From positions 26,504 through 90,503 of IMG/VR virus record IMGVR_UViG_3300021960_006131: DNA of 64,000 nucleotides; one strand, given 5' to 3'. This DNA comes from a virus. Shown here piece after piece: positions 1-64,000 of the stretch. Numbering within the stretch: position 1 is the stretch's first letter; the number at the start of each line of letters is the position of its first letter. Position numbers and translations under genes: made by a program. The notes under the pieces are model-generated. The model worked only from the letters and a program-made list of their open reading frames with translations, had not been told where the DNA came from and searched no databases.

Positions 1-1
1 A

Positions 2-574
2 ACTGGTAATAAAGTAAATTGGACAGGGGCATACTTAGGTAATAGTATCCGTGGCGATTATCCTATAAAAAAATCACTGGCAAGTTTATTGAAAGGTGAG
101 ATATTTGGTATAGCAAATGGCCGTGCAGAGTTTGGTCCAAGAGCATTAGGTAATAGAACATTATGTGCTGATCCAAGAGGCAATAAAATTAAAGATGCTG
201 TAAACAAAATCAAACGTAGACAAGAGTTTAGGCCTTTTGCTCCAATTATACTAGAAGAACATGTACACGACTATTTTGAAATGCCAGGGCACATTAGTAA
301 TGCTCCATATATGCAATTTGTAGCAAGATGTAAAAAGCCAAAAGAATTTCCAGCAATAGTTCATGCAGATGGTACAAGCAGAGTACAAACAGTTAATGAA
401 ACAGAACATCCTGACTTGTATGAACTAATGACACAATTTTATAACGAGACAGGTTGCCCAATGATACTGAACACTAGTTTAAATATCAAAGGAATGCCTA
501 TAGTCAATGATGAGAAAGATGCCGCAGACTTCGAAGAAAAATACAACGTCCCAGTCCACACTAAGGACGATTAA
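2..574 (+). CDS. Carbamoyltransferase (NodU/CmcH/TobZ family), C-terminal domain; 5'-truncated by the window
   Basis: Motifs GRAEFGPRALGNR, KRRQEFRPFAP, VHADGTSRVQTV and LNTSLNIKGMPIV. The frame is open from position 2, so the TTG at 89 is not the true start. Confidence 0.93.
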   Translation, partial: TGNKVNWTGAYLGNSIRGDYPIKKSLASLLKGEIFGIANGRAEFGPRALGNRTLCADPRGNKIKDAVNKIKRRQEFRPFAPIILEEHVHDYFEMPGHISNAPYMQFVARCKKPKEFPAIVHADGTSRVQTVNETEHPDLYELMTQFYNETGCPMILNTSLNIKGMPIVNDEKDAADFEEKYNVPVHTKDD

Positions 575-752
575 GAAAAAGTTGCAAGGTAAGTGTACTA
601 CCTGTGGTGGTACTTTGCCAGATCATATTGGTGTATGTCCTGTATGGGGAGAAGAGATATTGCGTAAATATGACAAAATTGATATGGAGGTAGAACATAT
701 TAGTACAGTGGTGCAAAGAGTAGTAGACGAGTTAGAAGAAAGATATGTATGA
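507..752 (+). CDS. Small hypothetical protein with a possible Zn-binding motif
   Basis: CTTC-x6-H-x3-C motif; overlaps both neighbours in an operon-like arrangement; start codon uncertain. Confidence 0.6.
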   Translation: MMRKMPQTSKKNTTSQSTLRTIKKKLQGKCTTCGGTLPDHIGVCPVWGEEILRKYDKIDMEVEHISTVVQRVVDELEERYV

Positions 753-3700
753 TATATTTTACATAGGAGAAAACGTGAGCCTAAAGGATAATTATCCTTT
801 TGCTAAACAAGTCTCTAGTGAAGAAAACATTAAACCTAAAACTGCATTATATTGGTTAGTAGAGCCTAACACAGAAATACTAGACTTTAGTGTACTTGAA
901 TTTGTGCCTAAAGATTACGACAGCCAATATGAACATATATGGAAATGGAGTAACAACAATTACGGTGGTATAAGATTACTGCCCAAAAAAGTTTCTATAG
1001 GCGTAAAAGAAATTAATCAAGTTGTATGTAAGAAAAAATTCAATATTCTAAGTACAACCACTCCAGAGGATTATTTTGAGCACCACCCTTACGCAACTCA
1101 TGTTTGGTGTGTTGATCCTGAATACAAATTAACAGATGATATTAATTGGGCACCAGATAATTTTGAGCCTACGTTTATACACAGTTTCCATTTAAAAGGC
1201 CAACTAGAACATAAGTATCCAGAAAAGGAAGGCGGCATAAAGTTGTTTCCAAATGATTGGAAAAATGCAGAAACAAAATATCATAATTTCTTAGATGCAA
1301 ATGTTACATATCCTATACTTTATGTTAAAGATGTAAACGATATGCAACAAAGAGACATACTCGATGATGACTATGTTTGGCTAGTTGATTTAGAACATAA
1401 AACAAATGTTAAAACATTTGATTGGGTGCCAAATCCATTTGAGCAAGATTACATACACAATTTTAAAATGCCGTACCAACTCACAGAAAAGTATCCACAG
1501 GATATGGGCGGAATAAATTTAGTGCCAAAAGATTGGCAAAGTGCAGATGTAAAAATACATCCTGACTGCCCTATTGAAGATGAAAACTATGATGTGTTTT
1601 ACACTAACAAACCTTTTGATGCAGATACTTTTGAATTCTATGCAAAGCGATCAGACACAGATTGGTTGTGGGTAATAGATAGAGAATATGACTTCAATGG
1701 CAAGTTGCTATATGTTCCTGCTGAACACGAAGAAGATTATATACATGTTTTCAAATGGGGATTAGAACATAGGTACGATCCTGAAGTTACAGAAGTTTGG
1801 GATAATAGAGTTGCCGGCATATATCTTGTAAATAAAAAATTTGATGTAACAAAGAAAAAACTACACACTGATATAGTCCCCATTAGATACGATGTTTACT
1901 TTACAGATAATATAAATGACTATGGCACTTATGCTCGTAAAAGCAGAACTGATGCATTTTGGCTTGTTGACAGTGAACACAAAATAAGCGAAGTATTTAC
2001 ATGGGTACCACCTTATAGTGAACAAGGCTATATAAACATTTTTAAATTACCAGGGCAATTACAACATAAGTACCCACTCAGTATTACAAATGTAAGTGAT
2101 AATAGATGTGGCGGTATAAAACTTGTACCTAAAAACTATAACGAAGAAGAATTAAAGTACCAAGGTGCTCTTACTGAAGTAGAATTAATAGAATATGAAA
2201 AATTTGATACTATTGAAGAAGGCAGAGAAAAATCTAAACACAAATGGTTTTGGGTTATTGACACTGATGTAGATATTGAAGAAAACTTTGATTTTGATTT
2301 TGTGCCTGATACATGGGACGAAGGAAAACAACATGTGTGGCAAAAACTTAATCCTATAACTGGTAAACAGTATGACTATGGTGGTGTAAGTTTAAATCCA
2401 AAAGAACCACAAACAAAAGGCAGACCAAAATACATTAGAGAAATTTGCAGTACGCAAAAAGAATATCCTGTTTACACAATGACAGCAGATGATGTTGCAA
2501 ACGGTGTAGCGGAGTTTTATAAAAAATGTGCTGAAAGCACAGAAACAAAAATGTTTTGGGTAGTAGACTATTGTGTACAAATCTGTGAATCGTTCGACTT
2601 TAGTTACTACCCAACTCAGTGGGATATAAAAAATGTTCATGTGTGGCAAAATGAAAATGGCGACCACACAGATGTTAGACTATGTCCCACTAACCTATTT
2701 TTAAACAATAACTTTACAGAAAAAGAAATAGTCAATAACACTTTTGATGAACTGAAATTAATGCCTAAACAAGCAAGTGAAATGCCACAATGGAATGTGT
2801 ATGCATTTGATGATACACCACTTAAACAACAATTAATTGACTTTGCTGAACAGGATAATAATGCATACTTTTGGACTGTTGATGCTAATGTTGACACATA
2901 TGATAACTGGAATGCCAAGTATAAACCTGCTGTAGAAAACGCAGATAAAGTACATGTATGGCAAAAACTTAATCCAAGAACAGGTAAAGTACATGCATAT
3001 GGTGGTGTAAGACTGTGGCCAAACCCCTTCTTAGACGTATTTAAAACGTCTTACAGCAGTGATGATATCAAGTATAGTAAAACATCTAGGGGTAAGTTAC
3101 AATACGTTAAAGACGCTCTAAGTGTGTCTAAGCCATACGATATAGTGTTCCTATCATACAAAGAAGCGGGGTCTACGACTGCATATGAGCGTCTTACAGC
3201 AAGGTTTGATGCAACCTGGGTCAAAGACATTAAAGGCATATTTAATGCACACAAAGAGGCGGCAAATAGGGTTAAAAGCGATATGTTTTGGGTAGTAGAT
3301 GCTGATGCTGACATATCAGAAGACTTTGATTTTAGTTATATACCTGATGTGTATGACGAAGAAGTAGTTCATGTATGGGCAAGTAAAAACCCTGTGACTG
3401 GCGAAGAATACGGATACGGTGGTGTTAAACTGTTCAACACAGAACAAGTACTCGAAGCAACTAGTTGGGGATTAGACTTTACTACCGGACTTAGTAATCG
3501 TTTTAAAGCAATGCCACAAGTAAGTTGTGTTACTAGGTTTAATACAGACGCCTTTAGTACTTGGCGTAGTGCCTTTAGGGAATGTGTTAAATTAACACTT
3601 AGTAATGACCCGGATAGCGAGGCTAGATTAAATAGTTGGTTAAATCCACAAGTATATGCAGACTTTGTAGAAGATGCAATAAAAGGTGCAGAACAAGGAA

Positions 3701-3789
3701 AACAATTCGCTTTAGCAAATAATAATAATCCAACTGAATTAAATAAAATTAATGACTACGATTGGTTAGAGGAACAATGGAAAGCATAG
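745..3789 (+). CDS. Tandem-repeat glycosyltransferase-like protein (eight degenerate GT-A-like modules plus one complete module)
   Basis: Nine repeats of Y(D/P)(I/V)xY...W(V/L)(V/I)D...P...H(V/I)(W/F)...GG(I/V)xLxP. The last module has FWVVDAD (DxD) and aligns by eye with the 320-aa protein at 10575-11537. Confidence 0.75.
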   Translation: MYDIFYIGENVSLKDNYPFAKQVSSEENIKPKTALYWLVEPNTEILDFSVLEFVPKDYDSQYEHIWKWSNNNYGGIRLLPKKVSIGVKEINQVVCKKKFNILSTTTPEDYFEHHPYATHVWCVDPEYKLTDDINWAPDNFEPTFIHSFHLKGQLEHKYPEKEGGIKLFPNDWKNAETKYHNFLDANVTYPILYVKDVNDMQQRDILDDDYVWLVDLEHKTNVKTFDWVPNPFEQDYIHNFKMPYQLTEKYPQDMGGINLVPKDWQSADVKIHPDCPIEDENYDVFYTNKPFDADTFEFYAKRSDTDWLWVIDREYDFNGKLLYVPAEHEEDYIHVFKWGLEHRYDPEVTEVWDNRVAGIYLVNKKFDVTKKKLHTDIVPIRYDVYFTDNINDYGTYARKSRTDAFWLVDSEHKISEVFTWVPPYSEQGYINIFKLPGQLQHKYPLSITNVSDNRCGGIKLVPKNYNEEELKYQGALTEVELIEYEKFDTIEEGREKSKHKWFWVIDTDVDIEENFDFDFVPDTWDEGKQHVWQKLNPITGKQYDYGGVSLNPKEPQTKGRPKYIREICSTQKEYPVYTMTADDVANGVAEFYKKCAESTETKMFWVVDYCVQICESFDFSYYPTQWDIKNVHVWQNENGDHTDVRLCPTNLFLNNNFTEKEIVNNTFDELKLMPKQASEMPQWNVYAFDDTPLKQQLIDFAEQDNNAYFWTVDANVDTYDNWNAKYKPAVENADKVHVWQKLNPRTGKVHAYGGVRLWPNPFLDVFKTSYSSDDIKYSKTSRGKLQYVKDALSVSKPYDIVFLSYKEAGSTTAYERLTARFDATWVKDIKGIFNAHKEAANRVKSDMFWVVDADADISEDFDFSYIPDVYDEEVVHVWASKNPVTGEEYGYGGVKLFNTEQVLEATSWGLDFTTGLSNRFKAMPQVSCVTRFNTDAFSTWRSAFRECVKLTLSNDPDSEARLNSWLNPQVYADFVEDAIKGAEQGKQFALANNNNPTELNKINDYDWLEEQWKA

Positions 3790-4478
3790 TATTAAATAGT
3801 TGGAAAGAAGTGACAGAGTATATTGACGGTGGCTTTTGGCAACCTACTCCTAGTTACTTTGAACACATTGTTCAGCATGGTAATTACTATCCACAACATG
3901 CTTTCAGCAAAGGACAATTGGCAAGTAAGAGTTGGTTACTTGGTAAACTGCATTTAAAAACAAATTTTTCGCCTGATGCTGACCCTATACCAAATGAACT
4001 TACTGTTGCTATTTTAGGCAGTTGGATCGGTGCTCTAGTAGAACCATTGCATAAAACATTTAATATATTACGTTTATATGGAATTGACACAGATGCTGAA
4101 GCAATAGAAAAGTCAGAAAAACTTAATAGACAATTTGTACAAGATGAATGGAAATACAAAGGGGTAGTACATGATGTTGATTTACTAGATTGCGGCGAAA
4201 TGGAATTTCAAACTGGTGGTGAATTAATACAATGCAAACCTAATTGGATTATTAATACCAGTTGCGAACATATGAGTACACTATGGTATGATAGTGTAGA
4301 CAGTGATCAACTTATAATTATGCAAACAAATAATTCAGAAGAGTTTGAAGGACACGTTAATACTTGCAAAGATGTAAAAGAAATGCAAGAAAAATATCCA
4401 TTGTCTAAGACACTTTATGTGGGAGAGTTAGTTACTCCAGCATATACTCGTTTTATGCAAATTGGTTATAAACCTTAA
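3777..4478 (+). CDS. Class I SAM-dependent methyltransferase-like protein
   Basis: VAILGSWIG motif I-like segment, acidic GIDTD motif II, and INTSCEH. ATG at 3777 preferred over TTG at 3762. Confidence 0.7.
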   Translation: MESIVLNSWKEVTEYIDGGFWQPTPSYFEHIVQHGNYYPQHAFSKGQLASKSWLLGKLHLKTNFSPDADPIPNELTVAILGSWIGALVEPLHKTFNILRLYGIDTDAEAIEKSEKLNRQFVQDEWKYKGVVHDVDLLDCGEMEFQTGGELIQCKPNWIINTSCEHMSTLWYDSVDSDQLIIMQTNNSEEFEGHVNTCKDVKEMQEKYPLSKTLYVGELVTPAYTRFMQIGYKP

Positions 4479-4645
4479 AACAAAGTCCACAAATAATAAA
4501 AAAATGCATATCCTATAATTATTGGTATCCAGTACGCAATATTAAATAATACAGTAAATGTACCACTAATTAATGCAATTACACCATCTAAACCACCAAA
4601 GTATAAAAAGGTTAAAGCAAGAATAACTATTAAGAATGTAAACAT
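4475..4645 (-). CDS. 56-aa hydrophobic membrane protein (absent from the ORF track)
   Basis: Translates as MFTFLIVILALTFLYFGGLDGVIALISGTFTVLFNIAYWIPIIIGYAFFYYLWTLF*; AGGAG Shine-Dalgarno and its own sigma70 promoter upstream. Confidence 0.85.
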   Translation of the reverse strand: MFTFLIVILALTFLYFGGLDGVIALISGTFTVLFNIAYWIPIIIGYAFFYYLWTLF

Positions 4646-4674
4646 AAATCTCCTACAATTTTTATTACTCTTAT

Positions 4675-4703
4675 ATTATAGTAAATTTTGAGATGTTTGT
4701 CAA
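4675..4703 (-). promoter_or_regulatory. Consensus sigma70-type (early) promoter
   Basis: The minus strand reads TTGACA-aacatctcaaaatttac (17 nt)-TATAAT, upstream of the 56-aa ORF. Confidence 0.9.
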
Positions 4704-4704
4704 C

Positions 4705-6123
4705 CTATCTTTGATTATGTTTTGGGTCTGGTCTATTCCACCAACTCCATAATTCAGGATGTTGGCAATAGATATCATTTATTGTTAAACGGCCATCTTG
4801 CCCGTCTTTTCTGATTGCTTGAATAATTTGTTGATACTTACGACCATTAAAGAATTGATCGTTTGCTGTATCAGGCCATTGCTCTTGGAATGTTGGCGAT
4901 TCAAGTAGTCCTTCTAGTTCGCGAATTAATGTTTTTTGCTTGTCAGTTACTCTGGGCCTACAGTAATCTAATAAGTCATTTACTATTTCGTCAAGTATGT
5001 GCCTAGGCCATGCCATTGGTGATAATACTATATCTGCATGGAAGGCAAACATTCGTTTTGTTTCTATTTTAACATCTAGTTCTAGTGCATAATCTAAAAA
5101 GTTTTTGATATCAAATAAACCTGGACCTGTAATTGTTAAGTCCATTATCATTTTATCATTGCCACCTGGTAGTGCTACACCCTCTCTAAAGTTTCTATCC
5201 CATTCTTCCCAATTAAGTCCTGTTCTAATAAACTCACCTATTGGTCCTGTGCCGTCAATACTAGCACACATAGTCCAGTCTTTTGCTTGTGGTAACCAAT
5301 CATATAAGTAATAGTCTTTGTATCTTACTCTACTTAGGTTACTATTATATCTTAAATGAACTTTGTGTAAATTATTATCTGCTTGTAGTCTATCCATTGA
5401 CTTCCAGTGTATATCATACATAAGTGGTTCACCTCCTACCCAGTATAATTCTTCAACTGTGCCCGATTTGATATATTCCCAAAACTCTTCTTCAACTACT
5501 TCCTTTTGGAACTTTTCGATAATCTTCTTATTCTCGGGGACCATGAATGGTTGTTGTTCAGGAGTCCAAAGGTCGTGTTTCCTTTTTTCCGTTTCCCAAC
5601 TGCTACTGAGTTGTTCGCCACACATACGGCATTTAAAATTGCATAAATTACTATACCTATAATCAAAAGAGATAGGTTCCATTGTAGTATATCCATTTTC
5701 GTCTGTCTCCTCAAAACATTGATCTATTTTGTTGTTAAATAAAAATCCTGTAAACCATTGACGATATGTACTGTTACTTAATAAACTGTCATTGCACACA
5801 TCACATTGTGGTATCTTTTCGCCTGCCATAAGTTTTTTTCTTATGTCCATCATATAGGGTGAGTTCCAGTGTTCTTTTAAACTCACAGGCTTATAGTCAG
5901 CAATAGTACCTGATTCTTTTACTTCTCCATACTTTTCGTCATTACTTGCATCTATGTACTGTTTTTGAAATTGATGTTCTTCCCTACTTGCACAACACAT
6001 ACGCCTTTCACTTTGTGGTGAAATATATGTGTGAGTCCAAGGAGCAGTACAAAATACTTTGTTAGGTGAATCTGGACTTACAGAACCATGTTCCCAAATT
6101 GGTTTTATTTTACTCACTATCAA
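4705..6123 (-). CDS. Radical SAM protein with N-terminal SPASM/twitch-like Cys cluster
   Basis: CNFKCRMC (CxxxCxxC), GGEPL, N-terminal FCTAPW...RMCC...CDVC, and ASIDG...IRTG. Confidence 0.92.
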   Translation of the reverse strand: MIVSKIKPIWEHGSVSPDSPNKVFCTAPWTHTYISPQSERRMCCASREEHQFQKQYIDASNDEKYGEVKESGTIADYKPVSLKEHWNSPYMMDIRKKLMAGEKIPQCDVCNDSLLSNSTYRQWFTGFLFNNKIDQCFEETDENGYTTMEPISFDYRYSNLCNFKCRMCGEQLSSSWETEKRKHDLWTPEQQPFMVPENKKIIEKFQKEVVEEEFWEYIKSGTVEELYWVGGEPLMYDIHWKSMDRLQADNNLHKVHLRYNSNLSRVRYKDYYLYDWLPQAKDWTMCASIDGTGPIGEFIRTGLNWEEWDRNFREGVALPGGNDKMIMDLTITGPGLFDIKNFLDYALELDVKIETKRMFAFHADIVLSPMAWPRHILDEIVNDLLDYCRPRVTDKQKTLIRELEGLLESPTFQEQWPDTANDQFFNGRKYQQIIQAIRKDGQDGRLTINDIYCQHPELWSWWNRPDPKHNQR

Positions 6124-6745
6124 ATCCTATATGTATTGTATCTCTATGATTTTCTGTTGGAAAATTTATTCTGTGTAATTGTCTTGCTCTAAATATTACA
6201 GCAGTACCAGGAGTGCCATTATAAAACTTACCAGGTATGTCGCTTACACAAGAATATTTATTTTTTATTTCACTATATGATTTATCAGCGATGTATGTTA
6301 AGTCTTCTTCCATACATACAGCACCGTTACTTTCGTTCACATCATTTAAATAAATTATCATTTTAATTCTGTTTTCTGGTTGGTAAGTATCAGCATGCCA
6401 AAACAATGAAGGCCAGCCGCCTGATAAAAGTTGTTTGTGTTCAGACTGATCAAATTCAACATCTGGTATTCTTGAACCCCACAAATAGGCATTTGACATT
6501 TCTGGCACAGGATACATTCTCTCCATTCTGAACTCTTTTATATTACCAGGTATCCATTCTTCTATAATTTTATATTCGTGAAGCATATTAAATTGATCTA
6601 TATTACTAAAAAGATCAATAGCAGGCATATTATTGAATTGCAATTCGCTTGTTAATTGAATTTTGTGATACAATTTATACAAATTTATTAAAATAGCATT
6701 TGGGATTTTAAAACAATATGGTTTGCCTTTGTCTGGTATTTGCAT
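6110..6745 (-). CDS. 2OG-Fe(II) oxygenase-like (PhyH-like) protein
   Basis: WHAD (HxD), IYLNDVNESNG, GTAVIF...LHR and a terminal R. Confidence 0.72.
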   Translation of the reverse strand: MQIPDKGKPYCFKIPNAILINLYKLYHKIQLTSELQFNNMPAIDLFSNIDQFNMLHEYKIIEEWIPGNIKEFRMERMYPVPEMSNAYLWGSRIPDVEFDQSEHKQLLSGGWPSLFWHADTYQPENRIKMIIYLNDVNESNGAVCMEEDLTYIADKSYSEIKNKYSCVSDIPGKFYNGTPGTAVIFRARQLHRINFPTENHRDTIHIGFDSE

Positions 6746-6750
6746 ATCAA

Positions 6751-6757
6751 TAGTTAT
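6751..6757 (-). promoter_or_regulatory. Late promoter variant ATAACTA
   Basis: ATAACTA-TTGAT-ATG; same 5-nt spacing to the ATG as four other sites. Confidence 0.6.
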
Positions 6758-8439
6758 TGTGTTCCACCTAAGCCATCATTATCAGTGTCCCATCCTATAC
6801 TACTGCCTGCTTTCTTTTTAAAATCAGGCTCGTCCGCATACTTGTCATCATCGTAATCATCTTGGCTTTCACCGGTTTGGCGTCTGTCTTTTCTGTTTTC
6901 AGTTCTGTCTCGGACATCTATAACTTGCACTACACCATCTTCATCAACTTCTCTGTGTGCATATATTTCTACAGCACGTTCGCCTTTGGGTTTTTGAATA
7001 TCTTCTTCCTCAACCTCTAATGGTCTAACTTCTAAACTGTCATACCATTCTACTAAGTTAGGGAATGTTTTTCTAAAATCCTTTCCTCTTCTTACATCAT
7101 ACTGATCATAAAAAACTTTAAAGTCATGTTCTAACTTCCATCTATCAGCAGTATTTCTATGAGGTGTTTTAACAACGTCTAAGTATTCTATTAGTCTACT
7201 TAGTTGATCTGCTTCCCAAGATTGTACTAATGCTCTGCCTGTGCCGTCGACTTCATTCTTTTCTTGTACTTTTCTATGCCATGCTAATAATTGATCGTGG
7301 TACTTTGATCTTAAATGATCTGGAAGTGTTAATGCACTTTGAAAACTTGGAAAACGCAATATGTTTACACTAAAACTTGGCTTATTATGACCAAACTCTC
7401 TTTTAAGTTCTAAAACCCAATCTAAAAATTCTACCATGCTGTCTAAACACAATGCATTAATAGTCATCATCATATGAAAGCCTTCTATTTTACCTTCTCT
7501 TAACATCTTAACACAATTTTGACTAAACTGCGGAAAATCTAATCCATCTCTAATGTACTCCCCTTGAGCACCAAAAGCCTCGCCACTTGTATATAAATGA
7601 AAACGTTCAACGTGTTGAGTTGCTTCTGCAAGTTTTGTTATTAGTGTATCCTTTGCACCCAAGTTACTGTTAATTGCATAACGCATTTTCTTTGCATTAG
7701 GATGAATGTCACCGTTTTCTTTGAACCAATCAAATAGTCCCCAAACACTAGCACTCATTGTAGGCTCGCCGCCTGTGATTCTTAATTCGTCTAGTTCTAA
7801 ACTTAGTTCAGGCCACCATTCCCAAAATGCTTTCACATAAGGATTCTCTTCGTCTTTTTCAAATGGATCGGCGTAAGGAGCATCATCTATAAAATGCCCT
7901 CTTGCATCACTTCTAATATTTGAGTAACCGCCATTAGTTCTTATGTCTTTTACCCATGTAGAGGAGAATGCTGGGTTACAATAACTACATGCAAACTGAC
8001 ATGTTCTATCAAAAGCAATTTCTAAAGTTTTTAAGTTTACATCTTCTGCTGGATCCATGTTTGCAATTCGTTGCAATTCTGCATCACTGTAAATATGTGT
8101 TTTAAATGTCCTATCGCTGACAGGTCTACTGCCATCAGCATCTTTTTCCATGTCTTCAATTTTCCAGCAATATTCACATTCCTTAGGTCTTGTGCCTTCT
8201 AACATCATTTGACGCATTTTCTTTTTGTGTCGAGTGTTATGAATTGCACTTGGATTAGTTTTTATTTCTTCTTTATCAATGTTATGTGCAGGGGGATGGT
8301 GGCAACTTGCTGTGCCTCCGTGTCCTAGCCAAATAGTTGCATTGTACCATTTAGCACCACAAAACGAATCTGATATCGGATCAATTACTCTTGTTCTATA
8401 GTCATCAAATGATTCATTCGGTTGTCTACCTTTACTCAT
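6754..8439 (-). CDS. Radical SAM protein (twitch-like N-terminus, long acidic C-terminal tail)
   Basis: CQFACSYC, TGGEPT, N-terminal FCGAKW...SCHHP...ECEYCW. Confidence 0.92.
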   Translation of the reverse strand: MSKGRQPNESFDDYRTRVIDPISDSFCGAKWYNATIWLGHGGTASCHHPPAHNIDKEEIKTNPSAIHNTRHKKKMRQMMLEGTRPKECEYCWKIEDMEKDADGSRPVSDRTFKTHIYSDAELQRIANMDPAEDVNLKTLEIAFDRTCQFACSYCNPAFSSTWVKDIRTNGGYSNIRSDARGHFIDDAPYADPFEKDEENPYVKAFWEWWPELSLELDELRITGGEPTMSASVWGLFDWFKENGDIHPNAKKMRYAINSNLGAKDTLITKLAEATQHVERFHLYTSGEAFGAQGEYIRDGLDFPQFSQNCVKMLREGKIEGFHMMMTINALCLDSMVEFLDWVLELKREFGHNKPSFSVNILRFPSFQSALTLPDHLRSKYHDQLLAWHRKVQEKNEVDGTGRALVQSWEADQLSRLIEYLDVVKTPHRNTADRWKLEHDFKVFYDQYDVRRGKDFRKTFPNLVEWYDSLEVRPLEVEEEDIQKPKGERAVEIYAHREVDEDGVVQVIDVRDRTENRKDRRQTGESQDDYDDDKYADEPDFKKKAGSSIGWDTDNDGLGGTQ

Positions 8440-8449
8440 CTTTTCTCCT

Positions 8450-9982
8450 TTATAGCAATGCGTCTGCTTCTTTACAAATATTCCACCAGTCTTCCATTTC
8501 AGAAAATGTTGCTAAGAAATCTGTGTTTCTTCTAGTGTCGTGTTGCGTAAAGAATTTGTAAAAATTTGCTCTTGCTTTTGTTAGTTCTTCTTGTGACATT
8601 TTACGGCCTTCCTTCATCCAGGCCAAATTACGTCTTACTTTGTCTATTTCAAAATCTTTAAAACCTCTATAGTCTATATTTACTTCATCTGCTTGATTTA
8701 ACTCCATAAAAGCAATACATTCTTCTAAATAGTCTTCATAATGCTGTGGCATCACTTGTATGCATTGCCATAATGGTGCTCTTAATAACGGTATATCAAA
8801 CCATATTCTCTGCTTAGGTCTTATTTCATAATCACAATGTTTATGTCCGCCGTTGTCTGGTACAGGAATATATTTTGTTCCTTGTACATCTTTAGCATAT
8901 TGATCTCTAAGTTCTAAAATCCATTGTAGATATTCTTTTAAACTTGTCATACTCAGCGAATTAAATGTGTTAATAAAAGTTATTGTTGTATTATCAGTTT
9001 CACTTAATATTCGCTGTACGTTGTTTTGTAGCATTTTAAAATCCATACCGTTACGCATATATTCTGCTTGTGGACCAAACCCATCGACACTTACAAATAC
9101 TGCGAAGTTCTTACATGCTGGTGCTACATACCAGTTATTCCCTGAGTTTGGATTAAACTTTTCCGGGTCCTCCCATATTTGTATCTCTTCTAATTTCTGT
9201 AGCGATTCGATGAATTTGTCCATTAACACCGGCTTAGGTGGACACATATTCGATGTTACACTCATTTCAAGCCAAGCATTTGGATTAGTATATACATAGT
9301 CTAATACTTTAAATGTATTACTATCCATTAATGGTTCGCCCCCTGTCATACGAAAAACTTCTAGGTTTTTATATAACTCAGGCCACCATTTCCAAAATGC
9401 AGTAACGTATGGATTGTCTGCTTGTGATAGTTTAGCAGGCATTAAACCACCTCTGTCTAAACTTTCTATATTATTATGTTCCCCATCAACAATTTGATAA
9501 GGTCCGTGTTCTTTGATTTCTTTTTCCCAACTGTTTGACAAATGCGGCGAGCAGTAACTACATTTTAAATTACATGCTTGGTTAAAGTTTACTTCTACAT
9601 AACGCGGATTTATATTTCCGTCTGCACCTGCTTCTGCTATTTCTTCTCTGGCGTTTTGTGCCCAGTATTCACCACTACGATAAACTCTATCACTTCTACC
9701 GCCTACATCTTCTATACGCCAGCAGTAACTACAACCTTCAGGTCGTTCACCTGCTAACATTAGAGCACGTTGCTCTTTCTTTTCTTTTGTGTTATGTAGT
9801 GCTGAAGGATTATCAGCAAGTTCTTCTAAATTTATTTTATGTGTTGGCGGATGATAGCAACTATGTGTCATGCCGTTTGTAAGGTGCATAGAAACCTGAG
9901 TCCACTTTGCGTAACACATTGTTTCGCTTATGGCATCTAATTGTTCCTTGGCCTTGTCTGCGGCTTGATCGTAATTACTCAT
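8450..9982 (-). CDS. Radical SAM protein (paralog of 6754-8439)
   Basis: CNLKCSYC, TGGEPL, MCYAKW...SCYHP...GCSYCW, and VSVDG. Confidence 0.92.
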   Translation of the reverse strand: MSNYDQAADKAKEQLDAISETMCYAKWTQVSMHLTNGMTHSCYHPPTHKINLEELADNPSALHNTKEKKEQRALMLAGERPEGCSYCWRIEDVGGRSDRVYRSGEYWAQNAREEIAEAGADGNINPRYVEVNFNQACNLKCSYCSPHLSNSWEKEIKEHGPYQIVDGEHNNIESLDRGGLMPAKLSQADNPYVTAFWKWWPELYKNLEVFRMTGGEPLMDSNTFKVLDYVYTNPNAWLEMSVTSNMCPPKPVLMDKFIESLQKLEEIQIWEDPEKFNPNSGNNWYVAPACKNFAVFVSVDGFGPQAEYMRNGMDFKMLQNNVQRILSETDNTTITFINTFNSLSMTSLKEYLQWILELRDQYAKDVQGTKYIPVPDNGGHKHCDYEIRPKQRIWFDIPLLRAPLWQCIQVMPQHYEDYLEECIAFMELNQADEVNIDYRGFKDFEIDKVRRNLAWMKEGRKMSQEELTKARANFYKFFTQHDTRRNTDFLATFSEMEDWWNICKEADALL

Positions 9983-10578
9983 CTTTGTAAATTTACTACT
10001 TCTTTACCTATTGTAAGATCTATTAGTTTTAAATCTGTTCTATTTGTAATTAATTCTACAACACGTTTTGCATAGTCTGTAATGTTAGTGGCATCAATAC
10101 CGCTAGGACTTACACAGAACGCATTACACACGTTGCTAGACGCACTATATACTAATTGTTGCATCATACTTCTTAATACTGCATACATTACAAACTGTTT
10201 ATCCTGTTGTGGCCATGCTGTTATTGAACTGCTTACACCACAAATTGTTATTTCTTTACTGCTATTTTCTAACCATTTTATTAACTTTGTAAAAAATAAA
10301 AACAATGGTGTATAATTAAAAAACATACTTGACATTTGTTGTAAAGTTATATTACTATAATTCTTATTATCTATTACTAATGCAATTTGTTCTTCTATGT
10401 TTGCATTTATTACAATTATATCAGGTACTACTTTACCATCTATAAACTTATCAAAGTCTGCATAATCAACATTATCTCTACCAAAGCCATATGTACTAAT
10501 ATCTTGTTCTTTAAGTTTCTTAATAATATTACCTGCGAAATCAGACGACTTTCCAAACACCCATGCTAATTTTCTCAT
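9979..10578 (-). CDS. Degenerate short-chain dehydrogenase/reductase (Rossmann fold) protein
   Basis: VFGKSSDFAG in place of TGxxxGxG, INAN, GVSS, YAVLR in place of YxxxK, and VSPSG. Confidence 0.55.
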   Translation of the reverse strand: MRKLAWVFGKSSDFAGNIIKKLKEQDISTYGFGRDNVDYADFDKFIDGKVVPDIIVINANIEEQIALVIDNKNYSNITLQQMSSMFFNYTPLFLFFTKLIKWLENSSKEITICGVSSSITAWPQQDKQFVMYAVLRSMMQQLVYSASSNVCNAFCVSPSGIDATNITDYAKRVVELITNRTDLKLIDLTIGKEVVNLQR

Positions 10579-11537
10579 GTACCTATCAATCCTTTTTCTA
10601 ATAGGTCTTGTATTTGTCGCTCAGTGATCATTGCACCCCATCTTTTTGGGTTTACAAATGTTGCTTTGAAAAATTTACTCATTTGATCGTTGGGTTCGAA
10701 CAGCATCATACCTTGAACTTCTTCATTGATTTCTTCTCCTAGTTCATTAACAAGTTGTTTTAGATGTTCATTGCTTTCTATATTGTTTTTTGTTTCTTCA
10801 AAAAAGCCTTTGAACCAATCGTAATCTGATATCTGATTAGTATTCCAGTTACTTAAAACTGTCATCTTACAACCTAGTCTTGCTCCATAGATTGCCCACC
10901 AACCATTGTCTACGTCTGTGCCAACATTACACCAAACATTTAATCTGTTAAAGTTACCATACCATATCTTATCTTGGAACACATGAGGTGATACTCTTGC
11001 GCCTTGGTCTAAACTTAGTTTAACACCTTCCCTAAAGCCGGCTCTAAAGGCTTGGAATGGACTAGCAGTTTGATGTACTTCTGAGAATATATCATTCATT
11101 TGTATGTAGTTAAGTTTCCAACAAAACTCCATACCTTCGCCATCTGTTGCGGCTTCGTGTGTATTGATACTTTTTGTATATTCTTTAGGCCAGCACTTTA
11201 ATCCGCCGTTGCCGTATACTAATCCATTTAATAAATTTTTAGCATTCCAACTGAAGATACTTTCTGATATATCGTTACCATCATGATCTTTTTCTGGAAA
11301 CTCTAGTTCCTGATTAAAGAATTCATCCATAACAATGTTGTCACCGTCTACTGTGATAAAACGATCTGTTTCTGATTGATTGGCACATTCTTTGTGTGCG
11401 GCATCAAAGCCTTTAACTCCGTGTACACGTTTTGCCCACGGTACTTTGTTTAGTAGGTCTGCCCAGTTTTCTTCACAGTTGGGTTCATCGTATGAAATAT
11501 AAAATATGTCTAATTCTGTGACGTCTATTTTTGCCAT
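10575..11537 (-). CDS. Glycosyltransferase-like (GT-A) protein
   Basis: DIFYISYDE...VHGVKGFDAAHK...FITVDGD (DxD)...YGNGGLK...AFRAGFREGVKL; homologous to the last module of 745-3789. Confidence 0.72.
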   Translation of the reverse strand: MAKIDVTELDIFYISYDEPNCEENWADLLNKVPWAKRVHGVKGFDAAHKECANQSETDRFITVDGDNIVMDEFFNQELEFPEKDHDGNDISESIFSWNAKNLLNGLVYGNGGLKCWPKEYTKSINTHEAATDGEGMEFCWKLNYIQMNDIFSEVHQTASPFQAFRAGFREGVKLSLDQGARVSPHVFQDKIWYGNFNRLNVWCNVGTDVDNGWWAIYGARLGCKMTVLSNWNTNQISDYDWFKGFFEETKNNIESNEHLKQLVNELGEEINEEVQGMMLFEPNDQMSKFFKATFVNPKRWGAMITERQIQDLLEKGLIGT

Positions 11538-11561
11538 ATGTGTGTCCTAATAATATACACA

Positions 11562-11569
11562 TATTTATC
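11562..11569 (-). promoter_or_regulatory. Late promoter GATAAATA
   Basis: Intergenic T4-late-like TAAATA core, followed by a TAGGA SD and the ATG at 11537. Confidence 0.7.
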
Positions 11570-11586
11570 TTTAATTTAGTTAGGGG

Positions 11587-12204
11587 TTAGGCGACTCTGA
11601 TATACTTATCAAATATTTTTCTGGTATAAATGCTTTTATCTGAACAGTCATGATTGATTTTAAATTCTAATTCTTTATTTTTGAATAAATCTGGTAATGA
11701 TATTTCTATGCTATCATATAAAAAATGCGGATCATCGATGCTGGTAATATACAATGCCATCCTTTGTTCACCTTTAAATGAAAAGTTATCTATATCAACA
11801 TTATTTGTAATATTAGTATGTAGTTTATCACTGAGTGTTACAATTACTTTATTTTTTAATCCTTGTATTTTTACGTCAAACTCTGTGTTATCAGACAGTC
11901 TTATTTGTGTTAGCATCTTTGATGCTGATTTAAACTTTTCTAGTTCTATTACTTTGGTAACAAAAGAATATACTCCTTCCTCATTGGGATTAGTTAATAC
12001 TAAAAAATCATTAACAGTTTTATTATTTTTTGGATCTTCAAATATTTTACACTGATCATATGTAAATACCGCATGGTTATATTCTAAGTAATCATCAGAT
12101 TCTGCTCTTCCATAATAAGAAATAGCACCGCTGTCGTCAAAATACACGTGACGATCACTTTGCTGTTGGGCCTTTCTAGCCTTTTCTAAGTCCTCTAACT
12201 TCAT
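11587..12204 (-). CDS. Hypothetical protein
   Basis: 205-aa ORF overlapping the upstream gene; no recognisable motif. Confidence 0.75.
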   Translation of the reverse strand: MKLEDLEKARKAQQQSDRHVYFDDSGAISYYGRAESDDYLEYNHAVFTYDQCKIFEDPKNNKTVNDFLVLTNPNEEGVYSFVTKVIELEKFKSASKMLTQIRLSDNTEFDVKIQGLKNKVIVTLSDKLHTNITNNVDIDNFSFKGEQRMALYITSIDDPHFLYDSIEISLPDLFKNKELEFKINHDCSDKSIYTRKIFDKYIRVA

Positions 12205-13054
12205 CTTCTAATGTCTCTATAATATTATTTGTTAACCATTCTTTATCTACATAATGAAACGGATAGTGTTGTTGAAAGTTTCCTACTTTAAAATTGGATA
12301 CACTACTAAAATAGGTAGGTATGCTCAGTGTCCATTTTTCATCTAACAATGAACCACCTGGCAGATCCTGTATAAAACTTTTCATGTGAGTAAATGTAGG
12401 CATATCTGTTAAATCGTCTACTGTTGTTTCGCTTTCTAATCCTAATAGTTGTATTGCTAATGCATACACAACATCAGCACTTAACTTATTAGGCTTACCA
12501 TTTGGCATGTATTTAAAATAAAACCTTTGCCAATTTTCAAATATCAACTGAATCATCTTAAAAAGTTCACTTGCTGTTTCTGATTTTTTAAAATAAAAGA
12601 ATGCTGTATATATGTTTGGCATATTATTTTTAATAAAGTATTCTCTATAATATTTATTGCTAGGGTCTGCTGGTTCTCCCCTATATGTTTTAATATTTGT
12701 AGTTGCCCATACATCTTTTTCTTCTAATATATCCCACCAATGACTAACATCAGTAGGAAAAATCATATCAGCATCTAGTATGACTGTTTCATCGTATGGC
12801 GTCATATAATAGTATTTCCATTTGTTATCTATTTTCCAATCTGCATCTGCGGCATCATCCTTCCATGGAATCTCTATTACCTTATCAAAAACTTTTTTAT
12901 ATTTTTCTGGTACTGTACTTTTATCTTCTACACATACTGCTAGGTTACTTACTTTTGATTGTGTGATCTTTAAACTTAATGCAAGAGCATAAGCCATTCT
13001 TAGATAATTAGTATCTGCAGAATTTTGTGCAATAACAATATAACCTTTAGACAT
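12176..13054 (-). CDS. GT-A fold nucleotide-sugar transferase-like protein (GT8-like)
   Basis: TPYDETVILDADM (DxD), YTAFFYFKK and C-terminal FHY; paralog of 13825-14706. Confidence 0.72.
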   Translation of the reverse strand: MSKGYIVIAQNSADTNYLRMAYALALSLKITQSKVSNLAVCVEDKSTVPEKYKKVFDKVIEIPWKDDAADADWKIDNKWKYYYMTPYDETVILDADMIFPTDVSHWWDILEEKDVWATTNIKTYRGEPADPSNKYYREYFIKNNMPNIYTAFFYFKKSETASELFKMIQLIFENWQRFYFKYMPNGKPNKLSADVVYALAIQLLGLESETTVDDLTDMPTFTHMKSFIQDLPGGSLLDEKWTLSIPTYFSSVSNFKVGNFQQHYPFHYVDKEWLTNNIIETLEDEVRGLRKG

Positions 13055-13832
13055 TTTCTAGCCTCGGTTTGATATGTTCTTCAAAATACATTCTATACCC
13101 TTTTTCGTTTGGGTGATTTTGATAATCATCTTCGCTCCAGACATCGCTATCAAGTTCTTCATATTTTATTACTTCTTGTTGTATGCCTGGTAGATCAATA
13201 CAATCTTTGATTTGATCTGTTAAATGTGTATACATCCATTTATGCTCAGGATTCAACACTTTTTGTCTATGCTTTTCATTTATCCATATAAACATAACTT
13301 TTATATTATGTTTTTCACAAAAAGATTTTACCAAATTATATAATGTTAATGTATTAAGTATGTCTGTGTATTCGTGTTGTAAATTTACATAATATTGAGT
13401 AGATAAATGATATAGTTCTGGAAATTCTTTCTCAACATCTTGATGCGAATGCCACGGAGCAATAGATACCCAGCCATTGTCTTCTATAGAAACTGCATCA
13501 TAATCTGTAAAACTTCTAGGGGTAATAACTCTCTCCCCCAAAAATAAATTTGGACTATCTGGAATCATTTCGCGGCTAGATAAAAAAGCATATCTATGGA
13601 TCATTGTCCATTGCACTATTCCAAATATGTCTTCTGGTAAAACACCTGAGTCTAGTTTTTGTTTTACATGATTCATAAATGTATGTGCAATAAATTGATT
13701 ACCGCATCCACCTACACCTAGTGGTATTAATTCTCTACCCAAATGTTCTGCAACAAAGTCATTCCACATTTTATGCGGTGTGGATATTGTGTCACTAAAA
13801 CTACAACCAGATGATATAAAATACTTAGGCAT
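13047..13832 (-). CDS. SGNH/GDSL hydrolase-like protein
   Basis: GCSFS (block I), GxGN (block II) and HPNEKG (block V). ATG at 13832 has a GGAG SD. Confidence 0.7.
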   Translation of the reverse strand: MPKYFISSGCSFSDTISTPHKMWNDFVAEHLGRELIPLGVGGCGNQFIAHTFMNHVKQKLDSGVLPEDIFGIVQWTMIHRYAFLSSREMIPDSPNLFLGERVITPRSFTDYDAVSIEDNGWVSIAPWHSHQDVEKEFPELYHLSTQYYVNLQHEYTDILNTLTLYNLVKSFCEKHNIKVMFIWINEKHRQKVLNPEHKWMYTHLTDQIKDCIDLPGIQQEVIKYEELDSDVWSEDDYQNHPNEKGYRMYFEEHIKPRLENV

Positions 13833-14706
13833 TATATATCTCCAGTAATTTATCTGCATGTCTTTGAAGTGCCCACTTATTCATAATGTGTAAGTCTACA
13901 TCTTTCCATCTGCTTAGTTGAAAATCTGCATTTGATTTAGGTTTTTCTAAAAACATTGTGATATCATTTACAGCATTCACTTCATGTATATCATCCCAAT
14001 CAAATGTTTTATACATTTTTTCTATGGGTAATTGTTGTTGTGCTTCACTTTTAAATCCATTCATAACATGAGCGGCAACACTAAAACTGTAATCGTTTCT
14101 GTAAAGCATGCCTGGTATTTCATATAAGTCTTTATAGTAGTTCCAATTTTCTTTTACGTCTTTTACTACATTAAAAAAACTTTCTACATATGGCGTCTTT
14201 TTAAAATACACAACTGTTGCCCAATACATTGATATACCAAAATCGCTTATTCTTTTATATGATTCTGATCTACCAAATTGTATATCTTGCACATCTCTGT
14301 GTAGCATAATATCGTTTTTATGATCCCAACAAGCATTTAAACTGTCGCTGAGTACTAAGTAATCTACATCCATTACTATGGTTTCGTCATAAGGTGATAT
14401 ATCATATGCATCGCATCTGTTAGCATTGTAGAATGGTAATACTTTTACACTATGATTAGTGTCTCTATAATTGCGATGATTTTTTGCTTTGAAGTCTAAA
14501 TCTTTTTCAGCAATAATTATATTATCAATATAATCTTCTACTTTGATATTTTTAGATGTGTAGTCATACGAGTTTTGATCAGTAACTACTGTAATGCTAT
14601 GCTTACCAAGATTGTATCTAATCATACTTGCTGTTACACAGGCAAGTTTTAAATACTCAATCTCTTCATTGTTATGAGCGTATAATAAAAATCCTTTAGT
14701 CGTCAT
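13825..14706 (-). CDS. GT-A fold nucleotide-sugar transferase-like protein
   Basis: SPYDETIVMDVDY (DxD), WATVVYFKK, RNDYSFS and HIMNK. Confidence 0.72.
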   Translation of the reverse strand: MTTKGFLLYAHNNEEIEYLKLACVTASMIRYNLGKHSITVVTDQNSYDYTSKNIKVEDYIDNIIIAEKDLDFKAKNHRNYRDTNHSVKVLPFYNANRCDAYDISPYDETIVMDVDYLVLSDSLNACWDHKNDIMLHRDVQDIQFGRSESYKRISDFGISMYWATVVYFKKTPYVESFFNVVKDVKENWNYYKDLYEIPGMLYRNDYSFSVAAHVMNGFKSEAQQQLPIEKMYKTFDWDDIHEVNAVNDITMFLEKPKSNADFQLSRWKDVDLHIMNKWALQRHADKLLEIYNA

Positions 14707-15058
14707 CGAGATCTATGTCTATTAGTTTATGGACCTTGCGAGCCTTTCTTAACTTGACATATTCTGCATGATAATCATTTGTCACTTCAAAGTATCTACT
14801 CAACAGTTCATCTAAAAATGCTGATAGGTCTTCTATTTGTATAGGGTTTTCGTAGTTGTCTATTAAGACACTTTCGTTATACTCTTTTTCAATTAGTGTA
14901 TTTACAAATGTTATTAGTTCTTGTGATACTGTAAATGTACCACCATTTGTAGAAAGGATAAGCCTCGTTTGAGTTTTGGATCTCAAAGAGGCTATCTGAT
15001 TATTTAATGTTTGCCGATAATTGGCGAATTCTAATGCTTTGGTAAGTCGCTCACTCAT
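14696..15058 (-). CDS. Hypothetical protein
   Basis: 120-aa ORF with a CAGGA SD and late motifs upstream. Confidence 0.8.
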   Translation of the reverse strand: MSERLTKALEFANYRQTLNNQIASLRSKTQTRLILSTNGGTFTVSQELITFVNTLIEKEYNESVLIDNYENPIQIEDLSAFLDELLSRYFEVTNDYHAEYVKLRKARKVHKLIDIDLDDD

Positions 15059-15077
15059 ACAAGTCCTGTGTTGTGTA

Positions 15078-15095
15078 TATTTACAAACTATTTAT
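15078..15095 (-). promoter_or_regulatory. Tandem late promoter motifs (ATAAATA and GTAAATA)
   Basis: The minus strand reads ATAAATAgtttGTAAATA upstream of the gene starting at 15058. Confidence 0.55.
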
Positions 15096-15097
15096 TA

Positions 15098-15994
15098 TTA
15101 TAAATCTGAGTTTGTAGTATAAGTCGGTGTAGCAACTACAACACTATAACCATTTGGCAATGTTCCACTATTAGGTCTATACTGTCCAGAAACACTTGTT
15201 AATGTTCCGTCAACACTATCAAAATATCCTCTACCTGTATGTGAATCACCAAATGTGATTAAAAATCTCAATACAGTTGAACTATCTGCTCTTGCTTGAA
15301 TAGAATAATAGTTAGTTGAGTATGACCCAGAACCTGCTTTAGTATATATAGTTTGGTATGTTGTTGTTAAATCATTATTACCAATACTTGTAGTAGTTCC
15401 TGAACTTGCAGTAGTTTGAGTATAATTCATTTTAATTGTACCCATAGCACTTAACATGTTGGTCCAGTCTGTGTTCTGATCAGTAGTTGAACCACCACTT
15501 CTACTTGCTGTAAAATATAAACTTCCGCCTGCATTAAAAAATGCATTTCTAATTGCGGCACTTCCAAAAGTAACAGTAACATCATGAGTAACTGTAGTAC
15601 TCCATGCGGCTGTTCTAGTACTAGTGTCTTTTGCTTCTTGCGACAAGTATGACGCATCAGCAGTTAACCTAGCATTATATCCGTTAGTTATTGTAGATTG
15701 TATATTATTTAAATCTGTGTCTTGAATTAGTGCGGCATTACTAACGTCTGAAACGTTGTTACTTGCACCTGTATAAACTGCAATATCCTGAGCGGCATTA
15801 ATTATGTCATTAGTGTTTGTGTCGGTAATTGTTGCACCGGCGGCTGGATTATGAACACTCCAACTTTGACCCCAACCTTCGTTTGAGCCACCTGGAGTAC
15901 CAGTTATTAATAAAATATTATTCCTTGCAACGTCCCAATCAGCGGCGGTTATTGTTGAACCTGCTGATCTATTCGTCATGGTTGATAATGCCAT
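15098..15994 (-). CDS. Putative virion structural (tail/fibre-associated) protein
   Basis: S/T/G/N-rich, predicted beta-rich, repeated (G)xxITAADW/ITDTN/IQDTD motif; late promoter and AGGAG SD; next to fibre genes. Confidence 0.65.
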   Translation of the reverse strand: MALSTMTNRSAGSTITAADWDVARNNILLITGTPGGSNEGWGQSWSVHNPAAGATITDTNTNDIINAAQDIAVYTGASNNVSDVSNAALIQDTDLNNIQSTITNGYNARLTADASYLSQEAKDTSTRTAAWSTTVTHDVTVTFGSAAIRNAFFNAGGSLYFTASRSGGSTTDQNTDWTNMLSAMGTIKMNYTQTTASSGTTTSIGNNDLTTTYQTIYTKAGSGSYSTNYYSIQARADSSTVLRFLITFGDSHTGRGYFDSVDGTLTSVSGQYRPNSGTLPNGYSVVVATPTYTTNSDL

Positions 15995-16048
15995 TGTTTT
16001 CTCCTAAATCGATTTAGTTGTTACCTTGCGATAACATTTTGTACAAAT

Positions 16049-16057
16049 GTATTTATC
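16049..16057 (-). promoter_or_regulatory. Late promoter GATAAATAC
   Basis: Intergenic, upstream of the gene starting at 15994. Confidence 0.7.
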
Positions 16058-16069
16058 AAAAATAAGTGA

Positions 16070-18007
16070 TTATGTGTCTTGAGTAAACCTTTTTGTCCAC
16101 AAAGTAAGACTGTATTTAACGCCTTCTTCTAGCGGTTCACACACATGAGGATGTGTAACTTGCCCAGGCCACATCAGCATTAAACCTCTTGTAATGTGCC
16201 TGTTTGTAAAATGCTGTCTAGGAAATGTTAATTCAGCACCTTGATAGTTATCATTTAATTTAACACTACCGCTGACCATACTAGCATCATTATGTAATGC
16301 TAATTCTGTTTGTGTATCTAGGCTATATCGCATAGCAAAGAAGTCTCTTATACCGTACATACTCATAGGTGGCCAATATGCTTCTAATTGCGGCCATATG
16401 TTTTTGGTTAAATGGTTTTCTAAATGTTTATATAAATTTGGACATAATTTATTAATTCTAATTTCTTGAGCCGGATAAGCATCATCAGGTCGTGGTGCCC
16501 AACCACCTGCTTCGTCACATGCTCCAATTAAATCGTCGCACATCTGCGGTGTCATGTATTCAAATGCTACAATATCATCTGCTACAGTCCATATTTTATT
16601 ATACTTTGCTAGATTTATAGGTACAACACTACCTTTATTCATTATTTGATTGACTAGTGATCTATATGCTGTTTTATCATCAGGACCACCATTGCCATGC
16701 AATACACAACTGTAGCAACCTGTTTCAGAATTATAAACTTGATTATTATTGCTTACACTTAATGAGTTTGCTGTACCACTTACACATTGAAATATATAAT
16801 TCTCTACATCTAATTTAATATTAAATTTACCACTTAAAAACAATTTTTGATAATACAGTTGATCGTCATCTTTCTTTTTAATGTCTGTTCTAAGCATTTC
16901 TTTTAAAACAACTGCTCTACCTATAAAACCACCACTATTTAAAAATCTATTTCTGGTATGAACTTTTGGAAATTGATCTGCTATACTATCATCTGGCCAT
17001 ATAAGTGGTTCAGCACCAAATACTACATCAGCACCAAACTGTTTAAATCTTTTAACTAATTCTTGTTCGTTATCGTTAATGATGACATCATACCCGTCTA
17101 CAAACATTACTATATCATGGTCGTCAACATTACGCAATCTACTTCTAAGATAATGAACTTTGTGTCCGCCACCGGGACCATCTGCCATTACACCGCCTTC
17201 CCATGGCTCACCTACGCCTAACATTTCTAATTTTACATCGTGTGTTTTACAACTATTGATTAAGTCTTCTGCTTTTAAACTTTCAGTTGCTACAGTGAAT
17301 ACTTTAAACTCTTTCCATTCTTTAAATGTAATAGCAGTTTCAGTGTCTGTTTTTCCTATCTTTGTTTCTCTAGCATACGGATGAAATACATTTGTTTTAT
17401 ATGCCAATCCTTTTAGTTTATTAAAATTTTTAAATTGTGGGTAAGTTTCTATTAGTGGGTTTGTACCTAACATCATGGGAATGTATTCATCTGCAGGTAT
17501 CATGTATTGCAATGCATCAGCATTTAAAAGTTTTTTAGCACCTTCAACACTTAAGGCATAACCGGCTGTCCAATAACAATATCCTGGTATTTCAAATAAA
17601 TCATCAAATCCCTGAGCCTTATCGTCCATGTTCCATTTTGATAGATAAACTAAATCAAATTCTTCTAATCTTTCTTTTATTTGTGTAATGTTATATGTTT
17701 CGACATTGTGATATAAATCATCTTCTAGTATAACTGCAGGTTCGTTATTTTTAACTATCTTGCCCCATGCAGTAATATGACTTAACATACAACCTACTTC
17801 GCCAGTTGTCAACGGTCTATTTTCTAAAGGATCTAACCAATTTTTGCACACTTGCATACCTTGACTTAGAACTTTACTATAGTCAACTAAGTTACCATCA
17901 ATGCCTTGAATACGTTCATAATCTGTTATTTCTAACTTTGCAAAAAGATCTAACATATTTTGATTTCGATCAGTTCGTTTATCTAAATTAATATAATAAT
18001 GTTTCAT
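16070..18007 (-). CDS. Three-domain fusion: GT25 (COLGALT-like) + PLOD-type glycosyltransferase + lysyl-hydroxylase-like 2OG-Fe(II) oxygenase
   Basis: GT25: INLDKRTDR, LTTGEVGCMLSH, LEDD, YWTAGYALS, IPADEY. PLOD-GT: TVAT, GGGHKV, MFVDGYDV, FGAE, RFLNSGGFIG, DDDQLYY, LHGNG. Hydroxylase: RYSLDTQTELALHND, PGQVTHPH, GVKY. ATG at 18007 overlaps the upstream stop as ATGA. Confidence 0.88.
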   Translation of the reverse strand: MKHYYINLDKRTDRNQNMLDLFAKLEITDYERIQGIDGNLVDYSKVLSQGMQVCKNWLDPLENRPLTTGEVGCMLSHITAWGKIVKNNEPAVILEDDLYHNVETYNITQIKERLEEFDLVYLSKWNMDDKAQGFDDLFEIPGYCYWTAGYALSVEGAKKLLNADALQYMIPADEYIPMMLGTNPLIETYPQFKNFNKLKGLAYKTNVFHPYARETKIGKTDTETAITFKEWKEFKVFTVATESLKAEDLINSCKTHDVKLEMLGVGEPWEGGVMADGPGGGHKVHYLRSRLRNVDDHDIVMFVDGYDVIINDNEQELVKRFKQFGADVVFGAEPLIWPDDSIADQFPKVHTRNRFLNSGGFIGRAVVLKEMLRTDIKKKDDDQLYYQKLFLSGKFNIKLDVENYIFQCVSGTANSLSVSNNNQVYNSETGCYSCVLHGNGGPDDKTAYRSLVNQIMNKGSVVPINLAKYNKIWTVADDIVAFEYMTPQMCDDLIGACDEAGGWAPRPDDAYPAQEIRINKLCPNLYKHLENHLTKNIWPQLEAYWPPMSMYGIRDFFAMRYSLDTQTELALHNDASMVSGSVKLNDNYQGAELTFPRQHFTNRHITRGLMLMWPGQVTHPHVCEPLEEGVKYSLTLWTKRFTQDT

Positions 18008-18576
18008 CGCCAATGTGGGCCTTCCACCCATGTTACTAAACTGTGTCTAGTGCCACTAGTTACTGGTGTGACTCTGTGCCTGTGAAAACTTGGAAATACT
18101 ATCACTGATCCTTTGCTAAATGCTTCTGAAGGTAACTGCGGTAATATTGTATCAAATTGAAACTCACCACCTTCGTATTCTGATGGGTCTGTTAATTGAA
18201 ATACTAAACTTAATTTTCTATGAAAAGATCTACTTTCTGCCCAATCTACATCGTGATGCCAATCGTACTTGCCTGGATTTTCAGGATTTCCTTCGTACTT
18301 TGTAAACTGTATTTCGTTTACATAACGCAAGTCCAGATCAAAAGAATCTCTGTTTGCCTGATTGGCATAATACCATATTTCGTCTACTATTGCTTTTTCT
18401 GATTTAGGATTAAGCCAACGTATTTCGCTTTTACGATATGATTCATCATGCTTACTTTCTTCAAATCCTATTACAGCCTCACGTGGCTCATAGTTTTCTG
18501 TTGCGTAATTTACTATGTAATCGCACCAGCCTGGGTCTAATGCTTGATTAAAATATAGCCAATAGTCTCCTTTCAT
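18004..18576 (-). CDS. 2OG-Fe(II) oxygenase (prolyl-4-hydroxylase/PKHD-like)
   Basis: YDWHHD, RKLS, YEGGEF, FPSFHRHRVTPVTSGTRHSLVTW. Confidence 0.92.
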   Translation of the reverse strand: MKGDYWLYFNQALDPGWCDYIVNYATENYEPREAVIGFEESKHDESYRKSEIRWLNPKSEKAIVDEIWYYANQANRDSFDLDLRYVNEIQFTKYEGNPENPGKYDWHHDVDWAESRSFHRKLSLVFQLTDPSEYEGGEFQFDTILPQLPSEAFSKGSVIVFPSFHRHRVTPVTSGTRHSLVTWVEGPHWR

Positions 18577-18581
18577 ACTAT

Positions 18582-18589
18582 TAGTTATC
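18582..18589 (-). promoter_or_regulatory. Late promoter variant GATAACTA
   Basis: GATAACTA-ATAGT-ATG. Confidence 0.65.
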
Positions 18590-18612
18590 TTGATTGAGGG
18601 GGAATTTTGTAA

Positions 18613-20775
18613 TTATTTGACGCCAATAACAACTTCGACTATGTCATCATCAAATGTTTCTTTGTCTTCTAATGCTCTACCAATTATGCATCGCATGTCG
18701 TATTCGTTTTTCATTAATGCTTTTGCAAATCCTGGTTTACTGCCACTTACAAGTCTTTCGCCTTTCTTAATACGTCCTTCAACTTTAACAGGTACTCTAC
18801 CTGTAAGTGCTATTGCAACGCCTTCTGCTTCTGAGTTCATTAAGTATGCTGGATTAGTACTTACAACACCAAAAACTTCTGGATCATTAAATGAAGTTGT
18901 TTGTGTGACTTCTGCACTACCGCCTAACTTCACAACTGTACCTGGCTCGTAGTCTGCATCTGCCGAATATATCTCAGCCAAGTCAGCATACCTTGCCGAT
19001 GTTGCTTCACCATAAAAAGTTCCAAATGATGCACTTGCTGAACCAAGATTTAGTGTATCTGAAGTTGGCACTATGTCAGTATCAACTTTACCAATAAACG
19101 AAATTGTGTCTGTATTAGAATTACCTAAATTAACATCACCGTTTAAATCTGTTCTACCGTTAAGATCTGTTACGCCATCAACCTGTAATGTGCCACTTAG
19201 ATCTGCATTCACACCAACAAAGTCACTCGTTGTTATAATGTTTTCGCCAACATATAGTTTCTTTTCAATTACTGCACCACCATCCAAATATAAAGGTGCT
19301 GTAGTATCTGATGTGCTTGCCGGATTGGTTGTGTTTGTAAGTCTTAACTTTCCAGCAAAGGTCATATCACCCGAAGCATTAATATTGTTAGTGTATAAAT
19401 TATTCCAATACCTTGTATTAGAACCTAAGTTATATGTTGTGGTTGCATCTGGAATAATATTTGTTGTGATTTCACCATTAATTGCAATGTTGTCTGCACT
19501 AGCATCACCTAATATAACAGAACCATTTAATGTTGTTGTTCCAGTATTTGTAATACTACCAAATGATCCACTGCCTGTAAATATTGCTGTGGTGCCTTTT
19601 ATTATAGTGCCGTCAATATTACCTGTGATCGCCGCTCCGCCGGATACTGCTAAACTACCTGAACTAATTGCTCCAGTGGCAATAACATTACCAATGTTAA
19701 TATTACCTGAACCACCTTGATAGTTTGAAACTCTAATTGTGTTTACAGTTGCATCGCCAATGTTAGATGTTGTTATAGGAAATGATGTAGTACCTATTCT
19801 TGTTGTAACATTTGCCGAAGTTGCTCTAACTTCTGCTGTTCCGCCAGTTTGCCCTAAAGATACTGTACCGTTAATATAAATGTTTTGCCATCTGTTTGTG
19901 CTACTACCTAAGTCATATGTATCACCTGCATCAGGAATAATATCACTTGATGTAGTAACAATAGATGTTATAGCAACATTACTAGCACCAATAACTAAGT
20001 TACCAGTTATACCATCAGATCTATAAGATCTGTCTGCTAATGCAATTGACGTATTAGAATACTCTTGTCTTAAGTTCATACCTGGTTTAATTTCAATACC
20101 AATACCGTCTGCTTCTGCTAATTGATCATACCAATTAAACGTATCACCGTGTGACGAGCCTGCTGTGTCTTTTGCAGTAAATGTAGCATGGTCACTGAAT
20201 ATAGCCATAACGGTTTCACCGCCTGGTCTAGTTGTACTTGACTCACCGTCATTGACGTAAACTAAGGCACTGACTGCCCTAGGTATATCACCGTTGTCTG
20301 TTAAGAAAATATTTCTAAGTTTTGTACCATATGCACTAGGTGTATTTAAATTACCAAAACTGGAATATTCATTTGAAACTTCACCTGCATAACTTGAATC
20401 TTTATAACTAACACCATCGTGAATTTTTAATTTATCATCTGTGGTGTCATAATACATTGCACCCGCTGTTAATCCATCAACTGGTGGCGTTGCTTGAACA
20501 ACTGGTGAAACTCTTGTCCATGTTGTTGTTGAGTCTTTGTAAACTCTTAAAACTTTTTCTGTGGTGTCATACCAAATTTGACCTACTAATGTGGTGTTTG
20601 GTTCAGGTGCAATAGGACTTGCAAAATTTTCTAAATGTCTTAAACTGTTTTCTGCAAATACTTGACCATAGTTAGTAACATTTTTACCAACTAATTTTAA
20701 ACTGAAAGCATTATTAATTGTACCGTCTTCAATTGTATAACTGACTCCTGTACTTGATGTTATTGTATATGCCAT
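18613..20775 (-). CDS. Tail fibre/spike-like protein with C-terminal peptidase G2/IMC-like autoproteolytic chaperone domain
   Basis: N-terminal LVGKNVTNYGQ...LENFA...GQIWYD anchor; repeats of IIPD..TYDLGS...W; C-terminal ARYADLAEIY...GVVSTNPAYLMN...ALTGRVPVKV. Confidence 0.8.
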   Translation of the reverse strand: MAYTITSSTGVSYTIEDGTINNAFSLKLVGKNVTNYGQVFAENSLRHLENFASPIAPEPNTTLVGQIWYDTTEKVLRVYKDSTTTWTRVSPVVQATPPVDGLTAGAMYYDTTDDKLKIHDGVSYKDSSYAGEVSNEYSSFGNLNTPSAYGTKLRNIFLTDNGDIPRAVSALVYVNDGESSTTRPGGETVMAIFSDHATFTAKDTAGSSHGDTFNWYDQLAEADGIGIEIKPGMNLRQEYSNTSIALADRSYRSDGITGNLVIGASNVAITSIVTTSSDIIPDAGDTYDLGSSTNRWQNIYINGTVSLGQTGGTAEVRATSANVTTRIGTTSFPITTSNIGDATVNTIRVSNYQGGSGNINIGNVIATGAISSGSLAVSGGAAITGNIDGTIIKGTTAIFTGSGSFGSITNTGTTTLNGSVILGDASADNIAINGEITTNIIPDATTTYNLGSNTRYWNNLYTNNINASGDMTFAGKLRLTNTTNPASTSDTTAPLYLDGGAVIEKKLYVGENIITTSDFVGVNADLSGTLQVDGVTDLNGRTDLNGDVNLGNSNTDTISFIGKVDTDIVPTSDTLNLGSASASFGTFYGEATSARYADLAEIYSADADYEPGTVVKLGGSAEVTQTTSFNDPEVFGVVSTNPAYLMNSEAEGVAIALTGRVPVKVEGRIKKGERLVSGSKPGFAKALMKNEYDMRCIIGRALEDKETFDDDIVEVVIGVK

Positions 20776-22874
20776 TATTTAACTAAAGCCTCCACTGTTC
20801 CAGCACCTTCATTTGGTTTGTCCGTAATTGCTATACCTATACAACTAGGTCCATTTACGTTCATGTTGTTTTCTGCCGCTTCGGCATGGCCTGGTGTGGC
20901 ACTATGTACTAGCACATCACCTTTTGAAACTGCTCCTACTACTTTTACTGGTACTCTACCTTTAAGTGCAACCGCTGTTACATGGTCGCCTTGTAATTCT
21001 GAATTCATTAAATATGCAGGGTTGTGTGATACTACTCCTGCTATTGACGGACTTGCTTTTACATCTGAAGTTGTTACTTCAGCATCACCGCCAAATACTA
21101 AAACTGTTCCTTCCTCATACTCTGTATCTGCCAAATATAACTCAGCCAAGTCAGCATATTGAGCCTGTGTGGCTGTTCCATTAAATGTATTTGCATACAT
21201 TGTTCCATATCTAACACTACTTGAACCAATGTTGTAAGTTCCTGATGGACCTGTTGCATATATATTTTGTGTTGTAATATCACTACTTGAAATTGCATTT
21301 ACAACTCTGGCATCTGTGAAGTATAAATTTGTGCCTTCACTTAAATTTGTTGTGCTAAATGCACTCATGTTTACTGCAATATCGTTTGCATTTACAGTAA
21401 TACCTGTTCCTGCGCCTACATTAAGTGTGACTGCACCTGAAGTGCCACCACCTGTAAGACCATTTCCAGCACCTACGCTCTCAATATCCCCTGCATCATT
21501 AGTGAAACTAAATGTACCAGTTGAACTATCATAACTTAAATCACCACCTGCACTAAACATTGCTCTTATTTCAGATTGGTCGGCTGTAATGGCACCAGTT
21601 CCACTATTATAATTAACACCACTGCTACCGCTTAATAATGCTCTGATTTCTGACGTATCTGCTGTTATGGCACCTGTTGTGCTATTATAATTTACGCCAC
21701 TGCTACCGCTTAAATGTGCTCTTACTTCACTGGCACTTGGGCCGGTATATGTAAATACGCCATTACTATATGTTAGGCTTCCGTCGCCGCCACTGTCAGT
21801 TACTGAAAACTTGCCCCTAATAGTTGCATCGGATATACTAAACTGTCCACCTGAATATGTTGTGTTAGTACCTGCTGAAAAATGTGCTCTTACTTCACTG
21901 GTGCTTGGGCCTGTATAAGTAAATACACCAGCACCATTGTATGCAAATGATCCGTCACCACCGGCATCTGTGGCACTAAAGAATCCTTCAATTTCTGATT
22001 CTGTATAAATTTTTTCGTAAGTTGACCCGTCTCTGGTTACTTCCCAGTAGTCTCCACTTTCGTTCCATCTTAATTGAACATTAGTTGATGTTCCTCTTTC
22101 AACTTCAATACCTGCATTTGCACTTGGAGTACCTGCTTCATTATTGTTAAGAACAATTAAATTATCGTCAACTGTTAAAGTTTCTGTATTTAAAATTGTT
22201 TGCGTACCATTAACAGTTAAATTACCGTCTATTGTTGCATTGTTGAAGGTTACATCTGATGTTGTTTCTACTGCTTGTCCTATAGCAATGACTCCGCTAC
22301 CTGAATTATAAGTAACTCCTGTGCCACCACTAAAATGTGCTCTTACTTCTGCGGCACTTGGACCGGTGTATGTAAATACACCTGTACTTGAATCGTATGC
22401 AAATGAACCGTCACCACCTGTATCTACATGTGATACCTTGCTTCTTATAGTTAAATCACTTAATACTTCTTTCCATTGATTACTGTGATATATTTTTAAA
22501 TCACCGGTACCTGTTGTAGAGTCAAAAAACATTTCTCCTGCTTCTACTGAACTACCTCTACTACTTGTAGGTGTCGACGTACCGCTTTTTGGTCTATATG
22601 CTAATTCTTCAAATTGTTCTGTATCATTTTTATAAACAGTTAAGTGATTACCTGTTTTATCAAACCAAAGTTGTCCAACTAATTTTACACCAGGATTTGG
22701 TGCTGTTGTACTTGCAAAATTTTCTAATTGTCTGATTGAATTTTGTGCAATAATTTGGCCATAGTTGGTTACATTTTTACCTATTAATGTCACGGAATAG
22801 TTAGTTTGGTCAAGTTGGTTATCGTTGACCGTAATCTCTCTATCGCCTTGAGTGTTTGAAAATACTATCGCCAT
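20775..22874 (-). CDS. Tail fibre-like protein, paralog of 18613-20775
   Basis: Same N-terminal anchor (LIGKNVTNYGQ...LENFA...GQLWFD) and C-terminal AQYADLAELY...ALKGRVPVKV; internal repeats. Confidence 0.8.
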   Translation of the reverse strand: MAIVFSNTQGDREITVNDNQLDQTNYSVTLIGKNVTNYGQIIAQNSIRQLENFASTTAPNPGVKLVGQLWFDKTGNHLTVYKNDTEQFEELAYRPKSGTSTPTSSRGSSVEAGEMFFDSTTGTGDLKIYHSNQWKEVLSDLTIRSKVSHVDTGGDGSFAYDSSTGVFTYTGPSAAEVRAHFSGGTGVTYNSGSGVIAIGQAVETTSDVTFNNATIDGNLTVNGTQTILNTETLTVDDNLIVLNNNEAGTPSANAGIEVERGTSTNVQLRWNESGDYWEVTRDGSTYEKIYTESEIEGFFSATDAGGDGSFAYNGAGVFTYTGPSTSEVRAHFSAGTNTTYSGGQFSISDATIRGKFSVTDSGGDGSLTYSNGVFTYTGPSASEVRAHLSGSSGVNYNSTTGAITADTSEIRALLSGSSGVNYNSGTGAITADQSEIRAMFSAGGDLSYDSSTGTFSFTNDAGDIESVGAGNGLTGGGTSGAVTLNVGAGTGITVNANDIAVNMSAFSTTNLSEGTNLYFTDARVVNAISSSDITTQNIYATGPSGTYNIGSSSVRYGTMYANTFNGTATQAQYADLAELYLADTEYEEGTVLVFGGDAEVTTSDVKASPSIAGVVSHNPAYLMNSELQGDHVTAVALKGRVPVKVVGAVSKGDVLVHSATPGHAEAAENNMNVNGPSCIGIAITDKPNEGAGTVEALVK
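21520..22425 (-). repeat. Intragenic protein repeats in the fibre shaft
   Basis: GGDGS(F/L)xY..GVFTYTGPSxxEVRAH three times and SGSSGVNYNSxTGAITADxSEIRA twice; DNA copies of aaatgtgctcttacttc are visible. Confidence 0.85.
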
Positions 22875-22884
22875 ATTTGTCCTA

Positions 22885-23562
22885 TTATGTCATCTGAATT
22901 CTTAAAGTATAAACTACTTCAATAATTCTATTAAAAGATTTTTGTACTGGATGAAACACCACATGTGTAAGTAACTCTGAACTACTACTTGCTGTCGTGG
23001 CATTATCCCCTGCTGTAAATGTCATTAATCCTAATTCGTCAAAGATGTAATCACCTTCGTTAGTAGCACTGGTATCAAAGTTATCTTGTCCTGAAGGTTC
23101 ATTTAAGCCTAATGTACAAGTTACTTTTAAGTCTGTAAAACCAGCACCTTCAATTACTTCTATTTTGTTATTTGTTTTGTCAGTGTTTGCTTCTGTATCA
23201 CTAACAACTTTTGCATAAGTTTTTCTGTATAAAGTAGCATCAGTTTCTCTTGTTTCACTGGTATTTGTACTTTTATATAAAACTTTACCTGCACTATCTA
23301 CACTAGAAGCACCGTTACCAAATGCCATAAAATGCACATAATCATTTGGTGCTACACCAGTTGAAGCACTGGTTCCTTTACCAATTGAGTTTGCTATTAA
23401 ATATCCTAAGTTTCCATAATGAATAGCATTTCTTTTATTAACTATTTCCTCACCGGATTCTTTATCTCTGATTAAGATATGACCAGATATGTTAAAGCCA
23501 ATAGTTGCATCTACTTGCTCTGTATTTGATTTATTTTCGTTTGTTGCGGTTTCTTCTTTCAT
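22885..23562 (-). CDS. Putative virion structural protein
   Basis: GHILIRD...KRNAIH...MAFGNG...FDELGL...LLTHVVFHPVQKS; late promoter; lies between the fibre genes and the giant protein. Confidence 0.7.
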   Translation of the reverse strand: MKEETATNENKSNTEQVDATIGFNISGHILIRDKESGEEIVNKRNAIHYGNLGYLIANSIGKGTSASTGVAPNDYVHFMAFGNGASSVDSAGKVLYKSTNTSETRETDATLYRKTYAKVVSDTEANTDKTNNKIEVIEGAGFTDLKVTCTLGLNEPSGQDNFDTSATNEGDYIFDELGLMTFTAGDNATTASSSSELLTHVVFHPVQKSFNRIIEVVYTLRIQMT

Positions 23563-23567
23563 ATAGG

Positions 23568-23575
23568 TATTTATC
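23568..23575 (-). promoter_or_regulatory. Late promoter GATAAATA
   Basis: GATAAATA-CCTAT-ATG. Confidence 0.75.
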
Positions 23576-23601
23576 TCTTTTTTAAACTACTGCTATAATT
23601 A

Positions 23602-26600
23602 TTAGTCAAAGTAGGACCCTGGCCCTGCCTGTATAAATTGTGCTATTGGTGTAACTGCATTTGACAATGACATACCTGCACTATTCCATGTTGTAAATTC
23701 TGGATCTGCTGGATTTCCAAAAGCAAAAGCACCTGAGTTTATGTTGTTTGTTTCTGTAGCATCATACACTTTTTCACCAATTGTATGTGCCTCTGCAGAT
23801 GTTCCATTTGTACCTCTTGTAACACCTGTTAAAGTATTACCATTGATTTCTTCAAATGTTATTCTTTCATCTCCTATAAACACCGCTGTTGCTGGACTTC
23901 CAGTATATGGTGGTGTAATAACACTAGCATCTGCAAGTTGTATTGTTAAACTTTCAGCAGTAATATTTGCAGTCAATGTAGTTTTATTACTGTCATTTAA
24001 TCTGATATATTCAGTTTTACCGTTCATACCAACAAATATTTTATATGATACATTTGCAAAACCACCAGTACCGTTTGTTTGAACATTAAGTTGTAAACCT
24101 TCTAATGGCTGGAATACTGCATGTTCTGGTGGTATATTTGGACCAGTTAATCCTGTGAAGAATGTACTACTATCAAAACCTTGATATGTAAGAGTATCTC
24201 TTATTAATTGACTTTGAACTGCTGTATTAACAGTATAGTTATTTACTACCTGTTGGGAATCAAACCCTGCACTATCAAAACCAAATAAATCATAGCCAAG
24301 TCCTGTGGACATTACTTCTTTACCAATACTATCAAAATATGCTTTAGCAAATAGATTTGCGTCAAGTTCTTCACCAAAGAAGTCTGCGTATGCTAATGTT
24401 CTCAGTGTTGCATCTCTTGTTGCAATAAATCCTGCTATGATATCACTTGAATATGTTGTTGTGTCTGCAATCTTGTCTGTGAGGTCAGTAATGACTGTGT
24501 TATATTTAAATACTCTTTCAATGTGGTTAATAGGTGTTGCATTACTACTTGCATTGCTTAACTGTGCCATTCTTTCTGCACTTGTATTAGACTGTGGTTG
24601 ACCGTATCCTGATGCCATTGTTACTGTGCCATTATTATTAATTGGTAAAATCTCACTTGCTGTTCTATCAAAGAACATTTTTTCTGTAATAGTTCTAATC
24701 TTAGTTGAATTATTACTGTAGTTGTTTGTCCAGTTGACATAGTCGTCATTTTGTGTTAAAATTAATGCGTCACTGCTATTACCATCGTCTAGTATTCTAG
24801 ACTCTACTGATAAGTCTGGTTGATACGGTGGTCTATCAAAATCTGTTGCAAAAGATTTCAGAGAATCTATACTGATCTTTCTATCTTCAAAATCTCTTAA
24901 CTTACTTGTATATGGTTTATAGTTTTTAATACTTTTTACAACACTATCAAATGCATCAATTTTTGTTGAAGCAATTTGATTTAAGTTTTCTGCACTTTGT
25001 CTAATATTAAAGTATGTGGTTTTAAAACACCATTCTGTTTGATACTGTTCGCTGAGTACATAATTTAACATCGAGAAAAACAGTTTGTTTTCTAAATTTG
25101 TATTTTTAAATATATTGTTTTTAATTGCAAATAGCAGTTGTCTCAATTCAGTAGTTAAGCCTGGATTAATTGTGCCAAATACTTCGTCTTTTAACTTCAT
25201 TGTGCCTTTTACAATTTTAACAAGTTTATAATCATTTTTTACTGATTCATATTCATAGAACTTATCTGGATTATCGCCAATGCCTTCTAGTCTCACAAAT
25301 GTACCATCTGATATATCAGTAAGTCCTCTCATCTGCTTGATTGATTTTACAGTTGCTCTTGCTTTAATAGAATTAGTGTTATAGCCTGTTTCTACCCAAT
25401 CAATTAATTCATAATATGTATTAGTAGCAACTGTGGCATTCCAATTAGAATAAAAATCATCTGTTAGTTTGATTTTTTGCATTTCTTTATTAATAAAGTA
25501 TACTAACTCTCTTCTAGCATTAGCAGGTTTTGTAAACATACTTTGTCTAGGTCTAATTGATATACCGTATCTTTCAAATTTATTTAGATACGGATCTGGT
25601 ACAACTTTACCTAATACATCTTCCTCTACTAAACTATCTACTAATTTATTAAACAGTTCTGCAGGTATTGAATCAGATATATTATTTTCACCTATTAATA
25701 AGTAAGATTCATGTTTATTAGTATATCTACTATCTGTTCTTCTAAAGTTTACCTGGAATACACCTTGATCATCTGTGAGATATCCTTTAACATTGTTTAA
25801 CACTATTGAATTATTAGATATAGCACCAAAGGTTGGAATATTCTGTAGTTTAGGTGATTCGATCAATTGACTTATGCTCGAGGCACTTGCTGATCTATTT
25901 GCTACATTAGGTACATCTTGAATATCTTTAACCCAATAATAGTACACATTATTATATAAACCTGTTACACTATTAAATCTTTGATCAATTAAATACTTTT
26001 CAACATCTAAAGGTGTGCCCTTTCCACTATATTCTATTGGTGTTTCAGTGGACTCTATCCACTCATACACATCAAATTTTGAACCATCCATGTAAGACGC
26101 CCAGTATTTTCTTCTATAATCATTATCTGATTGCTCATACCAACGAACACGCATACTTGAAGTATTCCACCATAGTTCGCCTACATTATGTTTGCTAAAG
26201 TTACTACTGTCATCGCCATAATACACAGGATCGCTTTCTGAAATATATGTCAAGTTCCTTTCAACTTCAGGCATGAATACATTTTTGAATGGATCATTTA
26301 GATAAACATCTGTAATTCGTTGACCTGTTATATTATCGTATACCAGTGCTGATTTTATTTTACTGCTATCAACTAAATTATCTTTTCTGTATACCACTTT
26401 GCCATTTTCTAAATATGCCCATCCATTAGCATCATAATTGTCAACCCATACTTTAGGCATTAATGATTGTACATCATACTTACTATGTACTCTTGCTGAT
26501 TTTAAATATAGTACATCAAGTTCTGTTTGCATTTTTTCTGTAACTAACGGGCCGCCATTTATCCTATTTAGATCGTAACTGAAAACATTACCAAAGTTTT

Positions 26601-29600
26601 GACTACTGAGGCCTTCAAACTCTGGTGGCACAGATGCATTATACAATATCAAACTATCTGGATCGCCTTTATCAAATGGGTTGTCTTTTCTAATACCACT
26701 GTCATTTAATCCAAATCCGTTTCCGCCATCGCCTATGTCTGCACTAAACCCAAAAGCACCTGGACCGTAATCTCCTGCTGGTATACCCAATGCATCAAGT
26801 GTGCCAGGCACAATGTCACTTAACTCTAAGCCGTCTGCATCTGTTGTTAATGTTAGACCTTGTACTGATGGGTTAATTGAAGTTGTTGTTGCTGTTAATC
26901 CGCCATCTACGCCGCCTACTGTATTAATTAAATCTGCAAGTAATTCAGTTGCTGTTGCAGGTCTAGAAGAGCCTGAATTTCTATCTACTATTCCTGGAGG
27001 TTGCTGACAGTTAATAACACTTCTAGAAGTAAGTTGAACTCTAGCACCATAACCTTGACCATATGGTCTACCGTCAATTTCTTTTGATTCCACTTCCCCT
27101 TCTACATATTTTAACGGAACACCTCTTTCAAACTCTGCTGGGAATATCTCATATACACCTCTATCAAGGATTCTCATTTTTGTGATACTGCCTGCTTGGT
27201 TGATTTTTAAAACTTCAAAAATTGCTTGTTGGCTTTTGAGATCTGGATTATCCTCTCCGACTAATTTGCCTTTGGACAATATTGCTTGTGCCTGGAATCC
27301 TTGACCGCTACTGCCTTTTGCTACAACAATATATCTTCTAGTTGAAAATTCAGGTTGGAAACCGCCTTTTTGTATAATTGATACACCAGAGATACTATCT
27401 TTATCTGCTGTATCATATTCTGGATTTTCACTAGCAGATGAATATTTAATTTTAATATTAGGTGTGCGTATTTTAGTTTTCTTGTTGCCCATTGACTCTG
27501 GAGTATAATTATCGCTAATAGTTCTACCTGAACGTGACCATTCAATGAACCAAGTACCTTTACCTAAAATACCTCTGATATTACCGTCTTGGTCTCTTAA
27601 TAATTTTCTTAATGTATTTTCTACATTATTAAATTGTATTCCATAGAGACTAGAAAGTGTAGTATCGTTTTGGTAATTACTTGCAAGTACGTTTGATATC
27701 TCTCCACTTGCTTGATCATACTGTCTACCAGTGTTATTTGGATGTCGTGCAGGACTACCTATATGAGTTTTTACAGTATTATTATTTCTTAAATTTGATC
27801 CACCATATTTGATAGGCTCTGCATTAGATTTAGATGATAATGTAAATTTAAATGTTTGTTGTACTTGAGAACTGTTGTAATCATAACCATCTAAGAATCC
27901 ATCTTGGTCATACGCACCATTGTTGCCGAACTTACCCAATGTCTGTAATATTGGTACACGTTTTCCTTCAGGTGTTGTTAACCACATCATATCAAATTCG
28001 CCTGGTGCAAAACTTTCAAAATTTAAATCAATATCTATATCGCTTACTTTTGCATCATCTGGTAAGTTACCAAAATCAAATTTGTACACTATTGCTTGTG
28101 ATTCTTGTAATTCAGTAACAGGTTGCACTACTGGTCTATATACAGTACTGTAATTTAAACTTGCCATGTTTGTAGCAAGGGTGCTACCTGATATATCAAA
28201 TTGACCTGCATGGGTACTTGCTGGTATTGTATAATGTGTTGTAATCGGTAATCTTAGATATCCACTGTCAACACCATCTTGATATACAAATAAATCAAAC
28301 TGCTGAGTAGTTGGCTCTAAATTTGTGCCTAACTGTTTTGCTTTAACTTTTAATCCGTGTATAGCATCTTTAGTATTTAATGTAAATGAAGCATCACTAC
28401 CTGTTGTTACATCAGAAGAGACGCTCGAATTATGCTCAACACTTATTTCGTATTTTCCACTTTGTGTTTGTAAAACATTACTTCCATAAGTACTCAAATT
28501 GTTTATTGGATAGAATCTTGCAAATATGTTACTAAAATCGGGTATGCCAATTGCTCTTCCTACTTCAGTGTCTAAATCGTATGCACTTAAAATTTGGAAG
28601 TATACTCTATCATTTGCTAATTTTAAGAATTTTACAACTCTGCCATTAGTTAATTTTATATTGTCACTTAGGAAATGTGCAAAATTATCTCTATTCCTAG
28701 AATCAAATGATTCTACATCATGGAATGATTTCATCAATCCAACTGTGCCTTCTGCTAAATTACCAAAGTTGGTTTGCATGTTTATGCCATTAATAGAACT
28801 TGTAAAGTTAGGAGCATTCCAGCACACAATCCATGCACCGTTTAGTGCTGTTTGCTCATCTGTATCAAATGAACTTGTAAAGTTGCTTTCGCCTCTGTTG
28901 TTATTTCCGCTTGTTGAATTAATGTTAAAGTTAAACATCATAAATTCGCCAACATTTTCGTACTCTCTTGTTCCTATAAAGGCTTTGTATGTTGTTCCAA
29001 CTTCTAAACCTGTTGTAGCAGAAATCGTAAATGTTTCTTCGTAAAATGTATTTTGTGAATCTATACCAATGTCTAGACGTCTTTGATCTATAGTAATACC
29101 GTTAATGGAATTACCGGACCTATCAACAAATGCTGTATTAGTATTAACGTCATTCAACCAATTTGCTTCTTTACAGCCTTTGTAACCAATATATGTTTTG
29201 TAAGGTAGTACAGCAGATGATATTGCAGTTCTACCTGTGTTTTTGACTACAGGAGTAACTGCATTTTCATTTGGAGTAAATTCTGGTTTGATCTGAACTC
29301 CTGGAAGTTGTGTCCCCATTTCTGCGTCTATAACTTCTAATCTTGTAGTTGTAGGACTATACCCAAAGCCTGGATTTGTAACAATTATATCGCTTAGATA
29401 ATATGCATCTTCATCAATTGTTTTTGGTCTTCCGCCAACTATTGTTAGCCTGTCACCAATCATATAGTTAAAACCTGTGCTGTCTTCGACCATACCAGTT
29501 TGCACAACACCTACATTAGCATTTGCAATTTGACCATCTCTAGTACCTTCACCTGATCTTGGATTAACTGGGTAGCCATCTATCCTAATATAGTCTGATG

Positions 29601-32600
29601 TCATAAACGGATTACTTGTATCCGGAGCACCCATAATATCTACAATGGTAACTTCCTGACCAGGCAATCCACCTGATATAACTTTTGGTGTAAATACAGA
29701 ACTGTTATCCCCGCCTAACTCATTGTACTGCTCTGGTGTGAGTGCATTTGCTATTGTTAAGTTAGCACTTGAGTTCATTCTCTTTTCTCTATAAGGTTGG
29801 AAGTCTCCAACTTCTGAAAAAGGACTTCTACTACAGCCTTTACCTAAACTAAATGGCACAGCACTTTTAATTTTTACAATAGGATTAAGTTGCGGTACAT
29901 TTGCATCATCGGCTGTTGTACATCCTTGTACACGTCTTTGTTGTTTTGCATGATACTGCCATAAACTCTTGAACCATGATCCTGTTCTGTCTTGCCATTT
30001 ACCATTTTCCTTAACACGTTCACCGTATCCTGTAATTTTAGTAAACTTAAATCCTCTGTCATCTTGTTCTTGTACTGTAGTAATTGCATTACTTCTGGTG
30101 TCTTCTTCAGATCTACTGCCCCAACCACCTAACATCAAGTCGTCAATAATTGTAAAGTTATATAAGTCACCTAAATATTTGTGCTGGCCTGTTCCATTTT
30201 TTGGCAATCTGTATAAAATACCTTTTCCTTTAGCACCATAATCATAACTACTTCTGTTTAACTTACTCACATATACTGACATGGTTTCTTTATTAATACC
30301 TCTGCCCATATGGTCTTTCATAAATTGAACAGTTCCTAGTTTTTGATCTTTATGGAACACTGAGCCTGATGCAGGTGCATACACAATAGCAAATGGTTGT
30401 TTGTCTATATTATTGTATTCACCTTTAATTCCCGAACCTGAATGAGTTATGCTGGTGCTTGTATTTTTCCAATGCATTAACTCACCGTTACGATCATCGT
30501 TTGTGGTGCTTCTTAGTACAATTGAGTTGTATGTGTTAGGATCTAATCCTTTTTCAATCATCTGTTGTCTTACAGATTCCAATAATGCTTCACCACTAAT
30601 TTGTACAACCAGTCTAGCATCATCGTGCCTAGAACCAAATAGTACTGCAGGTACTCCGTCTTTTCTACCTTCAAGTAATTGGTAATTGTCGCTTCTATTT
30701 GTAATAGGCGATAATTGCTGGCCATTATTATTACCCATTTTGAGAATCTTGCCTATGTTTCGGAAGTCTGTTGTACCCCATGCTTGGCCTCCACCTTTAA
30801 CTACACATGATTTAGGTGGTTTTGGTGTTTCTGTTACGCATTCTGCATTAAAGTTCGGTGACTGACTGTTTATTGCATCTGCTAATGCACATGGATCACA
30901 GCCTTCAGGTAGATTAACTGCTTCGCCACCTAAGTACATTACTTCACCACTTGATGTACAAGTATTACCATCTATTTCTTTAATATGCAAATCTTCTAAT
31001 TCACACAAGTCAACATCAATTTGTTTATATGGTATCTTGGTATAATTGTCACCTATACCTTGTAAGTAAGATAATATTGTAGTCCAGTTTGTAGCACTAC
31101 CGCCTGCTTGTAAAAATTGTTCTTGATATCCAGAAATATTAGCATATTCAGAATCAATATATTGTTGTACTACATCAAATAATTGATCACTGAATTCGTA
31201 TGTGGTCCCTTCTTCTCCAGAATTGGAATCATATAAAGTGATTCTAAATTTACCACAAGTTTCTTGTACTGGTGGATCTTGTGGTGGTGGATCTTGTGGT
31301 GGTGGATTACCTGGACCGCCGCCTCCGCCGGAGTAGCCGCCACCTCCGCCGCCACCATTGAGTTGTCTGCGTACACCATCATACTTAGTATTCCACCAAC
31401 TGTTGCCGAAGTCACCAAAATAATCGTCATAAGGATTAACATAATCACCTGGCATTCCTGTATAAGGCCATGCGCCAATTTTAGGAGAAGCGAATCCTGG
31501 TTCTGCTTTGTTTTTAATTGTGCGTAATGTTGGATCCAATTTCATATTGTTAATATTATTTTCATAATTTTTAACAAGTGGATTATCTGCTGTAATTTTT
31601 CCGTCTAATGATCTGGTAGAATGTACACCATGTGGTCGTTGTGTTCTTTTTTGATTTTGTGTTCCGTAATAAATTTGTTCTTCTAATCCAGAAACATCTA
31701 TAATATATTTTCCTGCAAGTTTACTTGGTGCACGTCTTTCGGATATAGTTTCATTTAATTTAACTGGTGAATATTTATTTACACCACCTTTGAGTGCATT
31801 ACCGCCAGGTGCACCTATATATTCATATGAATATATTTGATCTAGTCCTGTAACATCTGCTGGTCTTTGTACATATTTTTGGTTAAAATCATCTGCATTT
31901 CTGTTGTCGCTTCTTGGATCTCTGTGTCCAAATAAGAAACCTAATTGTAATTTTTTCTCTTTGTCAATTGCGCCTGCTTTAAAATCACTAACAAAATTCA
32001 AACTGCCTTTGACTTGTTCAATTGTGTCTTGAGCAGGCAAGTATGTTTTATTATCATTTACATCAACTGCATTGTAATCTGTTATAGAATACGATACGTT
32101 TTTATCTGTTAAATCTAATGCCACATTAGAGTTTGTAAATCCAAACACTTCTACTTGATTATCTGATAGCCTCCTTTGCTTATAACCTATAGGAGCCATT
32201 TTGTATGTACTATTATAATTTCTAACTGGTGAATTTTTAATAGCAATAGAATTTTTATCAGGTTTAGCATTAATTTCATTATGTAAACTGTCAGTACCAG
32301 TAATAATTATTGAGTCTGATACCCAGTTACCTTGTGTAATAGCATTTCCTGTGAATATTGTTTTTACTACAAATGAATCGTTGTCTGCTAAAAAAGGTGT
32401 AGCAAAGCCATCGTAATTTCTAGTGTTCGAAATTTTGATTGCTTTACTGGAATCTGGTATGTAATTGTCATATGATACAGAGAACACATTTGCTGTTGCT
32501 GTTGCGCCGGGAGCCTCAATAGTAATATATTGCTCGCCTGCGCCATCAATGTTATCTATAATAGACACAAAGTCAACAACTGTGAATGTGTTTCCACTTA

Positions 32601-35600
32601 GTACATGTCCTGTGTTGTTTTTAGAGAATGTTACTGTTGATCCTACTGCTAATCCTCTTAATCCATTGTTAAGTTCTATGTTTACAAATCCATCACTACT
32701 TGCATTTGTAGAAGACACTACTAATTGTTTATCGTCTATTTTTCCAATATTATGACCTTTACTGTAGAATCTAGTTGCTGTGTAAACATCTAACATAAGT
32801 TCATCGTTAGTAAATGTTGTACCTAATGATTTTTCAAAGTACATCATTGGTGCATCACCTTTGGTAATTAACTGTTTATCAAAATCTAAATATGAAATAG
32901 GATTCAGTGTAACACTTGTATTACCACCTAAGGAATAATTATTTTCTGGGTCATAAATTTTACCAGTTAAACTTGGTATACCGTATCCTTTTGGAACTGA
33001 TACAATATGTAAATTTGCATTTCCTGTTAAAGATGCTGTTAAATTTGTTGTTAAAGCAGTTGGTCTAGTTGGTTGGTTAATTTCAAATGCGTTGCTGTAC
33101 ACTGAATTAACAATATATGTTTGACCATTTACGCCTGCTGTATCAACTGATCCTGCATTTAATGTTATGTCGTCACCTGTTTCAAATATATGTACGTTTG
33201 CAGGTACATGCACAATCCTAGATGTTATTGTTGATGTTGTTGCACTTCCTCTAATAACAGGATCTGCATAAGTTAAATATTTCATACTGCTGAGTTCTGC
33301 AGTAGGTATAACATTAGTATTTGCTAGTTTTACAGTAAATGTATTTTCTGTAACACTTCTTATGCGGAATTCTGTATTATTGATGCCATTAGCAGAGCCA
33401 GTTGTGTTTACAAATATTGTATCGCCTGTGTATAGTAAATTGTTTGGCTTATTAAATACTAATTGTGAACCATTGAGCGACGAAACAATAACTCCTAAGT
33501 TACTTTTTTCAGTTTCATTGATTGCATACGTTCCAACATTATCAGATATACTTTTTGGTATAATTGCATAATTAGGCTGAGTGTTTGATACTACGATGTT
33601 CCCTGTTAGTACTGAATTTACACCATGTTGAGTATCAGCAAATCTTAAAGTATTATTATCAACTGCTTCGGTATCCATAAACATTTTATGCTGTGGTTCG
33701 ACTACATGTACATCAATTGCCACATTAACATCTGTTGAATTCATTATTTCCGTATTACAGCCTGTGTGATTTAAAGGCAAGTAGTCGAATGTTATGTCTA
33801 AGTTGCTACCAAATATTGAGGATAATTGTACATTTGCACTATTATTGATTCCCATATAGAACGTACCTGCTGACCCAATCTGTGTAGGTAATTTACTGAT
33901 ATATCCTAATGTGGTTCCTGCAATTAGCGAACTGCTACTGCTTCTTGGTTGTAGTAATACTGCAGAATACCCATCGTCATTTGTAGATCTTTCTACTGAT
34001 GACAAAAAGTCATTTACTAATACCTGTTTGTTTTTATTTTTATCTACTTGATAAACTACTGCATTTAAATTATCAGTAGTGTCATTAGATGTGAATATGT
34101 TATCTGTGTTATCCACTGTAACACTTGATTGGCCCACACTGATAATTTTTCTATCAACTATTTGTGGAATTGTGCCTGTATCATCTTTAATTGCTATTCT
34201 TAAGTTAGTTAATTCGTTTTTAGTTGTTGGAGCAAGTGTGTATTTAAGTTTTGCACTATTCACAATAACTAAAGGTACTGCAACATCAAAATTGTTATTT
34301 GCAGGATATGTTGTTAAGCCATTTTCAAATCCAATGTACAGATTGATGAAATTATATTTTGCGCCTTTGGCCAATATGTTTTTTAAATCCTCGCCCCACC
34401 ACTCTAGTGGTCTATCACCGCCGTTAGTGTGATCTGGTTTTAATTTAGTTGTTTTTAATCTTGCACGAATCTTATCTGGTTGATTGCTGTGTACCTGTAT
34501 AATGTTGCCATTAGGATCAGTCCATATTGCTTTGTTTGGTTTTTTATCTATAAAAGTAAATATATCTGACATAGAATGACTGTCAGAGAAATCAAATTTT
34601 ATTCTGTTTCTATCAACTTTATCAACTAAATTTTGATTAACACCAGCAATAGTTAAACCTCGTTCAACTTCTCCTGTTATGTTTAATGCATGATGGTTTC
34701 CAAAATACCTAGGTATAAGTCCCAATCTACTTGTGGCATAGTCAGATACTTCGTCTACTATTTGACCTCTGTCAAACATGTCACTGCTAACACCACGCAT
34801 TTCTACAAACATTCCATCTAATGAAGGTGTTTCCTGTTTGTATGTAAAGTTATCTAGCCACCATGCTGTATCAAAATTTTCTAATTTGTCTAACATTCCG
34901 AATGCTTGATTAACAAACCCGGGATCAGTTGGATCGCCTTTAAGTCCAGTTGATCTTAATAATTCTTTAAATCCTTCATCTGTGACATATCTAAATTCTA
35001 AATCTAGTTCAACACCATCAACAGTTCTTAATGATTCTGGTACGCCTGTAAAATCTGTTTGTAATGTTAGATAATTATTTGTGGTAGGTAATCCTAATCC
35101 CATATACACAGGTTTATTGTTGTAATGGAACAAACCTGAATGTCTAACGTTACCTATTAGGTCATGTTCTTCTGGTGTTTTTTCGCTGTTATCAAATAAT
35201 ACTCTTGCAAATTCTCCTGCACCATCATCTCTAAAGAATAAATCTACAGTATTATTTGTAGTGTCTCTTAATGTATGTACTGGGAATCTGCTCTGAATTG
35301 TTCCTACAGCATCTGCAACATCTATTATAATAGTGTTGCCACTAATTTTTAATGGTCTTTCTGTTCCTGATACTCCAGGTATAACACCTGTGCTGGTATT
35401 GGAATTTAAATATTGTATATTACCAAAACCATAGTTTCCTAGGTTACTTGTTTCAAATCCTGAAACTGTTAATGTGTTGCTGGTTAAACTTGCAATATTT
35501 CCAGACCTTGACTCTTTAGAACCAGTATATACTATTGCTGTTCTATTTGTGGTATTTCCTGTTGTTGCTGGATCATAAATTTTAATAAAGTTACCGTCAT

Positions 35601-38600
35601 TGCTTTGAACTGGATAAACATTACCTGCATACGCACCTGTATTAGTAAACTGTACAAAATCACCTTTATCGATAATTGTCGAATTTGCTCCTGACAGTAT
35701 ACTATTACCTAATCCATCATTATTACCAAAACCAACTAATGTTATTTCATTGTAAGCAGGCCTTGTTACTGATGCTGTTTGTGTAGTAACATTAGAAGAT
35801 ATTTCAAATGTTTTACTACTTGCGTTCCAATTAGCAACTGCATAACCCAAATCTGATTTATAAAAATCATTCTTGTTTGTGATTCTTTCAGAGTTACCGT
35901 TATTTGATAAATCTATGCTCAATCCATTAGTTATGTAACTAGCAATACCTGAATTATAACTATCACCTACTTCTAGTAATACTGTACTTGTACCGGACAA
36001 GCCTTTGACTTTCATATTTAGATTAAATTCTAAGTCTGATTCATAAGACACATAGCAATCAGATTTTATTGATGCGTAATCACTGCCAGTGACATTTGCT
36101 TCGTTGATTGTAAAAAATCCTTTTGCTGGGTCGTCTACATCTACTGCACCTGGGTTACCGCCAAGTCCTCTTTCACTTATTCCTGTAACAGTATATGCTT
36201 TACCAACTGTTAAATTAGCGGCAGTTGCCTGAGTACCTGTAAATCTTACTGTGTCTCCGACACCTAATCCTGATAATGAATTTGGAGATATTAATACTGA
36301 ATCTACATGAGCATTTGGTAAATTGTCTTTAACAACACTTGCTCTAGTAAAGAAGTCAATGTTTGGCACTGGATGTGATTGCTCTGCATAAATCCTTGCC
36401 ATGTAATTAGGATCTCTATACGGCTCTACTTTTGTGATAACTTTTGTATCACCTGGTTCTATTTTTGTAATGCCTCTGTTAATTTTCTTTAATGGCTTAT
36501 AGTCACCTTTGTAAACTACTCTTGGTGTGTATACAAAGTTTTCATTGCTCCACTCTAATACTGTATCTGACAAGTTAGCATTTTTTACTACAATCACATT
36601 ATCATAAAAATCTGTATGAGCCTTATTGCCTAAAATATTTCCATCTGTCCATTTAGATAATTTCTGATCAGAAAATAACATTGCTCTGCCGCCAACTGAA
36701 CTGATATAGTTTTTAGCACCTGAAATATTTCCTGTTGAACTTTCTATACCATGTTTCTTTAATCTGAAAACATTCCAGTCTTCATTTTCTGACTTACCTA
36801 AATGCAAGTACTGGTTTTCTTTTGGTATATTGTTTTTACCATTTCCAATTAAATTTGCAAAATAAGGAAGATCAATTGCCTCCCAATCTACAGTATGTTT
36901 ATTAACATATCCTGCATTTGGAACATTATATTCTTCTTTGCTGTCTCTGAACCACAATCCGTCTTGTAAAGAATTGGTTGGTCGTTTTAACATAGTTTCA
37001 GTGTCATCTATGTCAATTGTAATTTTGTTATCTGTTAAAATATCTTTTGTACGTTCGTATGTACGTTTGCTTATTGTGTTTGCAATTAGTGTATCATTTG
37101 CTACACTCTTAATGCTTAACATTTTTCCTGGTACATCTGCTGTAAATGTATCATTAAATTGTACTGAACCGCTTTCTATAACTGTGATGTTAGAACCTAT
37201 ACTAAAGTTATCAGTGTAAAGAGCAGTATTACTAAAACTAATTGTAGTAGTTGTAGAATCATTTGCTAACGTAAATGCGGTATACTCTGGTGTATTATAA
37301 ACACGTTTGTTATCAATGTATATTTCTGTGTAAGGATATTTGCCATCTATATTAACAATATTTTGATCTTCAAATTTACTATTTCCGCCTAAAACAATTT
37401 GGAATGCATTGTTGGCATTAATTGAATAATCATTGACAATTGAAGCATTTGCTGTTATAATAGTTCTAGCACCTCTATCATATGACCAATAGTTTGTTGC
37501 TACATTCTTGCCATCAACACTTACAATTATATCATTTGATGTTGTGTTATTAGCAGACCTTATTGGGAATCGTTGTGTAGGTTGATATCTACCCGCAGTC
37601 ATATTTAAAGTTGTCAGTGAAGTACTTGGATTGCCTCCTGGTAAGTTGCTTTCTGCCAGTGTAAAATCGTATCCTCTGATGAATAACCTGTTATCGCCGC
37701 CTGTTCCTAATAGTGTAACATTTGCTTGTATATTTGCTAAAGTCACGTTAGACGTTGTGTACTGCGATGTTAGAGTGCTGGTATTCAACGGTATTTGCAA
37801 AGCAGGATCTGTGTATAGATCAAATGTTGTTGCTGTTTGCTTTCTAACAAAGTATGTGCCATTTAATGCTGTTAATTCTGCATACAAAGTAGCACCGTCG
37901 TTTGTTAATGTGCCCGCGGAAGTAAATACTATATTTGCAACATCTGAATTTGCACTATGATATGCTCCTACTTCCTGTATATTACTGCCTGGTGCTGTCC
38001 AACCAGTTGCGTCAACGTTGGCTGTTAGTGCCTTGTTAGTGTACAATTCATATACATCTGCTACTGCTGTTGGCTTTGTAAAATAAGTTTTGTTATGTAG
38101 ATTTGCTTCTGCTACTGGATAACCTGCTTGGCTCTTGTTAATCAATGTTATACTGTCGCCCGGTGCAAAATATTTTTCCTGTGCTGTACCTACTAGTGTA
38201 ACAGTAGCAGGATTTGTCAATGCAACTGCATTTATATTTGCTTCTAACGAATTAACATTTGAATTAAGTTCAATATTTGTTGCTGTAGTAACTCTTGCTG
38301 TTGTACCTTTTGTTATTTGTGTTGCAGAATGTATTTCTGCTGGAGTATCGATATCACTAAATGCTGTAACATTTGCAATATTGGCACTCTGTAAATCTTT
38401 ATTAATTGTAAAAACAACATTTTCTATATTTCTTTCGTTGCCTAAATATATGTCTCTTGTTGTTGAAGTAGTATGGTCTGTGATACTGATATTTGTTAAT
38501 GCATTGGCACCTGTAAGAGGCATGTCTACACTTGCATTACTGCCTGCCAAACCATATGCTAACACATCACTGAATTGAGATATAACAATATTACCTGTAA

Positions 38601-41600
38601 TAACTGCAACATTGGGTTTACTTGCATATCCATCGCCACCTGATGTAATTGTAACACTTTCTAATTGTGCATTAGCAAATAGTTTTGCTGTTGCTGTAGC
38701 GGCATTTCCTTTTGCTGGTGGATCAATTTCAATTGATGGCACACTATAATATGTTGTGTTTCTTTCAAACACGAATATATTTGAAACAGCACCAGTTACG
38801 TTTTCAGGATAAACAATTTCTATTTGCTGGTTATCTCTGATAAATTTGTTTTCATCAAGTTTTATATCCATGCTTTGATGATTGTAAACATCACCAAACT
38901 CGCCACGTTTGATTGCCCATTCTTCGAACAATTCTATATTTTTATTTGTGTTTACAACATTAGATCTAATTAAACTTGTTAAAGAATTTGCTGTACCTTT
39001 GCTGTTAATAATACCTTTGTAGTATTCGTATCCTACCTTGTCGTCTATTTTTATATCTGCAAAATCTTCTGTGGTTTCGTAACCTATTAATCCTTTTGCT
39101 AGTTCTGATTTTATTGGATCTAATAATGTAGCATCTTTGTCATGATAGAGACGTATGCTATCAATTAAGGTGTCAAAGTTTGGCAATACTGCATCGCCTA
39201 CAATAACCAAGCCTTCGGCTTGATATCTACCGTCCCAATTTCTGCTTCGTTGAGTTTTGACTTCTAATCTTTCTTGTCTAACTCCTAGAACATTATCATT
39301 GATGATATCATTGAATACTGTTTTGTTATTAATTACAAATGCATGTTCTACTAATTCTGTATTTAAAAGTATACCATAAATTCTATTTTCAATAGGATTA
39401 ATTATAATAGTATTATCTTCTCTGACTATAGAACAGTCTTCTGGTATAATAGCATTTCCGTTTTCATCTACTATACTGTATTGATCATTAATTTGTTTAC
39501 TAATTTTTGATATCTTTCCTGAGGTACTATTGAACTTAACTTGTTCAGATAGCGGACTTAACTTAATGCTGTCGCCTACAGGGTGTACTTCTGTTGACCA
39601 AAACAGGAATCGTCTTCCTGCAAGTACCCAGTCATTCATGCTGTTGATGGTGTTATCGTATTCACCAAAATCAAAACCTATTTCTTTTTGTTTTCTTCCT
39701 AAACTTATTAGAAAATCAAATACTTTTTCAACTGTTGAGAAATTAGTTTCATAATAAAGTTTTTCAGTTACACCGGTACCTGATTGATATACTGTACCTG
39801 ATGCTCCGCCAATAGTTGGCAATGCTGTTATCTTTGTCCATTTGTTACTGTCGAATGCGCCTGCTTCTATGTCGTCTTTTGCTATATAGAATGTATTACC
39901 AAATTTGATTATTTCATTTTTTAAGTAAGTTAGAGTGATATCAAATACACTGAAGTCTGCTGGTGTGCCACCTTCCTGTACGCCTTCTTTTGGTCCTGCA
40001 AAATTACTTGGTATAATTTCAAAATAATTATTGACAGTATCATAACCTGATACTGAATAACCATCTGTGGTTTTTGTAATCTTAACACCACTATAAAAAT
40101 TTCTACTGTTATACGGACTGGAATGTAAATTAACTGTTACATCTTCTTTAGGTAAAACCTGACTTGCACTGAAGCCATCAACACTGATACTTTCACTGTA
40201 TACTTTCAATGTTTTATTATTAACAAATCCTGCAAATTTATGTCCTAATCTAGTGTCTAAAGTTTTAATTGGATTTGCTATTTCTGTATTTGTTGATAAT
40301 GAATAAAATTTCAGATACTGATCTATTAATGTAGTATAACCAGGTTTCAGTGTGATATTGTTATCACTGTTAATAAATCCATGTGGTTCAAAATCTTGCC
40401 TTAGTTTTCTTTTACCTGTTGCCTTATCTACACATTGCTCTGGTTGTACAACGAGTTTTTTAATATTTCTATTATCATAAAATTCTCTTGTAAACTCTCC
40501 GGGTCTTGCAAGATACAATGCCTCCAGTATTGCAAAAGGATAATAACTACTTTTTCTCCAGGCATATTCTGCTGGGGATATATCTCCAAATGACCATTGC
40601 CCATCGACACCAGCAGTAGTTGTTGTTACTCCTGTGTACATAATATCTTTAGGTGATATTAAATTACCAGATGCATCTACTGGCAAATAACTATAAATTG
40701 TAGGCCTTGCCCAACGTTTCCAGTATCCTTTTCTACTTCCTGCAGGTATATACCCGTCTCTTACATTATTCCAAAATGCTGTATACGAACTTGTGATTGC
40801 TGTTGGATATTCTGTGTCCCACCATGACGGTTTTTTACAGAACCCAAACATTTCCCATGGTGTAGTATTAGGTGTTTGTGTATCATAATAACTGTCATAC
40901 ACTCCTCTCCAGTACCCTGGCAAATCTGGTCCATTTGCATAATTCCATGTAAATTCATTTGACGAATCATATACTGTATTTGTTCTATAATCTACATTGC
41001 TTTGTTTTAACCATTTGTTAAAATTACTTTGAATTAATGTATTAAATTCAACTAAACTGAAATCTGTTTCGCTAAAGAAACTTGGTTTAATTGTGTATTC
41101 ATTCAAGTCAATATATTCACATGTTCTATATTCTTTGTATATATTACTGTAAATTATTTGTTCAAATGCCAATACAATTTCATCTATTTTATCATTCTGT
41201 CTTGGCACATAACTACCATCATGACATAAGATCACATCCTTGTTTGTTTGATATGATGTATCAGTGTAATACTGTGGCTGGAATGCTCTGTACATTCCTA
41301 GTTTTGGTAAACTTGCTGGTATACTTGCTGATTCACTGTCTTCATAAATTTTCAAAGTCAGTGTATCGCCTATTGCTAATGATATACTATTATCTAATGT
41401 AATATCAAAAGGCAATGATGAATCTATATTATAATCTTTGTCTGCACATAATACTGTATTATTATGTTGTATAATGTGCATGGTGTTATCTAGTTCTACA
41501 TTTGCTGTGTTAGTAAATGTATATTCTTGTAAACTTACATTACTAACTGTGATTGTTTCTGCTGTAAAATTAGAACCAATCGGCAACATGTATGTTAAGT

Positions 41601-44600
41601 CAAACGCATCTTTTGTAATTTTTGTAGACTTAATTGTTTTTAAAACTGTATCTAAAATATCTAAGTTTGTTTGTTCTAAATAATCATTATTTTTCAAATA
41701 CAGTTCTAAATTTGTTAAAAACTTTCTTTTAAACTTGTTGTACTCGTCATTACCAAATCTTAAAGCATTAAGTACATTTCTATTTTGATTTTTGCTAAGA
41801 TACATTGTGTGTAATAAGTCTGAGTCAACTTGACCAATATTGATATTATTGACATTCAGCGATCTACTAGTATCTTTATAATTATTATTTCCTGTGACTT
41901 TTCCTGTAAAGCCTACTTGACTTTCCAGTATTTTATTACTGTGACCAATTAAGTCACTTAATCGTGTTTCTGTTATTTCAGTATTCTTTGGATTGTATTT
42001 TAATGCACTAGGAATTTCAAAGAAACCGTATGCATCTATACCTGTTTTTCTAGGGCCTTTGGTGTATGTCTTAATATTAAGAACATCGGTGTCTTTTGGC
42101 AAAACTGTTTCTGTAAAATCAAAATCAAATGTTGCACCTGTTCCATGGCCGTTGCTTGATGCTGTTGTAATTATAGAACTGATGTTTCCAGGGTGTCCAA
42201 CTAATTCGCTATATAATCCGTAGTTGCTAACACTTATAGATTTTATTTGTCCACCGCCGTTACTGATATTACCGTCATATGCTTCTGCATCTGTAACAGT
42301 AATCTGTACGTTAGAATTGCTACCTGCAATACTTAATGTTAGTACATCATTTTGTTCGTAACCTGTTCCTGTTTCTCTAAGTGTTACACTTTTTAATGTT
42401 GGATTTAATACAATACCTGTACTGCTGTTTCGAATTGCAAAATCTTTGTTTTTAACTAATGGTGTGTCATTTAGTTTAACTAAAATATCATCATTGTATG
42501 GTGTTGCACTGGTTGTAAAAAATCTATCTTGATAATTTATTTTATCAATAATGATTACATCTTCAACATACTGTTTTGAATATGTTGAATGCACATCTTC
42601 GTAAAATTTAAAATTAGATATATCAAAATTGCCTGCTGATATATTTGCATTTGCTACAAAATACTGATTATTATGTTTTACTACTTCGTTAGCATAATAT
42701 GTTGCAGTATTACTAAAGTCTCTATAGTGTGTTGGTAAATTAATTGGATGCCAATTGTTTCTAAATCTTGTATTATCATTACCTACATAGTCTTGCTGTA
42801 AATCTTTGAAAAACAAATAGCCTGGTATAGTTGATATGTTTGCTAATAAATTTGCTTTATATGTTACAGTATGGTTACCTAAATGATTAAAAAATGTAGG
42901 TTCACTATTAAATTTGCTTGTCTGATAAACAACATTAGCACCTAACTCGCTATCATAAGTTACAGTTTTAGCACTGGTTTTATCAGTGTTATATGTAAAA
43001 ATTGGACATCCAGTAAAATTACTAAATGGATATTTTGCTGGATCATTGACCTTGACTCCTTCTGAGTCATACAAATTAAATAACGGTTCTTGGTTAATTT
43101 TGATTTTTTGTTGTGCTTGTTTCCAAGATGTACCTGTCCAATAATAATCTAATCCAATGTTAGTACCTGTTACACTATACACATGGCCGTTTGTTACAAC
43201 TAAATTGCTTAATTCTGAATCTTGTGTAAACGATATTAAGCCACCATTATCAACAATCCTGTAAACATTCTGTGAAATACTTGTTTCATCTTGTGGGAAA
43301 ATAATACTTGCATTAGCAGTACCTGATGCACTATTAATAGGAAATCCTATACCTAGTCCTTCTAATTCTTCTTTTTTCTTATCAGCAATTATGTCTACTT
43401 TTGATATAAAAGAATTACCCCAGTTATATAATTCTATATCTCTATTAAATTCTATAATCGGTCTAGTTGCTCTTTTGGCTGTATCTGGTAAAGCAAATCC
43501 TGTTACATTATCTTTGAGTGGTTCTCTTAGTTCGTTTACATGCCACCAGTAATTTAATCTACTCCACGGATTTTGGTTTTTAGCACCGCGTTCAATTACA
43601 TAATAATCTGCTTTGTCTTGTGTAGTTTCTGAATTCCATGGTGTGGCATCCCAGCCTTTTACTTCGTCAATGTTGAATTCAATTTGTGGATTATTATAAG
43701 TTTTATGAAAATCATCTATAGCAAAATTTGTACTCCAAACTACACCGTCTGGTAAGTAATATGTTCCGCCATCGTCAACTCTTGCATATACGACATTACC
43801 TGTTCGTTGAACATTATTTCCTAAGTATCTTACATTGTTTGTTACTGCATCTCCTACTCGTAATTGTAAATTACCTAACCACATTGACGAACTGGCCCAT
43901 GGGGAACTTGGATCAGCACCACTTAATGTGCCGTCTGCAATGTTTCTCCATGATTCTTTAAAATCGCCTCCAGTTGTTACTGTGAAGTCATCTGGCAGGT
44001 TTGAATCTGCATAATATTGTAGTAATACAGATTGAGTGTATGTTGAAGCATTTGATTGCTCAAATGCAAAATCTGTATATTCTGCATAAGCAGATGTTGA
44101 GTCAGATGGCTCTTTTAGTTGTATTGCTACACCTACACCAGACACAATGTATGCTTTGTCAACAGAATAATTTGTACCTGTGATATACTGGCCGGTAAAT
44201 TTAACAACCATGTCATTTCTTAATGCCTGTCCTGTTGGCGAAGTATAACTTGTTAGGCCTACAATATTATCAATGTTAATAGTGACATTGGCACTACCTG
44301 TAATATCTGTTACTTCTGGACCAGTTGGGTACCAATAGTAGTCCTGATAATTAACTAATTTGTCATAGTTAATAGGTGGTGCGTATGAGTATTGGGTTGT
44401 CTTAAAAAGTCTATCATGGTTTTCTATTAAACCGCCCTTGCTTCTTAGATCATATAAAAAATCTTCATAAAAAGAAAAATTTGTTGGTTTGCCTGTGTTA
44501 GAATTAACTGTAGTAACTACAGGATCAAAACTATAGTATTCTCTATTCGGTGCAGGTTGTTCTATAAAAACTGTATTACTAGTGATATCCCTAGGTGTTC

Positions 44601-44727
44601 CTATAAACCCCTGTATGTTTTCTATGTTTGATTTTGAGAACAACTGCTCGACTGTGCTTTCAAAGAAATTCTTATTAACACTAGTCTGGTGTTGTATAGG
44701 TAATAAATCAAAATATTTGTTAGTCAT
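23602..44727 (-). CDS. Giant 7041-aa virion structural protein (baseplate-associated, multi-domain)
   Basis: Uninterrupted 21-kb ORF coupled by TAATG to the gp6-like gene; contains IxxxGxGY repeats, FCCH-like repeats, CBM5/12-like motifs, a P-domain-like segment and a Gly/Pro linker. Confidence 0.85.
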   Translation of the reverse strand: MTNKYFDLLPIQHQTSVNKNFFESTVEQLFSKSNIENIQGFIGTPRDITSNTVFIEQPAPNREYYSFDPVVTTVNSNTGKPTNFSFYEDFLYDLRSKGGLIENHDRLFKTTQYSYAPPINYDKLVNYQDYYWYPTGPEVTDITGSANVTINIDNIVGLTSYTSPTGQALRNDMVVKFTGQYITGTNYSVDKAYIVSGVGVAIQLKEPSDSTSAYAEYTDFAFEQSNASTYTQSVLLQYYADSNLPDDFTVTTGGDFKESWRNIADGTLSGADPSSPWASSSMWLGNLQLRVGDAVTNNVRYLGNNVQRTGNVVYARVDDGGTYYLPDGVVWSTNFAIDDFHKTYNNPQIEFNIDEVKGWDATPWNSETTQDKADYYVIERGAKNQNPWSRLNYWWHVNELREPLKDNVTGFALPDTAKRATRPIIEFNRDIELYNWGNSFISKVDIIADKKKEELEGLGIGFPINSASGTANASIIFPQDETSISQNVYRIVDNGGLISFTQDSELSNLVVTNGHVYSVTGTNIGLDYYWTGTSWKQAQQKIKINQEPLFNLYDSEGVKVNDPAKYPFSNFTGCPIFTYNTDKTSAKTVTYDSELGANVVYQTSKFNSEPTFFNHLGNHTVTYKANLLANISTIPGYLFFKDLQQDYVGNDNTRFRNNWHPINLPTHYRDFSNTATYYANEVVKHNNQYFVANANISAGNFDISNFKFYEDVHSTYSKQYVEDVIIIDKINYQDRFFTTSATPYNDDILVKLNDTPLVKNKDFAIRNSSTGIVLNPTLKSVTLRETGTGYEQNDVLTLSIAGSNSNVQITVTDAEAYDGNISNGGGQIKSISVSNYGLYSELVGHPGNISSIITTASSNGHGTGATFDFDFTETVLPKDTDVLNIKTYTKGPRKTGIDAYGFFEIPSALKYNPKNTEITETRLSDLIGHSNKILESQVGFTGKVTGNNNYKDTSRSLNVNNINIGQVDSDLLHTMYLSKNQNRNVLNALRFGNDEYNKFKRKFLTNLELYLKNNDYLEQTNLDILDTVLKTIKSTKITKDAFDLTYMLPIGSNFTAETITVSNVSLQEYTFTNTANVELDNTMHIIQHNNTVLCADKDYNIDSSLPFDITLDNSISLAIGDTLTLKIYEDSESASIPASLPKLGMYRAFQPQYYTDTSYQTNKDVILCHDGSYVPRQNDKIDEIVLAFEQIIYSNIYKEYRTCEYIDLNEYTIKPSFFSETDFSLVEFNTLIQSNFNKWLKQSNVDYRTNTVYDSSNEFTWNYANGPDLPGYWRGVYDSYYDTQTPNTTPWEMFGFCKKPSWWDTEYPTAITSSYTAFWNNVRDGYIPAGSRKGYWKRWARPTIYSYLPVDASGNLISPKDIMYTGVTTTTAGVDGQWSFGDISPAEYAWRKSSYYPFAILEALYLARPGEFTREFYDNRNIKKLVVQPEQCVDKATGKRKLRQDFEPHGFINSDNNITLKPGYTTLIDQYLKFYSLSTNTEIANPIKTLDTRLGHKFAGFVNNKTLKVYSESISVDGFSASQVLPKEDVTVNLHSSPYNSRNFYSGVKITKTTDGYSVSGYDTVNNYFEIIPSNFAGPKEGVQEGGTPADFSVFDITLTYLKNEIIKFGNTFYIAKDDIEAGAFDSNKWTKITALPTIGGASGTVYQSGTGVTEKLYYETNFSTVEKVFDFLISLGRKQKEIGFDFGEYDNTINSMNDWVLAGRRFLFWSTEVHPVGDSIKLSPLSEQVKFNSTSGKISKISKQINDQYSIVDENGNAIIPEDCSIVREDNTIIINPIENRIYGILLNTELVEHAFVINNKTVFNDIINDNVLGVRQERLEVKTQRSRNWDGRYQAEGLVIVGDAVLPNFDTLIDSIRLYHDKDATLLDPIKSELAKGLIGYETTEDFADIKIDDKVGYEYYKGIINSKGTANSLTSLIRSNVVNTNKNIELFEEWAIKRGEFGDVYNHQSMDIKLDENKFIRDNQQIEIVYPENVTGAVSNIFVFERNTTYYSVPSIEIDPPAKGNAATATAKLFANAQLESVTITSGGDGYASKPNVAVITGNIVISQFSDVLAYGLAGSNASVDMPLTGANALTNISITDHTTSTTRDIYLGNERNIENVVFTINKDLQSANIANVTAFSDIDTPAEIHSATQITKGTTARVTTATNIELNSNVNSLEANINAVALTNPATVTLVGTAQEKYFAPGDSITLINKSQAGYPVAEANLHNKTYFTKPTAVADVYELYTNKALTANVDATGWTAPGSNIQEVGAYHSANSDVANIVFTSAGTLTNDGATLYAELTALNGTYFVRKQTATTFDLYTDPALQIPLNTSTLTSQYTTSNVTLANIQANVTLLGTGGDNRLFIRGYDFTLAESNLPGGNPSTSLTTLNMTAGRYQPTQRFPIRSANNTTSNDIIVSVDGKNVATNYWSYDRGARTIITANASIVNDYSINANNAFQIVLGGNSKFEDQNIVNIDGKYPYTEIYIDNKRVYNTPEYTAFTLANDSTTTTISFSNTALYTDNFSIGSNITVIESGSVQFNDTFTADVPGKMLSIKSVANDTLIANTISKRTYERTKDILTDNKITIDIDDTETMLKRPTNSLQDGLWFRDSKEEYNVPNAGYVNKHTVDWEAIDLPYFANLIGNGKNNIPKENQYLHLGKSENEDWNVFRLKKHGIESSTGNISGAKNYISSVGGRAMLFSDQKLSKWTDGNILGNKAHTDFYDNVIVVKNANLSDTVLEWSNENFVYTPRVVYKGDYKPLKKINRGITKIEPGDTKVITKVEPYRDPNYMARIYAEQSHPVPNIDFFTRASVVKDNLPNAHVDSVLISPNSLSGLGVGDTVRFTGTQATAANLTVGKAYTVTGISERGLGGNPGAVDVDDPAKGFFTINEANVTGSDYASIKSDCYVSYESDLEFNLNMKVKGLSGTSTVLLEVGDSYNSGIASYITNGLSIDLSNNGNSERITNKNDFYKSDLGYAVANWNASSKTFEISSNVTTQTASVTRPAYNEITLVGFGNNDGLGNSILSGANSTIIDKGDFVQFTNTGAYAGNVYPVQSNDGNFIKIYDPATTGNTTNRTAIVYTGSKESRSGNIASLTSNTLTVSGFETSNLGNYGFGNIQYLNSNTSTGVIPGVSGTERPLKISGNTIIIDVADAVGTIQSRFPVHTLRDTTNNTVDLFFRDDGAGEFARVLFDNSEKTPEEHDLIGNVRHSGLFHYNNKPVYMGLGLPTTNNYLTLQTDFTGVPESLRTVDGVELDLEFRYVTDEGFKELLRSTGLKGDPTDPGFVNQAFGMLDKLENFDTAWWLDNFTYKQETPSLDGMFVEMRGVSSDMFDRGQIVDEVSDYATSRLGLIPRYFGNHHALNITGEVERGLTIAGVNQNLVDKVDRNRIKFDFSDSHSMSDIFTFIDKKPNKAIWTDPNGNIIQVHSNQPDKIRARLKTTKLKPDHTNGGDRPLEWWGEDLKNILAKGAKYNFINLYIGFENGLTTYPANNNFDVAVPLVIVNSAKLKYTLAPTTKNELTNLRIAIKDDTGTIPQIVDRKIISVGQSSVTVDNTDNIFTSNDTTDNLNAVVYQVDKNKNKQVLVNDFLSSVERSTNDDGYSAVLLQPRSSSSSLIAGTTLGYISKLPTQIGSAGTFYMGINNSANVQLSSIFGSNLDITFDYLPLNHTGCNTEIMNSTDVNVAIDVHVVEPQHKMFMDTEAVDNNTLRFADTQHGVNSVLTGNIVVSNTQPNYAIIPKSISDNVGTYAINETEKSNLGVIVSSLNGSQLVFNKPNNLLYTGDTIFVNTTGSANGINNTEFRIRSVTENTFTVKLANTNVIPTAELSSMKYLTYADPVIRGSATTSTITSRIVHVPANVHIFETGDDITLNAGSVDTAGVNGQTYIVNSVYSNAFEINQPTRPTALTTNLTASLTGNANLHIVSVPKGYGIPSLTGKIYDPENNYSLGGNTSVTLNPISYLDFDKQLITKGDAPMMYFEKSLGTTFTNDELMLDVYTATRFYSKGHNIGKIDDKQLVVSSTNASSDGFVNIELNNGLRGLAVGSTVTFSKNNTGHVLSGNTFTVVDFVSIIDNIDGAGEQYITIEAPGATATANVFSVSYDNYIPDSSKAIKISNTRNYDGFATPFLADNDSFVVKTIFTGNAITQGNWVSDSIIITGTDSLHNEINAKPDKNSIAIKNSPVRNYNSTYKMAPIGYKQRRLSDNQVEVFGFTNSNVALDLTDKNVSYSITDYNAVDVNDNKTYLPAQDTIEQVKGSLNFVSDFKAGAIDKEKKLQLGFLFGHRDPRSDNRNADDFNQKYVQRPADVTGLDQIYSYEYIGAPGGNALKGGVNKYSPVKLNETISERRAPSKLAGKYIIDVSGLEEQIYYGTQNQKRTQRPHGVHSTRSLDGKITADNPLVKNYENNINNMKLDPTLRTIKNKAEPGFASPKIGAWPYTGMPGDYVNPYDDYFGDFGNSWWNTKYDGVRRQLNGGGGGGGYSGGGGGPGNPPPQDPPPQDPPVQETCGKFRITLYDSNSGEEGTTYEFSDQLFDVVQQYIDSEYANISGYQEQFLQAGGSATNWTTILSYLQGIGDNYTKIPYKQIDVDLCELEDLHIKEIDGNTCTSSGEVMYLGGEAVNLPEGCDPCALADAINSQSPNFNAECVTETPKPPKSCVVKGGGQAWGTTDFRNIGKILKMGNNNGQQLSPITNRSDNYQLLEGRKDGVPAVLFGSRHDDARLVVQISGEALLESVRQQMIEKGLDPNTYNSIVLRSTTNDDRNGELMHWKNTSTSITHSGSGIKGEYNNIDKQPFAIVYAPASGSVFHKDQKLGTVQFMKDHMGRGINKETMSVYVSKLNRSSYDYGAKGKGILYRLPKNGTGQHKYLGDLYNFTIIDDLMLGGWGSRSEEDTRSNAITTVQEQDDRGFKFTKITGYGERVKENGKWQDRTGSWFKSLWQYHAKQQRRVQGCTTADDANVPQLNPIVKIKSAVPFSLGKGCSRSPFSEVGDFQPYREKRMNSSANLTIANALTPEQYNELGGDNSSVFTPKVISGGLPGQEVTIVDIMGAPDTSNPFMTSDYIRIDGYPVNPRSGEGTRDGQIANANVGVVQTGMVEDSTGFNYMIGDRLTIVGGRPKTIDEDAYYLSDIIVTNPGFGYSPTTTRLEVIDAEMGTQLPGVQIKPEFTPNENAVTPVVKNTGRTAISSAVLPYKTYIGYKGCKEANWLNDVNTNTAFVDRSGNSINGITIDQRRLDIGIDSQNTFYEETFTISATTGLEVGTTYKAFIGTREYENVGEFMMFNFNINSTSGNNNRGESNFTSSFDTDEQTALNGAWIVCWNAPNFTSSINGINMQTNFGNLAEGTVGLMKSFHDVESFDSRNRDNFAHFLSDNIKLTNGRVVKFLKLANDRVYFQILSAYDLDTEVGRAIGIPDFSNIFARFYPINNLSTYGSNVLQTQSGKYEISVEHNSSVSSDVTTGSDASFTLNTKDAIHGLKVKAKQLGTNLEPTTQQFDLFVYQDGVDSGYLRLPITTHYTIPASTHAGQFDISGSTLATNMASLNYSTVYRPVVQPVTELQESQAIVYKFDFGNLPDDAKVSDIDIDLNFESFAPGEFDMMWLTTPEGKRVPILQTLGKFGNNGAYDQDGFLDGYDYNSSQVQQTFKFTLSSKSNAEPIKYGGSNLRNNNTVKTHIGSPARHPNNTGRQYDQASGEISNVLASNYQNDTTLSSLYGIQFNNVENTLRKLLRDQDGNIRGILGKGTWFIEWSRSGRTISDNYTPESMGNKKTKIRTPNIKIKYSSASENPEYDTADKDSISGVSIIQKGGFQPEFSTRRYIVVAKGSSGQGFQAQAILSKGKLVGEDNPDLKSQQAIFEVLKINQAGSITKMRILDRGVYEIFPAEFERGVPLKYVEGEVESKEIDGRPYGQGYGARVQLTSRSVINCQQPPGIVDRNSGSSRPATATELLADLINTVGGVDGGLTATTTSINPSVQGLTLTTDADGLELSDIVPGTLDALGIPAGDYGPGAFGFSADIGDGGNGFGLNDSGIRKDNPFDKGDPDSLILYNASVPPEFEGLSSQNFGNVFSYDLNRINGGPLVTEKMQTELDVLYLKSARVHSKYDVQSLMPKVWVDNYDANGWAYLENGKVVYRKDNLVDSSKIKSALVYDNITGQRITDVYLNDPFKNVFMPEVERNLTYISESDPVYYGDDSSNFSKHNVGELWWNTSSMRVRWYEQSDNDYRRKYWASYMDGSKFDVYEWIESTETPIEYSGKGTPLDVEKYLIDQRFNSVTGLYNNVYYYWVKDIQDVPNVANRSASASSISQLIESPKLQNIPTFGAISNNSIVLNNVKGYLTDDQGVFQVNFRRTDSRYTNKHESYLLIGENNISDSIPAELFNKLVDSLVEEDVLGKVVPDPYLNKFERYGISIRPRQSMFTKPANARRELVYFINKEMQKIKLTDDFYSNWNATVATNTYYELIDWVETGYNTNSIKARATVKSIKQMRGLTDISDGTFVRLEGIGDNPDKFYEYESVKNDYKLVKIVKGTMKLKDEVFGTINPGLTTELRQLLFAIKNNIFKNTNLENKLFFSMLNYVLSEQYQTEWCFKTTYFNIRQSAENLNQIASTKIDAFDSVVKSIKNYKPYTSKLRDFEDRKISIDSLKSFATDFDRPPYQPDLSVESRILDDGNSSDALILTQNDDYVNWTNNYSNNSTKIRTITEKMFFDRTASEILPINNNGTVTMASGYGQPQSNTSAERMAQLSNASSNATPINHIERVFKYNTVITDLTDKIADTTTYSSDIIAGFIATRDATLRTLAYADFFGEELDANLFAKAYFDSIGKEVMSTGLGYDLFGFDSAGFDSQQVVNNYTVNTAVQSQLIRDTLTYQGFDSSTFFTGLTGPNIPPEHAVFQPLEGLQLNVQTNGTGGFANVSYKIFVGMNGKTEYIRLNDSNKTTLTANITAESLTIQLADASVITPPYTGSPATAVFIGDERITFEEINGNTLTGVTRGTNGTSAEAHTIGEKVYDATETNNINSGAFAFGNPADPEFTTWNSAGMSLSNAVTPIAQFIQAGPGSYFD
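31270..31357 (-). repeat. Gly/Pro low-complexity linker with a 15-bp tandem repeat
   Basis: (tggtggatcttgtgg) about 2.5 copies encoding PPPQD, next to GGGGGGGYSGGGGG; locally GC-rich. Confidence 0.9.
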
Positions 44728-47700
44728 TAGTATCCACTTCCACTTGAGCCACTGCTACTTGAGCCACTGCTACTGCTACTGCTACTGCTACTGCTACTTG
44801 TTGTGTTTGATTTTGTGATTGCATTTCCTTTAATTTGTTTTAAATTACTTGCAGACAAACTTTTTACAATTTCAATATTGTCTACTGTTGCTGTTGAAAA
44901 GAATAACTCTTCTGATGACGCTCTAACTTGATATAAATCACCAAAAATTGATTCTGATTTCTTAGGCACAATAACAACCGATGCTATTGCTCTGCCTAAC
45001 TCTTGGTGTATGTATGCACTTAACTCTGAAAAATAAAATGTTTCTCCAAAGTCCCAATTTTCTACAGCAAAATAATTGTTAACCAATTCTAGTACAGCAC
45101 TTCGGATCTCTGCATCACTTGTAGCACTTCCAGGAAGTTTAACAACTTTTATTTTTGCTTGTAATTCTTCATCTGCATCATCACCAAATAATAATTTAAA
45201 TTTACCACTACTATAAACTAATTGATCACTTACACTCTTGAATTGATCTAGTCCTGCAAATTCTTGTGACAACTGTTCTGCTGTGGGTGGTTTTGGTAAT
45301 ACTGTTGTTCCGCCATTTCTATAACTTATCATTTCTTGATAATATGTTTTTGTCAACATAAACATTTCTACAACATTGCTTATACTCGGGTCTATTCTAA
45401 CATCACTAGGTGCAATGTGTTGCCATTCAAAAGAACACTTTCTTGGACTTTCTTGTAGTGTGTTTTGTTCAAAACTCCTACCAACTTTAACATTATACTG
45501 ATTATTAGATGTCAGCACAATCATTTTAGGTGTAGTGACGTCGTTGATTAATTCATACACCTTAGGTAATAATGCTCTTGGGAATACTAATTTGTGGTTT
45601 AATTTACCTAAGTTATTTGTTAAACTGGCTTCTGCAACTGATAAATCTTTCACAATAATCAGATCGAAATCTGTGAATGCTGTTTTGTTATCAGGATCAC
45701 TGCCAGGTGCAACTGTGTCTAACACATAGTCTACAATTATATCTGTTTCAGTTGCAAAGTTTAGTATTTTAAATTTAGCAGGCCTTTCGTATGTATACCC
45801 ATCTAAGTCTGTGTATTGCTCAAAAAATACAAAATCTGTACTGCCGACAAATCTATCAAATAAATCTGGATTGTCTGGAAATCCATCATAGTCAGTATCG
45901 ATAGGCTTGACTATCACTTTTGCCGGATCGGCATATCCGTCGCTGTATCTATATGAATCTATAATTTCAAACTCTAATGGTTTGTCTAGTGCTTCGGATA
46001 CATTTTTATAAACAATTTGCAATTTATCTGCATGTTTAAATCCGTTCCACCTACTACTTAAACTGTCAAAGTCAGAAATCTTAATATGTGTGTTAGATAC
46101 TAAATCAATAAACCCTTCGTTGGCATTGTCGCCGATTTCAAATGTTGTGGTGGTTGCATTGCCAGTAAAACTTTTATAACTGCTCGAACCTACATCATAG
46201 TTCACATAAGCAATATTACCATTGGCACCGCCAGTAAGTGATACACCAAATTTTGATAGTGGTATAGTTATATCACTTGGTAATGCTGATAATTTTGCAC
46301 TATTTGATTTTACTACTGCTTTACCAGTTGTAGACGAAACAGGGTCAACTGCTATAGTTGTCGATACTGCCGGAACAAAATCACCTTGACTGTAATCTGC
46401 TGAGGCTGATACTCCTGCCTCACCATTTATTAATAATCCAAAGTTGCTGATAAATCTTACTTCTAGATCTTTTGCTTTTGCATCTCTGTTTCTTAAAATA
46501 ATTTCTGGACTGTTTCCAACATTAGGTGTATATGTGGCATTGGTTGATTCTAACTGCCAACTGTCGCTAATGTCATCTAAATTTGTATCTACCCAATTAT
46601 AAGTTTCAATCAACTCAGGTTTGAAATTTGCAGTTGTAAGTGCTATGGTATCTTTTAATACTCTACCTGTTTTACTGTCAAATGTTTTTTCGTCTCCTGA
46701 AAAATAAAATTTTATATCTTTTAAACTTTCAAACACCAGCCTTGTACCTCTAGATGTTACTGTATAATTTGAAATGCTGGTTGTACTGGTTGTATTATTG
46801 TATTCAAATTTCATTAACCAACTTGCACCACTTGATATTGTTGCTACAAATTCTGCATTTTTTTCTAAATTTGAATTATCAATTATGTACCAATGTGTGC
46901 CATTTGATTCTGAAGGATTAAAATTATATCCTATGCCAAAATCTTCTTTGGCATTAATTCTGTTTTCGAATGCTGTGCCAATATCTTGTTCTAGTAATGC
47001 AGAATTAAGAGTAGGAATAACTTCTACTGCTCTAAATGAATTTTTAATTTCTTTGTTTAATTTTACTACACCTTCAGTAACACTCAATAAATTTGTTGGC
47101 ACACCATTATTTGTAATACTTGTAATAGTTGCTAATTCTTCAATTGTAGGATCATTTGGATCTCTGAATTTTACGTAAGACCCTTGCTGAATAATTCTAT
47201 TTTCGTTAACACTATTATTTAAAACCGTTCTTGCACCGTTTTGTATTCTTGTAAAATACCCTGTGTTATTTTTATTTTTGCTTGGCTGTGTTACCCAAGT
47301 AATATCTTTATTATTTGCTGTTAAGTCAAATGCTAATGCATCTACTTGCTTATGCAACTTTCTGTAATCGTCATACATAAAGTTTTGTAAATTAGTATCT
47401 TTTGTAATATTTGCAATATCTTCTTTTAAAATCTGTGCAGTTGTCTTACTTGACCCAAAACTTAAATACGAGGCTTTCTCCTCTATGTCCTTATATAATG
47501 CACCGTCATCTGCAAATGATGTTACACTACTAAATCTGCCAGTAGGATCTTCAATATCAATGTACCTGCTGTGACCTGCATGTGTTCTATTTGTTGCTTT
47601 TAATTTTAAAATGTTTGTGCTTTGACTTAATGGGAATACATTGTAGTCTTGAGCACTAACCATTCTGTTTTGTGTATAGTAAGTTTGTGGTGCTCTGCTT

Positions 47701-48950
47701 TTAATACTTTGTAATGTTTCAGCGGCAGAACCATTTGCTATGGTAGTCTTCAATGACATAGTCATTGTTAAATTATATTTTTCGCCTTTGTTATTAAAGT
47801 ATGGTAATACTAGTTCCACATTTTGTAAATTCTGTGGCCTTACTGTGAAATTCTCGCCTATGCTTGTTCTGTAATAAATTCTAAATATACCAGAAGGTAT
47901 ATTTCCAAAGTTTCCATCTGGGAACCTAACTCTAATACCGTCATCAAATAAATTATCTATTGCATACAGATTTCTTTCTGATAGGTTTGTAGAATTGTAA
48001 TATAATGTTTGGCCTTCTAAACTATCAACTTTTTTCCAACTAAGTTGTCTAACAGCATTTGTGTCGAGTTGTTGGACAAATACATCTGTTTCGTTGATGT
48101 TTGGTGTAGCAATATCAACAGTTCTATTTGGTAATGCTCTTTCAAAGATGTAGTCTTCAAAAGTCAATGTTCCTTGTTTTACCATCATGAAGAAACCGGT
48201 GTATTCGCTGTCTAGGCCTCGCTTGTCATTTCTATAAGAAACATTTAATTGACTGTAAATATCTGGTTCTGCTTCAGTGAAAAATCCATTCTTGAGTTCT
48301 GTGCTAACTATTTCAAAAGGCACACTTACACCATTGATATTTGATGATATTGGAAATGTGGGTGTTGAACCTATTTGATTATTCAATGAATAAATGTGTG
48401 TTTCTATTCCACCAATTGTTTCTTCTTGTACAGGTTTAGTAAATGGATTGCTTAATGACAATGCACTATTTAAAATTGTAACAAACTGATCAAAACTATT
48501 TGCATTTGTTGGATCATTCCAATCTATCTGTACACCTTGTAAACTTTCTCCTGATGCATCTACTAATGGCTCAGTTGTTGATAAACTGTCTATTTTAATT
48601 AATCCACTTGCTGGAATATTTCTTTTTGGTGCATACCCTAGCATGTCTGCTAAACGCAAAATACTGTCTTTGCTTTCTGCAGTTGCTAAAAAGTTTTCTC
48701 TGGTATTAAGGTCTGCTCTAAACGATAAACTTTGTGAAAGATATGCTAATAATTCTATTATTGCAATAAATTCTGAACTTTCTATGTAGTCGTTAAATGA
48801 CTCTGGATAATTTTCTCTTATGTAGTTCAGCATTGCTGTTCGCATTGTACTGAAATCGTATGCCTTAAAACTTACTTTGGTGAATGCCTGATAAGCAATG
48901 TCCCAGTCTTCTGCGGCGAATAGATTTTGATTTCTTGTACTAATTGCCAT
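44727..48950 (-). CDS. gp6: Baseplate wedge subunit, T4 gp6-like
   Basis: YDF...ENFLATAESKDSILRLADMLGYAPKR, FPDGNFGNIP, AETLQSIKSRAP...QNRMVSAQDY, WDFGETFYFSEL; directly follows the gp25-like gene. Confidence 0.85.
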   Translation of the reverse strand: MAISTRNQNLFAAEDWDIAYQAFTKVSFKAYDFSTMRTAMLNYIRENYPESFNDYIESSEFIAIIELLAYLSQSLSFRADLNTRENFLATAESKDSILRLADMLGYAPKRNIPASGLIKIDSLSTTEPLVDASGESLQGVQIDWNDPTNANSFDQFVTILNSALSLSNPFTKPVQEETIGGIETHIYSLNNQIGSTPTFPISSNINGVSVPFEIVSTELKNGFFTEAEPDIYSQLNVSYRNDKRGLDSEYTGFFMMVKQGTLTFEDYIFERALPNRTVDIATPNINETDVFVQQLDTNAVRQLSWKKVDSLEGQTLYYNSTNLSERNLYAIDNLFDDGIRVRFPDGNFGNIPSGIFRIYYRTSIGENFTVRPQNLQNVELVLPYFNNKGEKYNLTMTMSLKTTIANGSAAETLQSIKSRAPQTYYTQNRMVSAQDYNVFPLSQSTNILKLKATNRTHAGHSRYIDIEDPTGRFSSVTSFADDGALYKDIEEKASYLSFGSSKTTAQILKEDIANITKDTNLQNFMYDDYRKLHKQVDALAFDLTANNKDITWVTQPSKNKNNTGYFTRIQNGARTVLNNSVNENRIIQQGSYVKFRDPNDPTIEELATITSITNNGVPTNLLSVTEGVVKLNKEIKNSFRAVEVIPTLNSALLEQDIGTAFENRINAKEDFGIGYNFNPSESNGTHWYIIDNSNLEKNAEFVATISSGASWLMKFEYNNTTSTTSISNYTVTSRGTRLVFESLKDIKFYFSGDEKTFDSKTGRVLKDTIALTTANFKPELIETYNWVDTNLDDISDSWQLESTNATYTPNVGNSPEIILRNRDAKAKDLEVRFISNFGLLINGEAGVSASADYSQGDFVPAVSTTIAVDPVSSTTGKAVVKSNSAKLSALPSDITIPLSKFGVSLTGGANGNIAYVNYDVGSSSYKSFTGNATTTTFEIGDNANEGFIDLVSNTHIKISDFDSLSSRWNGFKHADKLQIVYKNVSEALDKPLEFEIIDSYRYSDGYADPAKVIVKPIDTDYDGFPDNPDLFDRFVGSTDFVFFEQYTDLDGYTYERPAKFKILNFATETDIIVDYVLDTVAPGSDPDNKTAFTDFDLIIVKDLSVAEASLTNNLGKLNHKLVFPRALLPKVYELINDVTTPKMIVLTSNNQYNVKVGRSFEQNTLQESPRKCSFEWQHIAPSDVRIDPSISNVVEMFMLTKTYYQEMISYRNGGTTVLPKPPTAEQLSQEFAGLDQFKSVSDQLVYSSGKFKLLFGDDADEELQAKIKVVKLPGSATSDAEIRSAVLELVNNYFAVENWDFGETFYFSELSAYIHQELGRAIASVVIVPKKSESIFGDLYQVRASSEELFFSTATVDNIEIVKSLSASNLKQIKGNAITKSNTTSSSSSSSSSSSGSSSSGSSGSGY
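44733..44799 (-). repeat. Poly-Ser/Gly C-terminal tail from an (ACTGCT)n microsatellite
   Basis: Tandem actgct and cttgagccactgcta repeats encode TTSSSSSSSSSSSGSSSSGSSGSGY. Confidence 0.9.
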
Positions 48951-49321
48951 TATGTGTCTCCGTTAAAGTCTCTTTCTAACCTTACTTCCAATACATCTTC
49001 GCTTTGATCTACTTTGTATTGTAAATAAAGTTCTACTTTAAGAAAATGATCTGAATTTTCTACGTTTGTGCTAATTAAATCTACTCTAGGATCATTACCT
49101 ACTATATTAACACATTCATCTTCTATATCTTGTTTGGTTAGGTTGTCAAACGGCTCCATTAGAATATCATGAATGATACTACCAAAATTTGGTCGCATAA
49201 CACGTTCCCCTTTTCTAGTCAAAAAATGATTCAGTAAATCTTGCTTAACTAAATCTAAATCCGTTAGTGTATAGGGTGGTTTTTGCTTGTTATCTGTGCT
49301 AAATCCAATAAATGTTGCCAT
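48950..49321 (-). CDS. gp25: Baseplate wedge protein, gp25/GPW family
   Basis: LLNHFLTRKGERVMRPNFGS...DPRV. Confidence 0.92.
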   Translation of the reverse strand: MATFIGFSTDNKQKPPYTLTDLDLVKQDLLNHFLTRKGERVMRPNFGSIIHDILMEPFDNLTKQDIEDECVNIVGNDPRVDLISTNVENSDHFLKVELYLQYKVDQSEDVLEVRLERDFNGDT

Positions 49322-49326
49322 ACAAG

Positions 49327-49334
49327 TATTTATC
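49327..49334 (-). promoter_or_regulatory. Late promoter GATAAATA
   Basis: GATAAATA-CTTGT-ATG. Confidence 0.75.
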
Positions 49335-49386
49335 AGTATTATTAACGGATACTTTAATGATAGGTGGTTTTGCGACTTTTTATATA

Positions 49387-49953
49387 CTACTGATTGACTT
49401 GCTGACTAGCCATGTTGATCAACGCAATTTTTTGTGCGTCCGTCATGTTATTCAGTGCTTTTTGTATTTTTGATAATTCACCTGGATCAGTAGTGCCGCC
49501 ACCTAATTGATTGGGTTGTGACTGGTTGCTGACACCTGGTTGTTGCGCCATTGCAATGGCTAAGAAAATTTCTTGTTTGGTTTGTGCATCAAAATTAACA
49601 TCATCATTTTGTTTAAATGATTTTTGTACTGATGGCAGTCCAGCAAACATAGGAAAACCTGCCGCTTGTTGGCCTTTAAGTACATTTGATGTTTTTATAA
49701 ATTCTTTAAATTGTCCAGAATTTAAATAATTTGGATCTTGATTTGGATATTTTGCGGCTAGCCATTTAATATAAGCATCTGAAATTTTATTAGCACCTTT
49801 TAGACCCTGTGATCGTACTTTGCCCTGAATGGATTTATTATATGCAGTTTTACTAACTTTACCTGCAATCGCATTTCCTATATTTTTAGCACCCTGGGCC
49901 ATTCTTGCACCAATGCCAAATTCTTTTTCAGTTATTACTTCGTCAATTCTCAT
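49387..49953 (-). CDS. Hypothetical late protein, possible internal head protein
   Basis: N-terminus MRIDEVITE resembles T4 capsid-targeting leaders ending in I-x-E; AGGAG SD and GATAAATA at 49974-49981. Confidence 0.6.
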   Translation of the reverse strand: MRIDEVITEKEFGIGARMAQGAKNIGNAIAGKVSKTAYNKSIQGKVRSQGLKGANKISDAYIKWLAAKYPNQDPNYLNSGQFKEFIKTSNVLKGQQAAGFPMFAGLPSVQKSFKQNDDVNFDAQTKQEIFLAIAMAQQPGVSNQSQPNQLGGGTTDPGELSKIQKALNNMTDAQKIALINMASQQVNQ

Positions 49954-50035
49954 ATTAAATATCTCCTGCCAGTTATTTATCTCTTTTCTTATAACAAAGA
50001 AATAATTACAAGTACAACTATATAAAGAGGATAAT

Positions 50036-50587
50036 ATGAATTATGTATTAGCAGTTGCATTAGCAGACGAATTACAGGGTATACAAGGCAACTATAACAC
50101 AATTATTACAGGTGTTGGTAAAATCAATGCCACACTCAAACTCACTGAGTATTTGACAAACAATCCAGATACTGAATTAGTAATTAACTATGGTACAGCA
50201 GGTGGCATTGACCCTAACATGAAGGGAATGTTGCACATTGGAAAATTTGTACAAGCAGATATGGATTGCAGAGCATTTGGTTTTGAACAATTCCAGACAC
50301 CGTTTGAAACAAATACACATGAAATAATAGTTGACAACAAAGGGTTTACATGTTATACTCAAGATAAGTTTGCTACAACCAAACCAGATGGGTATTGTAA
50401 TGTAGTTGATATGGAGGCGTATGCACTTGCAAAAGTGTGTATGCATTTTGATGTAAACTTTAAATGTATGAAGTTTATAAGCGACATCATTGGACAAGGA
50501 GATCAGACATCCGAATGGCAGGCGAATAAAGCATTAGGTGTTGAAATGTTTGAAAGTTCGCTTAAAGACTTAATTGGAGAAAAATAA
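50036..50587 (+). CDS. mtnN: 5'-methylthioadenosine/S-adenosylhomocysteine nucleosidase
   Basis: TGVGKINA, INYGTAG, QADMD, VDMEAYALA and KFISD. Confidence 0.9.
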   Translation: MNYVLAVALADELQGIQGNYNTIITGVGKINATLKLTEYLTNNPDTELVINYGTAGGIDPNMKGMLHIGKFVQADMDCRAFGFEQFQTPFETNTHEIIVDNKGFTCYTQDKFATTKPDGYCNVVDMEAYALAKVCMHFDVNFKCMKFISDIIGQGDQTSEWQANKALGVEMFESSLKDLIGEK

Positions 50588-52584
50588 TGAACGATTTTGA
50601 TAAAAACTTTCACATAAACTTTAGTCCACTATATTTTGCATTTGCATTTATGATGTTCATGCTATGGGCAAGTGAGGCGAAGGCCAGTGACATAGAAGAA
50701 GTTATAGTAGTTGCTCAACAAGAAAGAACAGTTGAAGCAGACCCAGTAATTAACAGTAGACTGGTCGATGCTATAATGCCTATTTTTACTTATAACCCAG
50801 GGGGTTATGGTGGCTTTATAGGATATAACGAACGTGGTGCTCAAACAGTACACACATCAGTTATAGTAAACGGTATACCTGCTAACGACCCAGGAGCAAG
50901 TTGGTATGACTTTGGACATGACTTTGCCAGTGGACAAAGTGTAAAAGTTGTTACTGGTGCTAACGGTGTGCTGTATGGCAGTGGCAGTATTGCTGGTACT
51001 GTATTAATACAAGACACAATAGAACACGGACTCACTGTCAGAGGCGGCGATCAAAAATATCACAGAGTGGCCCCTATTGATCAATTAGAATTCAGTATGG
51101 TAGATGCCAGTATGGTCAGTGCTAGGAACGACAACGACGAAGAAGACAATTACAAAAATAAAACTGCTAGATTTAATGTTGACGCAGGTGACTTTACTAT
51201 TGTAGGGAAATACTCTGAATACGAATACGATTACGACAACTGTTATGATTATGACTGGGGTCAAAGTAACGACTGCTTACAAGACGGAACAAGATATAAC
51301 ATTGCTATTCGAAATGATTTAATGACAATTGGTAGAAATTACAATACTGCTAATTATTTTACAGTAGAAGATCCTACATACAGCAACGAAAGTTATAGAG
51401 ACTTTGTGAGATTTGGCGGTGATGCTAAACTCAGTAACAAGATAGAAATTGCTTACGGTATAGATGCTGAAAAAATTTATTACAATACTAACAGTTGGCA
51501 GAACATAGAAGGCACCATGGTTGTGGAAACAGAAATCACAGAACCAGGTATATGGTATGCAGAAGCCGACACAAACAAAGTCAGACCAATGTGGACAGGT
51601 ATCTATATTGGTACTGGTGAATTCAATAGCGAAACTGTTGGCGATGGTGTTTTCACACTCACCGAAGTCAAAGAAAAATACACGGATGAGAATGCCGGTG
51701 CTTACTTTACAGTAAACGCAGACTTTATTTTCAGTTACAACTTTGGATTTAGAGTAGGCAATGACGATCAAAATGCTTACCGATTTGGTATAGAAAATGG
51801 TCCATGGTTCTTTAACATGGGCGACAGTTTTAGAAAACCTAACTTATATGAATTAAATGGCGACGGATTTGTAACAGGCAATCCAAACTTACTGCCTGAA
51901 CAAGGAGTTGGTTACGAACTCGGCTACGGTGCTATTAGTATATTTAGATACGAATTTGAAGAATCAATTGAGTATGTGCCAAGTGTTACCACAGACTTCA
52001 CAACCACAAGCATAGTTTTTGATGCTGAAGCAACTTTAAATCAAATAGGAACAAATCCTGAGGCACCGGACCCAACTTATGTTTCGTGTGTGTTAAATCC
52101 AAACTGGACTGCCAACGACGAAGCAACATTTGAACTGCCTGGGTGCATATATAAAACTGTGTCTACTGTTAATCAAATATATACTGCTCCTACATACAGT
52201 AACACAGGCGAATATGTTACACAAGGAATTAGATTTAATAATGTGTTTGGACCTGTTACTGTAAACCTAAAATGGACTGACACAGAACAACCACGTGTGC
52301 CTGAATATGCCGGAGCAATTACAGTGAATCAAAACTTCAAAGGGGTTGACTTTAGATTACATTATGCTGTAAACTTAAATCGTAAACCAGGTGAATGGGA
52401 TTTTATCGAAGATGAATATCTTGAAGACTTAGAAAGACTGGATATTAATATCACTAAAAGGTTTGCAAATGGTGTAACACTTTCTTTGAACGTGGAAAAT
52501 CTCACAGACGAAGTTGTTGAAGTTGTGCCGTTTTACAATAGCACACAAAGACAAACAACACTAGTGTTAGATTACAAATGGTAA
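50587..52584 (+). CDS. TonB-dependent outer-membrane receptor (BtuB-like plug)
   Basis: Signal-peptide-like segment ending A-K-A; TonB-box-like EEVIVVA; plug motifs ERGAQTVHTSVIVNGIPAND and VVTGANGVLYGSGSIAGTV; SFRKPNLYEL...GNPNLLPE; NVENLTDE; C-terminal LDYKW. Confidence 0.88.
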   Translation: MNDFDKNFHINFSPLYFAFAFMMFMLWASEAKASDIEEVIVVAQQERTVEADPVINSRLVDAIMPIFTYNPGGYGGFIGYNERGAQTVHTSVIVNGIPANDPGASWYDFGHDFASGQSVKVVTGANGVLYGSGSIAGTVLIQDTIEHGLTVRGGDQKYHRVAPIDQLEFSMVDASMVSARNDNDEEDNYKNKTARFNVDAGDFTIVGKYSEYEYDYDNCYDYDWGQSNDCLQDGTRYNIAIRNDLMTIGRNYNTANYFTVEDPTYSNESYRDFVRFGGDAKLSNKIEIAYGIDAEKIYYNTNSWQNIEGTMVVETEITEPGIWYAEADTNKVRPMWTGIYIGTGEFNSETVGDGVFTLTEVKEKYTDENAGAYFTVNADFIFSYNFGFRVGNDDQNAYRFGIENGPWFFNMGDSFRKPNLYELNGDGFVTGNPNLLPEQGVGYELGYGAISIFRYEFEESIEYVPSVTTDFTTTSIVFDAEATLNQIGTNPEAPDPTYVSCVLNPNWTANDEATFELPGCIYKTVSTVNQIYTAPTYSNTGEYVTQGIRFNNVFGPVTVNLKWTDTEQPRVPEYAGAITVNQNFKGVDFRLHYAVNLNRKPGEWDFIEDEYLEDLERLDINITKRFANGVTLSLNVENLTDEVVEVVPFYNSTQRQTTLVLDYKW

Positions 52585-52621
52585 AAATATCATATTTTGA
52601 TTTCATAAAGCAAGTTTTATA

Positions 52622-52628
52622 GTAAATA
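52622..52628 (+). promoter_or_regulatory. Possible late promoter GTAAATA
   Basis: Intergenic, upstream of a TAGGA SD and the ATG at 52660. Confidence 0.5.
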
Positions 52629-52659
52629 CAAGTATATCATTTAACAACATAGGACCAAA

Positions 52660-52923
52660 ATGAAAACTGATAGAATTATTAAAAAAATAGTTTCTACATT
52701 CAAAGAATTAGAAGCAAAAGCAGACGATCTTAATAACGCATCTGGCGTAACCTTTATACACCCGTTAATGCAAAGAGATAGACGAGGCAAGTTTGATAGT
52801 TTGGGATTTTATAATTCTAAAACAAAAAAATATGCAATCGTTTTTATTATAGATTATATTGCAAGAACAGTAGATAACATACCTGAGTTAGACGAAATGA
52901 GAAGCGTCGTAGTCAGCAAATGA
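52660..52923 (+). CDS. Hypothetical protein
   Basis: 87-aa ORF with SD; ATGA overlap with the next gene. Confidence 0.75.
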   Translation: MKTDRIIKKIVSTFKELEAKADDLNNASGVTFIHPLMQRDRRGKFDSLGFYNSKTKKYAIVFIIDYIARTVDNIPELDEMRSVVVSK

Positions 52924-53132
52924 CCGATACAGTAACAAAAAAATTCACTAACAACACTTTAGAAGAAGAATTAAGAACTATGCTTGTTGAAAAAAATAAC
53001 GAGTGTAACAATCTAAGAAGTCGAATTGAAATGTTAGAAAAGTCTGTTGCAGAAGAGCAAGAGCAAAAGTACAGAGCATTAATAAAAGCGGCTGACTTAC
53101 AAAGCGAGTTGAATAAACTTAAATTAAAGTAA
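52920..53132 (+). CDS. Small coiled-coil protein
   Basis: Heptad pattern LEEELRTML...LRSRIEMLEKSV...LQSELNKL. Confidence 0.7.
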   Translation: MTDTVTKKFTNNTLEEELRTMLVEKNNECNNLRSRIEMLEKSVAEEQEQKYRALIKAADLQSELNKLKLK

Positions 53133-53937
53133 ATAAATTTGCTTCGGCACTTCTTCTATTAAATAGAAATGTACTGATACCCATAGAGGCCTTTAATGGT
53201 ATTTCTGCAAACTCCATAAAATATGTAGCACACTGATAGTCACCACTATTTAAACATTTGACTATTTTGCTAGTTGTGAATTTTTCATTACCTATATCAA
53301 ATGCCAATGATAATAATGCTGTAAACTGATTATTATTTACAGGTACTTTGATTTTATCAGCAACAATATTAAATGCAATTTGTAAATCCAAAGAAAGCAA
53401 TCTGTTAATTAATTCTGGTCTAGCACCGTTAACTAAACTGTAAACGTAAAAATTATTTTGTTCATCATAAACTGCAATAGAACGATTTGCTCTTGCGTAA
53501 TCTATAACTCCATTTCTTATAAGCATTGTTCCTTTTAGAAAAGGATGATTTTTTCTTATGATTTTTGCAACATCAGGATGATCCAATTTTAGCATAGTCG
53601 AATCATTAAATGCCAAAAGCATATTAGATATCTCTGCTTCTTGTAACTTATGTCCTATGCCTATTACTGTTTCATTGCCAACTTGCGTGGGTGTTATACT
53701 TGAAGGATAATTTGTCTTGATAAACTCTCTTGCTTTTTTTAATACAATATTAGGTATGATGTTATTTGTATAATTAAAAACAGGAACGGTGTCTCTGGTT
53801 TTTTTGTAAGATGCTATTTTATAATCATTGCCTTCAAAATACTGACCTTCAAAATATGCATCTGGAGTGCAATAGTTTAAAGGAACTGTGTCGCTAGAGT
53901 CGAGTTGGCCTATTACTAAATCATCAATGTATGCCAT
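53119..53937 (-). CDS. GH24 lysozyme-like protein, apparently degenerate, baseplate-associated
   Basis: TVIGIGH, VPVNNNQFTALLSLAFDIG and RRSAEANLF. True start is likely 53937 (TAATG overlap with the gp5-like gene). Confidence 0.72.
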   Translation of the reverse strand: MAYIDDLVIGQLDSSDTVPLNYCTPDAYFEGQYFEGNDYKIASYKKTRDTVPVFNYTNNIIPNIVLKKAREFIKTNYPSSITPTQVGNETVIGIGHKLQEAEISNMLLAFNDSTMLKLDHPDVAKIIRKNHPFLKGTMLIRNGVIDYARANRSIAVYDEQNNFYVYSLVNGARPELINRLLSLDLQIAFNIVADKIKVPVNNNQFTALLSLAFDIGNEKFTTSKIVKCLNSGDYQCATYFMEFAEIPLKASMGISTFLFNRRSAEANLFTLI

Positions 53938-55553
53938 TATTTGTTCCTGCGTGAAGGACTTGGCTCTATGCCAGGCCATCTAGTAATAATTGTGTTGATT
54001 TTTTTATCAAATAACAATAACGGTGTTAATGGACTTCTGCCCTGTTCTGCTCTTTTGGGATAACCACCTGATAGTATTCCTGCTAGTTCAAACGACAATA
54101 ATGTATTTGTTGTGGTTGTTGTGTCAATACCTGTAAGATTTGGCACAACTGGTAAAGGTGGTAGAGTAGGTAATGTTGTTGTTTGTATATCAACTGTGCC
54201 ACCTGCATTTACATAAGTGTTTGTTGTACCTAATATATGTGTATGGGTAGTAGAAAAAATATCTACGTCGCCCATTGATTTTATTTGTAGTGTGGGTTCT
54301 GATGGTGGATTATTAGCAGATGCCGGTGCGGCTATTTCTACCTGTGTTCCTGCCATGTGTACTTTGTTATCGCCAAATAATTGCAAACTACCTGGCATTG
54401 TGGTGCCAGAAGTTGTAAATAATCTAGGCCTTGCTTCTATGCTGATAGCATTAGAATACATATTAATATCTTTTACGCCTTCAATGTTTACACTACCATT
54501 ATTCAACACATCTTGATATTTTGGATTTAGGTAGGCTAACTCCTCTATATCTACCACACCTTTTTCTGTTTCTTCTCTATCTTCAGGGTGTGGATAGTTG
54601 TTAGCGGCTTTGATATTAACATTTTGTCCTGCTTCTATGTTTACATTTTTGTCTGCTCTGAGATTCATATCACCAGATGTTCTGACATTGTAACTGCCTG
54701 TACCGTAAATGTCTATGTTACCGTCAGCATCTATTTCTATGTGGCCAGTACCTGATTTATTTGATATGTATATTAAATTTTCTGCATCGTTGAGAACAAT
54801 TTGATTTCCGCCACCGGTACGAATTCTTATGTGCGGGTTATCATTGTTATCATCCATTACTAATTGATGCCCTGGATGTCTTCTTCTTGGATCTTTAGGA
54901 TTCTTAGGTCCAGGTGTTAAAATACCATATACCTCACTTGCTCCTTCTCTTCTTGCTCCACTGGTGCTTTGCCCTCGTATAAAGTCATCGATCAATCCTT
55001 GTGAGAACAACACACTTTCTAATTCATGCATTGGTCTGCTGTCTGCTTTGACTTTTATGTTTTTAACAGAGCCTGTATATTCCACATTGTGATCTTTGAT
55101 ATTAGAATTCATATTGGCTTCATTTACTGGTGTGACTCCGCCAACGGATTTACCTGCTGGTATACCTGGCACCATGAAGTTTCGTTGTTGTTGGAAAAAA
55201 CAACCTAACACAATAGCAACCTTTGATTTGGTGTTATCGTCTATGGAAAATCCTACCACCACTTGGTTCTCTGGATCAGGTGGTCTCATCCACATTCCAT
55301 AACTGGTCTGACTGACTTCTGGAGAATCCTTGCTGTCTACTCCCGTAGGGGGAGTTGCTCCAGCAAATGGTGATGCCCACTTACATTGAAATAATGCATC
55401 AGCACTTGCATCTGTGCCTGTTATTTCAGGAATGTGTACCCACATGTATCCATTTCTTGTGGGATCGTCTGTGCTTTTTACTGTGCCAATGTACAATGTA
55501 CCACCTGAACTAACAGCACTATCGACTTTGTTTTTATATTTTGATGGTATCAT
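53937..55553 (-). CDS. gp5: Baseplate central spike, gp5/VgrG-like
   Basis: OB-fold-like IGTVK..DDPTRNGYMWVHIP, SPFAG, SYGMWMRPPD; GHQLVMDD...IRTGGGNQI; beta-helix-like repeats. Confidence 0.78.
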   Translation of the reverse strand: MIPSKYKNKVDSAVSSGGTLYIGTVKSTDDPTRNGYMWVHIPEITGTDASADALFQCKWASPFAGATPPTGVDSKDSPEVSQTSYGMWMRPPDPENQVVVGFSIDDNTKSKVAIVLGCFFQQQRNFMVPGIPAGKSVGGVTPVNEANMNSNIKDHNVEYTGSVKNIKVKADSRPMHELESVLFSQGLIDDFIRGQSTSGARREGASEVYGILTPGPKNPKDPRRRHPGHQLVMDDNNDNPHIRIRTGGGNQIVLNDAENLIYISNKSGTGHIEIDADGNIDIYGTGSYNVRTSGDMNLRADKNVNIEAGQNVNIKAANNYPHPEDREETEKGVVDIEELAYLNPKYQDVLNNGSVNIEGVKDINMYSNAISIEARPRLFTTSGTTMPGSLQLFGDNKVHMAGTQVEIAAPASANNPPSEPTLQIKSMGDVDIFSTTHTHILGTTNTYVNAGGTVDIQTTTLPTLPPLPVVPNLTGIDTTTTTNTLLSFELAGILSGGYPKRAEQGRSPLTPLLLFDKKINTIITRWPGIEPSPSRRNK

Positions 55554-55558
55554 AAGTC

Positions 55559-55565
55559 TATTTAT
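55559..55565 (-). promoter_or_regulatory. Late promoter ATAAATA
   Basis: ATAAATA-GACTT-ATG, overlapping the upstream stop codon. Confidence 0.6.
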
Positions 55566-58500
55566 TACGTCCCTGGATCAAATGCAGGGTTGTTTCCGCC
55601 GCCGGCTTGGCCGCCTGTGTTACTAGGTCTCACACCTCTAACACCTGTGCCAGGTATTATTCCATTTGGGGTTCCTAGACCTTCAAACCTGTTTTCCAAA
55701 AGATTTGACAGTGATGCATTTACATCAGTGGCTATGGCAACGGGATTATTTTCTATTTTTTCAGTGTTCTCTTCTGCTTTTTCTTCTGCTATTTCTTCTG
55801 CTTTTTCTTTTCTTAATTCCACTATGGGTAGTTGTCCTTTATATACTTGCTTTAATGCATTTAATGTTTGTGTAAACTTTCCTCCTGCAAATTGGTGTTG
55901 TACTTGATATACTTGAAACTGCCCAGAAAATGATTTATTCATGCTGAGATCTGTTATTTCACCAGTGTGCGTATTTTGGTCATCGCTCCACATGTCATAT
56001 TCTCTGGGAAATAGATATGCAAAAAAGAAACTGACTTCCCCTATTCCATATGGAGCGGTATTTGTTTCTTTGGCTGTGTTTCTTACTGCACCAATATCAT
56101 TTTCTAAATCTCCTAAAAATTGCTTGCCTTGTGTCATAGTATATTGTTTATTTTTAATACTGTCAATTGGCATTCCTAACCAGTATGGATCTCCTTTGAT
56201 TTCTAGACTGGTTTTAACCATGTATGGTGCACCTACTGTAGAATTAGATAACATGGTGCTGAAAATACTTCTGTTTGCAAATTTTGATGCTGGACCTACT
56301 AATCCTGTTTCACGATTTAAGACACCACTATAACTTGTATCTGCTACACCAAGAGGTTTAGGCTGAAATGTGCTAGGGTCCACGTCAATCATATAACTGT
56401 TATTATCAAATTCAAACTCTTCCATGTAGGTATTTTCTATGGTACTTACTGATTGAGTAACAGTTGATCCTCCAGGATTAAAACCAGGTGGAGTACTGTC
56501 GGTATTAGTATCTACAGCATCGGATGTGTACTTGTCTGTTGCTTTTTTGGCTTCATCAAGTAATGCATTTGTGTTGATCCCAAACTGGTCAATGCCCAGG
56601 TCCCCAGTTGTAGATTCTATCTTGTCAATGAAATCATTTATACCTGCACCTATGGCACTCAATTTACTGTCAATGACATCAAACGGTGTGAATGCCTTAG
56701 ACATAATTTTGCTTATTTGTTCATCTATTGTTTCGCTGATTGCTCCTTGTATTTTTTCTTGCAATTCTGTTATAGAATTAGTTAATGTAGATACCTCATC
56801 AGTTAAATTTGTTACACTCTCTAATTTTTGTAAAACTGCTACTGGCGAACTTGGTAACCTTGCGTTCACCATTCTTACTTTGCCAACCTTACTTGATATG
56901 CCGTCTGGTTTATTGCCTTTGGCAAGTGCCGCTAAATCTTGTGTGATTGTTATTGGTAACATTGCCAATGATGTGATTGTTGATTTTAACTCTGTTGCTA
57001 TTTTGGCAAATTTATCCAATATCTCTTTTTCTGTTGCTGGATTGTCCCCAGCCTCTTTTTTGTCTGTTTTATCTATTGCCTTATTGCTTGGGGCCGCGGC
57101 TGGTGATAGTGTATAATTTGATTGCTTGCCTCCTTTACCTGGAAATAAATACCTAACGCCATATTCCTGTTTTAAATCAACATCAATTATTTGATCATTT
57201 AGACCAGTATATGTATATGCATAAAATTTTGATACATCTCTGTCTTGGGCGGCTTTAGTAATCTTATCGTTATACTTGTTGTCTTCTATATTTAACTCTG
57301 CAGGATCTATCACAATCGCAGAATCTAACTTACCTGTTAAATTATAAGTGTATGTTAATGCAAGTTTATTATCAGACTTAAAAGATTTACCATCCCATTC
57401 TGTAGTTACATAAACATCAGGAACTAGATATTGCGTCTTGTCCTCATTCAAAGTTTTTGGATCAAACTCCGAACTTTCAGGAGCCACATCATATCTGCCA
57501 CAATGTTTACAAAAGTCAGAATTAAGGCTTGCCAGTGATATCATTACATCTTCGACCTTTGTGTTTTTGGGTATATTAACTGTTATAGTCTTACCAGAGT
57601 TTCCGTCATTTCCTGTATCGGCCTGTCCGCTTTGATCTTTTTCTTTTACTTGCGAAATAGTACTTTCATTGGTATTTGGTTTTATTTTTTTAATATCTAG
57701 GTTTCCAGTATAATCATCATCAATTTTAAGTACCTCAAATATATCTTTCAATCCAGGCATTCCATGACTTGCTAATTTATATACTCCTATATCAAAACTT
57801 GGTTTTTTGTTATCACTGCTTTCGCTCTTTTGTGTTTGTATTGATTGTTGTTTATCTTTCATTTGTTTAGAAAAATCAGCCAATAGTTCGTTGACTGTTG
57901 AACCGGATATCGTTAATTCTTCGGGTGCTGTTTCAACTGTGGTATCTGCCACAGGAGCAAAGTTATGTATAGGCACACATCTAACTTCGTAAGTTGTGCC
58001 TTGTTTTGCTCCATCCATCTCAAAGTCTATTAGTCGTATAGGATATGCATTGTGATAAAATACTTCACCTAACTCGGCACTCTCACTACTATTTTCAAAA
58101 TTGTCTTTTTGTCCGATTAATTCTATTTCCAATAACAAAGGCATTTGTTGTATAGGCGGATTTTTTGCTAGGTTAAGATCTTTGTTTAATTCATACATTG
58201 TCCTATTCAGCAAATCAATAAACGACATGCCAAACGGCTCTAACAACGAAAAACTTAAAACAAATGGATAAATTCTGTTCCCTCGTAAATTTTTAGGAGC
58301 AGTTTTACTCACAACAGATGATATCTGCAAATTGTCTATTTGAAATTTTGTTACACCAGTTTGTGCTATGATGATTCTGGCGCCACCTGAACCGCCCTTA
58401 CCTACATTAAGATCCAAATTCACTTGAGGATTTTGATGAAACGAAAAGGGCAACATACTTAAAGTTAATTTGTATGTATACGAATAGTACGAATCAACAG

Positions 58501-58588
58501 TATTGTCTACGATATTCTGTCTAACACCGTCTGGAATAAATCTTTTTAGATACTCCCCTGCATCTGGTCCTTGAGTTTCTTGAGCCAT
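55565..58588 (-). CDS. Baseplate hub protein (gp27/GPD-like) with a central helical insertion
   Basis: C-terminal LEIKGDPYWL and FSGQFQVYQVQHQFAGGKFTQTL; lies between the gp53-like and gp5-like genes. Confidence 0.65.
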   Translation of the reverse strand: MAQETQGPDAGEYLKRFIPDGVRQNIVDNTVDSYYSYTYKLTLSMLPFSFHQNPQVNLDLNVGKGGSGGARIIIAQTGVTKFQIDNLQISSVVSKTAPKNLRGNRIYPFVLSFSLLEPFGMSFIDLLNRTMYELNKDLNLAKNPPIQQMPLLLEIELIGQKDNFENSSESAELGEVFYHNAYPIRLIDFEMDGAKQGTTYEVRCVPIHNFAPVADTTVETAPEELTISGSTVNELLADFSKQMKDKQQSIQTQKSESSDNKKPSFDIGVYKLASHGMPGLKDIFEVLKIDDDYTGNLDIKKIKPNTNESTISQVKEKDQSGQADTGNDGNSGKTITVNIPKNTKVEDVMISLASLNSDFCKHCGRYDVAPESSEFDPKTLNEDKTQYLVPDVYVTTEWDGKSFKSDNKLALTYTYNLTGKLDSAIVIDPAELNIEDNKYNDKITKAAQDRDVSKFYAYTYTGLNDQIIDVDLKQEYGVRYLFPGKGGKQSNYTLSPAAAPSNKAIDKTDKKEAGDNPATEKEILDKFAKIATELKSTITSLAMLPITITQDLAALAKGNKPDGISSKVGKVRMVNARLPSSPVAVLQKLESVTNLTDEVSTLTNSITELQEKIQGAISETIDEQISKIMSKAFTPFDVIDSKLSAIGAGINDFIDKIESTTGDLGIDQFGINTNALLDEAKKATDKYTSDAVDTNTDSTPPGFNPGGSTVTQSVSTIENTYMEEFEFDNNSYMIDVDPSTFQPKPLGVADTSYSGVLNRETGLVGPASKFANRSIFSTMLSNSTVGAPYMVKTSLEIKGDPYWLGMPIDSIKNKQYTMTQGKQFLGDLENDIGAVRNTAKETNTAPYGIGEVSFFFAYLFPREYDMWSDDQNTHTGEITDLSMNKSFSGQFQVYQVQHQFAGGKFTQTLNALKQVYKGQLPIVELRKEKAEEIAEEKAEENTEKIENNPVAIATDVNASLSNLLENRFEGLGTPNGIIPGTGVRGVRPSNTGGQAGGGNNPAFDPGT

Positions 58589-58589
58589 A

Positions 58590-58895
58590 TTAATTACCGC
58601 TTACTTGAACTGCTCGGTCTCTGCTAATTAGCCTTATCACTTTGCCTTCAGAGAAATCTGTTAATGGATCTTTGATAATTTCCAAGTTACTTAATGCTAA
58701 TACCCACCATAATTCTGGAGTACCAAATTTATCATTTGCTAATAAGTCTGGCCTGTTAGCATACTTTTTTGTGATTAAGAATTTTTTATCTGTTAAAGAT
58801 TTTTCAATTGCAGGTAAGTTCATGTAATTCAGTCCTGTATAAAAAGACATATTACTTGCGTTTTTTAAAAAACTATTTTTGTTGTATTGCGCCAT
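58590..58895 (-). CDS. gp53: Baseplate wedge protein, gp53-like (LysM-related)
   Basis: YANRPDLLANDKFGTPELWWVLALSN...DPL.DF..G. Confidence 0.82.
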   Translation of the reverse strand: MAQYNKNSFLKNASNMSFYTGLNYMNLPAIEKSLTDKKFLITKKYANRPDLLANDKFGTPELWWVLALSNLEIIKDPLTDFSEGKVIRLISRDRAVQVSGN

Positions 58896-59617
58896 TAAAT
58901 AAATCCTATATTTTTGCCCTGTCGCATTGCATCTAGATTAAATCCTCGTCTTATTCTTCTTGGAGAATACTGCGGTAAGCATGTTATTGTCATATCTATA
59001 TCTGTAGGTACATAAGTCACAGAAGCACTACCTCCTTCGGAATCTTCTGATTTAAATGCACTAACATGAAATTTATTGCTGGCAATTCTCGGATGAGCGA
59101 CTGGAATATAATCTACATTGTTAACCATTATATAGTTGACGTCATTAATAACAACTGGTACTCGGTCAAAACCGTGCGGTCCTAAATAACTGAATTCTAA
59201 TACCGGTGGCGGTCTGCCAACTTTGTCGTTTGTTACTGCCATTTCACCAAATTGTGCTTTGGTAGATACTTTTAAAAATTGCATCATTGCTAAAAGATAT
59301 CTGGCTTCTTCTTGGTTTGTACACGAGTATTGCACCTGTATGGGTAAAGTAGGAGGAGTACTGCTCATATATGTGTGCAACGGATAATTTGATCCTTGGA
59401 ATGTTTGTGTATCATATGTGGCCGCATACGCAATAAACATACTTGGTTGGTATTGAAAAACAATTCCTCTGTCCTGCTTTAGTGGAAACATCATGTCGTC
59501 CTCTTTGTCTTCGTCTTCCTTTCCAAAAAACTCGTCAACATTGGCTCGCATAACCTGTAGCCGTGCTCTCCAATCAATATCTAAAGTTTTGTTCTTTCCT
59601 ATTTCACTTGTAGCCAT
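58895..59617 (-). CDS. Tail tube initiator / baseplate protein (gp48/gp54-like)
   Basis: GIVFQYQP, SNYP, GRPPPVLEFSYLG..F..VPVVI, and VTYVPT; synteny with baseplate genes. Confidence 0.65.
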   Translation of the reverse strand: MATSEIGKNKTLDIDWRARLQVMRANVDEFFGKEDEDKEDDMMFPLKQDRGIVFQYQPSMFIAYAATYDTQTFQGSNYPLHTYMSSTPPTLPIQVQYSCTNQEEARYLLAMMQFLKVSTKAQFGEMAVTNDKVGRPPPVLEFSYLGPHGFDRVPVVINDVNYIMVNNVDYIPVAHPRIASNKFHVSAFKSEDSEGGSASVTYVPTDIDMTITCLPQYSPRRIRRGFNLDAMRQGKNIGFI

Positions 59618-59638
59618 TATATCTCCTAATGTAATATG

Positions 59639-59646
59639 TATTTATC
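59639..59646 (-). promoter_or_regulatory. Late promoter GATAAATA
   Basis: Heads the baseplate operon and is followed by an AGGAG SD. Confidence 0.75.
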
Positions 59647-59692
59647 GATATCAATAAAGTAGCCGTTATTGGCCAGAAATGGATAATTATAC

Positions 59693-59720
59693 TTGACAAC
59701 TAAAAATTTTAATGTATAAT
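59693..59720 (+). promoter_or_regulatory. Sigma70-type promoter for the gp55-47-46 operon
   Basis: TTGACA-16 nt-TATAAT, then AAGGAG SD and the ATG at 59746. Confidence 0.85.
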
Positions 59721-59745
59721 AAAGGCTATTACAAAAGGAGATACA

Positions 59746-60597
59746 ATGCCAGCAAAAGTGAAATACTTAAATAACAAAGATTTACTTAAACAGATACATC
59801 TAAGCAAGATGTCTTTCTGTTGGGTTAAGTCACCACAGTATGATTATCCTGACGTTATAATTGATTCTAATGATAGTATCACCGATGAAGTTATACTGAC
59901 TGCAAAGAAAAATCAAGCAGGAAAAATAAAAGATTTAGCATATCAACAAGCGGTTGCTAATTACGACGGACCTGCAAACAAAAAGCCTAGACAAAAAGAT
60001 TTTTTAGTTGAGCCTGAATCCATACCTGATGAAGATATAACTGTTAGAAAAATGACGTTTGAACACATTCCATTAGAGCCAGGCAGAAAAAAGAATCCTA
60101 GAAACGAGTCAGAAACTAAATCAAAGTGCAACTTTCCGCCATTTAAACATTATGGATTAATAAATGGTACATGGGAAGAGGTTGCCAGGAGCCACTGGAA
60201 AGGTGGTCCTAAGAGCGGAAAGTTCTGTGTTGACCATGGCAGTATCACAAATGAGTTAGGCAAAATGTATTTAAAACTCGTAGAAAGGTATAGTCAAAGA
60301 TCAAACTGGCGTGGTTATACTTATGTAGATGAAATGCGTGGACAAGCATTATTACAACTTGCAATGATTGGATTACAGTTCAATGAAGCAAAATCAGATA
60401 ATCCGTTTGCATATTATACTGCCGCAATTACAAACAGTTTTACAAGAGTGTTAAACATAGAAAAGAAAAATCAAAACATCAGAGACGATATTTTGATCGA
60501 CTCTGGGCACTTACCGAGTTATGGCAGACAGATTCAGCATGAAAATGAGATGAAGGCTTTGAGAGACGAAGCAGATAGTACTGAATCGGATGCTTAA
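59746..60597 (+). CDS. gp55: Late-transcription sigma factor, T4 gp55-like
   Basis: YLNNKDLL, NWRGYTYVDEM and FNEAKSDNPFAYYT; directly precedes gp47/gp46 as in T4-like phages. Confidence 0.85.
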   Translation: MPAKVKYLNNKDLLKQIHLSKMSFCWVKSPQYDYPDVIIDSNDSITDEVILTAKKNQAGKIKDLAYQQAVANYDGPANKKPRQKDFLVEPESIPDEDITVRKMTFEHIPLEPGRKKNPRNESETKSKCNFPPFKHYGLINGTWEEVARSHWKGGPKSGKFCVDHGSITNELGKMYLKLVERYSQRSNWRGYTYVDEMRGQALLQLAMIGLQFNEAKSDNPFAYYTAAITNSFTRVLNIEKKNQNIRDDILIDSGHLPSYGRQIQHENEMKALRDEADSTESDA

Positions 60598-60599
60598 CT

Positions 60600-61613
60600 A
60601 TGGCAGATAATTTATTCAATAAAGCCGCGGTCTTTACAGACATACATTACGGCTTGAAACAAAACAGTCATCAACATTTAAAAGATTGTAATAATTTTGT
60701 TGATTGGTTTATCACAGAAGCGAAATTACGAGAAGCAGAAACATGCTTCTTTTTAGGCGACTGGCATCATCATAGAGCAAGTGTAAATGTTGCAACACTT
60801 AATGCAAGTTGGAAAGACCTTAAAAAATTAAATGACGCATTTGACAAAGTGTATTTTATCACAGGTAACCACGATTTATATTACAGAGACAAACGTGAAC
60901 TCAACAGTATGGAGTTTGCCAGAGACTTAGATAACTTTGTTATGGTTGATGAGTTATTTGAAGAAGGCAACGTTGGTATTGTACCGTGGCTAGTTGAAAA
61001 CGAATACAAAAAAGTTGCAAAGATGAAATGCAAATACATGTTTGGTCATTTTGAATTGCCTTTCTTTAAAATGAATGCAATGATTGAGATGCCTGACCAT
61101 GGTGGCATAAATGCATCTATGTTGCGTAATCCAGATTATGTATTTACAGGACACTTCCACAAAAGGCAATATGACGAAAACATACATTACATAGGTAATG
61201 CATTTCCACATAATTACGCAGATGCAGGAGACAACGACAGAGGCTATATGTATCTTGAATGGGACAAGGAGCCTGTGTATGTTAATTGGCCTGAGTGTCC
61301 TAAGTATGTTACTTGCGGACTTGTTGAATTAATAGATGATCCTGCAAAATATCTAGATGCATACACTTATGCTAGAATCAAATTAGATGTTGACATCAGT
61401 TATGAAGAAGCAACGTTTATCAAAGAAAACTTTATGGACAAATACAAGTGTAGAGAAATACAACTTGTACCAATAAAAGAAGTCGAAGAAGAATACGAAG
61501 CCGGCGAAATATCATTTGAAAGTGTTGAACAAATTGTTATTAGCCAATTACAAACCATAGAAAGTAATACAATTAACACAGAAAAGTTAATTGACATTTA
61601 CCAAAATTTATAA
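60600..61613 (+). CDS. gp47: Recombination endonuclease subunit (Mre11/SbcD-like)
   Basis: Metallophosphoesterase motifs DIHYG, GDWHH, GNHD, GHFE and GHFH. Confidence 0.93.
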   Translation: MADNLFNKAAVFTDIHYGLKQNSHQHLKDCNNFVDWFITEAKLREAETCFFLGDWHHHRASVNVATLNASWKDLKKLNDAFDKVYFITGNHDLYYRDKRELNSMEFARDLDNFVMVDELFEEGNVGIVPWLVENEYKKVAKMKCKYMFGHFELPFFKMNAMIEMPDHGGINASMLRNPDYVFTGHFHKRQYDENIHYIGNAFPHNYADAGDNDRGYMYLEWDKEPVYVNWPECPKYVTCGLVELIDDPAKYLDAYTYARIKLDVDISYEEATFIKENFMDKYKCREIQLVPIKEVEEEYEAGEISFESVEQIVISQLQTIESNTINTEKLIDIYQNL

Positions 61614-61616
61614 TAT

Positions 61617-63386
61617 ATGCTTAAATTAAAAAACATCAGTGTAAAGAATTTCATGAGTGTTGGAAACAACGTTCAAGGTGTACGTTTCGACGACAAAAAC
61701 TTAACACTAGTTCTAGGTAATAACTTAGACTTAGGTGGTGACGGTAGCAGAAATGGTACAGGTAAAACTACTATTATCAATGCACTCAGTTATGCATTAT
61801 ATGGCGAAGCATTAACAAACATCAGACGTGATAACCTTATCAACAAAACAAACGGTAAGGGCATGATTGTTAGTGTGGACTTTGAACTTAATGGTGTTGA
61901 ATACCGTATAGAAAGAGGTAGGCGTCCTAATGTGTTACGTTTCTTTGTTAACGGCACAGAAACCGAAGACCAAGAACAACAAGGCGACAGCAGAGAAACA
62001 CAAAAACACATAGAAAAAATAATTGGTTTTAGTCATGAAATGTTCAAACACATTGTTGCACTAAACACATACACTGAACCTTTCTTGGGTATGAAAAATA
62101 ACGATCAGCGAGACATGATCGAGCAACTGCTTGGTATACAGGAATTATCAGAAAAAGCAGAAACACTCAAAGAAAAAATGAAGGACACTAGAGACAGTAT
62201 CAAAGAAGAAGAAATTCGTATTAATGCTATCAAAGATGGCAATACTCGAATGGAAAAGAATATCAAAGAAATAGAAAGCCGCAGTAAGGCTTGGGAAGCC
62301 AATAAGAAAGCCAAACTATCTGAAATGGCTGATGCATTAGAAGAATTAAATGAACTAGATGTAGATGATGAGATAGCAAAACACAACACACTTGTCGAAA
62401 TAAAAGATCACGAAGCAAACTTAAATGTCCTAGTAAGTAATATAACTAACACAGAAAACAGCATTAAAAGAAGTAATACTAAACTGCAAACACTAGAAGC
62501 AAATCTATTAAAGGCAAAAGAAGGTGTATGCCCTGCATGTGGGCAAGATACAGCACATTTAGACACACACGAAGAATATACGGCCGATTTAAACACCGAA
62601 ATAACAGAAGAAAAGACATATTACGACACACTTGTCACTAAAGAAAAAGAGTTAAAAACAGGCGTAGAAATGCTAGGCCCTGTTCAAGAACGCCCTAAAA
62701 CCTTCTATAGAACATTAGAAGAGGCCCTTACACACAGAAATAATGTGGATAATTTAATACAAAGTATCACAGACAAGAGCAATGAAGAAAATCCTTATGT
62801 AGAACAAATAGAATCTATGAAGGAAACAGGAATACAAGAAGTCAGTTGGGATATTATTAACGAACTTACAGCACTAAAAGATCATCAAGAATTCTTATAT
62901 AAATTGCTTACCAGCAAGGACAGTTTTATCCGTAGACGTATTATTGATCAAAACATTGCTTACTTGAATCACAGACTAGCACACTACTTGAATGCTATTG
63001 GCTTGCCGCATGATGTTAAGTTTAACAGTGACCTCAGTGTAGAAATAACTGAGTATGGCAGAGACTTAGACTTTGATAATTTAAGTAGGGGTGAACGTAA
63101 CAGACTTATACTGAGTTTGAGTTGGGCATTCAGAGACATATATGAAAGTCTTAATCACCCAATGAACTTCTTGTGTATTGACGAACTTATTGACAGTGGC
63201 TTAGATGGTGTTGGTGTAGAAAATGCATTAGGCATACTCAAGAAAATGAGCAGAGAGCAAAACAAAAACATCATGCTAATATCACACAGAGAAGAACTTA
63301 GTGGTAGAGTAAATGATGTGCTGTATGTAATCAAAGAAGGTGGCTTCACCAGTTACAATACAGACACAGAATATGTAGGAACTTAA
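61617..63386 (+). CDS. gp46: Recombination ATPase subunit (Rad50/SbcC-like)
   Basis: KNFMSVGN, Walker A NGTGKTT, coiled coils, Zn hook CPACG, signature LSRGE, Walker B IDELIDSGLD, and ISH. Confidence 0.95.
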   Translation: MLKLKNISVKNFMSVGNNVQGVRFDDKNLTLVLGNNLDLGGDGSRNGTGKTTIINALSYALYGEALTNIRRDNLINKTNGKGMIVSVDFELNGVEYRIERGRRPNVLRFFVNGTETEDQEQQGDSRETQKHIEKIIGFSHEMFKHIVALNTYTEPFLGMKNNDQRDMIEQLLGIQELSEKAETLKEKMKDTRDSIKEEEIRINAIKDGNTRMEKNIKEIESRSKAWEANKKAKLSEMADALEELNELDVDDEIAKHNTLVEIKDHEANLNVLVSNITNTENSIKRSNTKLQTLEANLLKAKEGVCPACGQDTAHLDTHEEYTADLNTEITEEKTYYDTLVTKEKELKTGVEMLGPVQERPKTFYRTLEEALTHRNNVDNLIQSITDKSNEENPYVEQIESMKETGIQEVSWDIINELTALKDHQEFLYKLLTSKDSFIRRRIIDQNIAYLNHRLAHYLNAIGLPHDVKFNSDLSVEITEYGRDLDFDNLSRGERNRLILSLSWAFRDIYESLNHPMNFLCIDELIDSGLDGVGVENALGILKKMSREQNKNIMLISHREELSGRVNDVLYVIKEGGFTSYNTDTEYVGT

Positions 63387-63811
63387 TGAGCGACTGGACC
63401 TATAACGGAGAAGTAATAGACAACTTACCAGAGGATTGCGAGGCCATTGTATATCTAATCACTAACAAACAAAACGGCATGAAATATGTTGGCAAAAAAT
63501 TAGCCAAACGTAAAGTTACTCGTCCTCCGCTCAAAGGCAAAAAGAACAAAAGACGCAGTACAAAAGAAAGCGACTGGAGAGACTATTGGGGTAGTTCAGA
63601 TCACCTACAAGCAGATGTAGAAAAATTAGGTGAAGATCAATTCACCAGAGAAATACTTTACTTCTGTGCCAGCAGAGGCATAGCCAGTTACTTAGAAGCC
63701 AGAGAGCAATTTGAAAGAGAAGTGTTGCTCACAGACGATTACTACAACGGAATCATCAACGTTCGCATAGGTGGTTCAAAAATACTCAAAGAAAACGTCA
63801 AGCCGCGATAA
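63386..63811 (+). CDS. Small stand-alone GIY-YIG family (Seg-like) nuclease
   Basis: AIVYLITN...KYVGKK, YWGSS, FTREIL, LEAREQF and YYN; no C-terminal DNA-binding extension. Confidence 0.8.
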   Translation: MSDWTYNGEVIDNLPEDCEAIVYLITNKQNGMKYVGKKLAKRKVTRPPLKGKKNKRRSTKESDWRDYWGSSDHLQADVEKLGEDQFTREILYFCASRGIASYLEAREQFEREVLLTDDYYNGIINVRIGGSKILKENVKPR

Positions 63812-64000
63812 CTATTTAACGAACAGACCAAGGCACAACATCACGGCACACCCGGCACACACATAGGTCCATGCACCACCCCATCGAGGCTATTAATATC
63901 GATTTCCCTGACAATCCGGCAATGGAAACACCCGGTGCGAGATTCTGGAATGTATGGCGTTAAATGAAATACAGACAAACGACAAACAGTATTAAATGAT
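63812..64000 (+). ncRNA. Candidate structured non-coding RNA or regulatory element (runs off the window)
   Basis: GC-richer than the rest of the window; nested complementary segments found by eye; three GGCACA repeats; GATAACTA late motif at 63807-63814. Confidence 0.45.

Follow-up and report, generated by a model that had tools for sequence, protein, structure and literature searches.

A probable trifunctional collagen-type lysine-modifying enzyme, with candidate tail-fibre substrates, in an uncultured marine jumbo myophage

Results

The window analysed in this work, a stretch of 64,000 nucleotides within a 90.5-kb contig, carries on its minus strand a gene unit which opens with a 225-aa protein, p225 (22885..23562; phrog_11259, 3.8e-56), conserved in four close relatives at 69-88% identity. 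Two fibre genes follow, coding for proteins of 699 aa (20775..22874) and 720 aa (18613..20775), both without a collagen tract, then a 190-aa 2OG-Fe(II) oxygenase of the P4H/PKHD superfamily (18004..18576; PF13640, 2.1e-14, 54.7 bits) and, last, the enzyme which is the object of this study. Its location downstream of two fibre genes, part of the original prediction, is borne out, as both ORFs match tail-fibre PHROGs on their C-terminal part (1.7e-10 and 2.7e-13 for the 720- and the 699-aa ORF, respectively). Orthologues of the 720-aa fibre, at 77% identity, are present in four of the five relatives grouped in the same clade, the fifth featuring a 45% partial match. The 699-aa fibre is matched in 19 loci, five of which are the clade's own; its internal modules are also found in collagen-bearing fibres of other loci, and its C-terminal domain is common to the collagen fibres of two relatives, G006 and G011.

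The stop of the 190-aa oxygenase and the start of the enzyme overlap in an ATGA, read directly from the sequence (...TGGCGATGAAACAT...), as had been proposed. The oxygenase itself had been described as P4H-like: this holds at the superfamily level, but its top solved relatives are of the PKHD/PiuC type, a PKHD-type hydroxylase (3dkq, 6.5e-7) preceding prolyl 4-hydroxylase (5c5t, 2.4e-4). Within NCBIfam only PRK05467 matches, below threshold, were obtained. Of 82 related loci, 41 contain a homologue, in many cases immediately ahead of the enzyme gene.

The late promoter assigned to the unit could stand only in modified form. The window holds no copy of the canonical T4 late sequence, TATAAATA, against 12.1 expected, but a one-base variant, GATAAATA, occurs six times, always on the minus strand and in intergenic gaps upstream of minus-strand genes; such gaps make up 2.6% of the window. 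One instance retrieved by the motif search (23568..23575, minus strand) heads the series p225, fibre, fibre, oxygenase, enzyme, and is probably the late-type promoter of the fibre-enzyme unit. The next one (16050..16057, minus strand), 13 nt past the enzyme stop, heads a set of downstream genes, p298 to p510, which lie outside the conserved module, because no relatives other than the five of the clade have them. Between 11 and 24 kb, sigma-70-like sites are not above chance (50 vs 60.8 +/- 7.8) and no minus-strand terminator was found. Among the other products of the contig are a UDP-glucose dehydrogenase, two proteins resembling GT-A enzymes and one resembling sulfotransferases.

The enzyme ORF, counted from the first ATG, spans 16070..18031 on the minus strand and encodes 653 aa, the numbering in which Pfam ranges are given below; the start common to its homologues is the ATG at 18007, which yields an ORF of 16070-18007 and a 645-aa product, identical to the database protein P0001. 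As read from Pfam and PDB alignments, the product is a fusion of a GT25, a PLOD-type GT and a lysyl-hydroxylase-type oxygenase domain, in this order from the N- to the C-terminus. The three-domain layout originally proposed is thus real, with coordinates close to those first given, and the DxxD, DDDQ and HxD...H motifs reported as intact are all seen in the PDB alignments (as FVDGYD, as KKKDDDQ, and as LHNDAS for HxD with THPH for the distal His).

The first domain (17324..17998, minus strand) is a COLGALT1-type GT25 glycosyltransferase, matching the COLGALT1 C-terminal domain at 4.4e-30 and Pfam Glyco_transf_25 (PF01755) over aa 10-183 (2.4e-24, 86.8 bits, cut-off 24). Only residues 315-608 of the COLGALT1 chain are matched: the phage protein begins at the GT25 domain and lacks the N-terminal, non-catalytic, UDP-Gal-binding GT domain of the human protein. 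According to a COLGALT1 report (PMC12987934), R354, D436 and D437 form the UDP/Mn site, D522 is the base, Y494/W495 with E523 clamp the hydroxylysine, S569/T571 act as a lid, and K470, T562 and Y561 line a cleft, the first two gating the glycine which follows hydroxylysine. In the alignment, the equivalents of R354, G377, C412, D436, D437, D463, Y494, W495, D522, E523 and T571 are all kept, the catalytic aspartates, E523 and the YW pair included; S569 is replaced by Thr and D461 by Glu, while K470, T562 and Y561 are not kept, being Trp, Glu and Arg, in a lid region where the alignment is uncertain.

The second domain (16649..17314, minus strand) is of the PLOD/LH3 type, that of the Gal-Hyl glucosyltransferases, and gives the strongest Pfam match, to GT_PLOD (PF25342; aa 240-461, 3e-61, 207.2 bits, cut-off 27). 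Its PDB matches are the GT domain of LH3 (4.3e-37) and mimivirus R699 (1.9e-32). The PDB alignment displays the motifs FVDGYD, HGNG, IWPD and KKKDDDQ, and the equivalents of LH3 W75, D112, D115, W145, D189-D191 with Q192, and H253 are kept; we take D112, D115 and H253 to be the Mn-binding DxxD and His, W145 the stacking Trp and D187-191 the poly-Asp loop, of whose five Asp KKKDDDQ retains three. One glycoloop Asp, retained by 58 of the 64 remaining rows in the alignment used for the tree, is Val in the window clade.

Some 20 residues lie between the end of GT_PLOD (aa 461) and the third domain, which starts at aa 482 (16094..16588, minus strand) and is a 2OG-Fe(II) oxygenase of the lysyl-hydroxylase type. 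Searched alone against PDB, it retrieves LH3 (6e-07) and the LH domain of mimivirus L230 (2.9e-06), and all six matches with E up to 1 are one or the other; a role in DNA-base hypermodification was rejected, as PDB matches are to lysyl hydroxylases only. The Pfam match to 2OG-FeII_Oxy_3 (PF13640; aa 574-646, 0.0011) falls, at 20.3 bits, under the cut-off of 27. The triad H572, D574, H621 is invariant in 52 homologues; the position of LH3 R729, which serves the 2OG C5 carboxylate as basic residue, is occupied by Lys (K631), as in at least 90% of homologues.

In the same 52 homologues E95, D96, D97, D173, E174, D304, D307, W337, D381, D382, Q383, H437, H572, D574, H619, H621 and K631 are nearly or fully invariant. 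The profile built on this family matches LH3 (3.2e-86), R699 (5.6e-55), COLGALT1 (9.4e-46, 159.8 bits), the L230 LH domain (1.1e-22, 83.6 bits) and R655 (5.6e-17), and the bacterial GT25 8xlz only at 1.4e-15 (60.1 bits); the best oxygenase other than lysyl hydroxylases is PiuC (6.4e-5, 24.9 bits). All three domains hence group, by profile comparison, with the collagen enzymes, PLOD3, COLGALT1 and L230 among them, rather than with LPS-type GT25 proteins or unrelated oxygenases.

The family is large. In IMG/VR, 546 of 597 stretches were confirmed, and a database protein search produced 412 matches; among the best 120 of these, the two GT domains of Pfam are found together in 113, and in 111 the match extends over 95% or more of the query. 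Representatives number 275 at E up to 1e-30. Carriers of the module include myoviruses, a siphovirus and jumbo phages. The enzyme is a member of PHROG 61 (2.8e-93, profile positions 1-630 of 689), labelled '2OG-Fe(II) oxygenase, moron/AMG', while database proteins are labelled 'GR25 family glycosyltransferase involved in LPS biosynthesis'. Homologues from Synechococcus phages S-CAM9, S-PRM1 and S-8S53/55/56 and Roseobacter phage CRP-6 share 36-40% identity over 91-99% of the query and the same position after the fibres; in their records the gene is called either 'hypothetical protein' or 2OG-Fe(II) oxygenase. These genes lie directly behind a collagen-bearing fibre, the enzyme being one to three genes downstream of a tail-fibre gene with a long G-X-K tract in the cultured phages S-CAM9, S-PRM1 and CRP-6, whereas the adjacent fibres of the window clade contain no collagen. 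A bacterial copy was also noticed in a sponge-symbiont MAG (query P0108), flanked by IS transposases; no collagen gene was found within 10 kb of it.

Collagen context was counted in 79 IMG/VR loci, using as denominators those with at least 5 kb on the side considered. Upstream, 35 of the 40 eligible loci, or 35 of 36 once the window's clade is set aside, have a same-strand collagen ORF within 5 kb of the enzyme; downstream, just one of 50 does (one of 45 outside the clade). In 55 distinct collagen tracts, totalling 7565 triplets, Lys occurs 2038 times at the Y position and never at X; Y is the position that collagen lysyl hydroxylases use. Tracts with an X-Pro of at least 0.1 are found in 31 loci with an oxygenase of the 190-aa type and 5 without, those below 0.1 in 1 locus with and 23 without. 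In these raw counts oxygenase presence strikingly tracks X-position Pro, but this is a lead only: of the phylogenetically independent pairs, 3 were concordant, none was discordant and 5 were uninformative (p 0.25). Collagen fibres are not always accompanied by the enzyme, because the 340-kb relative G014 (91% complete) features a collagen tract and no GT_PLOD match, in a search for which G001 served as positive control. No enzyme match was found in the distant jumbo relatives G007, G008, G009, G014 and G015, the positive control covering only G014 with GT_PLOD.

The absence of Gly-X-Y tracts from the window, already remarked, extends to the whole 90.5-kb contig, where runs of at least 4 triplets are limited to a 4-triplet run in a 50-aa frame and to poly-Gly in a 7041-aa protein. 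Similarly, the enzyme-bearing records of the five clade relatives contain no collagen tract except a Lys-free (GPQ)10, located inside a homologue of the giant protein in one of them. No excess of K-G or G-X-K-G was observed in either fibre (2 vs 2.4 expected for the 720-aa and 2 vs 1.9 for the 699-aa protein), p225, p298, the 7041-aa protein or gp6. Within the clade, dN/dS is 0.05-0.12 in each enzyme domain, and all three are under purifying selection. In the enzyme tree a long stem branch (0.75) leads to the clade, with 128 family-conserved positions kept and 11 changed.

In relatives, collagen fibre genes lie at positions beyond the contig end, along a path which runs through overlapping contigs of related, non-identical phages. 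G011 overlaps the contig end (5.3 kb at 79% nucleotide identity, followed by 616 nt at 90%), and G006 overlaps the relative G001 (91% over 7.1 kb). Both G011 and G006 contain two collagen fibre genes, encoding 1223-1429 aa and located 12-21 kb past the contig end; Lys is found only at Y (8+6 and 12+7, respectively) and never at X, Pro is found at X, and the proteins carry the C-terminal domain of the window's fibres. A further relative, G012, has a collagen tract too, some 16 kb beyond the same marker gene. In the close relatives the collagen fibre genes are thereby placed some 58-68 kb from the enzyme gene; extrapolating from them, the phage under study would itself possess the two fibres, with genes about 60 kb away on the other strand.

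Discussion

We hold, with reasonable though not full confidence, that this locus of an uncultured marine jumbo myophage encodes a trifunctional lysine-modifying enzyme of the collagen type, whose substrates are most likely two collagen-like tail fibres. Both the chemistry and the sugars are inferred. Acting in the host cytoplasm on fibre chains newly made and not yet folded, the enzyme would use its C-terminal 2OG/Fe(II) domain to hydroxylate the Y-position Lys of Gly-X-Lys repeats, giving 5-hydroxylysine. The N-terminal GT25 domain would then transfer a hexose, presumably galactose by analogy with COLGALT1, to the hydroxyl of Hyl, D173 acting as base, E174 holding the epsilon-amine and the Tyr-Trp pair clamping the side chain; the middle PLOD-type GT would add glucose to galactose, like LH3 and mimivirus R699. 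Hydroxylation of a further residue in these fibres, perhaps Pro at the X position, is probably the task of the 190-aa oxygenase. That phages complete the whole animal-type series Lys to Hyl to Gal-Hyl to Glc-Gal-Hyl in the bacterial cytoplasm, with a single 645-residue enzyme, is put forward more tentatively, with doubt slightly prevailing.

The substrate had been supposed to be either elsewhere or non-collagenous. The G-X-K fibres of G011 and G006 favour the former possibility, and the substrate is therefore likely to be collagenous and outside the window: on the evidence of these relatives, the two collagen-like tail-fibre proteins encoded beyond the contig end appear the most likely targets, the two collagen-free fibres directly upstream of the enzyme being less likely ones. 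The phage probably decorates its own fibres, because an enzyme of three predicted activities coexists with the lysine-rich, collagen-like fibres of the relatives past the contig end.

It might be argued that, in the window clade, the enzyme has moved to a non-collagen substrate, either the two upstream fibres or another virion protein, with lysines outside Gly-X-Y repeats being hydroxylated and glycosylated. The enzyme gene does stay in a tight unit with collagen-free fibres, and the long stem branch, the 11 clade-specific replacements, D to V in the PLOD glycoloop among them, and the absence of the residues gating Gly+1 in COLGALT1 are all compatible with such a shift. The gate residues, however, appear unconserved throughout the family, as far as the consensus line, with its columns matched approximately, can tell; local proteins feature no K-G or G-X-K-G excess, and overlapping relatives have G-X-K fibres ending in the same C-terminal domain. 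We consider this shift unlikely.

Nor do we attach much probability to a different chemistry on the same collagen-like fibres, in which the PLOD-type GT glucosylates Hyl directly, the product not being Glc-Gal-Hyl, and the GT25 domain adds another sugar or uses another acceptor. Donor specificity is unreadable from these alignments, the UDP-glucose dehydrogenase, the two GT-A-like proteins and the sulfotransferase-like protein of the contig count on this side, and mimivirus L230 is described as a lysyl hydroxylase and hydroxylysyl glucosyltransferase (PMC9546862). Yet the GT25 domain keeps the residues by which COLGALT1 holds Hyl (Y494, W495, E523), together with the base D522, and the matches of the PLOD-type domain are to R699 and LH3, both acting on Gal-Hyl. 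That the protein is instead a glycosyltransferase for LPS or the host surface, or an oxygenase of auxiliary metabolism, as implied by the names of the protein matches and the PHROG 61 category, is highly improbable, given the fused lysyl-hydroxylase-type domain, the fibre gene unit, the tight association with collagen fibres and a family profile scoring COLGALT1 at 159.8 bits vs 60.1 for bacterial GT25, and LPS modification was rejected on this latter ground.

For a trifunctional enzyme acting on collagen-like fibres, the closest known counterparts are human LH3/PLOD3 and COLGALT1/GLT25D1 (PDB 6fxk, 8zgc, 9evj, 9u7h), which feature the same three catalytic domains; in the comparison with LH3, the GT DxxD, His253, Trp145 and poly-Asp positions and the LH HxD...H are conserved. 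The human proteins form a two-protein complex, in agreement with the earlier statement that animals use separate proteins for these steps, and operate in the ER, whereas the phage protein is one chain of 645 aa, set in the bacterial cytoplasm, without the accessory (AC) domain of LH3 and with Lys in place of R729. Acanthamoeba polyphaga mimivirus is likewise a virus endowed with both collagen-like proteins, eight collagens, and lysine-modifying enzymes, L230 (GT and LH), R699 (Gal-Hyl glucosyltransferase) and R655 (GT25-like), as well as a P4H-superfamily oxygenase, the prolyl hydroxylase L593. Its lysine-modifying activities are spread over several genes (PMC9546862); the phage, in contrast, has three of them joined in one protein and infects a bacterium, with collagen occurring as a module of tail fibres.

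In our literature searches, which included papers on mimivirus R699 and on lysyl hydroxylases, no published description of hydroxylysine glycosylation in bacteriophages was found. Glycosylation through hydroxylysine is a known feature of animal collagens and of mimivirus. If the proposed function is true, such glycosylation would be a widespread step in finishing phage tail fibres, and the enzyme the smallest natural trifunctional collagen-modifying enzyme. Should the chemistry be confirmed, the receptor-binding fibres of phages would gain a post-translational modification that might affect their stability, protease resistance and host recognition, and genes in hundreds of marine phage contigs, at present listed as 'auxiliary metabolic' 2OG oxygenases or as glycosyltransferases of LPS, would have to be re-annotated. 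Such confirmation would also have a bearing on the origin of the animal LH3/COLGALT1 pair, and provide a compact enzyme, working in the bacterial cytoplasm, usable for modified recombinant collagen. Carriers such as S-CAM9, S-PRM1 and CRP-6 are in culture, which makes the prediction directly testable.

Relationship of the enzyme to collagen-modifying enzymes

The three-domain enzyme gene (window 16070-18007, minus strand) encodes 645 aa from the ATG common to its homologues. Its start overlaps, in an ATGA, the stop of the gene for a 190-aa oxygenase (18004..18576, minus strand): this coupling, part of the original observation, is read directly in the sequence. Upstream of the small oxygenase, two fibre-like genes, of 699 aa (20775..22874) and 720 aa (18613..20775), were found where they had been noted, along with a 225-aa gene, p225 (22885..23562). 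Pfam recognizes the GT25 (86.8 bits) and GT_PLOD (207.2 bits) domains of the enzyme, while its C-terminal 2OG oxygenase domain scores 20.3 bits, below the generic cut-off of 27.

In a single-sequence search, every solved structure that matched was a collagen enzyme: LH3/PLOD3 (4.3e-37 for the GT and 1e-05 for the LH domain), COLGALT1 (3.7e-30) and the mimivirus proteins R699 (1.9e-32), R655 (2.2e-06) and L230 (LH domain, 4e-05). A family profile built from 52 full-length homologues separated collagen enzymes clearly from others, with LH3 at 3.2e-86, R699 at 5.6e-55, COLGALT1 at 9.4e-46, the L230 LH domain at 1.1e-22 and a bacterial GT25 (8xlz) at 1.4e-15; the best oxygenase other than a lysyl hydroxylase was PiuC, at 6.4e-5. 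Searched alone against the PDB, the C-terminal domain gave six hits with E of 1 or less, every one of them to LH3 or L230. The assignment of the three domains as GT25, PLOD-type GT and LH-type oxygenase is borne out by the profile comparison, where they group with LH3, R699, COLGALT1 and L230. They do not group with LPS GT25 or unrelated oxygenases, the outcome named beforehand as a refutation, and that test is therefore answered.

Catalytic residues were read from PDB alignments against the GLT25D1 (COLGALT1) cryo-EM paper (PMC12987934). The GT25 domain retains equivalents of COLGALT1 R354, G377, C412, D436, D437 and D463, of the base D522, of E523, of the Tyr494-Trp495 clamp and of the lid T571; S569 is replaced by Thr and D461 by Glu. 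K470, T562 and Y561 are missing, the aligned residues being Trp, Glu and Arg; according to that paper, K470 and T562 gate the glycine after hydroxylysine. For LH3, numbering was anchored on the V80K mutant chain in the alignment. The PLOD-type GT domain retains the equivalents of LH3 W75, D112, D115, W145 and H253, together with three of the five loop Asp and the Gln; in LH3, D112, D115 and H253 bind Mn, W145 stacks and the Asp form a poly-Asp loop. The oxygenase domain keeps HxD and the distal His, with Lys at the position of LH3 R729. The retained positions are invariant or nearly so across the 52 homologues, and the HxD...H, DxxD and DDDQ motifs originally noted are intact.

By homology, the enzyme would work like the LH3/COLGALT1 pair and like mimivirus L230, R699 and R655 (PMC9546862), and its hydroxylation site and sugar identities are predicted on the same basis. 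Unlike both systems, it joins the domains in a single chain, ordered GT25 - GT - LH. Neither the accessory domain of LH3 nor the N-terminal domain of COLGALT1 is present, and the 2OG-binding position is occupied by Lys. Full-text literature searches and targeted reading turned up no account of phages that hydroxylate or glycosylate lysine. Iyer et al. 2010 (PMC2938197) propose, in general terms, hydroxylation of collagen-like proteins whose genes neighbour those of bacterial dioxygenases and sulfotransferases.

The GT25-GT-LH architecture is common, yet unnamed. PHROG 61 matches the enzyme end to end (2.8e-93). One protein search gave 412 matches; among the best 120 of them, both GT domains are present in 113 and query coverage is at least 95% in 111. 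A separate search gave 275 representatives, clustered at 50% identity, with E up to 1e-30. At least 546 IMG/VR stretches, from 597 matches listed, were confirmed as family. Sources call the members 'hypothetical protein', a 2OG-Fe(II) oxygenase, 'GR25 family glycosyltransferase involved in LPS biosynthesis' or, once, 'glycosyltransferase family 25 protein'. Outside phages, a sponge-symbiont MAG labelled Candidatus Poriferihabitaceae (865-kb contig, L097 10001-11941) encodes a homologue, P0108, with all three domains at full length (34% identity). Transposase genes of the Mutator, IS21 and DDE types surround it, and the absence of any collagen ORF within 10 kb speaks against a link with collagen.

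Collagen-like fibres next to the enzyme gene

In three cultured phages, the cyanomyoviruses S-CAM9 and S-PRM1 and the Roseobacter phage CRP-6, which has a tape-measure gene, the enzyme gene lies 1-3 genes behind a tail-fibre gene with a long G-X-K collagen tract (Gly-X-Y repeats with Lys at Y). Neighbourhoods were then counted over the 79 IMG/VR loci kept, considering same-strand collagen ORFs and only loci with at least 5 kb on the side concerned. A collagen ORF ends within 5 kb upstream of the enzyme in 35 of 40 loci, or 35 of 36 outside the window's clade (the window and its five closest loci), and starts within 5 kb downstream in 1 of 50 (1 of 45 outside the clade); at loci whose upstream sequence extends for 3-5 kb, it is 11 of 13. 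Over 7565 triplets from 55 distinct upstream tracts, Lys occupies Y 2038 times, being the second commonest Y residue, and X never, while Pro is found 1474 times at X and 118 at Y. Y-position Lys is the target of collagen lysyl hydroxylases. COLGALT1 galactosylates Y-position hydroxylysine that precedes Gly, according to PMC12987934. A counter-example is the distant jumbo relative G014 (340 kb, 91% complete): it contains a collagen tract, yet GT_PLOD found nothing there in a search that did match the relative G001.

No collagen ORF lies upstream of the enzyme in the window or in the five loci closest to it, which are 78-84% identical. Even so, the enzyme is under constraint: each domain has a dN/dS of 0.05-0.12 in comparisons with three relatives. 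Of the positions that 90% or more of the 64 remaining sequences conserve, 128 are retained and 11 replaced clade-wide, including an Asp to Val change in the PLOD glycoloop. In a quick ML tree the clade has support 100 and a stem 0.75 long, and it nests in a 14-row group (support 95), of whose 9 other rows 8 have collagen upstream; since the tree is unrooted and long branches meet there, we do not claim that collagen was lost.

Likely substrate beyond the contig end

The window is part of a 90.5-kb contig from an uncultured myophage, which carries T4-like genes for baseplate, late sigma factor and gp46/47. Its large baseplate wedge protein is nearest to those of jumbo phages, among them PA5oct and Atu_ph07 (~40% identity). 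CheckV completeness is 15-26% for the five closest records (56-93 kb), and no capsid, portal or terminase genes were found among the larger ORFs scanned; this makes the contig roughly one quarter of a genome of ~350 kb. ARAGORN found no tRNA or tmRNA genes in window 1-64000.

Two routes lead past the end of the contig. G001 (enzyme 84% identical) reaches 13 kb past the window, and its terminal 381-aa gene leads to G006 (26.5 kb), which overlaps it with 91% nt identity over 7.1 kb. The window's last complete gene, gp46-like, leads to G011 (32.6 kb), where it is 92% identical; G011 overlaps the last 5.8 kb of the contig (79% identity for 5.3 kb and 90% for the 616 nt that follow), continues 23 kb past its end and is syntenic with G006. 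Beyond the overlap, each record has two fibre genes (1399 and 1223 aa in G006, 1429 and 1302 aa in G011) with collagen tracts of 129-177 residues. Lys occurs in these tracts at Y (12+7 in G006, 8+6 in G011) and never at X; Pro occurs at X (18+15 and 10+16) and at Y 1+1 times in each record. In a third record, G012 (marker gene 84% identical), a collagen tract lies ~16 kb past the marker gene.

By synteny with these related phages, the window phage should carry G-X-K collagen fibre genes off the 90.5-kb contig, 12-21 kb beyond position 64000 and on the other strand, which would place them about 58-68 kb from the enzyme gene. The substrate had been predicted to be elsewhere or non-collagenous: the relatives favour the former.

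In the G006 and G011 fibres, the collagen tract directly precedes a C-terminal domain that the window's collagen-free 699- and 720-aa fibres share, and the fibres of window and relatives look like modular swaps. The shared ~130 residues (ATGPSGTYNIGSSSV...YADLAE...GRVPVKV) fall within window 18613-22874 (minus strand), G006 2671-10702 and G011 21428-30836.

Transcription and neighbouring genes

A late promoter had been placed ahead of the fibre-enzyme unit. The T4 late consensus TATAAATA has 0 occurrences in the window, against 12.1 expected. A variant, GATAAATA, has six sites (11562, 16050, 23568, 49327, 49974 and 59639). Each is a minus-strand site that precedes a minus-strand gene and falls in the intergenic gaps, which make up 2.6% of the window. 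The variant is probably the late-promoter motif of this phage, which has a gp55-like sigma gene (59746-60597). The site at 23568 stands ahead of the genes that run from p225 through both fibres and the oxygenase to the enzyme; the following one (16050) is past the enzyme stop, and no terminator-like sites were found on the minus strand in 11-24 kb. We infer from this arrangement that the five genes may be co-transcribed late in infection.

The 190-aa oxygenase (PF13640, 54.7 bits), originally described as P4H-like, is so at the level of the P4H/PKHD superfamily, but its best structures are PKHD-type hydroxylases (6.5e-7), ahead of the prolyl 4-hydroxylase entry 5c5t (2.4e-4). Of 82 related loci, 41 have a homologue; many of the 82 are truncated on the upstream side. 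In raw counts over related loci (L004-L082) the association with Pro-bearing collagen is strong: the oxygenase accompanies adjacent tracts with X-position Pro in 31 cases and is missing in 5, against 1 and 23 for the others; allowing for relatedness, just three independent co-changes remain (p 0.25), and action on X-position Pro is therefore a lead only.

A single ORF of 7041 aa (23602-44727, minus strand) contains a Gly/Pro-rich linker (GGGGGGGYSGGGGGPGNPPPQDPPPQDPP), and neither of its halves matches a Pfam family; the relative G004 has a 7575-aa homologue in which a (GPQ)10 mini-collagen free of Lys takes the place of this linker. Two paralogues of 292 and 293 aa (12176-13054 and 13825-14706, minus strand; BLASTP 3e-09), with no Pfam hits, occur only in the five clade relatives; the former is similar to phage clusters named 'nucleotide-diphospho-sugar transferase' in the ESM Atlas (score 0.98, though this may be its own cluster). 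A sugar/radical-chemistry set also lies near the fibres (window 6754-9982, minus strand; 11696-27077, plus strand, of the 90.5-kb contig G000 C1), comprising radical-SAM-like, UDP-glucose dehydrogenase, galactose-3-O-sulfotransferase-like and Nol-like carbamoyltransferase genes.

Follow-up and report, generated by a model that had tools for sequence, protein, structure and literature searches.

TonB-dependent receptors are usually discussed as entry doors for phages; a phage that encodes one is outside that picture. The smallest of them with a solved structure is, to our knowledge, BtuB. A cobalamin riboswitch is usual in the btuB leader but does not define the gene. The E. coli protein (PDB 1NQE-1NQH, 2GSK) transports cobalamin. 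Another set of B12 transporters, BtuB1-3 of Bacteroides thetaiotaomicron with the BtuG lipoproteins (PDB 8BLW, 8BMX, 8P97, 8P98), is about 620-700 residues long and operates with a surface lipoprotein lid.

Phage products that act at such receptors are also known. Llp of phage T5 (PDB 8A60), a small lipoprotein, binds and blocks FhuA, a TonB-dependent receptor of the host's outer membrane, whereas the product described here is itself a receptor, encoded by the phage. A putative SusC-type TonB-dependent receptor of the marine megaphage Mar_Mega_1 has been read by its authors as an auxiliary gene for nutrient uptake (PMC9723777). Like the present one, it belongs to a marine phage that has not been cultured and whose genome is very large. 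Its annotation is SusC-type and links it to carbohydrate uptake, whereas the receptor here is BtuB-like and belongs to PA5oct-like phages. A receptor annotation is also present in the literature for pelagiphage Skadi. A literature search covering papers without their supplementary tables found none on a BtuB-like phage family.

The locus and its phage

The window is a stretch of 64,000 nucleotides from IMG/VR virus record IMGVR_UViG_3300021960_006131 (positions 26,504 to 90,503). The following features surround the receptor gene.

48950..49321, minus strand: gp25-like baseplate wedge gene, which bounds the slot on the left (PF04965; phrog_261, phrog_43)
50036..50587, plus strand: MTA/SAH-type nucleosidase gene, 183 aa (PNP_UDP_1, 46 bits)
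50331..50359, plus strand: sigma70-type promoter-like site inside the nucleosidase gene (11/12 matches, 17-nt spacer, TGn)
50587..52584, plus strand: BtuB-like TonB-dependent receptor gene, a single 665-aa frame
52660..53132, plus strand: two small ORFs of 87 and 70 aa, the last members of the plus-strand cassette, no family match
53119..55553, minus strand: lysozyme-domain protein and baseplate hub, which bound the slot on the right (PF00959; phrog_13211)

As the preliminary description had noted, the receptor gene lies within the baseplate module on the opposite strand. The genes on either side of the slot are the wedge gene and the lysozyme/hub genes. The stop codon of the nucleosidase gene overlaps the receptor's start codon. 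In each of the 13 type-A loci the nucleosidase gene comes immediately before the receptor gene, and both small ORFs are kept downstream. On the nucleosidase ORF, every score from the NCBIfam nucleosidase models fell under its cut-off.

The baseplate gene order around the slot matches that of Pseudomonas phage PA5oct (Arenbergviridae) at gp347-gp355. Both phages have SbcC, SbcD, a late sigma factor, virion proteins, hub/lysozyme, an opposite-strand slot, the gp25-like gene, a large wedge gene and a giant virion protein in this order. The genes at 53119..55553 are arranged as gp350-gp353, and the wedge protein is 40% identical to that of PA5oct. The content of the slot differs: PA5oct has two small hypothetical genes where the window has the nucleosidase, the receptor and two small ORFs.

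Pseudomonas, Agrobacterium and Sinorhizobium are the hosts of the phage's closest cultured relatives, which supports the expectation of a diderm host. Neither tblastn of the receptor nor megablast of 44000-56000 found a match in 50,697 GenBank records of cultured phages, a collection that may omit near-identical ones. Two related IMG/VR records, G002 and G006, neither of them the window's, carry the label 'provirus'.

A receptor gene on the opposite strand of a structural module, in a region (50-52 kb) where the local GC skew reverses, could be host DNA joined in by a faulty assembly, or a functionless passenger gene in decay. This reading is contradicted and is extremely improbable. Twelve other IMG/VR contigs, from different samples, share the arrangement and its junctions. 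A 7,926-nt contig spans 49300-52703 with 2 differences; the DNA run it comes from carries no flag as a possible source. Of the sampled words of the stretch, half or more are present in each of 14 DNA runs, 7 of which are likewise unflagged. An opposite-strand slot is found at the corresponding position in PA5oct. Moreover, the frame is intact and under purifying selection (dN/dS 0.08-0.09), and the family was present in no cellular genome searched. The gene is therefore phage-encoded, as had been proposed.

A complete TonB-dependent receptor

The protein is a complete TonB-dependent receptor, with a signal peptide, TonB box, plug, BtuB-sized barrel and terminal Trp. Its parts, all on the plus strand, are as follows.

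50587..50685, plus strand: signal peptide (aa 1-33, read by eye), lengthened at its N-terminus by a long conserved stretch
50689..50715, plus strand: TonB-box-like segment, aa 35-43, a conserved acidic/aliphatic stretch
50719..51027, plus strand: plug domain, about aa 45-147 (PF07715 match at residues 64-138)
51028..52581, plus strand: beta-barrel, about aa 148-665, ending in Trp (DSSP strands and superposition on BtuB)
51115..51144, plus strand: conserved acidic loop, aa 177-186 (N183, E185 and D187 invariant in 39 sequences)
51241..51276, plus strand: family signature loop bounded by Cys219 and Cys230, after Y-x-Y-D-Y-D
51496..51657, plus strand: insertion 1, about aa 304-357, extending a long beta-hairpin; missing in 578-588-aa members
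52021..52149, plus strand: insertion 2, about aa 479-521, a loop with two short helices and the pair Cys501/Cys520

The signal peptide, TonB box, plug and terminal Trp named in the preliminary description are present. In the signal peptide, a hydrophobic core at aa 14-28 and A-K-A before Ser34 were recognised by eye; the region is helical in the model (helices 6-11 and 13-26), and F8 and H9 of the extension are almost invariant among 25 aligned long-form members. In the TonB-box-like segment, which would couple the protein to TonB, E37, E38 and V41 are invariant in these 25 sequences, and V41 in all 39 (39/39). The plug matches PF07715 at 31.5 bits (cut-off 23.9) and has a pLDDT of 78-92 in a second model. 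The last residue, W665, is almost invariant in the alignment of 25. There are exactly four cysteines, 219, 230, 501 and 520, and they form the two pairs that had been pointed out. C219 and C230 are invariant in 39 sequences, as are Y214, D215 and D217 of the signature loop; C501 and C520 are restricted to members with the second insertion.

The plug-and-barrel fold is supported by an AlphaFold model (pLDDT 85.2) and its VIA-align superposition on E. coli BtuB. The superposition covers BtuB chain residues 6/11..594, and the alignment opens with model residues 29-34 opposite BtuB chain 6-11. The barrel had been described as shortened with long insertions. The insertions stand, and short family members are without both of them; the family core comprises 535 profile positions, where mature BtuB has 594 residues. 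The barrel of the window protein itself is BtuB-sized and superposes through residue 594. The idea that it has fewer strands than the canonical barrel finds no support, as the model spans the whole BtuB barrel. After residue 147 there are 27 DSSP segments, several of them bulge-broken, which give no fixed count of 22. Insertion 1 falls within the DSSP strands 286-323 and 335-379 (pLDDT 75-83), and insertion 2 is the part of the barrel with the lowest confidence (pLDDT 51-67). The Pfam barrel model PF00593 has no match on the window protein, and precomputed matches exist on some relatives.

Relationship to BtuB

Judged by sequence profile and predicted structure, the closest characterised relative of the receptor is BtuB. 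A profile of 39 family members, searched against PDB sequences, placed E. coli BtuB first, with E-values of 1.7e-18 to 6e-18 over almost the whole chain (53-593). Bacteroides B12 transporters came next together with Cir, with E-values of 1e-3 to 8e-3. In the structure comparison, E. coli BtuB takes VIA-align ranks 1-10 (Z 35.8-37.0, rmsd 2.3-2.6, 470-503 residues aligned) and rank 12 (Z 34.0), while Bacteroides BtuB takes ranks 11 and 13-15 (Z 32.1-34.4). The Bacteroides proteins are thus the second group in both rankings. The heme receptors ChuA and ShuA come next, with Z about 31. Identity to BtuB in the superposition is 18-19%, and the small size of BtuB may raise its structure ranking irrespective of kinship.

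Family models give a mixed picture. NCBIfam TonB-B12 is matched by 30 of the 39 members at E <= 0.01, and it is the best model for all ten tested non-family representatives nearest to the family (10/10); the window protein has no TonB-B12 match at this threshold. Its only NCBIfam match is a hemoglobin/transferrin-type model, which covers just the plug. This model is also matched by 22/39 members, and a hemin-type model by 9/39. The best member reached E 1.5e-15, and all members lie far under the BtuB equivalog cut-off of 599.7 bits (TIGR01779; that of NF007926 is 836 bits).

The phage receptor shares with E. coli BtuB the order of TonB box, plug and barrel and the terminal aromatic residue. 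Its acidic loops may correspond to the calcium-binding loops of BtuB: invariant E185 falls on D179, D199 on D193, and C219-Y220-D221 on N228-Y229-D230, in an HMM alignment that is weak at this point. In BtuB, the calcium-binding loops serve to order the B12 site. Unlike E. coli BtuB, the phage family has its own disulfide loop, Y-x-Y-D-Y-D-x-C...C, and the window protein has two insertions and a long conserved signal-peptide extension. The phage gene also differs in lacking a cobalamin riboswitch and in belonging to a family found on viral contigs only. Rfam families, the cobalamin riboswitch included, gave no match at E <= 1 in 49300-53300.

A family that looks restricted to viruses

Two sequence patterns were used to scan 185,579 prokaryote species genomes and IMG/VR viral contigs. 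Among the IMG/VR matches, 297 of 350 were confirmed as relatives for the signature-loop motif and 186 of 598 for the second motif. The prokaryote genomes gave 29 and 23 pattern matches, none of which was a relative. The family forms one clade (SH-aLRT 100), the E-values of the representatives leave a gap between 1e-30 and about 1e-8, and each of the three closest Atlas clusters bears the label Viruses at 100%. From these sequence comparisons the family looks virus-restricted, as the suggestion of a phage-only clade had anticipated. Its members diverge down to about 32% identity while keeping the plug, barrel, and acidic and disulfide loops. Receptor alleles have switched between phages of two genome architectures at least four times.

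Expression

The promoter-like site at 50331 lies 227 nt ahead of the receptor ATG and may drive transcription of the receptor. Its standing is due to conservation across the type-A loci, not to the promoter scan: it is kept in 13/13 of them, where it is encoded by type-A-specific codons, and the region 49300-53300 contains 10 sigma70-like sites, fewer than the shuffle mean of 15.9. In type-B loci, 45 of 50 distinct upstream regions have 11-12/12 matches to the sigma70 consensus; among random windows the figure is 156 of 2000. In three runs, portions of the receptor gene are covered by RNA-library contigs. Because such contigs also cover the minus-strand late genes, and show neither strand nor starts, they are no proof of receptor transcription.

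B12 and the methionine/SAM context

In other lineages, a gene with a B12-binding-like and a Radical_SAM domain lies close to the receptor. It is directly downstream in loci L159, L165 and L173, where its ORF starts 27 nt (L159, L165) or 79 nt (L173) past the end of the tblastn receptor match, and 4.2 kb downstream in L174 and L176. The B12-binding-like domain scores 20.8-29 bits in these Pfam scans, under the cut-off of 32.1; a copy in the 99%-complete phage G005 scores 32.7 bits, above it. Sub-cut-off matches make up 5 of 6 by Pfam hmmscan and 2 of 3 in a genome scan. Genes for MetK, a PRTase or a nucleosidase occur within -2..+8 genes of the receptor in 49 of 81 loci. The type-B neighbourhoods are related by descent and are not independent observations.

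In the window's own radical SAM island, Pfam detects no B12-binding domain. In the 90.5 kb of this phage (25% complete), neither a B12-binding-type gene nor a homologue of the B12-type radical SAM enzyme of phage G001 was found. CobS_N had no match, and for a BtuR-type adenosyltransferase there was one sub-threshold match of 16 bits. No phage TonB or ExbB was found in five records of 67-250 kb, all of them fragments.

A B12-dependent ribonucleotide reductase was considered as a reason for import and rejected. Matches to the NrdJ model reach 148-160 bits against a cut-off of 400, and they are class Ia NrdA with NrdB adjoining. The phages examined thus have the class Ia (iron) enzyme, not the B12-dependent class.

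What the receptor may do

The virus probably adds its own nutrient gate to the infected cell. There is about an even chance that the protein is a working TonB-dependent outer-membrane transporter from a virus-only BtuB-like family, expressed early and reliant on the host's TonB, with cobalamin or another corrinoid as its most likely cargo. An importer of iron or B12 had been proposed earlier; profile, fold, NCBIfam matches and gene neighbours favour the B12/corrinoid half of that proposal as the probable substrate, and iron is less favoured. Several results speak against B12: the low identity to BtuB, the missing TonB-B12 match of the window protein, the lack of a riboswitch, B12-binding matches that are mostly sub-cut-off and absent from this phage's 90.5 kb, the iron-type ribonucleotide reductase, the lack of CobS_N and the weak BtuR-type match.

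A working importer could instead carry heme, an iron chelate or a metal and serve the iron-dependent enzymes of the phage. The phage group does encode the di-iron NrdB and radical SAM Fe-S enzymes, ChuA and ShuA follow the B12 transporters in structure, and the hemoglobin/transferrin-type and hemin-type models are matched as given above. Yet the heme-type match of the window protein is limited to the plug, the profile separates E. coli BtuB (1e-18) from all other receptors (1e-3 or worse), the nearest cellular relatives are all TonB-B12-like, and the enzymes adjoining the receptor in other lineages bear B12-type domains. Another cargo is unlikely. Slightly less likely still is a main role in defence, raised in the preliminary description as a decoy or TonB competitor. 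Made in large amounts, the TonB-box protein would tie up host TonB or replace a host receptor and so block the TonB-dependent entry of rival phages and bacteriocins (superinfection exclusion). The near-consensus, early-type promoter, the strict conservation of the TonB box and the precedent of Llp acting on FhuA agree with it, as do the repeated allele moves between the two architectures, a pattern also expected of conflict genes. Titration, however, requires merely an exported TonB box, yet the plug, barrel and extracellular acidic and disulfide loops are kept to about 32% identity at a dN/dS of about 0.08. Host receptors already inserted in the membrane would remain, and the link to B12-type enzymes would be unaccounted for.

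If the protein is a corrinoid importer, events could run as follows. Early in infection, host RNA polymerase would transcribe the gene from the sigma70-type promoter. The signal peptide and C-terminal aromatic residue suggest that the precursor would be exported by host Sec and inserted by host BAM. Host TonB-ExbBD would then pull on the TonB box, and cobalamin or another corrinoid would most likely enter. The vitamin could feed B12-dependent steps used by the phage. Candidates are the host's regeneration of methionine and SAM, backed by the phage nucleosidase, an adenine-type phosphoribosyltransferase and SAM synthetase, and, in some lineages, the phages' own radical SAM enzymes that carry a B12-binding-like domain.

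Significance

A complete receptor family apparently confined to viruses, with an identity floor of about 32% and early-type promoters, departs from the usual view of these proteins. If cobalamin is imported, phages would shift the uptake of a vitamin that is among the scarcest in seawater toward infected cells, which would bear on B12 limitation and on the viral rewiring of methyl and radical SAM chemistry. A broader reading, possible but rather doubtful at present, is that minimal BtuB-type transporters form a deep lineage confined to viruses. Through it, a large group of marine T4-like and jumbo phages would control B12 acquisition by infected cells, feeding the methionine/SAM cycle and the phages' B12-dependent radical SAM enzymes, with alleles swapped among co-circulating phages. 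The short members offer a natural minimal scaffold for studies of TonB-dependent transport. If the broader reading is true, the shortest (precursors of about 470-520 residues) would be the smallest TonB-dependent transporters known, and viruses would be directly part of the ocean's B12 economy.

The Receptor Gene

The receptor is encoded on an IMG/VR record of 90.5 kb, whose CheckV completeness of 25% implies a genome of several hundred kilobases. The genes and sites around it in the window are:

23602-44727, - strand: giant open reading frame of 7,041 amino acids, directly after the large wedge gene
50036-50587, + strand: MTA/SAH-type nucleosidase of the PNP_UDP_1 superfamily, its stop overlapping the receptor start codon
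50331-50359, + strand: sigma70-like site embedded in the nucleosidase gene
50587-52584, + strand: receptor, one uninterrupted open reading frame of 665 amino acids
52660-53132, + strand: two small open reading frames (87 and 70 amino acids), without family match, which follow the receptor in 13 of 13 baseplate-slot loci

Segments within the receptor itself include:

Residues 1-33: signal peptide (by eye), its N-terminal part unusually long and conserved
After the signal peptide: conserved TonB-box-like segment (by eye)
About residues 304-357: insert 1, missing in short family members, extending a beta-hairpin
About residues 479-521: insert 2, missing in short members, a loop that carries the second cysteine pair and two short helices

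The only Pfam match is the Plug domain (31.5 bits against a cut-off of 23.9); the Pfam barrel model does not match. NCBIfam gives one weak plug-level match; the single PHROGs match is to a family without known function. The protein ends in Trp and has exactly four cysteines (219, 230, 501 and 520). The signal peptide, TonB box, plug and terminal Trp of the preliminary description are all recovered, by eye, in alignment or, for the plug, from Pfam and a confident region of the structural model.

The stretch ahead of the hydrophobic core (residues 1-18; 50587-50640, + strand) is long and conserved among long-form members, with F8 and H9 nearly invariant, which is unusual for a signal peptide. 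Some autotransporters have similarly extended signal peptides.

Joining of phage and host DNA during assembly can be excluded for practical purposes. The same junctions occur in 12 other IMG/VR contigs, and a contig of 7,926 nt, from a run without a possible-source flag, spans 49300-52703 with two differences. Fourteen estuarine and marine DNA runs contain at least half of the words sampled from the stretch. The gene is under selection, with a dN/dS of 0.08-0.09 against three relatives.

Kinship to BtuB

A word-indexed search returned 570 relatives, metagenome proteins without names save for a few "hypothetical protein" entries and one labelled outer membrane cobalamin receptor by JGI. Among 1.84 billion representatives searched exhaustively, just 444 proteins reached E <= 0.001, 28 of them below 1e-30; ordinary full-length receptors appear only from about 1e-8 upward, matching over the plug alone.

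A profile built from 39 members matched E. coli BtuB among solved receptors at E 1.7e-18 (chain 53-593), all others scoring 1e-3 or worse. The NCBIfam model TonB-B12 was touched by 30 of the 39 members, far under its cut-off, and was the best model for all ten of the nearest non-family representatives tested. The family forms a single clade against these ten (SH-aLRT 100) in a quick maximum-likelihood tree.

A first structural model, based on 25 close relatives, reached only a mediocre pLDDT of 70; its Foldseek matches were TonB-dependent receptors only. A second, from 39 family-spanning sequences, reached pLDDT 85.2 and pTM 0.76. With this model, VIA-align placed E. coli BtuB entries at ranks 1-10 and 12 (for ranks 1-10, Z 35.8-37.0, rmsd 2.3-2.6, 470-503 aligned of 544-590 chain residues). 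Bacteroides B12 transporters took ranks 11 and 13-15 (Z 32-34). Because the superposition extends to BtuB chain residue 594, the modelled barrel appears complete and BtuB-sized; DSSP gives 27 segments, several of them pieces of a single strand. Of the earlier claim of a shortened barrel with long insertions, the two inserts stand, relative to short members, but the shortening is not supported.

Apparent Restriction to Viruses

Signature-motif scans covered 185,579 prokaryote species, each represented by a single genome, and gave no relatives among 23 and 29 pattern matches; such scans are blind to cellular relatives lacking the motifs. The same kind of scan in IMG/VR confirmed 14 of 17, 297 of 350 and 186 of 598. 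The nearest three ESM Atlas clusters carry the label 100% viruses. The E-value gap in the exhaustive search argues that a close cellular relative is unlikely.

Phage-borne TonB-dependent receptors have been noted before, in passages on the Mar_Mega_1 phage, where the receptor is called SusC-type (PMC9723777), and in an annotation of pelagiphage Skadi (PMC10504331). Our literature search found nothing on a BtuB-like, virus-only family.

Genomic Settings

In type A (13 of the 81 loci of the first set, including the window), the receptor occupies an opposite-strand slot in the baseplate module, as the preliminary description had it. The order, common to 12 other IMG/VR contigs, is giant protein, wedge and gp25; a small gene (-); nucleosidase, receptor and two small reading frames (+); then lysozyme-domain protein and hub. 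The nearest cultured relative, PA5oct (wedge protein identity 40%), shares this module order; its giant virion structural protein gp355 stands at the place of the 7,041-residue frame, but two small opposite-strand genes fill its slot. The receptor cassette therefore occupies a standing accessory slot.

In type B (52 of 81), a UvsW-like helicase gene directly follows the receptor, in a module that also contains RecA/UvsX-like, AAA and exonuclease genes. The helicase is next in 57 of 72 loci of a more distant short clade, mostly type B. A third setting comprises 15 loci.

Type-A receptors are placed at least four times among type-B ones in the tree, so that either receptor alleles have moved between phages of differing architecture or architecture has switched repeatedly.

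Divergence from the related loci L002 and L003 over 44727-58588 is very uneven. Identity is 97-98% for the receptor, 93% for the nucleosidase, 84% for the wedge, 81% for the hub, 57% for the lysozyme-domain protein, 44% for a 1,007-residue virion protein and 40% for a 188-residue frame (49387-49953, - strand).

Putative Promoters and Expression

Upstream of type-B receptors, 45 of 50 distinct regions carry 11-12 of 12 sigma70 consensus positions, a score reached by 156 of 2000 random windows of the same loci. The sites end no more than about 50 nt from the called start, overlapping it in a few loci. Type A has no comparable site upstream of the nucleosidase. Inside that gene, 223-230 nt ahead of the receptor ATG, each of the 13 type-A loci has a sigma70-like site in which TGn is present and the spacer measures 17 nt. 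It is made of Val-Asp and Cys-Tyr-Thr codons exclusive to type-A nucleosidases, whose third positions are invariant over six distinct sequences; adjacent synonymous sites vary. The type-A motif is C-Y-T-Q-D, versus the usual C-S-T-G-D in type B (L050-L094), and it is these altered codons that form the -10 element. We infer that the receptor is probably transcribed early by the host polymerase.

Two aquatic metatranscriptome libraries and a marine one contain contigs on parts of the nucleosidase, receptor and adjoining late genes (49300-53300). One of 1,164 nt spans 51847-52875 at about 93% identity and so comes from a relative.

Cargo and Function

A nucleosidase lies near the receptor in both main settings: it is the gene immediately before the receptor in 13 loci and the fifth gene after it in 15. 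A PRTase, SAM synthetase or nucleosidase gene is found between positions -2 and +8 in 49 of 81 loci. These enzymes are components of the SAM/methionine salvage cycle, in which many bacteria use a B12-dependent methionine synthase. Within the third setting, a gene for a B12-binding-like domain and then a Radical_SAM domain starts directly after the receptor in three loci (27-79 nt past the match end); in L174 and L176 the distance is 4.2 kb:

L159, 5377-6837: directly after the receptor
L165, 9554-10999: directly after the receptor
L173, 2968-4557: directly after the receptor
L176, 13709-15268: 4.2 kb after the receptor

Between the receptor and this gene, L176 has an AAA_5 (MoxR/CobS-like) ATPase and an 835-residue protein without family match. 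In phage G005 (170 kb, 99% complete), one copy exceeds the Pfam B12-binding cut-off (32.7 bits); the related 250-kb record G001 has another such gene.

Several observations count against B12 as the cargo: the protein shares little identity with BtuB, no model score reaches its threshold, no riboswitch was found in 49300-53300, and the ribonucleotide reductase is of the iron type (a class Ia pair, NrdA with ATP-cone then NrdB, L098 173-3570, in G001). No B12-type enzyme turned up in the 90.5-kb sequence, which is 25% complete. Iron or heme is a possible cargo, since heme receptors come next after the B12 transporters in VIA-align (Z about 31) and the weak NCBIfam match, over the plug, is to a hemoglobin/transferrin-type model. 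Alternatively, the protein could serve in defence by titrating TonB or by taking the place of a receptor. An early-type promoter and exchanged alleles would fit this, but it leaves the conservation of the whole transporter (dN/dS 0.08-0.09) unexplained.

Four independent comparisons, by profile, structure, NCBIfam and nearest non-family proteins, point to kinship with BtuB. In the profile alignment, which is weak in this region, the family's invariant acidic loop and Cys-closed loop fall on the two BtuB loops that bind its calcium ions. This alignment, the gene context in the SAM cycle and the B12-type radical SAM neighbors point the same way, to B12 as the likely cargo.

Follow-up and report, generated by a model that had tools for sequence, protein, structure and literature searches.

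What kind of element follows the small nuclease gene at the end of this viral contig, and does it depend on the nuclease beside it? The window, that is, the whole stretch of DNA analyzed here, comprises the last 64 kb of the 90.5-kb viral contig G000 (26504-90503) and runs up to the contig end, 189 nt past the nuclease stop codon. Genes for a late sigma factor, gp47, gp46 and a 141-aa SegE_GIY-YIG protein follow each other, in this order, at the window end; the closest cultured relatives of the late sigma factor are those of PA5oct, GAP32 and 121Q-like jumbo phages (40-46% identity). An initial annotation made from the letters alone had described the region after the nuclease gene as GC-richer, non-coding and truncated, and all three properties hold. 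Its GC content is 45-46% compared to 35% contig-wide, and in the nearest full-length relatives the next ORF of at least 100 aa begins 496-510 nt past the nuclease stop, which argues against the 3' end of a minus-strand coding sequence, the alternative that the annotation itself had named. The RNA gene (360-400 nt) is broken off about 40% in by the contig end, and no second match to its missing 3' half was found anywhere in contig G000. The features of the window end are as follows (window positions).

59746..63386, + strand: late sigma factor, gp47 and gp46 genes (context; sequence comparison)
63386..63811, + strand: SegE-type minimal GIY-YIG nuclease gene, 141 aa (PF19835, E 1e-31; phrog_447)
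63807..63814, + strand: GATAACTA over the nuclease stop codon, candidate promoter word (one base off (G)ATAAATA)
63812..64000, + strand: visible part of the RNA gene, up to the contig end
63812..63868, + strand: A/C-rich, length-variable leader with GGCACA-type words (homolog comparison)
63869..63957, + strand: 5' domain closed by helix P1, 63869-63874 with 63952-63957 (covariation)
63884..63902, + strand: hairpin P2a, 63884-87 with 63899-902 (double changes at 4/4 pairs)
63904..63950, + strand: arm P2b-d, 63904-07/63947-50, C63912-G63939 and 63916-19/63932-35, with an optional GNRA-type tip (covariation)
63968..63993, + strand: helix P3, 63968-72 with 63989-93 (covariation)

Every sequence word quoted in the initial annotation lies where it had been placed. 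This includes the proposed late motif GATAACTA over the stop codon, but its role as a promoter is not established: the late-promoter word of the contig is (G)ATAAATA, and ATAAATA precedes ORFs of this contig in 12 of 20 cases, compared to 3 of 24 for ATAACTA.

The SegE-type Nuclease

The nuclease matches the SegE_GIY-YIG family (PF19835) with 109.8 bits (curated cut-off 25) over residues 4-124 and has no other domain match. It was correctly described as a catalytic domain with a basic loop and no DNA-recognition tail: a C-terminal DNA-binding domain of the NUMOD type is absent, and a basic β-hairpin with 12 K/R among 23 residues (38-60) follows the YIG motif. We rejected an orthodox GIY-YIG homing endonuclease, given the missing C-terminal NUMOD-type domain. 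Hallmarks of the GIY-YIG superfamily are the GIY and YIG motifs and a C-terminal Glu (as described in the accessible text of PMC1564403); an Asn and a central catalytic Arg are further ones. In 119 distant homologs of the window protein, Y23, Y34, G36, E104 and N121 are kept in 95-97%, and no invariant Arg follows the YIG motif (K38 95%, R88 91%, R127 66%). The structure model reached a pLDDT of 88, compared to a poor 51 for single-sequence folding, and its best fold match is the catalytic domain of I-TevI (Z 7.9, rmsd 2.8, 82 aligned residues); a PDB sequence search and Foldseek with the nuclease returned nothing significant. The protein therefore has family and fold in common with SegE-type proteins (PF19835), T4 EndoII and the I-TevI catalytic domain but differs from them by its basic β-hairpin after YIG and the missing DNA-binding tail.

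A Conserved, Doubly Pseudoknotted RNA

We collected related loci both through the nuclease protein (the best 80 of 597 matches) and through the RNA motif (at least 120 loci). Among the best 80 protein-found loci, 64 carry a related ORF-free element and four a more distant one; 11 carry no RNA, and one has no downstream DNA. Family A, to which the window belongs, is represented by 44 extracts of 358-407 nt, 40 of which (less than 96% identical, mean 74%) were aligned with the window to give 41 rows. From alifold, mutual information and inspection we built a model of 63 pairs, two pseudoknots included, which are kept in 97.8% of 2505 cells and show double (compensatory) changes at 42 pairs, counts that lean in favor of the model since it was fitted to the same alignment. 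When the model was slid along the alignment, 30-43% of the pairs were kept, and none of 500 shuffles reached its score. These data strongly support the multi-branched non-coding RNA that the initial annotation had proposed and wished to see tested by covariation.

Most of the individual stems picked out by eye fared less well. The proposed 8-bp closing stem is not reached in any of the 25 loci scored (one has 7 bp, the others at most 5), the GCACC/GGTGC stem is whole in one of 41 rows and the TTCC/GGAA stem (GGAA at 63924-27) in two, and the T of the GGTC at 63866-69, the supposed partner of GACC, is present in nine. Within the ATCGA/TCGAT pairing, the four inner pairs are real; they form hairpin P2a, with double changes at all four and 98.8% of cells paired. 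The GGCACA repeats do exist as words in the A/C-rich leader, which measures 37-92 nt from stop codon to core in homologs, but their number varies from zero to four per locus and no conserved pairing was found in the leader (63812..63868).

Covariation shows the layout of the RNA: a 5' domain, a helix with a conserved loop (P4), two pseudoknots and then a hairpin flanked by box 1 and box 2. The contig breaks off before P4, so that P4, the pseudoknots and the twin boxes could be seen in homologs only, and we took their landmarks from homolog locus L002. As to the visible part, helix P1 is paired in 93% of cells, with double changes at three of six pairs and G-U in the window. The P2b-d arm has a stem of at least four pairs in 41/41 rows; P2d is paired in 96% of cells, columns 82/110 hold CG 30 times and GC 11 times, and the tip reads GAAA, GCAA or GAGA. 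P3 is paired in all cells, its first pair being G-U in 34 rows and A-U in seven. The frequent + strand G-U changes and the GNRA-type tips point to an RNA read from the + strand. In pseudoknot 1 (PK1), the 5 nt that follow a CCG are paired to the tip of a long stem, and in pseudoknot 2 (PK2), a hairpin loop pairs with the bases preceding box 1. Of 117 elements across the marine families, 112 were scored; PK1 is present in 106 of these compared to 8% of cross-family swaps, and PK2 with at least 6 bp in 71 compared to 14% of swaps. A stem joining the nucleotides that precede box 1 to those that precede box 2 was considered and discarded; these bases covary with the P5 loop. Folding energy was likewise set aside as structural evidence: it was not significant either for the window piece (z +1.15 relative to shuffles) or for eight full-length homologs (z -1.5 to +0.5), and support comes from covariation instead.

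The Rfam/Infernal search that had been suggested was run, and no family matched: cmscan against Rfam 15 with the window, 14 + 12 marine loci and six cultured loci gave a best E-value of 0.12, far below threshold, and covered GOLLD, ROOL, HEARO, IMES, group I introns and Polynucleobacter-1. The aquatic Polynucleobacter-1 motif (RF01718) was rejected as a relative, and its sequences in the accessible portion of PMC2864571 look unrelated. Metatranscriptome coverage had been proposed as a further check. Contigs from RNA libraries cover the marine element in three of the four runs compared with L002, one at near-full identity; these contigs show neither strand nor level and possibly include DNA, and lack of cover is uninformative. 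Word shares in marine RNA runs were small only.

Twin Boxes Near the 3' End

Covariation is strongest between two columns about 50 nt apart, and what links them is identity, not complementarity. Two boxes of about 10 nt flank a hairpin near the 3' end of the RNA and match at nine of ten positions in 40/40 loci. The family-A boxes occur in 10 variants, spaced 46-72 nt apart, and 43 of 44 own pairs reach a match of 9/10 positions compared to 10% of swapped pairs. We ran a box finder on 135 marine elements from 14 groups, which placed boxes in 129 (two of them off-target) and missed six. An exact box core of at least 7 nt is present in 124 of the 135 elements but in only 10 of 204 shuffles, and the marine elements hold 31 genuine 7-mer cores. 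The first mismatch between box 1 and box 2 is G/A in 26 variants from 12 groups, groups (families) being the safer count because variants within a group are related; it is T/C in seven variants, one an off-target pick, of another kind in 11, and never A/G or C/T. When one base of box 1 is looped out as a bulge, the match extends to the 2-3 bases preceding the boxes, namely in 43/44 cases in family A compared to 32% of swaps and in 25 of 29 cultured copies compared to 35% of swaps, the four misses being wrong box 1 picks. No complementary + strand partner of the boxes was found at a fixed place in the family-A alignment.

The simplest base-pairing account of these matches is that box 1 would pair with the complement of box 2. 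In such a duplex with template DNA, G-T and U-G should be tolerated and A-C should not. Judging from these sequence comparisons, box 1 probably re-pairs with template DNA at box 2. Covariation by identity with a one-way wobble bias would be an unusual comparative signature of an RNA that pairs with its own DNA.

Downstream of box 2, the AT content is mildly raised (72-75% over 60 nt compared to 64% genome-wide). Small-loop hairpin words after box 2 were also noticed by eye.

Copies in Cultured Jumbo Phages

In GAP32, 121Q and PA5oct, the syntenic place is an ORF-poor stretch; that of GAP32 matches 72 phage records at 285 places. Copies of the element lie at 35, 99, 177, 261 and 341 kb in GAP32, and there are five copies in BF and Munch, four in 121Q, A4 and XaC1, and three in RaK2 and PA5oct. 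The three to five copies per cultured genome are dispersed, and all are on the + strand of their records. They measure 490-620 nt, have their parts in the same order as the marine RNA, and 24 of 28 are preceded by an extended -10 promoter word. PK1 is present in 29/29 scored copies and PK2, with at least 6 bp, in 25/29 compared to 29% of swaps; one copy was unscored. The 268-kb marine contig G001 has one copy only.

A covariance model built from marine elements alone was run on 25 loci. Its seven best hits all fell on predicted elements; one of these is marine (E 1e-11), the other six are from cultured phages (E 0.002-0.026), and the hit on the PA5oct copy at 246 kb spans the full model length. 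The same model missed family B and, on the genome scale, recovered two of five GAP32 and two of three PA5oct copies. It had no hit in Atu_ph07 and none in Melnitz, a weak blank given the missed GAP32 and PA5oct copies. Sequence HMMs connect one marine family with another (E 1e-20 to 2e-4) but hardly reach the cultured copies (best E 0.02), and BLAST of the family-A RNA against cultured phages gave chance hits of 27 nt only. A descriptor of PK1 plus boxes failed to recover the PA5oct copies and produced a false hit roughly every 40 kb. Sequence alone makes a weak case for the homology of the marine and the cultured elements (covariance model E 0.002-0.08); it is their common architecture that suggests it.

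One cultured copy had been reported as a transcript. PA5oct ncRNA004 is a 619-nt, ORF-free transcribed region on the + strand (PMC7318152, Table 1) that accounted for 0.08% of the phage reads in early infection and for 0.02% in late infection (PMC7318152). The PA5oct copy at 246 kb is ncRNA004, and its annotated end coincides with the end of box 2, taking the published coordinates to equal those of NC_071039, a record of equal length. As a copy of the element, ncRNA004 has the P4-type loop, both pseudoknot pairings, the twin boxes and an upstream promoter. The accessible text of PMC7318152 gives it no structure, family, paralogs or function, and the copies at 13 and 76 kb are not annotated as ncRNA there. 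The present analysis thus supplies this orphan RNA with a structure and a family. An own promoter word and a discrete non-coding transcript, as expected of an R-loop primer RNA, were observed in cultured copies (24/28 and ncRNA004, respectively).

Boxes can differ among the copies within one genome, as in Munch and, by eye, in PA5oct. All copies within GAP32 and all within 121Q share their box core, and shared cores occur among the BF copies too. In some copies of 121Q, A4 and Munch, the first base of the core is mismatched as G/C or G/T. Box type also varies among close relatives of the window.

A Candidate Replication-Start Element

The best explanation of these data is a separately selected ncRNA gene (core about 360-400 nt; 490-620 nt in cultured phages) that acts on its own DNA locus. 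Transcription would start at a promoter of the RNA gene itself or run on from the nuclease gene, and the RNA would then fold. Once the polymerase has moved past box 2, the folded RNA would present box 1, which could form a hybrid of 3 + 7-10 bp, with one bulged base, with the template strand at box 2. The resulting R-loop may open or prime a replication origin in the manner of ColE1 RNA II and the T4 oriF/oriG transcripts, and the dispersed, co-oriented copies would then be the multiple origins of 290-380 kb genomes. We favor this reading, with which dispersed, co-oriented, promoter-led copies of low abundance agree. Taken as a whole, however, an RNA that acts in cis, pairing again with the DNA that encodes it and thereby opening or priming origins of replication, is a tentative proposal to which we give slightly less than an even chance.

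Several observations count against the origin reading. Skew at four-fold sites showed no replication-strand signal (GAP32: +0.014 for + genes, +0.017 for - genes), G001 has a single copy, and box cores are shared in some genomes; the shared cores within GAP32 and within 121Q also fit a trans factor. A scan for clustered small-hairpin words flagged two of the five GAP32 copies plus eight other places. The only mild AT richness downstream of box 2, the G/C or G/T first-base mismatches of some cultured copies and the weak sequence link between marine and cultured elements count against it as well. The initial annotation had considered a replication or a packaging signal. Replication is the favored function, as set out above, and packaging is unsupported: contig ends near the element are scattered, and the PA5oct copies (13, 76 and 246 kb) lie off the borders of the 39-kb terminal repeat, so that we rejected a packaging or genome-end signal.

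In ColE1, a G-rich segment of RNA II forms base pairs with a stretch of C-rich template close to the origin. RNA II is a pre-primer of about 550 nt with its own promoter, and a persistent hybrid with its template depends on the fold of the RNA (PMC5043065, accessible text). The twin-box RNA resembles it as a long, promoter-led ncRNA with a fold, the template hybrid being suggested here by the boxes. It differs in that no similarity in sequence or fold could be shown, the pairing segment is a variable, locus-matched box, the RNA is present in several copies per genome, and priming is a proposal. T4 has at least five dispersed origins with promoter-driven R-loops; they have no common sequence motif, and an AT-rich unwinding element suffices (PMC3016281, accessible text). 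Several dispersed, promoter-driven sites in a T4-related phage recall oriF and oriG as described there, but the twin-box elements have a large conserved fold in common. We found no description of the twin-box RNA family in the literature, of which the supplements of PMC5737381 and PMC10690425 could hold pieces; the IMG/VR motifs in the accessible part of PMC10690425 measure 29-151 nt, and parts of the RNA may be among them. The element is a real RNA of an undescribed family and probably a variant of the R-loop primer type. We likewise found no account of how replication starts in RaK2-like jumbo phages, the accessible text of the review PMC13282480 included; the twin-box RNA, with several copies in cultured phages for which laboratory hosts exist, is a candidate replication-start element for this group. 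The proposal makes a sharp genetic prediction: matched changes in both boxes should rescue function.

A bolder version, which we consider rather unlikely, is a self-addressing, large pseudoknotted RNA, perhaps catalytic, whose box 1 acts as a guide to the matching DNA box and which makes or positions a primer end at the conserved bulged base. If it were true, any matched pair of boxes would reprogram where the genome opens, and the GIY-YIG protein of the marine branch may have been recruited to nick at this site.

The same RNA-DNA hybrid might instead serve termination, the setting of the RNA 3' end, or a site of recombination or fork restart served by gp46/47 and a resolvase, with no first-round priming. 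The coincidence of the ncRNA004 end with box 2, the missing skew signal, the position of the syntenic copy next to gp46 and a resolvase or EndoVII gene, and the lack of an intrinsic terminator-like site in L002 4200-5000 all agree with such a job. We judge it unlikely nevertheless, as a doubly pseudoknotted fold of 350-600 nt in three to five evenly spread, promoter-led copies would exceed the needs of termination.

Association With the Nuclease

Small nuclease genes next to pseudoknotted RNAs are known from OMEGA/HEARO-type systems, and the window has the same arrangement. A GIY-YIG nuclease of phage ICP1 reportedly targets a replication origin. The initial annotation had suggested a ribonucleoprotein of nuclease and RNA; in its fuller form, the GIY-YIG protein would bind the RNA via its basic hairpin, and box 1 would guide nicking at box 2 or at the elements of rival phages. 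The two genes are indeed long-standing neighbors. Among the matches listed, the nuclease gene lies within 1.5 kb of the RNA in 69 of 77 informative motif-found loci (80 minus three that were too short; the loci are not independent) and is its immediate neighbor, in the same orientation, in 64. The gene remains beside the RNA in five loci in which gp46 has moved, and in two in which the nuclease gene itself is flipped. The missing DNA-binding tail, the 12 K/R in the hairpin and the precedent of the ICP1 enzyme (PMC8263062, accessible text) fit this reading as well.

Each partner, on the other hand, is also found alone. Seven of the 77 motif-found marine loci have the RNA but no nuclease gene on contig fragments of 10-63 kb, and PF19835 is absent from all four complete cultured genomes tested, three of which carry RNA copies. 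Conversely, 11 of the best 80 homologs (72-79% identity) have no RNA downstream; they are scattered over several parts of a protein tree that was made by a quick method and is poorly resolved (five changes, at least two of them forced). Melnitz phages carry a 71% identical nuclease gene inside a dense operon. The occurrence of RNA and nuclease without each other, the other nuclease fold and the missing Rfam match also set the locus apart from OMEGA/HEARO systems. We conclude that the nuclease is a long-standing neighbor that the RNA does not require. An obligate ribonucleoprotein is not supported; in the marine branch, the nuclease would at best play a facultative auxiliary role, and RNA-guided nicking as the purpose of the element appears quite improbable.

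Other Readings of the Element

A trans-acting scaffold RNA, whose boxes would bind a dimeric phage protein and stay alike through swapping of modules or gene conversion, draws on the box cores common to the copies in GAP32, BF and 121Q, and on the varying box types among the close relatives of the window, which fit swaps of 3' modules. We consider it very unlikely in view of the 31 marine 7-mer cores, the unlike boxes within one genome, the fixed G/A difference, which conversion would erase, and the low abundance of ncRNA004. Very improbable, too, is a template RNA of the telomerase or defence-RT style, in which a polymerase would copy box 2 and the product jump to box 1. Such a scheme predicts the same wobble direction and accommodates both the mismatch direction and the free box spacing, but RVT_1 (PF00078) was found in none of five genomes or records (three of them complete), a search that a highly diverged reverse transcriptase could escape. 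That the fold acts as single-stranded DNA at an origin, to which the low transcript level and the small-loop hairpin words seen by eye after box 2 might be taken to point, is scarcely credible given the many single + strand changes from G-U to A-U or G-C, the GNRA-type loops, and the promoters and discrete transcript in cultured phages.

Possible extension of the matched region, and other elements behind the nuclease gene

Inspection of A1, the alignment of family A in which the window's RNA is combined with 40 homologs, revealed identity covariation at two column pairs in addition to the twin boxes, amounting to 100% for columns 267/409 and 90% for columns 331/418. Their placement, with reference to the full-length landmark locus L002, is as follows.

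A1 columns 267/409 and 331/418: L002, about 4685-4800; collinear with the twin boxes

Judged from the alignment, the identity at these sites and their collinearity with the boxes suggest that the matched region may be longer than the twin boxes and discontinuous.

Two other elements were found behind the nuclease gene in marine loci:

Family B element: L016:4420-4900, L020, L042, L061 and other family B loci; 3' of the same nuclease gene
Further ORF-free element: L056, L070, L075 and L076; about 200-500 nt past the nuclease stop

The family B element possesses a fold unlike that of the RNA and carries the same twin boxes at its end. Its core was missed by the CM, and its 3' end matched family C, another marine family, by HMM (E 9e-7). 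For the ORF-free element, the HMM link was weak (E 1e-4) and no boxes were identified; it contains a pseudoknot motif similar to that of the RNA and an A/C-rich leader in tandem repeats.

RNA copies of cultured jumbo phages

Two RaK2 copies, L238 (280 kb) and L295 (191 kb), have almost the same sequence over the stretch that starts at the PK2 hairpin and reaches about 150 nt beyond box 2. Their 5' halves differ, a pattern that we regard as a sign of recombination between copies. In six RNAs of cultured phages (L216, L223, L224, L228, L229, L232), an optional hairpin is inserted at one or other of two places, and a word inside it is conserved; short matches to this hairpin were present in Atu_ph07. 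Comparison of the RNA with PA5oct ncRNA001-003 (L273, L274, L275) showed that none of the three is the same element. Two of them are highly abundant according to the published study (PMC7318152), and tandem repeats follow L273.

Gene neighbourhood

Unrelated genes lie immediately 5' of the RNA or separate it from the nuclease gene in L003, L012, L033, L159, L099, L101, L104, L105, L138 and L153, and an upstream ORF enters the 5' region of the RNA in L101, L104, L105 and L138. In L125, L127, L186 and L193, the nuclease gene adjoins the RNA but is encoded on the other strand, so that the two stand head to head. At loci lacking GIY-YIG (L146, L148; L215-L218), the neighbour is often a Holliday-junction resolvase or EndoVII gene by annotation, except in L146 and L148, where we presume this identity from motifs recognized by eye.

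Among the best 80 of the 597 protein-found loci (L001-L080), 42 contigs end within 4 kb past the nuclease gene and 23 within the same distance upstream of it, with no fixed end site among them.

Other features of the window

The nuclease family (window 63386-63811) bears the label 'NAD synthetase' in PHROGs and in numerous GenBank entries, apparently an annotation error that has been copied from record to record. The structural genes include the following reading frame:

23602-44727, - strand: 7041-aa ORF within the structural genes
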